32,000 bases of DNA from Trichlorobacter lovleyi SZ (GCF_000020385.1 NC_010814.1:2760001-2792000); one strand, 5' to 3'; positions 1-32,000 are shown, numbered from the stretch's first letter. Made by a program: numbers and translations. Notes: generated by a model not told the origin, from the sequence alone.

Positions 1-1583
1 ATACAGATAAACTCCTGCGCCAGGGACTCCAGGCGATCATCGTCATCCGGCTGCAGCACCCGCAGTGCCAGGGCCAGCACCCGCTGCCCCTGATTTGAAA
101 GCCGGTCTGCAGCAGCCAGCAGCGCCTTGGTATGATCATCCGTCAGCGCGACGATCTTGCTGTTCAGCACAATTGCGCTGCACAGTGCCAGCACACTGTC
201 CAATGCCCCTTTGGCTGCCAGCAGCTTACCCCCTGGCGGCAGCGGAGGCAACGGCAGAAGGCCGGGGGCCAGCGCGGTAATCTGATGCACGGTGATCATC
301 CGCTTGGTGGTTGAATCAAAGGGGATCTCGGCGATCCGTGGCAGGGCCTGTTCCAGTTCACTCCGGTACAGGCCTGCAGTTGCGGCAGCAGAGACCAGGG
401 CACCTTCAGTGGGGTCACCCAGTACCGACTCTTCACCATCTGCAACCTTCAAGACCGCATCATTACAGAGTGCGCCGATCATCAACAGCAACCTGTCCGA
501 TGCGGCATCTTCGGCCCCACCAACAATACTATCCGTGTTCATCAGCCCGGTCACGGCCATCCGGTTCTGGGTCAGGGTACCGGTCTTGTCGCTGCAGATC
601 ACGGTGACTGAACCCAGCGTCTCCACCGCCGGAAGCCGCCGGATCAGGGCATGGCGTTTCAGCATCCGCTGGGCCCCCAGGGCCAGGGTGATGGTAACCA
701 CCGCAGGCAGCCCTTCCGGGATGGCAGCCACTGCCACACTGACCGCCAGCAGCAGCATCTCTTTCAGCGCCTCGCCCCGCAGCATCCCCACCCCGAAGAT
801 CAGGCCTGCCACCACCACCGAAACCACGGCCAGCACCTTGCCCAGCCGGTCCAGCCGTTTCTGCAGCGGGGTCCACTCCTGCCCCACCTGCTGCAGCATG
901 GTGGCGATACTGCCCAGCTCGGTCTGCATGCCGGTGGCCACCACCAATGCCACAGCCCGGCCAGCCGAGACCAGAGTTCCCATAAACAGCAGGTTGCGAC
1001 GATCACCCAGCGGCAGCTCTCCGCTTGCAATCAGGTCAGTATGCTTTTCCACCGCCTCTGACTCACCGGTCAGCAGCGCCTCCTGCACCCGCAGGCCGTG
1101 GGCCTCCAGCAGGCGGCAATCAGCCGGAACCACGCTGCCCGCCTCCAGCAGTACGATATCACCGGGCACCAGCTGCAGCGAAGGCAGCTCCTGCACCACC
1201 CCATCCCGCCGCACCCGCACCAGCGGCACAGCCATCCGCTTCAGGGCGGCAATGGCCCGCTCTGCGCGGAAATCCTGGGCAAAGCCCAGCAGCGCAAACA
1301 GGATCACAATGGCAAAGATGGTGGCGGCATCCTTGAAAGATCCCACCAGACCGGAAACCACCGCAGCTGCGCTCAGAATCAGGGCCATGGTGGAAGTAAA
1401 CTGCTCCCAGAGGATCTGCCAGGGGGTACGCCCGGCCTGCTCGGTCAGCTCATTCTGCCCATACTGCTGTAGACGACGAGCGGCCTGATCCGCAGTCAAA
1501 CCGCTCTCAGCAGCTGATTGCAGCATTTCCAACGCATGATCAACACCCAGGGCATGCCATACTGTTTCAGGTTTTCTGTTCAT
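1..1583 (-). CDS. Cation-transporting P-type ATPase (P2-type, Ca2+/Mg2+-ATPase-like); N-terminal ~527 codons, C-terminus runs off the window start
   Basis: Own reverse-strand translation from ATG (cat at 1581-1583): MNRKPETVWHALGVDHALEMLQSAAESGLTADQAARRLQQYGQNEL... Motifs seen: LLTGESEAVEK (TGES), AAIPEGLPAVV (PEGLP) and ICSDKTGTLT, with DKTGT encoded at 576-590. No stop in this frame down to nt 3. It is absent from the track because it has no in-window stop; the + ORF 292-1488 is its antisense shadow. Confidence 0.9.
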   Translation of the reverse strand, partial: MNRKPETVWHALGVDHALEMLQSAAESGLTADQAARRLQQYGQNELTEQAGRTPWQILWEQFTSTMALILSAAAVVSGLVGSFKDAATIFAIVILFALLGFAQDFRAERAIAALKRMAVPLVRVRRDGVVQELPSLQLVPGDIVLLEAGSVVPADCRLLEAHGLRVQEALLTGESEAVEKHTDLIASGELPLGDRRNLLFMGTLVSAGRAVALVVATGMQTELGSIATMLQQVGQEWTPLQKRLDRLGKVLAVVSVVVAGLIFGVGMLRGEALKEMLLLAVSVAVAAIPEGLPAVVTITLALGAQRMLKRHALIRRLPAVETLGSVTVICSDKTGTLTQNRMAVTGLMNTDSIVGGAEDAASDRLLLMIGALCNDAVLKVADGEESVLGDPTEGALVSAAATAGLYRSELEQALPRIAEIPFDSTTKRMITVHQITALAPGLLPLPPLPPGGKLLAAKGALDSVLALCSAIVLNSKIVALTDDHTKALLAAADRLSNQGQRVLALALRVLQPDDDDRLESLAQEFIC

Positions 1584-1642
1584 GGCTGACAGTATACCAC
1601 CAATGCTTCACTTTTCAGCCAGATGATAGTACACTGCCGACC

Positions 1643-1822
1643 ATGAGCAAATCAGCCGCTGTCCTGTTAATCTGTTTCATTATTGCCATTCTGGGGTTTG
1701 CCACCTGGCAACTCTTTCTTGGCAGGTTTGAGGCTGCCTTTTCCGCCCTGCCCTTTCTGGTAATCCTCTACCTGTTTGTCGCCCCCTGGAAAAAACAGAT
1801 ACCACGCAACGAACAATCTTAA
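1643..1822 (+). CDS. Possible 59-aa small membrane protein (two hydrophobic helices) upstream of the RND gene
   Basis: Own translation: MSKSAAVLLICFIIAILGFATWQLFLGRFEAAFSALPFLVILYLFVAPWKKQIPRNEQS*. It is hydrophobic and ends 14 nt before the next gene. No convincing Shine-Dalgarno, and it falls below the track length cutoff. Confidence 0.3.
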   Translation: MSKSAAVLLICFIIAILGFATWQLFLGRFEAAFSALPFLVILYLFVAPWKKQIPRNEQS

Positions 1823-1836
1823 TCTGGAGTATCCCG

Positions 1837-4497
1837 ATGTCTGCATCCCGTTTCTTTGGCGCCATCATCCGCCATCCTCGTATAGTGCTGGCCGTTGCCC
1901 TGCTGTTGGCTGCCTTGTCAATTGTCTACACATCCCAAAAGCTGGAGTTCCTGACCGGACGTGATGATCTGATGCCCCGCCATGCGGCGTTTCAGCAGGA
2001 TTATCAGGCCTACCGGGCTGCCTTTGGCGATCAGGAAGAGATCGCCGTGGTGATTGAAGGGGCTGATCCAGCCCTGGTCAGCCGTTTCAGCGACACCCTC
2101 TATGCACGGCTGTCCCAGGATAAACGCCTGTTTCTGGAGGTGCTGTACCCCGGCGGCATGCCCTATTTTCGTCAGAACGGCCTGCTGTTCAACTCCCTTG
2201 ATGAGCTGAAGGGGATGGCCAGTACCCTTGAGATGGCCGGTCCGGTGCTGCAGGATCTGGCAGCAGCCCCGTCGATCCAGACCCTGTTCAGCTCTCTGAC
2301 CAATCAGATCGATGACTACCTGAAGGCGCCATCTTCCGATAAACTGCAACGTCTGACCTTCATGCTGGGCACGCTGGACAAGGGCTTTGCCGGGTTTGAC
2401 GGTAAAAAAAGCGCCCTGTCCATGGACTCGTTCCTGTCCGGCGGCAGCGCCGACAAGCCTTCTGCCCTGGAAAACGCCGGCAGGCAGCAGGTGATCGCCA
2501 TCCGTCCCTTAAAGGAGACCGACAGCTTTGTACCGGCTGAAAAGGCGATCAGGAAAATCCGTGAAGAGCTGAATATCCTGCGACAGAAAGCTGAATTCAA
2601 GGGGATTACCGCCGGGATCACCGGAGTGCCGGTGCTGGAGTACGAAGAGATGGCCACCAGCATGGATGACATGACCATCGCCTCGGTCCTGTCGCTGGTG
2701 CTGACTGTTATCCTGCTGCTGTTTGCCTTCCGGGGGGTCAAAAACACGGTTGCCGCCATGGTTGCGCTGCTGATCGCCATCAGTATCGCCTTTGGCCTGG
2801 CCACCCTCTTTGTCGGCCACCTCAACATCCTTTCCATGGCCTTTGCGGTCATGCTGCTGGGGCTGGGGGTGGAGTACAGCATTCAGGTGGTGCTGCGCCA
2901 TCAGGAACTGCTTCAGCATGACAACTTTGAAGCAGCACTGCAGGAGAGCCTTGGCTCCAATCTGCGCCCGGTTCTGCTGGCCTTTGCCACCACTGCCCTG
3001 GCCTTCCTGACCTTCCTCTTAACCGACTTCCGAGGGATTGCCGAGCTGGGTCTGATTGCCGCCATGGGGGTCTTTGTCTGCTTTGCCGCCACCTTTACGG
3101 TGCTGCCTGCCCTGCTGGTCATGCTGCATAAAAAATCAGAAACCGGGGCACTGAAGCCGGTTCAACAAAACTCCAAGCCACGACTGCAGCGGCTGTTTGC
3201 CCGGCCCGGCCTGATTGTGGCTGCCACTACCCTGCTGGCCCTGGCCGGCACAGCTGCCCTGACCCGTGTGCCGTTTGACTTCAACATGCTCAACCTGCAG
3301 GCCAAGGGGCTGGAGTCGGTCACCTATGCCTATAAGCTGATGAAGAGCAAAGAAAATTCCGGTTACTTTGGCGTCTCCATGGCAAAGGACCGTGACGAGG
3401 CAATCAAGCTGACCAAGCGTTTTGAGGCACTGCCCAGTGTGGACCATGTGGTATCCCTGCCGGCCCTGGTGCCGGATCAGCAAGCGGAAAAGCTGGCTGA
3501 ACTGGAACGGATCAAACAGATCATGGCAAAGGTGCAGCCGGTGGCCTACGAGGAAAACCTGCGGGTAATGGAGCTGCCGGCCATCTTTGAGGGTTTCCGT
3601 GAGCGGGTGGAAAAGCTGAAGCTGAACCTTGAAGCCCGGAAGCTGCCTGAAGCGCAACCGACAGCCGCCTTCCTGACCACCCTGGACAGATTCTTTGCCG
3701 GACTGGAAAAGGAAAAGGATGGCAATGCCCTGACCATGCTGCGTGAAATGCAGGAAGCCATGTTTGCCCCGCTGCCGGAGAAGCTGAAGCTGCTGAAGGA
3801 AAGCCTGCAGGCCCGGGCCGTGACCGAGGCCGATGTTCCCCAGGCTCTGAAGCAGCGTTTTGTAGGCAAGGATGGCCGTCTGCTGCTGCAGATCGCCCCG
3901 AAAAAGGAGATCTTCAACGAACAGCCGCTGGCGGAGTTCGTCACCCAGATCAAGTCCGTTGATCCCCACGCCACCGGTGAACCGGTCAGCGTCTATGAAT
4001 CATTCAAGATCCTCAAGCTCTCCTACCTGCAGGCCTTCCTGTATGCCCTGGGGGGGGTGGTGCTGATCCTGCTGATCGCCTTCCGCAGCCTGCGCTCCAC
4101 CCTGCTGGGGGTCGCCCCGCTGGCAGTGGGGCTGCTGCTGATGGTGGGGGGGATGTGGCTGTTCGGCCTGAAGTTCAATGTGGCCAACATCATTGTCATG
4201 CCGCTCCTGCTGGGGGTCGGGATCGACTCGGCCATCTACATCATCAGCCGCCACCTGAAGGGGGAGGAATCACCAGTAGAGGTGGCCACCAGCAGCGCCG
4301 GCAAGGGAGTCTTCCTGAACGCCCTGACCATCCTGTTCAGCTTCGGTGCCCTGATGGTGGCCCGCCATCAGGGGGTGTTCAGTATCGGCGCCGTCATGTC
4401 ACTGGGCATGACCGCCATTGTACTGGCGTTTCTGGTGTTTTTACCGGCACTGTTACTGTTGCTTGATAAACGGAAAAACGAGATCAGACAGAGCTAA
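1837..4497 (+). CDS. RND/MMPL-superfamily exporter, HpnN-like (hopanoid-associated RND transporter family)
   Basis: 886-aa ORF with two blocks of ~6 TM helices (around aa 280-430 and 730-880), each preceded by a large soluble loop, which is the MMPL/RND architecture. The N-terminus MSASRFFGAIIRHPRIVLAVALLLAALSIVY...FLTGRDDLMP resembles HpnN-type proteins as I recall them. TGGAG lies 8 nt upstream of the ATG. Confidence 0.8.
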   Translation: MSASRFFGAIIRHPRIVLAVALLLAALSIVYTSQKLEFLTGRDDLMPRHAAFQQDYQAYRAAFGDQEEIAVVIEGADPALVSRFSDTLYARLSQDKRLFLEVLYPGGMPYFRQNGLLFNSLDELKGMASTLEMAGPVLQDLAAAPSIQTLFSSLTNQIDDYLKAPSSDKLQRLTFMLGTLDKGFAGFDGKKSALSMDSFLSGGSADKPSALENAGRQQVIAIRPLKETDSFVPAEKAIRKIREELNILRQKAEFKGITAGITGVPVLEYEEMATSMDDMTIASVLSLVLTVILLLFAFRGVKNTVAAMVALLIAISIAFGLATLFVGHLNILSMAFAVMLLGLGVEYSIQVVLRHQELLQHDNFEAALQESLGSNLRPVLLAFATTALAFLTFLLTDFRGIAELGLIAAMGVFVCFAATFTVLPALLVMLHKKSETGALKPVQQNSKPRLQRLFARPGLIVAATTLLALAGTAALTRVPFDFNMLNLQAKGLESVTYAYKLMKSKENSGYFGVSMAKDRDEAIKLTKRFEALPSVDHVVSLPALVPDQQAEKLAELERIKQIMAKVQPVAYEENLRVMELPAIFEGFRERVEKLKLNLEARKLPEAQPTAAFLTTLDRFFAGLEKEKDGNALTMLREMQEAMFAPLPEKLKLLKESLQARAVTEADVPQALKQRFVGKDGRLLLQIAPKKEIFNEQPLAEFVTQIKSVDPHATGEPVSVYESFKILKLSYLQAFLYALGGVVLILLIAFRSLRSTLLGVAPLAVGLLLMVGGMWLFGLKFNVANIIVMPLLLGVGIDSAIYIISRHLKGEESPVEVATSSAGKGVFLNALTILFSFGALMVARHQGVFSIGAVMSLGMTAIVLAFLVFLPALLLLLDKRKNEIRQS

Positions 4498-4511
4498 AGC
4501 AGATTTTGGTG

Positions 4512-5873
4512 CTACAAGTCCAGTGGGCTCTTCGGCTCCTGGATTGTCCTGACCGGCACGCAGTGGGTGTAAATCATGGTGGTCTTCAGACTTGAATGTC
4601 CCAATAGTGTCTGAATCACACGGATGTCATAGCCAGCCTGTAGCAGATGGGTAGCAAAAGAATGGCGGAAGGTGTGGGACGTAACCCGTTTCGGTATCTT
4701 CGCCTTACGCACTGCAGGATACAGCGCCTCCTGCAGTTCTGATTCATGCAGATGCCAACGTCGCTGTTGCCCGGTTTCTGCTGCCAAGGTTAGATTCTTC
4801 TGCGGAAAAAACCATTGATGGAGAAACTCCTTGGGCGCTTTGGGATATTTCTTTTCCACGCTATCATCCAGAAACACCCCATCGTACCCTACAGCCAGAT
4901 CCCGCTCATGCAGTTCCCCCACCAGCTTGATCTGCCGCTTTAACTCCGGTAGAATCGCCTCTGGAATCGGCACCGTGCGATCCTTCTTGCCCTTGCCATG
5001 TATGGTCAGTTTCCCCGCATCAAAGTTAAAATCACGCACCCGCAACTGCAGGCATTCAAACTGGCGCAAACCGCAGCCAAACAGTAATTTTACTACCAGA
5101 TCAAACGGATAGGCAAGGTGGGCAAGGATTGCATCAATCTCTTCGCGAGAAAGAACGGTGGGAATATACAAGGATTTCTTGGCGCGGGGCACATCACGCA
5201 GTTCGCCAAATTCTCGTTTCAATCCATGACGGTACAAAAACAGGAGTGAATTAAACGCCTGATTCTGCGTTGTCGATGCCACCTTGCAGGTAACAGCCAG
5301 GTGGGTCAGGTACGCTTTCACATCATCGCCGGTCAGCTCCTGTGGCGATCTATTCTTTAGAAAGTACTGAAATTTTCTCGACCAGTTAGCGTATGTCTTC
5401 AGGGTCTTGCGTGAATAATGACGAACCTTGATCTCATCTGCCATTGTCTTAAGAACAGCATCCCATTCCTGCGAATCAGACTTCTCCTGATAACCGGCTT
5501 CTACATATTGTGAAGCATATTTCTTAGGGGTAACTGGCGGTTCCGCAGAATCAGCAGAAACAGCAGTCCGCTTCTGACTAACAGCCTCGCTTTGTTGCTG
5601 TGGTACTAAATCCAGCTTCTGTACCTCAATGAAAACAGATACAGCGTAGGCTGCCTGACGGCACGCAAGCTCACTCTGTTTTTTTGCTTTAAGCTTCTCA
5701 ATAAAAAGAGGTAATTGCTCCATGGGGGTACCCGGTACAGGGTACTTGTTGCAGTAATCGAGAAAATAGCGACTCCACTTGATACACTCCGAAAAGTTGG
5801 CAGCAGGAACCCCACGTTTTTCCAACAGCTTTAAATATCGAGAAAAAAGCTCTTTGGGGAAGTCGATCATCAT
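4512..5873 (-). CDS. intI: Integron integrase (IntI family tyrosine recombinase) with a ~120-aa N-terminal extension
   Basis: Catalytic residues present: GCGLRQFECLQLRVRDF (Arg), HGKGKKDR (Lys), SHTFRHSFATHLL (His-x-x-Arg), LGHSSLKTTMIYTH (His, Tyr). The IntI-specific insertion between patch II and box II is present: AVGYDGVFLDDSVEKKYPKAPKEFLHQWFFPQKNL...QQRRWHLHESELQ. This matches the G.G.V.LP..L..KYP.A....WQWxFP......RHH pattern of integron integrases. AAGGA lies 6 nt upstream of the ATG. Confidence 0.88.
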   Translation of the reverse strand: MMIDFPKELFSRYLKLLEKRGVPAANFSECIKWSRYFLDYCNKYPVPGTPMEQLPLFIEKLKAKKQSELACRQAAYAVSVFIEVQKLDLVPQQQSEAVSQKRTAVSADSAEPPVTPKKYASQYVEAGYQEKSDSQEWDAVLKTMADEIKVRHYSRKTLKTYANWSRKFQYFLKNRSPQELTGDDVKAYLTHLAVTCKVASTTQNQAFNSLLFLYRHGLKREFGELRDVPRAKKSLYIPTVLSREEIDAILAHLAYPFDLVVKLLFGCGLRQFECLQLRVRDFNFDAGKLTIHGKGKKDRTVPIPEAILPELKRQIKLVGELHERDLAVGYDGVFLDDSVEKKYPKAPKEFLHQWFFPQKNLTLAAETGQQRRWHLHESELQEALYPAVRKAKIPKRVTSHTFRHSFATHLLQAGYDIRVIQTLLGHSSLKTTMIYTHCVPVRTIQEPKSPLDL

Positions 5874-5894
5874 ATAATTCCTTGAATTATTTAA

Positions 5895-5923
5895 TTTACA
5901 TCCTACAAAAGCTTTCGTATATT
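5895..5923 (+). promoter_or_regulatory. Candidate sigma70 promoter reading away from intI toward the cassette array (Pc-like)
   Basis: TTTACA (5895-5900), a 17-nt spacer, then TATATT (5918-5923), inside the AT-rich 88-bp intI upstream region. Confidence 0.45.
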
Positions 5924-5979
5924 TCCGAGCAATTCTTGATCAATCCTGCAAAAACAGCCATTTGGCGTCATGGAATCCT

Positions 5980-6354
5980 ATGCTTAAAGAGATGAAATCA
6001 CACTGTCACCTAAAGCCGGGCCAAAAGGGAACAAAGCGGCTCGTTGAACAGTATGGCGAATCGCTACTTTGTGTCCGTTATCGCTATGACAAAATTCGCG
6101 GTGTACGCCTAAAAACTGTAGAAATCATAGTCGAAGAGAGACCCTGGCTACCACCATTCTGCTTCAAAGATGGAGATGTTGCGCCAATAACGGTTGCTTT
6201 TGATGAAACCGGACTGAGGGCTAAATTACACAAAATGCGAGCGAAATGGGACCCAAATTTGAAAGTATGGCTGGTACCGTACCATCTAATACGTGGAACC
6301 GAGCTTGAAAACCGAATCCCTGAAGAGTATTTGGATGGTAGCAAACGCATATAA
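5980..6354 (+). CDS. Hypothetical protein (~124 aa) between intI and attI; the C-terminal part resembles the small AKWD...K.W.VP module (DUF5710-like) of plasmid primase/relaxase N-termini
   Basis: ORF MLKEMKSHCHLKPGQKGTKRLVEQYGESLLCVRYRYDKIRGVRLKTVEIIVEERPW...LRAKLHKMRAKWDPNLKVWLVPYHLIRG. The track start at 5962 is a TTG. ATG 5980 or ATG 5992 is more likely, so the start is uncertain. Confidence 0.6.
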   Translation: MLKEMKSHCHLKPGQKGTKRLVEQYGESLLCVRYRYDKIRGVRLKTVEIIVEERPWLPPFCFKDGDVAPITVAFDETGLRAKLHKMRAKWDPNLKVWLVPYHLIRGTELENRIPEEYLDGSKRI

Positions 6355-6359
6355 AGCAT

Positions 6360-6434
6360 CTTATATAGGAAACCGGCCGGGTTCCTCATATAAGAAGCAA
6401 GCATCCTATATAGGAAACAAGTTTCTTATATAGG
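6360..6434. repeat. Four phased copies of a YYTATATARG palindrome with GGAAAC/GTTTC flanks, forming two long inverted repeats
   Basis: CTTATATAGG (6360-6369), CTCATATAAG (6385-6394), CCTATATAGG (6405-6414, a perfect 10-bp palindrome) and CTTATATAGG (6425-6434). Centre-to-centre spacing is 25, 20 and 20 bp. Pair 1: CTTATATAGGAAACC-GGCC-GGGTTCCTCATATAAG. Pair 2: CCTATATAGGAAAC-AA-GTTTCTTATATAGG. Confidence 0.8.
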
Positions 6435-6440
6435 GAAACC

Positions 6441-6459
6441 GTAGATTAACGAGTTGAAC
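6441..6459 (+). other. attI-like simple site; predicted crossover between G6453 and T6454
   Basis: GATTAAC-GA-GTTGAAC: two inverted core-like boxes, the right one fitting GTTRRRY. TTGAAC (6454-6459) is the exact complement partner of the R'' box GTTCAAC of the first attC (8133-8139). No GTT triplet occurs at all between intI and nt 5990, so attI cannot be adjacent to intI. Confidence 0.6.
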
Positions 6460-6474
6460 CATGGAGGCTTGTGG

Positions 6475-7233
6475 ATGATATTTCCAATTCTTGAATATGA
6501 CCCAACCCGCACTGCCTTTATTGAACCTTCAAAGGTTATCATGCCTCTGGATATGCCTCAGTGTTGTGTAATCTGTTTTTTCAGAGAAGTGATCGATAAA
6601 ATTGTCATCGAACACAATGCAAAGGTATTGGTAACAGACTTGTGGGAGGATGGACCTCATCCGGTTTACGAAATTGAATACAACGACCAGAGGTTGGCAT
6701 TCTTTCATCCAGGTATTGGTGCACCACTGGCTGCGGGTCTGCTCGAAAAGGTCATTGCTTATGGTGGTCGGAAATTTATGGTTTGTGGAGGATGTGGAGT
6801 TCTTGATAAAGATATGAGCGTTGGGAGCTTAATGGTTGTATCCAGCGCAATCCGCGACGAAGGCGTTTCATATCATTACCTGCCACCAAGCCGAGAAGTC
6901 TTTGCGAACCCAGCGGGGGTGAAGGCGCTTGAGGACACCTTGAATATAAAGAACATTACGCATCTTGTCGGTAAAACCTGGACGACCGATGCACCTTTCA
7001 GAGAGACGCCGGATAGAATAGCCAAAAGAAAAGAAGAAGGCTGTCTTGCTGTAGAAATGGAAAGCGCCGGCATGATGGCAGTTGCACAATTTCGTGGTGT
7101 AACTTTAGGACAGATATTATATGGCGGGGACGATCTGACCTGCGTGGAGTGGGATGAACGTTTATGGCAATCAAATACCACCATACGCGAGAAGCTTTTC
7201 TGGCTGTGCGCGGATGCAGTTTTACTTGCCTGA
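6475..7233 (+). CDS. Nucleoside phosphorylase, PNP_UDP_1 (purine/uridine phosphorylase) family
   Basis: MIFPILEYDP...FFHPGIGAPLAAGLLEKVIAYGGRKFMVCGGCGVL...MVVSSAIRDEGVSYHY...TWTTDAPFRET...CLAVEMESAGMMAVAQFRGV. The G-rich phosphate loop and the EMES block are typical of the family. GGAGG lies 7 nt upstream of ATG 6475. The track start 6454 (TTG) is the cassette's first base and is unlikely to be the true start. Confidence 0.8.
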   Translation: MIFPILEYDPTRTAFIEPSKVIMPLDMPQCCVICFFREVIDKIVIEHNAKVLVTDLWEDGPHPVYEIEYNDQRLAFFHPGIGAPLAAGLLEKVIAYGGRKFMVCGGCGVLDKDMSVGSLMVVSSAIRDEGVSYHYLPPSREVFANPAGVKALEDTLNIKNITHLVGKTWTTDAPFRETPDRIAKRKEEGCLAVEMESAGMMAVAQFRGVTLGQILYGGDDLTCVEWDERLWQSNTTIREKLFWLCADAVLLA

Positions 7234-7276
7234 TCAGTGAAAAGAAGAACAGGAATTATTTTGTAAAGGAGAGGGC

Positions 7277-8104
7277 ATGCTTCAAGAGAAAATGATTGAG
7301 AATATCCGTGAGAAGTGTCACCAGGACATTCGCGTTGTGTCCGCGCTGATGTTCGGGTCGTTCGCAACCGGCGAGGGTGATCAATATTCGGATATAGAAT
7401 TCGCGGTGTTCATCCGCGACGACTCGTTAAATGATTTCGATCAGCGTTCATGGCTCAATTCATTCAGCCCGGTTGCCGCTTACTTCCTGGACGATTTCGG
7501 CCACCACACAGCACTTTTCGAGAACGGCGTGCGTGGCGAGTTCCACTTTATGCGGGCTTCGGAGCAGTCGGTTGTTGCCGGCTGGCAGGGATACGGGTGG
7601 TTTCCTTCGCTTGAAGCGGCGGTGTTGCTGGATCGAGAAGGCGAATTGTCGCAGTATGCGCGGCTGCTTGTGGGAGGGCCTCCAAAACGTGAAGGGGCTG
7701 AACTGGTAGAGGGTCTGTCCCTTAACCTGATCAACCTGATGCTGTTCGGCGCAAATCTTCTCAATAGAGGCGAATACGCTCGTGCATGGGCTTTATTGGG
7801 CAAGGCGCACGAAAATCTGCTAAAGCTGGCTCGACTTCATGAAGGGGAGACTGACCATTGGCCGACTCCTTCGCGGGGTCTCGAGATCGACCTTTCTGGT
7901 AATGCATATCGTCGCTACCTGACTTGTACGGCCAGCGCTGAACGTGTTCCTTTGTGCAGAGCCTATTGTGAGTCATGGAGGTGGAGTAGAGAGCTGATAG
8001 AGGCGGTTGTCAGACCACATAACATCGAACTCCCACAATCAGTCATGGCACAGTTGGAAATACTGCTTGATAACGTGACTGCTGATCCAAACCCAAACCC
8101 GTAA
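7277..8104 (+). CDS. Nucleotidyltransferase of the lincosamide nucleotidyltransferase LnuB/LnuF (LinF) type
   Basis: MLQEKMIENIREKC...ALMFGSFATGEGDQYSDIEFAVFI...RGEFHF...LLNRGEYARAW. These match blocks I recall from LnuB/LnuF (GSFTKGEGDQYSDIEFYIFL, RGEFHF, LKRGEYARS). AAGGAGAGGG RBS. Only 43 bp separate it from the preceding gene, with no attC between them. Confidence 0.8.
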   Translation: MLQEKMIENIREKCHQDIRVVSALMFGSFATGEGDQYSDIEFAVFIRDDSLNDFDQRSWLNSFSPVAAYFLDDFGHHTALFENGVRGEFHFMRASEQSVVAGWQGYGWFPSLEAAVLLDREGELSQYARLLVGGPPKREGAELVEGLSLNLINLMLFGANLLNRGEYARAWALLGKAHENLLKLARLHEGETDHWPTPSRGLEIDLSGNAYRRYLTCTASAERVPLCRAYCESWRWSRELIEAVVRPHNIELPQSVMAQLEILLDNVTADPNPNP

Positions 8105-8132
8105 GGCTTCATAGGCAACAGAAACAATAAAT

Positions 8133-8193
8133 GTTCAACCAGGAAGATGCACCTGACCAAAAAGCCGTCAGGTGATCTCCCGGCCCGTTGAGC
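8133..8193 (+). other. attC site 1 (61 bp), end of cassette 1; crossover G8187|T8188
   Basis: R'' GTTCAAC (fits RYYYAAC), then CAGGAAGATGCACCTGAC, loop CAAAAAGCC, GTCAGGTGATCTCCCGGCCC, then R' GTTGAGC (fits GTTRRRY). The arms pair (CACCTGAC/GTCAGGTG, AGAT/ATCT) with an unpaired G in the 5' arm, as expected for attC extrahelical bases. Confidence 0.85.
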
Positions 8194-8234
8194 AAAACAC
8201 CCGCAAAATGATAACCAAAGGGAGAAACCATATT

Positions 8235-9137
8235 ATGGAGCGGAGAAATTACAGGCATTATTTGACATCTATCTTTCTAATTTGTCTTGCAGTAACTGTT
8301 TGGGTACTCCAGGCAAAGGCAGCCGAACCTCAAAAATTGATTGGTGAACAAATTTCTATGATCGAAAAACGTCATGGTGGCCGCCTCGGTATTGCTGCGC
8401 TCAATACTGCGACTGGCATGCGTATCGAGTACCGTTCAGCAGAGCGGTTTGCAATGTGCAGCACATTCAAATTCATACTAGTGGCGGCAGTTCTCAAGCA
8501 AGTTGATGAAAAGAAGATCTCCCTGGATCGTGGAATTCCATATACTACAGCCGATCTTCTCGATTGGGCACCTATCACAAAAAAGCACGTATCTGATGGG
8601 GCAATGACTGTAGAGCGACTCTGTGCAGCGGCCATCGAATACAGTGACAACACGGCAGCGAATCTCCTTCTCGACTTGCTTGGTGGGCCTAAGGCTGTTA
8701 CTGCCTATGCGCGATCTCTGGGCGATTCAGTGACTCGCCTGGATCGAAACGAACCATCATTAAACGACAACTTACCGAATGATGATCGCGATACCACCAG
8801 CCCTTCATCGATGGTGGAAACGATGAACAAGGTTCTCTCGGGCCATGCCCTTTCTCCATCTTCTCGCAAGATTCTCGAAAATTATCTACTCGCTAATACT
8901 ACGGGTGCAAACAGGCTACGCGCCGGTATCCCTTTGGATTGGCGTGTAGGGGACAAAACGGGCACCGGCAGTAACGGAGCCGTCAACGACATTGCTGTCA
9001 TGTGGCCACCAGATAGGTCACCGATTTTCGTAGCAGTCTATTATTCCGGTTCCCCATCTCCCAACTCTGATCGAGAAGCAGTGCTCGCTGAGGTGGGCAA
9101 ACTTATCGCTATCGAATTCAACAAACGCAGTCACTAG
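8235..9137 (+). CDS. bla: Class A (serine) beta-lactamase with signal peptide
   Basis: S-x-x-K (RFAMCSTFKF), SDN (EYSDNTAANLLL), omega-loop RLDRNEPSLNDNLPNDDRDTTSP and KTG (GDKTGTG). Signal peptide MERRNYRHYLTSIFLICLAVTVWVLQAKA. GGGAG lies 10 nt upstream of ATG 8235. The track start 8172 lies inside attC1. The RFAMCSTFKF block is as I recall it in GES-type cassette enzymes. Confidence 0.9.
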   Translation: MERRNYRHYLTSIFLICLAVTVWVLQAKAAEPQKLIGEQISMIEKRHGGRLGIAALNTATGMRIEYRSAERFAMCSTFKFILVAAVLKQVDEKKISLDRGIPYTTADLLDWAPITKKHVSDGAMTVERLCAAAIEYSDNTAANLLLDLLGGPKAVTAYARSLGDSVTRLDRNEPSLNDNLPNDDRDTTSPSSMVETMNKVLSGHALSPSSRKILENYLLANTTGANRLRAGIPLDWRVGDKTGTGSNGAVNDIAVMWPPDRSPIFVAVYYSGSPSPNSDREAVLAEVGKLIAIEFNKRSH

Positions 9138-9192
9138 AATAGCAGGGAAATATGAGGGGTCTCAACTCTATATAAATGATTTGAAGTGATGA

Positions 9193-9270
9193 TCCCAACC
9201 AGCCGGTTGCACGCCGCCCCGCCCGGAAAACCGACCGGGCGATGCGGGTGAACCGGGCAACCCGTTATAC
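9193..9270 (+). other. attC site 2 (78 bp, GC-rich), end of cassette 2; crossover G9264|T9265
   Basis: R'' TCCCAAC, then CAGCCGGTTGCACGCCGCCCCGCCCGG, loop AAAACCGA, CCGGGCGATGCGGGTGAACCGGGCAACCC, then R' GTTATAC. Arm pairing: CCGGGCG/CGCCCGG, GCGG-GTG/CACGCCGC and AACCGG/CCGGTT, with bulges. Confidence 0.75.
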
Positions 9271-9404
9271 CAAGACAAAAAACCGAATTAAAACCGAAAA
9301 TCGAGCGCCCTGGAAGGGCACAAAATCTGAAGTATTTATTTACTTTTGTCTATAGTTATGAGAAATTATACGCGAAATTTTTTAGTATGCTGGGAGATAC
9401 ATCT

Positions 9405-10424
9405 ATGAAATATATGGTATGGAATAACAAGGGCGGCGTTGGTAAAACATTTATAACATTCATTCTTGCGTCTGAATACGCGCTTGCACACCCTGACGAA
9501 GATGTTGTTGTTGTTGATTTGTGTCCTCAAGCAAATGTTTCAGAAATGCTTTTAGGGGGAAATGGAAAAGGTGAAACCAATTTACAAAAATGTTACGACA
9601 ACCAAAGAACAATTGCTAGCTACATAAAAGCTAGATACGACAAGTCCCGTTTTGGTAAATTGGGAGATGAAACCGAATATTTTGTGAAAGTCGCTGACTA
9701 TAACGACGGGATGCCGGTTAATATGTATCTCATCCCTGGCGATATGGATTTAGATATATGTTCAACCATAATCAATTATTTGGCGCAAGCCCCGGAAAAG
9801 TCAGCATGGGTAAAGAGTAGAAAATTCTTAGTTGACCTCATCGAACCTTTTAATGGTGGAAATAAAAACAGGAAAAAAGTCTTTTTCTTTGATTGTAATC
9901 CAAGTTTTGCAAACTACACAGAAATGGCAGTTATTGCTTCTGATAGAATTATTGTTCCATGCACAGCTGACGCGGCATCCATAAGAGGTATTCATAATCT
10001 TTTTAGAATGATTTATGGAATAAAAGCGGGACAAGAATTTTCTGATGACGCGGTTTTTGATACCTTCAGTTCAAAGATAAAAGAATCTGGCATCAAACCA
10101 CCCAAAGTACACTTGTTTATTCAAAACAAATCTAGAGTATTAGACGCTTCAGCAACTAGTGCATTCAAGGCACATATCCAAGAAATAAAGGATATAGCGA
10201 GCGTTTTGAAGAAAAAATATCCTGATCACTTCACAGATAATAAAGGCGCTGTTTTGAACGTAAAGGACGGTAATACCCTAACATCTATATTGAATCACAC
10301 AGGACTTCCCTTATCTAAGGTACAACCTAAAACATACAGTATATATGGTAAAAGAACTCAAGCAAACCAAACGCAAATTGAGCCACTTTTAGATGATATA
10401 AAGAAATGTTTGGCAGTGCTTTGA
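9405..10424 (+). CDS. ParA/MinD-family P-loop ATPase (orphan; no ParB-like partner)
   Basis: Deviant Walker A MKYMVWNNKGGVGKTF, A' VVVVDLCPQAN, Walker B KVFFFDCNPSF. GGGAGA lies 8 nt upstream of ATG 9405; the track start 9387 adds 6 residues. The cassette is very AT-rich. Confidence 0.8.
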   Translation: MKYMVWNNKGGVGKTFITFILASEYALAHPDEDVVVVDLCPQANVSEMLLGGNGKGETNLQKCYDNQRTIASYIKARYDKSRFGKLGDETEYFVKVADYNDGMPVNMYLIPGDMDLDICSTIINYLAQAPEKSAWVKSRKFLVDLIEPFNGGNKNRKKVFFFDCNPSFANYTEMAVIASDRIIVPCTADAASIRGIHNLFRMIYGIKAGQEFSDDAVFDTFSSKIKESGIKPPKVHLFIQNKSRVLDASATSAFKAHIQEIKDIASVLKKKYPDHFTDNKGAVLNVKDGNTLTSILNHTGLPLSKVQPKTYSIYGKRTQANQTQIEPLLDDIKKCLAVL

Positions 10425-10470
10425 TTTTTAAACACAAAATACAGATTATCAATAATTCTTCTCTTACATT

Positions 10471-10499
10471 AAAGCGCCTGATTGGGCGCTTTTTTATTT
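10471..10499 (+). terminator. Rho-independent terminator inside cassette 3, upstream of its attC
   Basis: AAAGCGCC-tgattg-GGCGCTTT followed by TTTTATTT. Confidence 0.75.
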
Positions 10500-10518
10500 G
10501 ATTTTCAAAGATCAAAAT

Positions 10519-10572
10519 GTATAACCAACGCCTTAGACCCGTTTTGACGGGTCAAGGCTCACCCCGTTAAAT
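10519..10572 (+). other. attC site 3 (54 bp), end of cassette 3; crossover G10566|T10567
   Basis: R'' GTATAAC, then CAACGCCTTAGACCCG, loop TTTTGA, CGGGTCAAGGCTCACCCC, then R' GTTAAAT (fits GTTRRRY). GCCTTAGACCCG pairs with CGGGTC-AAGGC, leaving one unpaired A. R'' is the exact reverse complement of G+TTATAC, the first bases of this cassette (9264-9270). Confidence 0.85.
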
Positions 10573-10599
10573 TAGCAAATTCGATTCTAAGGAGGGGGT

Positions 10600-11235
10600 A
10601 TGAGGACGGCAGTTGAAAATTTACAAGTTTCACATCTTGTTCATTTTACTCGGCTAGAAAATCTTGAAGGTATTATGCGGCAAGGCATTCGTACACGATA
10701 TGATCTGGATAATTCAGGGACAGGATATATCTATAACGATGACTTAAGACTTGATGGGTACCCGAATGCAGCGTCAATATCAGTAAGTTACCCAAACTAC
10801 AAAATGTTTTATTCTTATCGCTGTGCGGACCATAATGTGCCATGGGTTGTTTTGAGATTAAGGCCGGACATTTTATGGGAAAAGAACTGTGCTTTTTGTT
10901 GGGAGAATGCCGCTTCTACGAATGTAACTTGTATTCCTATTGAAAATAGAAGGGGACGGGAAGCTTTTCTAGATTTGTTCGTAAATAAATCAGGTTACCC
11001 GACAAGGGAAACCACCTTAATCCCGCGAAGCTATCCAACTCATCCTCAGGCCGAAGTATTGGTTTTTGGGACAATTGAGCCTGCTTACATCACCAGAGTC
11101 GATTTGCCTACTCGCTTTAATCCAAACTCTGTTTTTTCGTCAATTAACAGACACTGCGAGTTTTGGTATGATGATGATTTGTTTTGGCCTCGACTTGACC
11201 ATCGGCATTGGCCAGCAAATTCATTTCAATTATGA
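10600..11235 (+). CDS. DarT-like ssDNA ADP-ribosyltransferase (DUF4433 family), putative toxin
   Basis: N-terminal SHLVHFTRLENLEGIMRQGI matches the DUF4433 hH(F/I)T..NL.sIh..G motif. A central FCWENAAS block corresponds to the F..(D/G)NA block. The C-terminal HPQAEVLVFGTIEPAYITRV matches the catalytic QAE(F)LV...I..I motif of DarT. Strong RBS AAGGAGGGGG. Confidence 0.7.
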   Translation: MRTAVENLQVSHLVHFTRLENLEGIMRQGIRTRYDLDNSGTGYIYNDDLRLDGYPNAASISVSYPNYKMFYSYRCADHNVPWVVLRLRPDILWEKNCAFCWENAASTNVTCIPIENRRGREAFLDLFVNKSGYPTRETTLIPRSYPTHPQAEVLVFGTIEPAYITRVDLPTRFNPNSVFSSINRHCEFWYDDDLFWPRLDHRHWPANSFQL

Positions 11236-11345
11236 GGGAGTTGATTGTAACGGGTGATCAAAAGCCTGGATACAGTCTGATAACAAAGACTATTTGCTCA
11301 AAAAAATATGTGAGAAATTTCACTTAGCCAATCAAAGGATTTATC

Positions 11346-12050
11346 ATGGCAGAAAGACCAGTCTACATACCTAATATTTCAGGAACTAATTTAGTTAAAA
11401 CTCAATATGTAGATTTTAAATGGTTCCCTGGTATGGCAATAGTTCAAAAACAAAAATCAATAGAATCACTTCACGAGGCCGCAAAAAAATTATTAAACAT
11501 TACTAACCTGTTAGAGATTTCGAGTAAATCTAAGACAACGTTAGGAGTGGATTTAAGTGCGTTCAACCTGATGATAACAACAATAAAATATAATAAAACT
11601 TTTAGCGTTGAGTCTGCTTTCCAATCAAGCAAAGTATTTGAGAAAGGGGGACCTTATTTAGACCTCCTCGACAAAACTTCACGCGAAGCTAAAAAGGATG
11701 GTCGTTTGCAAACATCAGGGCGATTAAAATGCTTCAAATTCTTTGGTATTGAGTGGGGACTAGAGCCACAAACTGCCTTCTATGATTGGCTGTATATAAA
11801 TGCACTGAAAAAAAACTCTGATTATGCTGAACAGGTCATGGAGTATTCAGCTTTCACAGACATTGAATTTAACCCTGAGCGATCGATTAATTGTCAAGCT
11901 TATTCTGCTGCACTTTATGTTTCCCTTTGCCACCGAGACCTTCTTGAATATGCTACTTCCTCTCAAACTGCATTTCTTGAAGTGGTTACAGGAGCCCCTA
12001 TCAGCAACGCACGCCAAGACGATATTGTGCAAGGGGCGCTCAAATTCTGA
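11346..12050 (+). CDS. Uncharacterised 234-aa protein, putative partner (antitoxin?) of the DarT-like gene; no macrodomain or NADAR motifs recognisable
   Basis: ORF MAERPVYIPNISGTNLVKTQYVDFKWFPGMAIVQKQKSIESLHEAAKK...YDWLYINALKKN...FNPERSINCQAYSAALYVSL. AAGGA lies 8 nt upstream of the ATG. Its stop codon abuts attC4. It shares one cassette with the DarT-like gene, 110 bp downstream of it. Confidence 0.7.
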   Translation: MAERPVYIPNISGTNLVKTQYVDFKWFPGMAIVQKQKSIESLHEAAKKLLNITNLLEISSKSKTTLGVDLSAFNLMITTIKYNKTFSVESAFQSSKVFEKGGPYLDLLDKTSREAKKDGRLQTSGRLKCFKFFGIEWGLEPQTAFYDWLYINALKKNSDYAEQVMEYSAFTDIEFNPERSINCQAYSAALYVSLCHRDLLEYATSSQTAFLEVVTGAPISNARQDDIVQGALKF

Positions 12051-12122
12051 AACTAACCAGGTGGCGGCACGCAGTCGGCGCGGAAAACCTCGCGCCGCTG
12101 GTGCGCCCCCACCCCGTTGGTC
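12051..12122 (+). other. attC site 4 (72 bp, GC-rich), end of cassette 4; crossover G12116|T12117
   Basis: R'' AACTAAC, then CAGGTGGCGGCACGCAGTCGGCGCGG, loop AAAACCT, CGCGCCGCTGGTGCGCCCCCACCCC, then R' GTTGGTC. The arms pair (CGCGCCG/CGGCGCG, GTGC/GCAC, CCACC/GGTGG) with bulges. The architecture and the GGAAAACC loop match attC2. Confidence 0.75.
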
Positions 12123-12137
12123 AGATAAGAGGAAGGC

Positions 12138-12416
12138 ATGAATATTACCAAAGACTCTAAGAAAGGGGACAAATTTGCGTGTCCGTGTTGCGGCTATAAG
12201 ACACTGTCAGAAAGAGGAGGCTACGACGACATCTGTAATGTCTGCTTCTGGGAAGATGATGGTCAAGACGATGAGGATGCCGACGTTATCAGAGGCGGCC
12301 CCAACGGGAAACTCAGTCTTTCGGAAGCCCGACGTAACTTCGCAGATTTTGGTGCCTGTGAGAAGAGCCACATCCGCAACGTCAGGAAACCCCAACAAGA
12401 GGAAATGCCGAACTAA
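12138..12416 (+). CDS. CPCC-family cysteine-rich small protein
   Basis: KFACPCCGYKTLSERGGYDDICNVCFWEDDGQDD...GGPNGKLSLSEARRNF matches the CPCC...C.VCFWEDD pattern of the CPCC family. AAGAGGAAGG RBS. Confidence 0.75.
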   Translation: MNITKDSKKGDKFACPCCGYKTLSERGGYDDICNVCFWEDDGQDDEDADVIRGGPNGKLSLSEARRNFADFGACEKSHIRNVRKPQQEEMPN

Positions 12417-12434
12417 GCAGAGACACTTCCCTTG

Positions 12435-12737
12435 TTACGGTTCAGAAAGTCGTGTTTCAATGTCCATATGCCCGTGCAAAACACGGACAATCTCGATAGT
12501 ATCGGTAAGCGTTTGGCGGTAAAAAATTACATGGCTACCAGCAAGCAATTTCCGGTAGCCAATGCGAATATCGCTGCAATCTTTCCCTTTAAGCGGATTG
12601 ACAGCCAACTGACGGAATGAAACGTCCAACATTTGTAGATACAAATCACGCTGTTCACGCCCCCAGCGGTTTTGGGTGAACTTGGCGATCTCTTTCAAAT
12701 CAGCCTTAGCCATGTTGGTGAGGGTAAAAGAAGGCAT
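12435..12737 (-). CDS. parE: Type II toxin, ParE/RelE family
   Basis: MPSFTLTNMAKADLKEIAKFTQNRWGREQRDLYL...GYRKLLAGSHVIFYRQTLTDTIEIVRVLHGHMD shows the ParE-family pattern. Its ATG overlaps the parD stop (ATGA at 12735-12739). Confidence 0.85.
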   Translation of the reverse strand: MPSFTLTNMAKADLKEIAKFTQNRWGREQRDLYLQMLDVSFRQLAVNPLKGKDCSDIRIGYRKLLAGSHVIFYRQTLTDTIEIVRVLHGHMDIETRLSEP

Positions 12738-12979
12738 CAGTTGAAACTTTTGCCGTCAAGTTCTGCCAGTAAACCCGAAAGCGAATAATCAGCGATGCCG
12801 CTTTCTTCTCCCTCAATTAGCGAACGGCGCAACAAAGACAACTTGGTCTCCCGTTCTTCCAACAGTCGCAGACCGGCTCGGATTGTCTCACTTGCTGAAC
12901 CAAAACGGCCTTGAACAACCTGCTGAGAAATGAAATTTTCGTAGTGTTTGCCGAGAGTAACACTGGTGTTTTTTTGCAT
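12737..12979 (-). CDS. parD: Type II antitoxin, ParD family
   Basis: MQKNTSVTLGKHYENFISQQVVQGRFGSASETIRAGLRLLEERETKLSLLRRSLIEGEESG matches the ParD_antitoxin family pattern. GGAGG lies 8 nt upstream of the ATG. Confidence 0.85.
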   Translation of the reverse strand: MQKNTSVTLGKHYENFISQQVVQGRFGSASETIRAGLRLLEERETKLSLLRRSLIEGEESGIADYSLSGLLAELDGKSFN

Positions 12980-13013
12980 GAGATTACCTCCATCACTGCT
13001 GTTATGACACTAC

Positions 13014-13040
13014 ATTATAATATTTATTGGTATCAGGCAA
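13014..13040 (-). promoter_or_regulatory. Candidate promoter for parDE
   Basis: On the minus strand: TTGCCT (complement of 13035-13040), a 15-nt spacer, then a perfect TATAAT (complement of 13014-13019), about 35 nt upstream of the parD ATG. The spacer is shorter than optimal. Confidence 0.4.
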
Positions 13041-13053
13041 GAGTTAGAATCAT

Positions 13054-13110
13054 GCCAAACCAGGCAAAAGCAGCGGCCTAACCAGCCGCTGTTCTCCCAA
13101 ACCGTTAAGC
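13054..13110 (+). other. attC site 5 (57 bp), end of cassette 5; crossover G13104|T13105
   Basis: R''-like GCCAAAC, then CAGGCAAAAGCAGCGGC, loop CTAACCA, GCCGCTGTTCTCCCAAACC, then R' GTTAAGC (fits GTTRRRY). Central stem CAGCGGC/GCCGCTG. It shares the AAC-CAG start and CC-GTT end with the other four sites, but the outer arm pairing is weaker. Confidence 0.65.
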
Positions 13111-13180
13111 AACCAATAAATTGCGTGTGCCCAACCACAAGCCTGGCACTGAAATACCGGATACCCAGAACCGAGAAGGT

Positions 13181-13720
13181 TTACTGAGAATACGGAGACT
13201 CCCCTTCAACATCGAATGGAATGCTTTTCCCTCCCAGCAGTAGTTCAAGCTCTTTCACTTTGGCGCCGTTCACACGTGCACCAGACAGAAAATATGTCGG
13301 TGTACCGACAACATCCAGTTTGGCTGCTACTGCCTGATGCCGCTTCAGGGCGCCATGGTCATTATATCGGCGTGCCGCTAGTTTTTCGTCAAAATCAAGG
13401 GAGCCGCTGAAGACCTGCTGGTAGGCTGCTGCACGGTCCGGTGAGCTGAGGATGTAATGAGCTTTTTGTGCAGCATCCGGATGGTTCTTTAAGGCAATCA
13501 GGAAGATGTAGCGGGTCACATCCTTCCGCATTGCCCAATAACGGGCCATGCGACGACTGAAACGGCAGTCCGGGTCTGATATTTCAACCACAATCTTGTT
13601 GCCGGTACCGACCCGGATCGCGTCGTGAAGCGGAATTTTCTTGAGCCAGCTATTGTCCGCGGCTGCAGATGCAGATGGTACCCAGACCAGAAAAATCAAG
13701 AGGATAACGATGCGAAACAT
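13181..13720 (-). CDS. Secreted thioredoxin-fold protein (DsbA/DsbC-like) with a CXXS active-site variant
   Basis: Signal peptide MFRIVILLIFLVWVPSASAAA from ATG 13720 (GGAG 7 nt upstream; the track start 13777 adds 19 aa). DPDCRFS sits at the usual CXXC position, and the C-terminus has VVGTPTYFL (cis-Pro loop, TP). Confidence 0.7.
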   Translation of the reverse strand: MFRIVILLIFLVWVPSASAAADNSWLKKIPLHDAIRVGTGNKIVVEISDPDCRFSRRMARYWAMRKDVTRYIFLIALKNHPDAAQKAHYILSSPDRAAAYQQVFSGSLDFDEKLAARRYNDHGALKRHQAVAAKLDVVGTPTYFLSGARVNGAKVKELELLLGGKSIPFDVEGESPYSQ

Positions 13721-13945
13721 AAGCAGCTCCTGAACATGAATCCGTTGGTGAAGCAACAAGGCTTTACAGCAGAGCAATACAGGAATGAGAAGAAGCAGGG
13801 CCAGGCCTTACCGGTCTGCCCGGTTATCCAAAGGACCCTCTGATTTCAAGATTGTTACAGAGGTTTTGGTAGCATAGCAGGCCAACCAACATCAACAGGC
13901 TGCTCTTCCGCGAATAAAGCCGTTGATTGGAACCACCGGCAATCG

Positions 13946-15025
13946 TTACTGTTGCTTGACCGTCATGGAAAGCCAGATGCCGGTTAGGACAAAGATCAGG
14001 TTTGCCCCCCAGGCAGCAACAAAGGGGGGCAGTACCCCGCTACGGCCATAGGACTGAACAGCAGCATTGATGATGAAGTAGGCAAAACCGATAGCAACAC
14101 CAGCCCCGACTCCCATGGCAACACCACTGGTACGACCGGTTTTGAGGGCAAAGGGAATCCCCAGTACCACCATCACAAAGGCGCCGAACGGTAGAGCCAG
14201 CTTGGCATGCATCATGGTGCGGTAGCGCCCGGCAGGGTAGCCCCCTTTTTCAAGGCTGACCGCATACTCCCGCAGCTTACGGAAGCTGAAGTTGTCGGCG
14301 TTGTTGTCCAGAATCCGCAGATCATCCACCTTGAGGGTAAGCGGCACGCTCAGCCGTGCCGATGCCACCACCCCGCCCTGCCCGGCAAAGCTGCGGGTAC
14401 GGACCTGCAGCAGTTCCCACCCGCCGCTGCCATATAGCGCCTGTTCGGCATCCATGCGTCTGACCGGCTGCATGTCGGCCGAGAGTTCCCAGACAGTCAC
14501 CCCTTTCAGGGTGCGGGTGAGCGGCTCAAATACCTTGGCCTGCAGGATCAGGTTGTTGGAACGGAACCAGATGTTGTTGAGCCGGAAGAAGGTGTTGACG
14601 CTCTGCTTCTTGATGACCACTTTTTCAATATGCTCCATCTGCTGGTAGCTTTTGGGCACCACGAATTCAGAGTTGACCAGCAGTACCAGGCTGCCGAGCA
14701 GCCCCAGCATCAGGATCGGCAGGACAATGCGGGGGATACTGAGGCCGCAGCTGCGCAGGGCGGTCAGTTCACTGCTGCGGGAGAGCATCCCCAGGGCCAG
14801 CAGGGTGGCCATCAGCACGGCAAACGGCATGGTCTGGCCCAGCATCTCGGGGATCTTGAACAGGAAGAACTGCAGGATGGCGCTCAGGGAGGCGCCGGCC
14901 TTGCTGAAGCGGCCCAGTTTCTCCATGAAGTCCAGGATCAGGTAGACCGCCAGAAAACCGCCCTGACAGAGCAGGAAGAGCCGCAGCCAGGTACCTGCCA
15001 GATAGCGTCCGACAATACCAAACAT
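13946..15025 (-). CDS. lptG: LPS export ABC transporter permease LptG (YjgP/YjgQ family)
   Basis: 359 aa. Layout is MFGIVGRYLAGTWLRLFLLC..., three TM helices, a periplasmic beta-jellyroll region and three more TM helices. Its start overlaps the lptF stop (ATGA at 15023-15027). Confidence 0.85.
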   Translation of the reverse strand: MFGIVGRYLAGTWLRLFLLCQGGFLAVYLILDFMEKLGRFSKAGASLSAILQFFLFKIPEMLGQTMPFAVLMATLLALGMLSRSSELTALRSCGLSIPRIVLPILMLGLLGSLVLLVNSEFVVPKSYQQMEHIEKVVIKKQSVNTFFRLNNIWFRSNNLILQAKVFEPLTRTLKGVTVWELSADMQPVRRMDAEQALYGSGGWELLQVRTRSFAGQGGVVASARLSVPLTLKVDDLRILDNNADNFSFRKLREYAVSLEKGGYPAGRYRTMMHAKLALPFGAFVMVVLGIPFALKTGRTSGVAMGVGAGVAIGFAYFIINAAVQSYGRSGVLPPFVAAWGANLIFVLTGIWLSMTVKQQ

Positions 15026-16164
15026 CAGGCAGCCCTCCCGGATCTGAAGAGGCGGCCCAGGGCCGCTTTGAGCGTCATTTCCTGTGAGGCCAGCCGCAGC
15101 AGCAGCAGTCCGATGGCCAGGAAGAGCAGGTTGGGCAGCCAGACCGCTAGGGCCGGCGGGATGCCCCCCTTTTCGGCCAGGGTACGCAGAAATGAGAGCA
15201 GGACATAGTAGACCAGCAGGATCAGGATGCTGATGGTAAAGCCGGAACCTTTGCCGGAACGGCGGTTGGAAAGCCCCAGCGGCAGGGCCAGAATGGCAAA
15301 GACAAAGGTGGCGCAGGGAAAGGCAAAGCGGCTGTGCAGTTCAGTGGCCATCTTGAGCCGGGCCTGGGGCGCCAGCTGCGGCGAACGGCTCCCGCGCTGC
15401 AGCTCACCGATCCCGAGGTCCAGCTCCGTTCTGACCGGCGGCGTGCTGCGCCCGGATTCGGCAGTCAGCAGGTATTCGCCAAAGGAGACCAGGCGGTAAT
15501 CGTTCTTGTGCTGGGTGTGGATGCTGCCGTTTTTGAGCAGGATCCGCAGCACGCCGTTGACCTCATCGGAGGAGACCAGACCGCTCTTGGCGAAGATGGT
15601 CAAGGGGCGTTCAGGATCGCGGCTGTCCTGGATCATGACCCGCTGCATGGTACGCCGGGCCTCATCGTACTGATCCACATAGAGCACTATGCCGGGCAGG
15701 TCGTCGCGGAAGATCCGCTCACGAATGGCCGAGGCGGCGTATTTGCGGGCCACATCCATGGTCATCTGTTTGAAACCGGTATTGCCCCAGGGTACCGCCA
15801 CCACGCTGATAAAGAGGGTCAGCAGCGCAGCAGCAGCGGCTGTCAGCAGGACCGGCGGCAGCAGGGTGCCAAGACTGAGACCGCAGGCCTTCAGGACCGT
15901 AATCTCATTATCATTGGAGAGCCGGCCAAAGGCCAGCAGGACCGCCAGCAGGAAGGCCATCGGAATGGTCAGGACCAGAAAGGAGGGTAACAACAGGAGA
16001 ATCAGGCGCAGGACTTCGGCAAGGGGGACCCCGTTTGCCACCACCATCTCCATCAGCTTGACCATCCGCCCCATCAGCAGCACCAGCGTAAAGATGGTCA
16101 GACCAAGTGCGAAGATGCCGACGATTTCGCGCATCAGATAGCGGTTGATAATGCGATGGTTCAT
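15025..16164 (-). CDS. lptF: LPS export ABC transporter permease LptF (YjgP/YjgQ family)
   Basis: MNHRIINRYLMREIVGIFALGLTIFTLVLLMGR... is the typical LptF N-terminus. ATG at 16164 is preferred over the TTG at 16191 used by the track. Confidence 0.85.
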   Translation of the reverse strand: MNHRIINRYLMREIVGIFALGLTIFTLVLLMGRMVKLMEMVVANGVPLAEVLRLILLLLPSFLVLTIPMAFLLAVLLAFGRLSNDNEITVLKACGLSLGTLLPPVLLTAAAAALLTLFISVVAVPWGNTGFKQMTMDVARKYAASAIRERIFRDDLPGIVLYVDQYDEARRTMQRVMIQDSRDPERPLTIFAKSGLVSSDEVNGVLRILLKNGSIHTQHKNDYRLVSFGEYLLTAESGRSTPPVRTELDLGIGELQRGSRSPQLAPQARLKMATELHSRFAFPCATFVFAILALPLGLSNRRSGKGSGFTISILILLVYYVLLSFLRTLAEKGGIPPALAVWLPNLLFLAIGLLLLRLASQEMTLKAALGRLFRSGRAA

Positions 16165-16215
16165 GGCCGGCCATACTACATGATGTGGCAAGGGGTGTAA
16201 AGCTGCGGAGAGATG

Positions 16216-18321
16216 TTAGAGCTGAATGCGGAACTCGGCCCCGGTAGCCGTATTGGAGACGGTCAACTGCCCCCCCATGTTCTTTTCGATAATCATCTTT
16301 GCCATATACAGGCCCAGCCCGGTCCCTTGGGTCTTGGGCTTGGTGGTAAAATAGGGATCAAAAATCCGGTCGATGATCTCAGCCGGTATGCCTCCGGCAT
16401 TATCGCTGATCGTGATCAGCGCATGGCCATCACGGCGCCGGGCATGGATCTCTACGCAGGGATGTGCCACCTGGCGCTGGACACAGGCATCTTTGGCATT
16501 ATTCAGGATGTTCAGCACGGCCTGGGCAAACTCCCGCGGGAAACCATCCACGCTGCCGGCAGCTTCGTCCCGGATGATGATCTGGACCCCGCAGCTGTCA
16601 AAACTGGCCTTTAAAAGCGAGACGGCACTCCGGACGGCCCCCATGAGGTCAAACGATTGCGGTTCCCGCTCCGGCATAAAGAAGTTTCTGAAGTCGTCGA
16701 TGGTCTTCGACATGTACATGATCATTTCCATGCCGGTGGCAACATGCTGGTCCAGCGTCTCCTGATCCAGTTCCTGCAGGTCATGATCAAACCTGATGCT
16801 CTGCAGCATGATGCCGAGGTTGTTCAACGGCTGGCGCCACTGGTGGGCAATACTTGAGATCATCTCCCCCATTGCCGCCAGGCGTCCCTGGTGGATCATG
16901 ATCCGGTTCTTTTCGATATTCTCGGCCACTTCAGCCGCAATCCGCTCGTTGAGGGTTGCATTGATGGCCTCCAGCTCCCGCTTGCTCCCGGCCAGTGATT
17001 CCTGGGCCTCCTGCCGCTCGGCAACCTCCTGTTCCAGCAGGACCGCCTGCTGGTGCAGTTCCTCTTCAATCCGCCGGCGTTCCTCCACCATCTGGTTCGC
17101 TGAACAGGCGATGCTCTGCAGCTCTTCAAACGGCAGGGATTCAGGGGCCAGGTAGGCGGAACCGGTTGCCGCCTGCTCGAAAAACCGGTGAAAGTGATCA
17201 AGGGCCACCTGCGTCCTGGCGGCGGCCCGCTGCGCCACCCGGAAGGCGAAGGCAACAAAGAGAGCCAGGATCAACACCAGCAACAGCACAGTCTTGACCA
17301 TCCGGGTGACCATTTCATGATGGGCCTGGCGTACCGAGCTCTCGACATCCTCAACGTAGATGCCGGCACCGACATACCACTGCCAATCCTTGACGCCTCG
17401 CACGTAGCTCATCTTGGCACCCTGGCGGACCCCGGACAGGTCAGGCATCCGGTAGGTGACGTAGCCCCCGCCGCTTTTAGCCAGCTGAATCAGTCTTTCC
17501 ACCACGGGATTGCCCTCGGCATCGGTGGTCGAGAGCATGTTTTTCCCTTTTGCAGGGCCGGCAATGGTATAGCCGTCCCACTGCCCTGCGAAGATATAGC
17601 CATCTTTCCCTAACCTGATATTTTCAAGGTACCCGGCAACGTCCGTCTTGACCTGCTGTTCGACATCGTCCAGGTACAGCCCGGTACCGATAAACCAGTT
17701 AAACGGTGCAAATTTTTTCAGGTACGAGATCTTTCTGAAGTGCTTGCCCGGCTGATCAGGCTTGGTCCAGGTATAGCGGTAGAAGCCTGCCCCCTTTGTG
17801 CGGGCAAGACGGATCATGTCACGGATGACATAACGTCCTTCCGTATCCTGCATGCGGAGCAGATTTTTCCCTTCAAGCGACGGCCGGTCGGCAAACAGCT
17901 GTTCCGTACCGTCCAGCCCGGTGGCAAAGTAGTACCCCTTACCACCGGCATAACGGATCGGGCGCAGGGCCTCCCTCACCAGATCCTGCAGTTCCTCCGG
18001 ACTTTTTTCGCCCCGGTACCTGGCAACAATATGGGTCGCAACGGCATGGGCCTCCTCCACCCGCTGCCGGATGTCGTCCTGAGCCTGCTCCTCCAGCCTG
18101 GAACGACGGTACTCAAGGTACTCAATGGCACTGTCGACCTGGCGCTTCAGCTCCTGCTTGCGCGGTTCCAGCATGTTCCGGTCCAGTTCATGACGTTCCT
18201 GTTCGAACCGGCTCCCCTCGAAATAGAGGGAAAGCAGCACAAACAGCCCGACTGCCACGGTCACAATCATGACCATGTTGACCAGCAATGTTCGGGGCAG
18301 TGTCGTAACCTTGCGATCCAT
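16216..18321 (-). CDS. Sensor histidine kinase with tandem periplasmic Cache-type domains
   Basis: N-terminal TM helix, then two repeats of the G(K)GYYFA...G.N......G / W(Y/F)(I/V)G.G.Y..DVE Cache pattern, then a second TM helix and a coiled coil. H-box ISSIAHQWRQPLNNL. HATPase_c blocks ILNNAKDA, ISDNAGGIP and TQGTGLGLYMAK. Confidence 0.9.
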   Translation of the reverse strand: MDRKVTTLPRTLLVNMVMIVTVAVGLFVLLSLYFEGSRFEQERHELDRNMLEPRKQELKRQVDSAIEYLEYRRSRLEEQAQDDIRQRVEEAHAVATHIVARYRGEKSPEELQDLVREALRPIRYAGGKGYYFATGLDGTEQLFADRPSLEGKNLLRMQDTEGRYVIRDMIRLARTKGAGFYRYTWTKPDQPGKHFRKISYLKKFAPFNWFIGTGLYLDDVEQQVKTDVAGYLENIRLGKDGYIFAGQWDGYTIAGPAKGKNMLSTTDAEGNPVVERLIQLAKSGGGYVTYRMPDLSGVRQGAKMSYVRGVKDWQWYVGAGIYVEDVESSVRQAHHEMVTRMVKTVLLLVLILALFVAFAFRVAQRAAARTQVALDHFHRFFEQAATGSAYLAPESLPFEELQSIACSANQMVEERRRIEEELHQQAVLLEQEVAERQEAQESLAGSKRELEAINATLNERIAAEVAENIEKNRIMIHQGRLAAMGEMISSIAHQWRQPLNNLGIMLQSIRFDHDLQELDQETLDQHVATGMEMIMYMSKTIDDFRNFFMPEREPQSFDLMGAVRSAVSLLKASFDSCGVQIIIRDEAAGSVDGFPREFAQAVLNILNNAKDACVQRQVAHPCVEIHARRRDGHALITISDNAGGIPAEIIDRIFDPYFTTKPKTQGTGLGLYMAKMIIEKNMGGQLTVSNTATGAEFRIQL

Positions 18322-18329
18322 AAAAACCT

Positions 18330-18367
18330 TACAAAAACACCTGCCGTTCCATGGGATCGGCAGGTGT
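18330..18367 (-). terminator. Rho-independent terminator after the desulfoferrodoxin gene
   Basis: On the minus strand: ACACCTGCCG-11 nt loop-CGGCAGGTGT followed by TTTTTGT. The stem occupies 18337-18346 and 18358-18367. Confidence 0.7.
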
Positions 18368-18396
18368 TTGTATCAGACTGTTCATCAGTGTTAGTG

Positions 18397-18777
18397 TTAT
18401 GCTTCGGCTTTCCACTGACCGTGCAGATTGCAGTATTCACGGGCGGTAACAGTGGTGGCGGTAACGCAGAAGGTGGCCTCAGGGGCCTGACCCGGCTCAA
18501 GGAACTGGGTATAGACCTTGCCGTCGGCAATCAGTTCAATCCATTGAATATAATGCTTCTCTTCCATCGGGTGGGCAACCTCGCCGACCTTGACGGTGAT
18601 GGTGCCGTCACCCTTAACGATGACCGGCACATGCTTTTCCTTGGCAGCATCAACGGTATTTTCGGACTGCAGCTGCATATTTTCGCCGCAGCAGACGATG
18701 TTGGCGCCGCCACCGATCAGTACTTCGATGATGTTACCGCAATGTTGACACTTGTAAACTTCAAGACGCTTAGGCAT
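18397..18777 (-). CDS. dfx: Desulfoferrodoxin (2Fe superoxide reductase)
   Basis: [20 protein letters not shown]...CCGENM carries the desulforedoxin-like CxxC...CC centre. KHVPVI...H...[10 protein letters not shown]...C.LHGQWK carries the SOR centre II. 126 aa from ATG 18777, with AGGAGG upstream. The track start 18861 is an upstream extension. Confidence 0.9.
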
Positions 18778-18938
18778 TGGAATCTCCTCCTCATGGGTAG
18801 TCAGGCGGTTGCCCGTGTTGGTTGTATGAAGAGATACTAGCGCATTTTTTTCTGATTGCAAGCATAAAAGACAAATCTAGTCTTCTATGCCGGCAAAAAT
18901 ACGGGGGCCAACCTGCCCCCGTCTCCCAGCCATTATGG

Positions 18939-20033
18939 CTAGACGTTAAAACGGAAGTGCATTACATCACCGTCTTTCACGACATATTCCTTGCCTTCCA
19001 GCCGCATCAGTCCCTTTTCCTTGGCGCCTGATTCACCGTTACAGGCGATATAATCCTCAAAGCCGATCACCTCGGCCCGGATAAAGCCCTTTTCAAAGTC
19101 AGAGTGGATCACTCCGGCGGCCTGGGGGGCCTTGGTGCCTCTGGTGATGGTCCAGGCCCGGACCTCCTTGACACCGGCAGTGAAGTAGGTGATCAGCCCC
19201 AGCAGGTCATACCCGGCCCGGATCAGACGGTCCAGACCTGATTCCTGCAGGCCCATTTCCTGCAGAAAGGCGAGCTTTTCATCGCCATCCAGTTCAGCAA
19301 TCTCTGCCTCAATCTTGCCGCAGATCACCACCACGCCGGCACCTTCTGCAGCAGCGATCTCACGCACCTGCGCCACAAAGGGATGCTTTCCCTCCAGATC
19401 ATCTTCTGCCACGTTGGCCACGTACAGCACCGGCTTGGCAGTCAGCAGATGCAGGTCACGCAGCCAGATCCGTTCATCCTCATTTTCTGCACAGTCACGG
19501 ACCTTTTTCCCCTGCTCCAGCAGCCCCTTGATCCGCTCATAGAGGGCCACCTCTTCCTTGGCCTTCTTATCACCGCTGCGGGCCAGCTTCTCTGCACGCA
19601 GGACCTTTTTTTCAAGGGTATCCAGGTCTGAAAGTGCCAGTTCCGTATTAATGATCTCAATATCATCGGCTGGGGAGACCTTGCCGGCCACATGCACGAC
19701 ATTGTCATCATCAAAGCAGCGCACCACATGGACAACCGCATCTACGGAACGGATATGCCCCAGAAACTGGTTGCCCAGCCCTTCGCCGGCGCTTGCCCCT
19801 TTGACCAGTCCGGCAATATCAACGAATTCGATGGTGGTAAACTGACACTTCTGGGGTTTGACAATCGCGGAAAGCTGATCGATCCGGGGGTCCGGCACCT
19901 GCACGATACCGACATTGGGATCAATGGTGCAGAAAGGATAGTTAGCCGATTCAGCACCTGCCGAAGTGATGGCGTTGAAGATAGTGGACTTGCCCACGTT
20001 TGGCAGGCCGACAATGCCGCAATTGAAACCCAT
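18939..20033 (-). CDS. ychF: Redox-regulated ribosome-binding ATPase YchF (Obg-like GTPase family)
   Basis: [23 protein letters not shown]..., a TGS-like C-terminus and 364 aa. Confidence 0.95.
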
Positions 20034-20038
20034 AACCG

Positions 20039-20620
20039 TTATCCTTCCAGGTATGACTTGTTGTTAAAAAGGCTCATCGCCTTGGGAACCCCTTCATCAA
20101 GGGCGGTTTCCAGCATATCCAGGGCACCGTCCAGCACCCTGGCAAAGATCTCCATCTCAGGAGGCGTAAAGACGCCCAGCACATGGTTGGTCACGTCACC
20201 ATGCGGCGGCCGCCCGATGCCGAGACGCAGGCGCACAAAATCACCTTTGCCCAGCAGCTCCATGATGGAGCGCAGACCGTTCTGGCCGCCATGCCCCCCC
20301 CCCTGCTTCAGGCGGGCAGCCCCCAGCGCCAGGTCAATCTCATCATGCACCACAATCAACTGATCAGGTTTGAGCTTGTAGAACTGCAGCGCAGGCATGA
20401 CCGAACGGCCGGAGAGGTTCATAAAGGTCTGCGGCTTGAGTAGCACCAGCCGCTTCCCCTTACGTTCCCACTCGGCAGTCAGGCCACCGAACTGTTTCCG
20501 GACAATCGACAGCCCTTCCAGTTGGGCGATCCTGTCCAGAAACAGAAAACCCGCGTTGTGGCGGGTCCATTGATACTTTGAGCCGGGGTTACCCAGCCCT
20601 GCAATTACGATCGTATCCAT
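20039..20620 (-). CDS. pth: Peptidyl-tRNA hydrolase
   Basis: [25 protein letters not shown]...VVHDEIDL...G.GGHNG-like block [15 protein letters not shown] 20620 is preferred over track start 20653. Confidence 0.9.
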
Positions 20621-20683
20621 AGCGTCAGACAGAAACAGGCCGTGGAGCCCCAATGGACCGCCACGGCCTGCTCAGGCAGTGAA

Positions 20684-21268
20684 TCAGGCCTCTGCTGCAG
20701 CCTCGTCCTTGGCCTTGCCAAGCACACCGACAACCGGGGTCTTGGGGTTGTCGATACACTTCACACCGGCCGGGAAGCTGATTTCAGAAACGTGGATAGC
20801 ATGACCGATCTTGAGGTCGGCGATATTGATTTCGATATGCTCAGGAATCTGGCCGGGCAGACATTCAATATGCAGGCTGTGGTGGGCAAAATCCAGCAGA
20901 CCGCCTTCCTTGACACCGGCTGCAGTGCCGACCAGGCTGACCGGAACGTTTACCCGCACCTTTTCGCTCATGTTGACCCGGTGCAGGTCGACATGCTCAG
21001 GGGTGCGCTTGAGGGCATCGCGCTGAATCTCAGCCACGATCACGACAACCTTGTCCAGATCGCCGCCACCTTCAAGGGTGATCAGGTTGTTCAGGCCGCC
21101 TTCACCGGCAATGGCAGCATTGAGGGCCTTGGGCTCCAGGCTGATCGCCACCGGCTCCATACCACGTCCATAGACAATACCGGGAATACGTCCGGCAGCA
21201 CGCAGTTTGCGGCTGATACCTTTGCCAGTACTGCTACGGGTTTCAATCTTCATTTGGGTCTGTTGCAT
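20684..21268 (-). CDS. rplY: 50S ribosomal protein L25 / general stress protein Ctc
   Basis: [26 protein letters not shown]... with a long Ctc-type C-terminal domain. GGGAGGAAG RBS. Confidence 0.9.
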
Positions 21269-21330
21269 GGTCTTCCTCCCAACCTAAAAGCGGCCTGTCT
21301 GACCGCAAAATTTTTCCTGCTAGTTAGTAT

Positions 21331-22275
21331 TTATACAAAAAGCGAGCTTACGGATTCGTCTTCGTGGATACGGCGGATCGCCTCGCCCAGCAACGGTGCA
21401 ACCGACAGCACCTTGATCTTGGAGGTACGCTCGGCATGGGCTCCCAGAGGGATGGTGTCGGTCAGCAGCACCTCTTCGATCACGGAACCGTTGATACGAT
21501 CAATGGCCGGGCCGGACAGGACGCCGTGCGTAGCAGCCGCGTAGATAGCGGCAGCACCGTTCTGCTTCAAGGCACCGGCAGCCTGGGTCAGGGTACCGGC
21601 AGTATCAATCATGTCATCCAGGATGATGGCGATCTTGCCCTTGACATCACCGATCAGATGCATCACCTCAGCCACGTTGGGACCGGTACGGCGCTTGTCA
21701 ATCAGTGCCATCGGGCACTCAAGACGCTTTGCAAACCCGCGGGCGCGTTCGGTACCACCGGCGTCGGGAGTGACCATGACGATATCCTGGCCGGTAAAAC
21801 GCTCCTTCAGGTGATTCAGAATAACCGGCGCAGCATACAGGTTGTCCACCGGGATATTGAAGAAACCCTGAATCTGGGCGGCATGCAGGTCGATGGTGAC
21901 CACGCGGTCAACCCCTGCCGTGGTCACCAGATCAGCCACCAGTTTGGCGGAGATCGGGGTACGGGGAGCAGCCTTGCGATCCTGACGGGCATAGCCGTAA
22001 TACGGAATCACCGCCGTAATGGTGGCAGCAGAGGCCCGTTTCAGGGCGTCGGTCATCACCAGCAGTTCCATCAGGTTATTATTGGTGGGAGCACAGGTCG
22101 ACTGTACCACATAGACATCACGACCACGGACGTTCTCACAGATCTCAACCATCACCTCGCCATCAGAAAAGGTCTTGACCCTGGCATTTCCCAGCGGAAC
22201 ACCAAGCACATCACAAATCTTCTGAGCCAGATTGGGGTTTGAATTTCCAGAAAACACTCTGATCTTGTCGTACAT
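21331..22275 (-). CDS. prs: Ribose-phosphate pyrophosphokinase
   Basis: [29 protein letters not shown]...YARQDRK...DLHA.QIQGFF...[11 protein letters not shown]. Confidence 0.95.
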
Positions 22276-22311
22276 GGAACGTACTCTACCTTTCAGACAG
22301 AAAAATACCGT

Positions 22312-23157
22312 CTAGACCGTCTCAACCACCGCAACAAACCAGTCGTTATTGCCACGCAGCGCTTCGCCGGCCGTGCGGGCAGTTGCTTCATCATCAAACA
22401 GACCGAACACGGTCGGGCCGCTGCCGGACATCAGCGAGCAACATGCCCCCCGGGCAATCAGCTCATCCTTTATCTCGGAAATAACCGGAAATGCTGGGAT
22501 AGTTACACTTTCAAGATCATTCGACAGAACACGACAGATTGATGCAACGTCCTCAAACGAGTCGGGAATTGTAGCCAGACGCTCCCGTTGTGTCAACTGC
22601 AAATTTTTATAGACCCAGGCGGTGGAGACCGGCAGGTTGGGGTTGACCAGCACCACCCAGGCCGGAGGCAGACCGGTCAGCGGGGTTAACTTCTCACCGA
22701 TCCCCTCTGCCAGCGCGGTCTGCTGAAAGACGAAAAACGGCACATCGGCCCCCAGTTTCACCCCGATCTCCATCAGCTGCTCACAGGAAAGCCCCAGCCC
22801 CAACAGTTCATTCAGCCCCAGCAACACGGCGGCACAATCACTGCTGCCCCCTCCCAGGCCGGCAGCCACCGGTATATTCTTCTGGATAGCGATCTCAACA
22901 CCGGATGGTTGTCCTGCCAGATCCAGCAGGGCCCGGGCGGCCTTCCAGGCAATATTTCCTTCGCCGTCCGGCACCCCTTCCCGTCCGCAGCTGACCTTGA
23001 TCTCATTGCCATCAATCAGTTTTATGGAGACCTGATCGCACAGGTTGACCCGTTGCATGATCATGCGCAGCTCATGATAGCCGTCCGGACGCCGCGCAAT
23101 CACATCCAGGCGGTAGTTAACCTTGGCCGGGGCCTGCAGGATAATACTTTGAAGCAT
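22312..23157 (-). CDS. ispE: 4-diphosphocytidyl-2-C-methyl-D-erythritol kinase
   Basis: [30 protein letters not shown]...[18 protein letters not shown] (GHMP kinase motif). 282 aa from ATG 23157. The track start 23268 is a GTG extension. Confidence 0.9.
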
Positions 23158-23325
23158 GGAAAGACTCCGATAAAAAATGTGTAGAAGCTCAGATTTCTTA
23201 AACCAAACCGGACTGCAAGGCAAGGGTAAAGAGACTTGCAGCTCACGCGGTTCACCGCTATACTTCACTAGTTCAACCCGCCAAAAACTGTATCACCAGT
23301 TACCTAGAAAGGAAGAAGCCGCTCC

Positions 23326-24348
23326 ATGAAGATTCGACTGCCGGCTGAATGGGAACCACAGGACGGTGTCTTGCTGGCATGGCCCCACCCCGACACTGAC
23401 TGGTCAGACCAGCTACCAGAGGTCTGCACTACCTATACCGAGCTGATCCGCCAGATCGTCCGCTTTGAAAAAGTACTGCTGGTGGCACCGGACCCTGATG
23501 CGGCACGAAACCATCTTTCCGGTGCCGGGGTGGATCTGGCCCGCGTTGCTATCTGTCCGGTTGCCACCAACGACACCTGGACCAGAGATTTTGGGCCGAT
23601 TACGGTGGAAGTGAATGACCAGCCGGTGCTGCTTGATTTCGGCTTCAACGGCTGGGGGCTGAAGTTTGCCGCCAATCTGGACAATCAGGTCACCCGGCAG
23701 CTCAAGCAACAGGGGGCACTGCTGCCCCGAACCAATATCATCGGCCTGGTGTTTGAAGGTGGCAGCATTGAGAGTAACGGCTGCGGCACGGTTATGACCA
23801 CCAGTCAATGCCTGCTCTCACCCAACCGCAACCCGCAACTGACCCGTCAGGAGCTGGAAGGGGCAATGCAGTCGCTGTTCGGTGCACAACAGGTGCTCTG
23901 GCTTGAGCATGGCCATCTGGAAGGGGATGATACTGACGCCCATATTGATACCCTGGCGCGGCTCTGCCCCAATGACACCATCGTCTATGTGGCCTGCGAC
24001 AATCCGGCCGACAGCCACTATGAGGCCCTGCAGAAGATGGAGCAGGAACTGAAGCAGCTGACCACCCCTGGAGGCTCCCCCTACCGGCTGCTGGCCCTGC
24101 CCTGGCCCGAAGCCAAATATGATGCTGCAGGCAATCGGTTGCCGGCCAGTTACGCCAACTACCTGGTGATCAACGATGCCGTACTGGTCCCCACCTACCG
24201 CGATCCGGTGGATAACGGCGCCCTGGCCATGATCGCCCTGGCCTTTCCCGGCCGGGAGATCATCGGCATTGACTGCCTGCCGTTGATTGAACAGCACGGT
24301 TCCCTGCACTGCATCACCATGCAACTGCCGGTCGGGGTGCTGCCATGA
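23326..24348 (+). CDS. aguA: Agmatine deiminase (PAD_porph family)
   Basis: MKIRLPAEWEPQDGVLLAWPH...WTRDFGP...GG.IE.NG.GT...HID...GSLHCITMQ (catalytic Cys). Confidence 0.9.
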   Translation: MKIRLPAEWEPQDGVLLAWPHPDTDWSDQLPEVCTTYTELIRQIVRFEKVLLVAPDPDAARNHLSGAGVDLARVAICPVATNDTWTRDFGPITVEVNDQPVLLDFGFNGWGLKFAANLDNQVTRQLKQQGALLPRTNIIGLVFEGGSIESNGCGTVMTTSQCLLSPNRNPQLTRQELEGAMQSLFGAQQVLWLEHGHLEGDDTDAHIDTLARLCPNDTIVYVACDNPADSHYEALQKMEQELKQLTTPGGSPYRLLALPWPEAKYDAAGNRLPASYANYLVINDAVLVPTYRDPVDNGALAMIALAFPGREIIGIDCLPLIEQHGSLHCITMQLPVGVLP

Positions 24349-25229
24349 AACGCCTCAAGGCCGCCCTGATCCAGCAAAGCTGCAGCGACAATCAGCCTGA
24401 GACCTTTGCCAAAACCGGCCGCATGGTCCGCCAGGCCGCTGAAGACGGCGCAAAACTGGTGGTGCTGCAGGAACTTCACAACGGCACCTACTTCTGCCAG
24501 ACCGAGGCAACCGAACAGTTTGACCGGGCTGAACCGATTCCCGGCCCGGCCACGGAACGGCTTGGCGCACTGGCCAAGGAACTGGGGATCGTGCTGGTCA
24601 CCTCGCTGTTTGAACGCCGCGCCCCCGGGCTGTATCACAATACCGCCGTGGTGTTTGAGCAGGACGGCTCGATTGCCGGCATCTACCGCAAGATGCATAT
24701 CCCCGATGATCCCGGTTTCTATGAAAAATTCTACTTTACCCCCGGCGATCTGGGTTTTACCCCGATCCGTACCTCGGTCGGCACCCTGGGGGTACTGGTC
24801 TGCTGGGACCAGTGGTATCCGGAGGCAGCCCGTCTGATGTCCCTGGCCGGCGCCGACCTGCTGATCTACCCTACCGCCATTGGCTGGGACCCGGCTGACA
24901 CACCGGAAGAGCAGGAACGGCAGCGGGAGGCCTGGATAACGGTCCAGCGCGGCCATGCCGTTGCCAACGGCCTGCCGGTGCTCTCGGTCAACCGGGTTGG
25001 CTTTGAAAAGTCGCCCGACCCCCATGCCACCGGAATCAGGTTCTGGGGAACCAGCTTCATTGCCGGACCACAGGGTGAACTCCTTTGCAAAGGCAGTACG
25101 GAACAGGAAGAGATACTTGCCGTAGAACTCGATCTGGAACGCAGCGAAGCGGTACGCCGCATCTGGCCGTTCCTGCGGGACCGTCGCATTGAGGCGTATG
25201 GTGATCTGACCCGGCGTTTCCGGGACTAG
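24345..25229 (+). CDS. aguB: N-carbamoylputrescine amidase (nitrilase/CN-hydrolase superfamily)
   Basis: LKAALIQQSC...VVLQELH...YRKMHIPDDPGFYEKFYFTPGD...VLVCWDQWYPE (the Glu-Lys-Cys triad context). ATGA overlap with aguA. Confidence 0.9.
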   Translation: MKRLKAALIQQSCSDNQPETFAKTGRMVRQAAEDGAKLVVLQELHNGTYFCQTEATEQFDRAEPIPGPATERLGALAKELGIVLVTSLFERRAPGLYHNTAVVFEQDGSIAGIYRKMHIPDDPGFYEKFYFTPGDLGFTPIRTSVGTLGVLVCWDQWYPEAARLMSLAGADLLIYPTAIGWDPADTPEEQERQREAWITVQRGHAVANGLPVLSVNRVGFEKSPDPHATGIRFWGTSFIAGPQGELLCKGSTEQEEILAVELDLERSEAVRRIWPFLRDRRIEAYGDLTRRFRD

Positions 25230-25238
25230 GAGCAGCAG

Positions 25239-25628
25239 ATGGATAAGGCAGCAGTGCTTGACCAGGACTACCTGAGGGTGAATTACCACCAGGCCGGCTT
25301 CAGCTATCTGCTACCGGAAATCCTCGCTTTGTTCCGCAGACAGGCCGCCATCTACCTGCAATCAATTGAGCAGCATCTCATGCAGGCTAATCTGCATGAA
25401 CTGGCACTGGAGGCCCACACCCTGAAAGGGGCGGCCGGCTCAGTCGGTGCCGCTGCCCTGGCGCAGATCGCCCAGCATCTGGAAGAGACTGTTCCTGATA
25501 GCGACATCGCCGCGGTTACGCTGCTGGTAGATTCCTTGCGCGAGATAACAGACCGGACCGACGCTGCAATCACGGCGGAGCTGGCACGTCTGGCCGCTGA
25601 AACGGATGACACCCTGGATCATATCTGA
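25239..25628 (+). CDS. Hpt (histidine phosphotransfer) domain protein
   Basis: LALEAHTLKGAAGSVGAAALAQIAQHLE is the canonical Hpt H.LKG...G motif. GGAG lies 7 nt upstream. Confidence 0.8.
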   Translation: MDKAAVLDQDYLRVNYHQAGFSYLLPEILALFRRQAAIYLQSIEQHLMQANLHELALEAHTLKGAAGSVGAAALAQIAQHLEETVPDSDIAAVTLLVDSLREITDRTDAAITAELARLAAETDDTLDHI

Positions 25629-25650
25629 GACAGTCCTGTTGCAAAAAACA

Positions 25651-25695
25651 GCAAGGGCCACCTGCTACACCGGGTGGCCCTTGCTGTCTTTAATT
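25651..25695. terminator. Bidirectional intrinsic terminator between convergent genes
   Basis: GCAAGGGCCACC (25651-25662), a 10-nt loop, GGTGGCCCTTGC (25673-25684), followed by TGTCTTTAATTT and preceded by AAAAAACA. Confidence 0.75.
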
Positions 25696-25712
25696 TACAA
25701 AGCCTGCTGCCC

Positions 25713-26924
25713 CTATTTCTTCAGTCCGGCTTCGACAGCAAGCCGCTCCCAGGCCGGCAGACTACGCTCAATCATCCCTCTGTCCACGCAGTAGGCGATC
25801 CTGAAATAGCCCGGTGCGCCAAAACCTGATCCGGGCACCAGCAGGATATGATGTTTCTGAGCCAGCTTGACGAACTCCACATCATCGGCAAACGGTGATT
25901 TCGGGAACAGATAGAAGGCACCATCCGGCTTGACCATGCTGAATCCCAGCCCGGTCAGGGTCGTGTAGAACAGGTCACGTTTGTCCTGATAGAGGCTGCT
26001 ATCCACTGAGACATCCTGCAGATCCGCCACCAGGCGCTGCATCAGGGCCGGGGCATTCACAAATCCCAGGGTACGGTTGCAAAAGACCGCCCCTTCCATA
26101 AACTGCATGGCCGTTGCCATGCGTGGATTGGCAGCCAGATAGCCGATCCGTTCACCGGGCAGCGCCAGATCCTTGCTATGCGACGTTACCACGACACTGG
26201 ATTCGATCAGCGGAAAGATATTGGGAACCTTTGCCCCGTCATAGGAGAGCCGTGCGTACGGTTCGTCCGAGATGACATAGACCTGGTGGCCGGTACGGGC
26301 CTGAGCCCGCTTCACCAGCTCGCCGAGGGCTGCAAGCTCTTCGGCGGTATAGATTACCCCGGTGGGATTATTGGGTGAATTGACAATGATGGCACGGGTC
26401 TTGGTGGTGATGGCCGCCTCAATGGCAGCCAGATCGAGGCGAAAGGTCTCCCGGTTGGTCCAGACCTCCACCGGAACACCGCCGTGGTTGTCGATGTAAA
26501 ACTTGTACTCGACAAAATAGGGGGCCAGAATAATGACCTCTTCGCCGGGGTTCAGAATGGTCTTCAGCACCACGTTCAGGGCGCCACCGGCACCGCAGGT
26601 CATGATGACATGTGCAGCCGTCACCTCCAGGCCCGAGTCGGCAGCCAGCTTGCGGGCCACGGCCGCCCGGGTCTCCGGGTAACCGGCATTGTTCATGTAG
26701 CGGTGCATACCGGGCAGCGGATGCTGCGCCAGTTGCAAAAGGGCCGTATGTAAGGCCTGCGGCGGCTCCACGTCCGGGTTGCCCAGGGTAAAATCATAGA
26801 CATTATCTGCACCGAACTCCTGGCGCAGCCGTTCCCCTTCTTCAAACATCTTGCGGATCCAGGACGACCGGGAAATATATCCGGCAATCTTGTTTGCTAT
26901 GGCCATAGTGGTCAACTCTCCCAT
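25713..26924 (-). CDS. PLP-dependent aminotransferase, class I/II (Asp/Ala aminotransferase-like)
   Basis: ...YDFTLGNPDVEPP...NNAGYPETR...NSPNNPTG...SHSKDLALPGERIGY (PLP lysine)...FRIAY. The start may be ATG 26906 (MAIANKIAGY, GGGAGAG upstream) rather than 26924. Confidence 0.88.
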   Translation of the reverse strand: MGELTTMAIANKIAGYISRSSWIRKMFEEGERLRQEFGADNVYDFTLGNPDVEPPQALHTALLQLAQHPLPGMHRYMNNAGYPETRAAVARKLAADSGLEVTAAHVIMTCGAGGALNVVLKTILNPGEEVIILAPYFVEYKFYIDNHGGVPVEVWTNRETFRLDLAAIEAAITTKTRAIIVNSPNNPTGVIYTAEELAALGELVKRAQARTGHQVYVISDEPYARLSYDGAKVPNIFPLIESSVVVTSHSKDLALPGERIGYLAANPRMATAMQFMEGAVFCNRTLGFVNAPALMQRLVADLQDVSVDSSLYQDKRDLFYTTLTGLGFSMVKPDGAFYLFPKSPFADDVEFVKLAQKHHILLVPGSGFGAPGYFRIAYCVDRGMIERSLPAWERLAVEAGLKK

Positions 26925-26936
26925 CAGATACCCAGG

Positions 26937-27566
26937 TTATTTTTTCAACTGCTCCAGAATAGCAGGCAGAGCCCGCTTGAAGGCAGAGGCAAAGGCCTTC
27001 TGCAGAACCTCCTGATGTAACTTTTCACGATCCCTGACCGCAAAATCGGAGAAACGGGACTCAAAGCTGAGGGTATTGGTCTTGGCCCCCTTCACCCAGA
27101 TTTCAACCGAAAAACTGACCCGGCAGTCCGCCTCCACCTTGATCAGGGAGCGGGTCTCATCCAGATGCAGCGTGCTGGCTGCCAGTACCAGTCCATAGCC
27201 GGCATCCTTCGGCACAGAACCGGCGACCTGCACGGCATAACCGGCCCGCAGCAACTCCTGTTGCAGTGCATTGCGAACCAGTGCGCTGGGGGCAGTCGGG
27301 CTGGTGACGTTTCCCTGCACCTTGCCGTCGGTATCCTTGACCTCGCCCAGAATCCACTGAATCCGCTCCCCCACACCGGGCACGGTTCCTTCCAGTGACG
27401 AGGCCAGCACCAGTGTCCCGCCGGGCCCCCTGACATCACCTACCGGCTGGTAGTCGGGTTTCAGCTGGAGATCAGCAGTGGCGCAACCGCCGAGCAGCAG
27501 AGCAGCGGAGAGCAGGATGAGCAGGATGAGCAGGTTGAACCGGTACCATACAGGCGCAAGGAACAT
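26937..27566 (-). CDS. Lipoprotein of unknown function
   Basis: MFLAPVWYRFNLLILLILLSAALLLGGCATADL has a signal peptide with lipobox LLGGC. GGAGG lies 7 nt upstream of ATG 27566. Confidence 0.7.
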   Translation of the reverse strand: MFLAPVWYRFNLLILLILLSAALLLGGCATADLQLKPDYQPVGDVRGPGGTLVLASSLEGTVPGVGERIQWILGEVKDTDGKVQGNVTSPTAPSALVRNALQQELLRAGYAVQVAGSVPKDAGYGLVLAASTLHLDETRSLIKVEADCRVSFSVEIWVKGAKTNTLSFESRFSDFAVRDREKLHQEVLQKAFASAFKRALPAILEQLKK

Positions 27567-27651
27567 GATTGGTCCTCCATCACTATCTAGCGTTACGATC
27601 AGGGGGGACAATATACCGGGAATGGCACCAAACGCAAGGGGCAGCTACGGA

Positions 27652-27963
27652 TTAATCGCCTTCTGCAACCGCATTGTCACGGCCGGAGACCGCCAGTGCC
27701 GCCTGTTTCACCAGTGCCTCCGCCACTTTACGACGGGCCTCGGAAAGCAGGCGCTGCACGGTGCCGCGTGAGACCCCCATGCAGTCTCCTGCCTCGGCCT
27801 GGGTCATGCCCTGGCCGTCACACAGGTGAAGGGTCTCCAGTTCGTCGCGAAAAAGCGTAATGCATTCAAGCTGACCCAGCGGAGTACCGGCCGGCTTGTA
27901 GACCGCCTCAAAATTGGCGCGATGCGGACAGCTGCATTGTCTCGGCTTACGGGGGCGGGCCAT
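27652..27963 (-). CDS. DUF134 (UPF0251) family predicted DNA-binding protein
   Basis: MARPRKPRQCSCPHRANFEAVYKPAGTP...LDELETLHLCD-like block LFRDELETLHLCDGQGMTQAEAGDCMGVSRGTVQRLL (sigma-70 region-4-like HTH). Confidence 0.8.
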   Translation of the reverse strand: MARPRKPRQCSCPHRANFEAVYKPAGTPLGQLECITLFRDELETLHLCDGQGMTQAEAGDCMGVSRGTVQRLLSEARRKVAEALVKQAALAVSGRDNAVAEGD

Positions 27964-27966
27964 CGC

Positions 27967-28944
27967 TTACACTCCTGCCGGTTTGCCAAAAAAACGATCA
28001 GTCAGTTTGACATACCAGGCTGCCGACTGCACCTGAATAATATAGGCGAGGGCGATCACAAGGGCAGCGTCGGAGCAGGTCTTGCCGAAGACGTTGATCG
28101 CCAGGGCAAGGGCGATTGAAAGGTTGCGCATGACCGTGCCATAGACCAGTGCAATGGCATCGCCCCGCGGCAAAAACAGTTTACCAACCAGGGTGCTGAG
28201 CAGATAATTGATGCCGTAGAGTACCAGCAACGGCACCAGGATGCTTACCAGCATATCGGGCCGGCAGGCGATATCCTGAGACTTCAGGGCGATCGCAATA
28301 AAGACGATCCCCAGCACCCCCAAGGTGGAAAGTGCGGGAAAGCGCGGCGCCCACTGTTCCTGAAACCCTTTGGGGCCGTACCTTTTAATCAGAACGGTCT
28401 GGGTCAGATAACCGGCCAGCATCGGCAGAAATACGATAATCACAATCTGCCGGAATGTTGCGCCGACCTCCACCGGGACATGCGCCCCCATCAGCCACTG
28501 CACATAGAAAGGGGTCGCCAGGGAGCCCAGTATCAGACCAACCACCGTCATCTTGACCGCTGCTTCAAGATTTCCCTTGGCAAAACCGGTCCAGGAGATG
28601 GTCATGCCGCTGGTGGGCAGCAAGGCCGCCAGCAGCAGCCCCAGGGCGGCAAACGGCTGTTCAGGAAAGAACAGCCGTCCCAGGCCATAGGCGATGAACG
28701 GCACAATGCCGAAGTTGATCAGCTGCGTCAGCAGCTGAGCCTTGCCGTCGCCCCCCTCGATCACCTTCTTGAGTTTAAGGGTCACCATCATCGGATAGAC
28801 CATCAGAAAGGTGAACGGTATGATCAGCACCTTCAGCCAGGCAGCTCCGGCCGGATTAAGATAGCCATACAGAAATCCGGCGATCATCATGACCGGAATG
28901 GCCGTAATCAGATTTTTCGAGATTGTCGCTAACAGCTTCCACAT
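27967..28944 (-). CDS. Bile acid:Na+ symporter / ACR3-type (BART superfamily) permease
   Basis: About 10 TM helices. FTFLMVYPMMVTLKLKKV and LPTSGMTISWTGFAKGNLEAAV resemble the ACR3/BASS signature regions. ATG 28944 is preferred over the GTG at 28956. Confidence 0.7.
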   Translation of the reverse strand: MWKLLATISKNLITAIPVMMIAGFLYGYLNPAGAAWLKVLIIPFTFLMVYPMMVTLKLKKVIEGGDGKAQLLTQLINFGIVPFIAYGLGRLFFPEQPFAALGLLLAALLPTSGMTISWTGFAKGNLEAAVKMTVVGLILGSLATPFYVQWLMGAHVPVEVGATFRQIVIIVFLPMLAGYLTQTVLIKRYGPKGFQEQWAPRFPALSTLGVLGIVFIAIALKSQDIACRPDMLVSILVPLLVLYGINYLLSTLVGKLFLPRGDAIALVYGTVMRNLSIALALAINVFGKTCSDAALVIALAYIIQVQSAAWYVKLTDRFFGKPAGV

Positions 28945-28976
28945 AGAGTAACCCACATTCCTTCATGCTTTTGTTG

Positions 28977-29390
28977 TTAAAGAGATGCCTGAATTGCCTG
29001 CTCAATCTCGTCATAGGTGCTGCCAACCGACGTTGCAAATTCGGCATCCTGCACCAGCTCCTCGATCAGTTGCCTGTTAAAACGCAGAAAACGCACCTGA
29101 GTCCGCCCCTCTGCACTGAACACGGTCACAAACTTGGGCATCAGGGCTGCCCGTTCCGGATTCTTCTGCAGGCTGCCGGCAGCCTTTTCCGGCTTGCAGA
29201 TCTGGATCATATGCAGATCAAACCCTTCACCGACCTGCACCCCGTGTGAACCAAAGGTATGGGCCATCTCCATCTTATCTTCGTTGTGGATCAAGAATCC
29301 GGACCGTAACCCGGCCTCTTTCAGATCAGCCACAAACTGCCAGACCGGTTTGGCTGATTCACCGCGGTACAACTGTGCCCAACTGTTCAT
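28977..29390 (-). CDS. DUF302 domain protein
   Basis: 137 aa with ...GFLIHNEDKMEMAHTFGSHGVQVGEGFDLHMIQICKPEKAA...MPKFVTVF, the DUF302 pattern. ATGA overlap with the upstream gene. Confidence 0.65.
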   Translation of the reverse strand: MNSWAQLYRGESAKPVWQFVADLKEAGLRSGFLIHNEDKMEMAHTFGSHGVQVGEGFDLHMIQICKPEKAAGSLQKNPERAALMPKFVTVFSAEGRTQVRFLRFNRQLIEELVQDAEFATSVGSTYDEIEQAIQASL

Positions 29391-29857
29391 GCCTGTCCTC
29401 CTTCAGCAGGTTGCGGGGCTCTGCCCGTCATGTCAACTTCAAAATCAATCGGTGGTGCCTCGCCGGTAAGTGTGCTGGTATACTGGGCAATAGCTGCATG
29501 CACTGCCGAGGCGATCAGATTGGAACAATGCTCCTTATCCTCAGGCAGTCCTCCCAGCGCAGCGGTCACCGTGGCATCAGTCACCAGCAACGCTTCATTC
29601 AGGCTTTTACCTTTAACCAGCTCAGTTCCCATTGAGGCGGTGGCGATGGCTGCACCACAGCCTTTGATCAGAAAACTGACCTTGGCCACACAGCCATCAT
29701 CGATCCGCATAAACAACAGCAGGGTATCGCCGCATTCCGGATCACCCACCTGCACCACGACGTTGGCGTCATCCATGCCCCCAACATTCCGGGGATTCCG
29801 GGCATGGTCCAGAACCGTCCCGGTATATTGGTTATAGCCGTCACTCAATGGCAGCAC
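29387..29857 (-). CDS. IscU/NifU N-terminal-like Fe-S cluster scaffold protein
   Basis: VLDHARNPRNVGGMDDANVVVQVGDPECGDTLLLFMRI...FLIKGCGAAIATASM...EHCSNLIASAVHAAI has the three conserved Cys of the IscU fold. Confidence 0.8.
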   Translation of the reverse strand: MLPLSDGYNQYTGTVLDHARNPRNVGGMDDANVVVQVGDPECGDTLLLFMRIDDGCVAKVSFLIKGCGAAIATASMGTELVKGKSLNEALLVTDATVTAALGGLPEDKEHCSNLIASAVHAAIAQYTSTLTGEAPPIDFEVDMTGRAPQPAEGGQA

Positions 29858-30234
29858 CCTCCCCCGTCCGTAGCATGGTTATGGCCGCCGCAAACGCTGC
29901 CCGGCGCAAACTCCTGCAGACCGTCGCCGTTGAGGGCAGCCAGGGTATCCCGTACTGACGTCCCTTGCGCCTGAAAGACCCTGAAACCGGCACGGTTAAG
30001 CGAAATCAGCGCCCCGCGGCCGATACCGCCGACCACAATGCCGTCCACCTCCAGACCAGCAACCGCCTTGGCAGGGTTGCAGGCACCGTGTTCATGCACC
30101 TTGTCGCTGTTATCCACCAGACGGGTCTGGCCGGTTACCGCATCAACAATCAAAAAACGGGGCGCAGAGCCGAAATGGCCATACACTTCACTATCCAGCC
30201 CTTGATCCAGAACAACCGGGAAACAAAGTTTCAT
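29845..30234 (-). CDS. NifX/NifB-C-terminal-like (dinitrogenase FeMo-cofactor-binding domain) protein
   Basis: MKLCFPV...VYGHFGSAPRFLIVD...GIVVGGIGRGALISLNRAGFRVFQA is the typical PF02579-type pattern. Confidence 0.75.
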   Translation of the reverse strand: MKLCFPVVLDQGLDSEVYGHFGSAPRFLIVDAVTGQTRLVDNSDKVHEHGACNPAKAVAGLEVDGIVVGGIGRGALISLNRAGFRVFQAQGTSVRDTLAALNGDGLQEFAPGSVCGGHNHATDGGGCCH

Positions 30235-30452
30235 AACGTACTCCTTCTGCAGTCAGTTATTTGCATATGCACACATTAAAGACAGCCAATCTTTTTATTG
30301 TCAAGCTTTTGTTCATATACACAAAACATAATTATGCTTGCCTTTATCAGGTATCTATAGTAAAGCCTTATTCCTTTCAGGCGGACCGACCGTCCGCTAC
30401 TCCTTGCTCCGGGCCAGAACCGGGGCTACCTAATCCATAAGGAGGATTACAC

Positions 30453-30821
30453 ATGAGGAAGTACGAAACCATCTTCATCCTCCAGCCGGACCTTGCAGAG
30501 GACGACGTCAAGTCGGTCACCGACAAGGTTCAGGACGTGGTTGCATCCCTGAAGGGTGACTTCCACCGGCTGGACGACTGGGGAACACGCAAACTGGCCT
30601 ATGCAATCCGGAAGTTCCCCCGCGGACGCTACTATTACCTGCGTTTTGACGGTGGAGCACAACTGGTGGCTGAACTGGAGCGTCGTCTCCGGCTTGACGA
30701 AAAAGTGTTGCGCTTCTTAAGCGTCAACATTACCGATGAGCCCGAGAAAAAGGTAGCTGAGCGCAAGCCGGTTATCGAAGCTGCTGAAGCCCCTGAAGCT
30801 GCTGAAGCTGCGGCTGAATAA
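30453..30821 (+). CDS. rpsF: 30S ribosomal protein S6
   Basis: [30 protein letters not shown]...[32 protein letters not shown]. Confidence 0.95.
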
Positions 30822-30841
30822 CGTTCCGGAGGATCACGCCA

Positions 30842-31174
30842 ATGAGCGAAGCAACAACGACGACAACAACCACTTCCGCCCCCCGTCCCGGCGGTCGCCC
30901 CAGCGGCCCCCGCCCTGATCGTGGCCCCGGCGGTCCCCGTAAGAAGCGTCCTTTTCAGCGCCGCAAGGTCTGCCGTTTCTGCGCAGAAAAAGACACCACC
31001 ATTGATTACAAAGACCCGCGTACCCTGCGCTACTTCATTACCGAGCGCGGCAAGATCGTACCCCGCCGTATCTCCGGCAACTGCTCCAAGCACCAGCGTG
31101 AGATTACCGAAGCGATCAAGCGGGCCCGCAATCTGGCCCTGCTGCCGCTTGCAGCCGGTCACGCACTTCCCTAG
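30842..31174 (+). CDS. rpsR: 30S ribosomal protein S18 with a Thr/Pro/Gly-rich N-terminal extension
   Basis: ...[63 protein letters not shown]. Confidence 0.92.
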
Positions 31175-31185
31175 TCCGGTACTTT

Positions 31186-32000
31186 GTGGAGAAGATTGAA
31201 TTGCAATCAAACGGCGGCCAGAAGCTGGCCGCCGTCTTGATCGGTACACTGGGCTCAGGCCTGCTTTTCAGTGCCAGCCTTGCGGTACCCCTGATAGGTT
31301 TTGTCTCGGCTTTTCTGGCCCCGGTTCCGCTGGGGCTTGCCCGTATCAAGGGCGGCAGTGCGGTTGCCGGTTTCAGCGCACTACTGACAACCCTGTTACT
31401 GGCGGTTCTGTTCTCTCCGCCGGTCGGGGCATGGTATGCAGTCCAATGCGGCCTGATCGGACTGATGGTGCCGGAGTTGGCCCTGAAAGGTCTCAGGCCG
31501 TCCCGGACCATACTCTGGACAACAGCCACCTGCGTCACCCTGACAGCGGTACTGGTGACGGTGTTTTCCTTCACCAGCGGTGTCAATCCGCAGCTCTTTG
31601 CACAAAAGGAAATTTCAGACGGCATCAACCAGGCGATCAAACTGTACGAGCAGCAATCCGGATTGTCAGCCCAGGACCTGGAAATGCTCAAGCAGGGGAT
31701 GCAGACCGTCGGACAGATCATGTCCCGCATCTACCCGGCCCTGGCCACCATCAACCTGGGATTGATCAGTGCGGTCACACTGCTGCTGTTCATGCGTACT
31801 GCAGCCAAGTATGCCCTGGCGATCAACCTGGCCCCCTTCAGGGAGTTCAGGACACCGGATCTACTGGTCTGGCTGTTGATCATTGCCGGGTTTGCCATGC
31901 TGGCACCCGTTGCGCTGATCAACACGCCGGCACTCAACATCCTGACGGTGCTGTCAGTGCTGTATTTCATGCAGGGCCTTGCTGTCCTGCTCACAATCTG
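31186..32000 (+). CDS. DUF2232 (YybS-like) polytopic membrane protein; partial, runs off the window end
   Basis: Own translation from GTG 31186: VEKIELQSNGGQKLAAVLIGTLGSGLLFSASLAVPLIGFVSAFLAPVPLGLARIKGG...YPALATINLGLISAVTLLLFMR... The frame is open to nt 32000. It occupies the position between rpsR and (expected) rplI. The start codon is uncertain (GTG 31186 or TTG 31201). Confidence 0.6.
   Translation, partial: MEKIELQSNGGQKLAAVLIGTLGSGLLFSASLAVPLIGFVSAFLAPVPLGLARIKGGSAVAGFSALLTTLLLAVLFSPPVGAWYAVQCGLIGLMVPELALKGLRPSRTILWTTATCVTLTAVLVTVFSFTSGVNPQLFAQKEISDGINQAIKLYEQQSGLSAQDLEMLKQGMQTVGQIMSRIYPALATINLGLISAVTLLLFMRTAAKYALAINLAPFREFRTPDLLVWLLIIAGFAMLAPVALINTPALNILTVLSVLYFMQGLAVLLTI

Follow-up and report, generated by a model that had tools for sequence, protein, structure and literature searches.

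The junction between hpnN and lptG in the dechlorinating bacterium Trichlorobacter (Geobacter) lovleyi SZ holds a gene already annotated as an integron integrase (intI), which raises the question of whether a complete integron lies here and whether it has moved cassettes recently. The first-pass annotation of the window (the whole 32,000-nt stretch of chromosome analysed) had proposed a complete integron with intI, attI and five attC sites within positions 4512-13110, and we located all of these elements at or near those positions (Table 1). We are highly confident that a complete chromosomal integron with recent activity occupies this locus, lying in a 9.48-kb island and built on a clade-specific variant of the integron platform. 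The strongest evidence comes from comparison with other sequences and not from folding. In the passages of Nemergut et al. 2008 that concern intI phylogeny (PMC2426708), G. lovleyi and G. metallireducens are listed among the deltaproteobacterial chromosomal intI, G. lovleyi is given at least two intI genes, one of them in a deltaproteobacterial clade, and we found no mention of attI, cassettes, an N-terminal extension or an intervening gene.

Table 1. Features of the integron and its island in T. lovleyi SZ (positions counted from the first letter of the window)
Feature	Coordinates	Strand	Remarks
Direct repeat, left copy, 15 bp, GTTACTGTTGCTTGA	4452-4466		24/25 bp imperfect
intI	4512-5873	-	453 aa, intact
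intI catalytic core and SAM-like core-binding domain	4512-5444	-	aa 144-453; IntI-specific insertion; R-K-HxxR-H-Y residues
intI N-terminal extension	5445-5873	-	aa 1-143; predicted four-helix domain aa 7-89, then disordered linker
Sigma-70-like promoter, TTTACA-17-TATATT	5895-5923	+	upstream of orf124; candidate Pc
orf124 (ACD96290)	5980-6354	+	conserved 124-aa protein, between intI and attI
Four copies of palindromic motif YCTTATATAGGAAAC	6354-6441		centres near 6366, 6388, 6411, 6431
attI core, ATTAACGAGTT then GAAC	6445-6459	+	crossover between G6453 and T6454
Cassette 1	6454-8187	+	ends in attC1
PNP/UDP-phosphorylase-like gene, cassette 1	6475-7233	+	
Lnu(F)-family lincosamide nucleotidyltransferase, cassette 1	7277-8104	+	
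attC1	8133-8193	+	61 nt
Cassette 2	8188-9264	+	1,077 bp; ends in attC2
Unnamed class A beta-lactamase, cassette 2	8235-9137	+	
attC2	9193-9270	+	78 nt
Cassette 3	9265-10566	+	ends in attC3
ParA-like P-loop ATPase, cassette 3	9387/9405-10424	+	
Terminator-like hairpin, cassette 3	10471-10492		
attC3	10519-10572	+	54 nt
Cassette 4	10567-12116	+	ends in attC4
DarT, cassette 4	10600-11235	+	PF14487, 88 bits
DarT1-associated NADAR antitoxin, cassette 4	11346-12050	+	PF22397, 319 bits
attC4	12051-12122	+	72 nt
Cassette 5	12117-13104	+	ends in attC5
Cys-rich CPCC protein, cassette 5	12138-12416	+	
ParE, cassette 5	12435-12737	-	
ParD, cassette 5	12737-12979	-	
attC5	13054-13110	+	57 nt
Island tail outside attC-bounded array	13105-13944	-	missing from empty-site genomes
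Thioredoxin-like secreted protein gene, island tail	13181-13720	-	
Direct repeat, right copy, 15 bp	13945-13959		overlaps lptG stop codon

The recombinase is an integron integrase. It matched the 'integron integrase' model TIGR02249 with 353.3 bits (cut-off 265) over aa 140-452, covering the full model, and its closest solved relative was VchIntIA (PDB 2A3V, E = 4e-70). The two proteins aligned without gaps through the IntI-specific insertion (VFLDDSVEKKYPKAPKEFLHQWFFPQ in the query vs VWLPTALKEKYPNAPYEFRWHYLFPS), whereas Xer structures aligned with the sequence flanking that segment but not with the segment itself. This insertion had been described in the first-pass annotation. All catalytic residues are present in the VchIntIA alignment. 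The protein is not of the IntI1 type (NF011946, 239 bits vs a cut-off of 435). We also found an N-terminal extension that relatives conserve in frame; it includes a flexible linker of about 45 aa. Its four-helix domain, as modelled, weakly resembles a core-binding domain; the best fold matches were DNA-binding N-domains of tyrosine recombinases, at E values (0.25-1.7) that are not statistically significant.

The hairpins that had been described downstream, five imperfect ones of 54-78 bp, were all recovered, and every site starts xxxxAAC-CAR and ends CC-GTTxxxx, in keeping with the RYYYAAC and GTTRRRY bounds of attC sites. A search of the window for AACCAR-N32-62-CCGTT gave six matches vs 0.78 expected; five are attC1-attC5, and one falls within the parA ORF. 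Folding of the bottom strands, another check suggested beforehand, gave z values between -2.2 and -4.4 (attC1 -3.3, attC2 -3.5, attC3 -4.4, attC4 -3.9, attC5 -2.2), and the single-base bulges are all on the R''-L'' arm. The complementarity between each cassette start and its own R'' was reproduced (7/7, 5/7, 7/7, 5/7 and 5/7 for cassettes 1-5). Own-cassette R''/R' pairing totals 29, the maximum of all 120 permutations, a value attained by 2 of the 120. The five sites (54-78 nt) do not align with one another, and there is no attC family in Rfam. When a covariance model built solely from attC sites of other loci was run on the window, its two best matches were attC4 (E = 1e-5) and attC5 (E = 0.013); attC1 reached E = 0.2, and attC2 and attC3 were missed.

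Related platforms share a conserved attI core. Metagenome contigs whose intI-attI platform is 100% identical to that of SZ split from the window at exactly the point where the GTT of attI ends. Two of these contigs (L003, L004) match the window fully up to the GTT at 6453-6455 and are unrelated beyond it, and another (L005) stops at 6455. In a further contig (L002), attI is followed by about 1.9 kb of other cassettes, then an attC site, and then the start of cassette 1. Three different first cassettes were found at the same attI in such identical platforms.

Furthermore, cassettes of SZ were found in other integrons. Nine loci contain the bla cassette at 100% identity, from exactly 8187 to 9266, with unlike sequence on both sides. 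These loci have at least five different upstream junctions, and one of them carries aadA-qacEdelta1-sul1, the end segment of clinical class 1 integrons. In locus L131, cassettes 1 and 2 lie together, 99.9% identical, upstream of aadA-qacEdelta1-sul1; this end segment matches >5,000 plasmids. A variant cassette with lnuF only ends at the attC1 GTT. Taken together, these alignments show exactly where crossover takes place in attI, attC1 and attC2. Cassettes 3-5 were not found in other loci, and the boundaries proposed for them follow from sequence and structure.

The variation between samples suggests that the integron is active in SZ itself. A once-functional integron that has become static in SZ, with the variation arising elsewhere or long ago, would also have a short array such as this one of five cassettes, and intI is deleted or truncated in many related platforms. 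In addition, a second, independent SZ assembly reads T8 at 5686 where the window has T7; this would frameshift intI, although it is probably a homopolymer sequencing error. Against such a fossil, intI is intact, with complete catalytic residues, and its nucleotide sequence is 100% identical in five independent metagenome assemblies that carry the three first cassettes at the same attI. The identity of the bla cassette across many platforms also implies very recent movement. We therefore regard a static integron as improbable and favour a recently active one.

We examined the contents of the five cassettes. The Lnu(F) product of cassette 1 scored barely above the cut-off of its model (NF000119, 455.2 vs 450 bits), and its gene shares only 72-73% nucleotide identity with plasmid lnu(F). 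The beta-lactamase of cassette 2 was recognized by NF033103 (342 bits vs a cut-off of 200) and contains the motifs STFK, SDN, RNEPSLN and KTG in translation, and no named family model reached its cut-off. Both genes would be expected to give resistance phenotypes. The adjacent genes of cassette 4 appear to form a DarT-NADAR toxin-antitoxin pair by their family matches, and PADLOC gave no match for this pair. Both toxin-antitoxin cassettes probably act to keep the array stable. Three cassettes carry two or three genes each, which is atypical. The strong GC contrast that had been noticed by eye was confirmed, with 0.495 in cassettes 1 and 2, 0.363 in cassette 3, 0.405 in cassette 4 and 0.473 in cassette 5 (host, 0.58-0.60). 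The spread of 0.36-0.50 makes an origin from different donors plausible.

The island itself spans 4467-13944 of the SZ chromosome, and its insertion target is the place where the 3' ends of hpnN and lptG overlap. In T. thiogenes and five Geobacter MAGs, these genes are directly adjacent without the island; they overlap in relatives, with no sequence between them. The first-pass annotation had proposed this comparison as a check, and the junction in these relatives lacks the island. It had also placed the start of the island 14 bp after the hpnN stop, which is the end of intI. The empty-site homology stops at 4466, and the island begins at 4467, within the final 31 nt of hpnN. On the right, the island extends to 13944 rather than 13110 and includes the thioredoxin-like gene.

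On each side of the island there is one copy of a direct repeat of the target, perfect over 15 bp and imperfect over 24/25 bp, that opens with GTT. The intI gene adjoins the left copy, an arrangement also seen in genomic islands. The whole 9.5-kb island could be a site-specific integrative element, in which IntI, perhaps through its N-terminal domain, acts as the integrase and the repeats are attL and attR. The same platform also lies beside hpnN genes that are only ~85% identical. However, the identity with contig L001 passes the repeat into hpnN, at ~99-100% back to about 3900, which fits transfer through homologous recombination in the flanks rather than site-specific insertion. Moreover, related platforms occupy unrelated chromosomal sites, this junction carries another insert, one that lacks an integrase, in other T. 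lovleyi strains, and no circular form is known. An integrative element is thus very improbable, and we retain the reading of an integron within a chromosomal island.

This integron was then compared with known systems. It resembles class 1 integrons of the clinical type, with the qacEdelta1-sul1 3'-conserved segment, in its divergent intI and attI, short array, heterogeneous attC sites and resistance cassettes, and an array ending in aadA-qacEdelta1-sul1 shares cassettes 1 and 2 with it at 99.9%. It differs from them in having an integrase that is not IntI1 and is ~115-130 aa longer, a chromosomal location, no transposition genes in the island, and an intI that is separated from attI by a protein-coding gene and four palindromes. 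The chromosomal integron of Vibrio cholerae likewise has the IntI-specific insertion, a chromosomal location and toxin-antitoxin cassettes (one is reversed in SZ), but it contains hundreds of cassettes with uniform repeats, whereas SZ has five with dissimilar attC sites of 54-78 nt and, in addition, the N-terminal domain and orf124. Mobile integrons are carried by transposons or plasmids, and we found no transposase or plasmid gene within 4467-13944. Sedentary integrons have large arrays with similar attC sites; the SZ integron is chromosomal, but it holds only five cassettes. The integron itself is ordinary. By comparison with its relatives, the SZ platform is a clade-specific variant that combines an extended IntI, orf124 and four palindromic repeats, and we found no published description of its extra conserved gene and extended integrase.

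At least 792 homologues of orf124 were detected, and the model of its product had no structural relative in the PDB. The candidate Pc promoter TTTACA-17-TATATT matches the consensus and is kept in related intI-containing loci. We detected 588 relatives, and most of the ~60 related metagenome loci that were open to inspection have the orf124-repeats-attI layout. Arrays of attC sites lie downstream of orf124 even in loci without intI.

The repeats beside attI may be operators of the orf124 product; their palindromic form suits a dimeric regulator. Another possibility is that they serve the N-terminal extension of IntI as arm-type accessory sites. This arrangement is known from the heterobivalent lambda Int and Tn916 Int, which also have an extra N-terminal domain on a flexible linker and a repeat cluster beside the crossover; the separate helical domain of the SZ extension and its DNA-binding fold matches would fit such a role, and passages of PMC3146285 describe accessory IntI1-binding direct repeats in attI1. 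However, the arm-binding fold of lambda Int and Tn916 Int is a beta-sheet, whereas the prediction for the SZ extension is a bundle of four helices that weakly resembles a core-binding domain, and the repeats co-occur with orf124 and not with the extension. Intact palindromes persist in 28 loci having orf124 but no adjacent intI, and the repeats are missing where a platform has the extended IntI without orf124, as in the L124 type and in L127, a related platform that adjoins a Tn3-family transposase. Arm-type sites are thus unlikely, and we prefer to read the repeats as putative Orf124 operators.

Based on these comparisons, IntI would recombine the double-stranded attI (ATTAACGAG, then TTGAAC) with folded single-stranded attC hairpins; circular cassettes would enter at attI, and excision would occur between attC sites. 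Transcription from the conserved candidate promoter upstream of orf124 would pass across orf124 and attI and continue into the array, and Orf124 may bind the repeats and control cassette transcription, the use of attI, or both. We tentatively suggest a widespread platform type in which Orf124, a small, conserved DNA-binding protein encoded between intI and attI, has four cognate operators abutting attI, and IntI has a second core-binding-like domain on a flexible linker. If so, cassette capture and/or expression would be governed by a factor encoded in the platform and not by host factors alone, and orf124 would be lost when a platform is mobilised, as in the relative beside the Tn3-family transposase.

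The first-pass annotation had described a complete integron, with intI, attI and five attC sites, at 4512-13110 between core envelope genes. We confirmed this observation, and its interpretation is supported by the variation of related contigs past attI and by a bla cassette shared with other arrays. The GC content of the window is 0.58-0.62, except for a 9.5-kb trough of 0.33-0.54 from about 4400 to 13900. The flanks are envelope genes as claimed, since HpnN, LptG and LptF all scored above their model cut-offs. Exact protein look-ups matched HpnN, the integrase, the product of orf124, two further window proteins and LptG to their records, and these show the DNA to be chromosome of Trichlorobacter (formerly Geobacter) lovleyi SZ.

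Features of the integron island and its flanks (window positions; model scores in bits against the cut-off for HpnN, scores against the cut-off for LptG and LptF)
Feature	Position	Strand	Length	Accession	Remarks
HpnN				ACD96288	flanking gene; TIGR03480, 835 bits (cut-off 752)
Integrase (intI)	4512-5873	-	453 aa	ACD96289/WP_012470621	name on record already 'integron integrase'
orf124	5980-6354		124 aa	ACD96290	between intI and attI
attC1	8133-8193	+
attC2	9193-9270	+
attC3	10519-10572	+
attC4	12051-12122	+
attC5	13054-13110	+
Cassette 1					PNP/UDP-phosphorylase-like gene and Lnu(F)-family gene
Cassette 2					class A beta-lactamase (bla); all four motifs present; assigned to no named family
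Cassette 3					ParA-like ATPase, then strong terminator-like hairpin at 10471-10492
Cassette 4					DarT and DarT1-type NADAR antitoxin
Cassette 5					CPCC protein and ParDE in reverse orientation
Further window proteins				ACD96292, ACD96293	exact protein look-up
Thioredoxin-like gene	13181-13720				within island, beyond attC5
LptG				ACD96301	flanking gene; 312 (cut-off 240)
LptF					flanking gene; 301 (cut-off 230)

Residues 140-452 of the integrase cover TIGR02249, the integron-integrase model, over its full length (353 bits; cut-off 265), and the protein misses the IntI1 equivalog cut-off (239 against 435). The nearest solved structure is VchIntIA (2A3V, E = 4e-70), and the alignment with it has no gaps across the IntI-specific insertion (...KKYPKAPKEFLHQWFFPQ...). 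Xer structures align only on both sides of this insertion. The catalytic set is complete (box I Arg, Lys, HxxR, His and Tyr). Thus, the gene encodes an intact IntI-type recombinase with the IntI-specific insertion. A second, independent assembly of the window strain has a contig (L006, SRR253106) that differs from the window only in the lengths of two homopolymers: T7 becomes T8 at position 5686 inside intI, and A8 becomes A9 at 11816 inside the NADAR gene. Either change would frameshift its gene. These differences are probably sequencing errors; they may also reflect phase variation.

All five hairpins reported as attC sites are present. Their common pattern occurs six times in the window against 0.78 expected by chance, and their folded bottom strands are more stable than shuffled sequences (z = -2.2 to -4.4). 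Bulge asymmetry toward one arm is an expected property of attC sites, and we found single-base bulges on the R''-L'' arm in 5/5. The first six bases of each cassette had also been compared with its own R'' box; we reproduced these scores (7, 5, 7, 5, 5), and their total is the maximum of all 120 possible pairings, attained by only two of them.

Support from covariance models is only partial because the models (R1 and R2), trained only on attC sites from other loci, are family-specific. In the window scan attC4 (E = 1e-5) and attC5 (E = 0.013) ranked first and attC1 was found at E = 0.2; attC2 and attC3 were missed. A general attC model could not be built since MAFFT alignments of attC sites misplaced the R'' boxes. 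Rfam, which contains no attC family, gave no match in 4000-14500 at E <= 1. An ad hoc scan (AAC...GTT with constrained folding) gave about 40 matches per strand in this GC-rich window and was dropped as too unspecific. Two additional candidate sites were unsupported. A sixth attC at 13880-13928, which would turn the thioredoxin-like gene into a cassette, has a fold z of -1.75 and a covariance E of about 2-3. A short attC between the CPCC and ParE genes (12390-12440) was suggested by the unspecific scan only, and R2 comes nearest to it with an opposite-strand match at 12374-12440 (E = 0.5). Elsewhere, one attC type (...AACCAGCGGCGACAGCGGTCTCCGCTGACGCTCCGCCGCTGGCGCCTTGAGACGTT...) stands nearly unchanged behind unrelated cassettes in L040, L046, L061, L076, L056 and L002, which comprise a cyanobacterial array and metagenome arrays of the window platform type.

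The decisive evidence for the integron reading is comparative. The intI-orf124-attI platform is 100% identical in five metagenome contigs. Sequences of L003 and L004 are unrelated to the window directly past the GTT at 6453-6455, and contig L005 ends at 6455. In L002, the attI GTT is followed by about 1.9 kb of other cassettes and then by an attC whose GTT precedes the first bases of cassette 1. Such variation past the attI GTT is the pattern that insertion at attI leaves. The L002 array (reverse complement, about 660-1195 after attI) also contains a segment of about 500 bp between 15-bp inverted repeats CTAGGAGCCTGTCGG, recognized by eye. This may be a transposase-gene fragment, and the bracketed segment may be a miniature element or have been inserted into an attC.

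The DNA of the bla cassette is 100% identical to the window over exactly 8187-9266 in nine loci, a span running from the G of the attC1 GTT through the GTT of attC2. The cassette is preceded by one of three other attI sites, by another attC or by attC1 itself, and downstream every continuation is different. In a public assembly collection, 1,706 indexed blocks contain the exact beta-lactamase protein, which has no match among PLSDB plasmids. In L131, cassettes 1 and 2 are present at 99.9% identity, followed by aadA-qacEdelta1-sul1-orf5. This is the class 1 3'-conserved segment, matched by >5,000 plasmids at 99-100%; the attC ahead of the two cassettes resembles the aadA type. A variant cassette with lnuF only, 82-84% identical and ending at the attC1 GTT, was found in five loci. 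Cassettes 3-5 and the thioredoxin-like gene were found in none of the fetched related loci.

L127 (1-8903) carries a 467-aa integrase with the same N-terminal extension as the window protein and an 81% identical core, directly beside a Tn3-family transposase. Behind the same bla cassette, which comes first, stand a cassette resembling lnuF and a reverse transcriptase of a group II intron. L127 appears to be a mobile integron of the clade of the window integron. A 434-aa extended integrase with a 56% identical core lies by contractile-injection-system/phage-tail genes in L124, L126, L128, L129 (CP060239.1) and L132, one of which is within a 2.2-Mb complete genome. These arrays open with the identical bla cassette, then LinB-like and erythromycin-esterase-like cassettes.

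The cassette gene of the Lnu(F) family scores 455 against a model cut-off of 450, and is 72-73% identical in nucleotides to plasmid lnu(F). The GC profile bears out the GC differences described for the cassettes, with 0.36-0.50 against 0.58-0.60 for the host. A leader of about 60 nt (...AAAAACCGAATTAAAACCGA...GCGCCC-TTGA-GGGGCGC, including a small hairpin) is conserved after the cassette-boundary GTT in three unrelated cassettes, at window 9264-9325 and at L046 7455-7520 and 9417-9480. The leader turned up nowhere else than in the window strain and L046, and may be a shared 5' regulatory element.

Comparison of the hpnN-lptG junction in relatives showed that the island is absent from T. thiogenes and five Geobacter MAGs, where the two genes are convergent and overlapping with no insert. 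Homology to this empty site ends at 4466 and restarts at 13945, and the island is flanked by a 15-bp perfect (24/25 bp imperfect) direct repeat of the overlap sequence, GTTACTGTTGCTTGA. The integron stands at 4512-13110 as described, but the empty-site homology and the direct repeat place the true boundaries of the island at 4467-13944. The homology break and the flanking repeat also indicate that the last ten codons of hpnN are island-derived.

Other T. lovleyi strains (L133-L136, 8650-10367) carry another insert of 1.7 kb between hpnN and lptG, with an ORF of 81 aa and a toxin-antitoxin pair of PIN/RHH type. Within this insert lies an 87-bp remnant of the thioredoxin gene region, 91% identical to window 13128-13214. 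L024 and L029 have inserts here too. The differing inserts and the remnant mark the junction as a variable insertion hot spot. L028 (Geobacter sp. UBA6151) was considered as a second integron at the same junction and rejected, since host genes between hpnN and its intI remnant place it at another site. In L001, compared with window 1736-4500, hpnN is about 85% identical until about 3750-3900, and identity is then 99-100% through the whole platform. This breakpoint indicates, on sequence comparison, movement of the integron between diverged lineages together with flanking DNA, by homologous recombination in the flank.

Residues 1-143 of the integrase lie outside every family model. This extension is conserved at 30-68% identity, shares its frame with the core-binding domain of the integrase in every case, and occurs in the same open frame in 9/9 full-length relatives adjoining orf124. 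Its profile matched 1,220 representative proteins at E <= 1e-10, which is an upper bound because the profile also spans the start of the ordinary core-binding domain. AlphaFold predicts aa 7-89 with confidence as a bundle of four helices (pLDDT ~94), with a disordered linker after it. Every one of the top PDB fold matches of the extension is to the N-terminal DNA-binding domain of a tyrosine recombinase (Cre, XerA, VchIntIA and Tn1549 Int; E = 0.25-1.7, none significant). In L121 (protein P0244, 459 aa), the catalytic domain is replaced by ankyrin repeats, alongside the extension and the SAM-like domain. Large internal intI deletions fuse the extension to the final 25-70 residues in L028 (16399-16788), P0005, P0006, L109 and L114 (6640-6849); the L114 remnant has 70 aa at 100% identity to the window protein.

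At least 792 homologues of orf124 were found, in Geobacter, Pelobacter, Pelotalea, Desulfobacteraceae and a cyanobacterium. A scan of metagenomes turned up at least 588 relatives, and we retrieved 80 loci. The integrase is the sole conserved neighbour of orf124: among loci with at least 1.5 kb upstream, a full, divergent and adjacent extended integrase was found in 9, remnants in 4 and none in 28. In nearly all loci, with or without intI, orf124 is followed by 3-6 copies of a lineage-specific 14-18-bp palindrome and then by an attI-like core (for example ..ATTAACGAGTT, ending at the crossover point), beyond which the sequences differ. Three or more palindrome copies occur in 50/57 loci against 4/57 in a control stretch, and the core was matched in 41 of the 57. 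Arrays of attC sites follow orf124 also in loci without intI. In platforms with an extended integrase but no orf124, namely L124 and L129 (434-aa type) and L127 (467-aa type), the repeat array is missing as well, so it is orf124 that the repeats accompany. Orf124 may bind the palindromic repeats, as we infer from their co-occurrence.

The structure model of Orf124 is confident (pLDDT 89), and Foldseek gave no PDB match with E < 0.4. Pfam, NCBIfam and PADLOC gave no matches. The possibility that orf124 is itself a cassette was rejected: it has no upstream GTT boundary or attC, always precedes the repeats and attI core, and always adjoins intI when intI is present. A promoter-like TTTACA-17-TATATT at 5895-5923 upstream of orf124, kept in the intI-containing relatives, is the best candidate for Pc judging from the sequence. 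By eye, no LexA-type box (GGTT...ACC-type motif) was seen in the intI-orf124 spacer.

Taken as an integron, the element is ordinary, in a public genome with an annotated integrase, and a passage in Nemergut et al. 2008 (PMC2426708) already counts G. lovleyi intI genes. In the searchable literature, which is incomplete, we found no description of this array and its cassette sharing with class 1-type arrays, nor of the N-terminal domain of IntI and orf124. That these platform features (the extension, and orf124 with its repeats) are new is therefore probable rather than certain.

The textbook integron platform consists of intI, attI and Pc. To these, the clade of the window integron adds an extra integrase domain as well as a conserved gene with repeats of its own next to attI. 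Here, the host is an anaerobic sediment bacterium that respires organohalides, and its chromosomal integron holds resistance cassettes (an unnamed class A beta-lactamase and a Lnu(F)-family gene). Since cassettes 1 and 2 are found elsewhere at 99.9-100% identity, exchange between environmental chromosomal and clinical-type integrons is traceable, and the beta-lactamase merits characterisation ahead of its arrival in pathogens. Both the platform variant and the pattern of cassette sharing deserve follow-up. If the added platform parts are functional, recombination at attI or cassette expression would be controllable by factors encoded in the platform itself.
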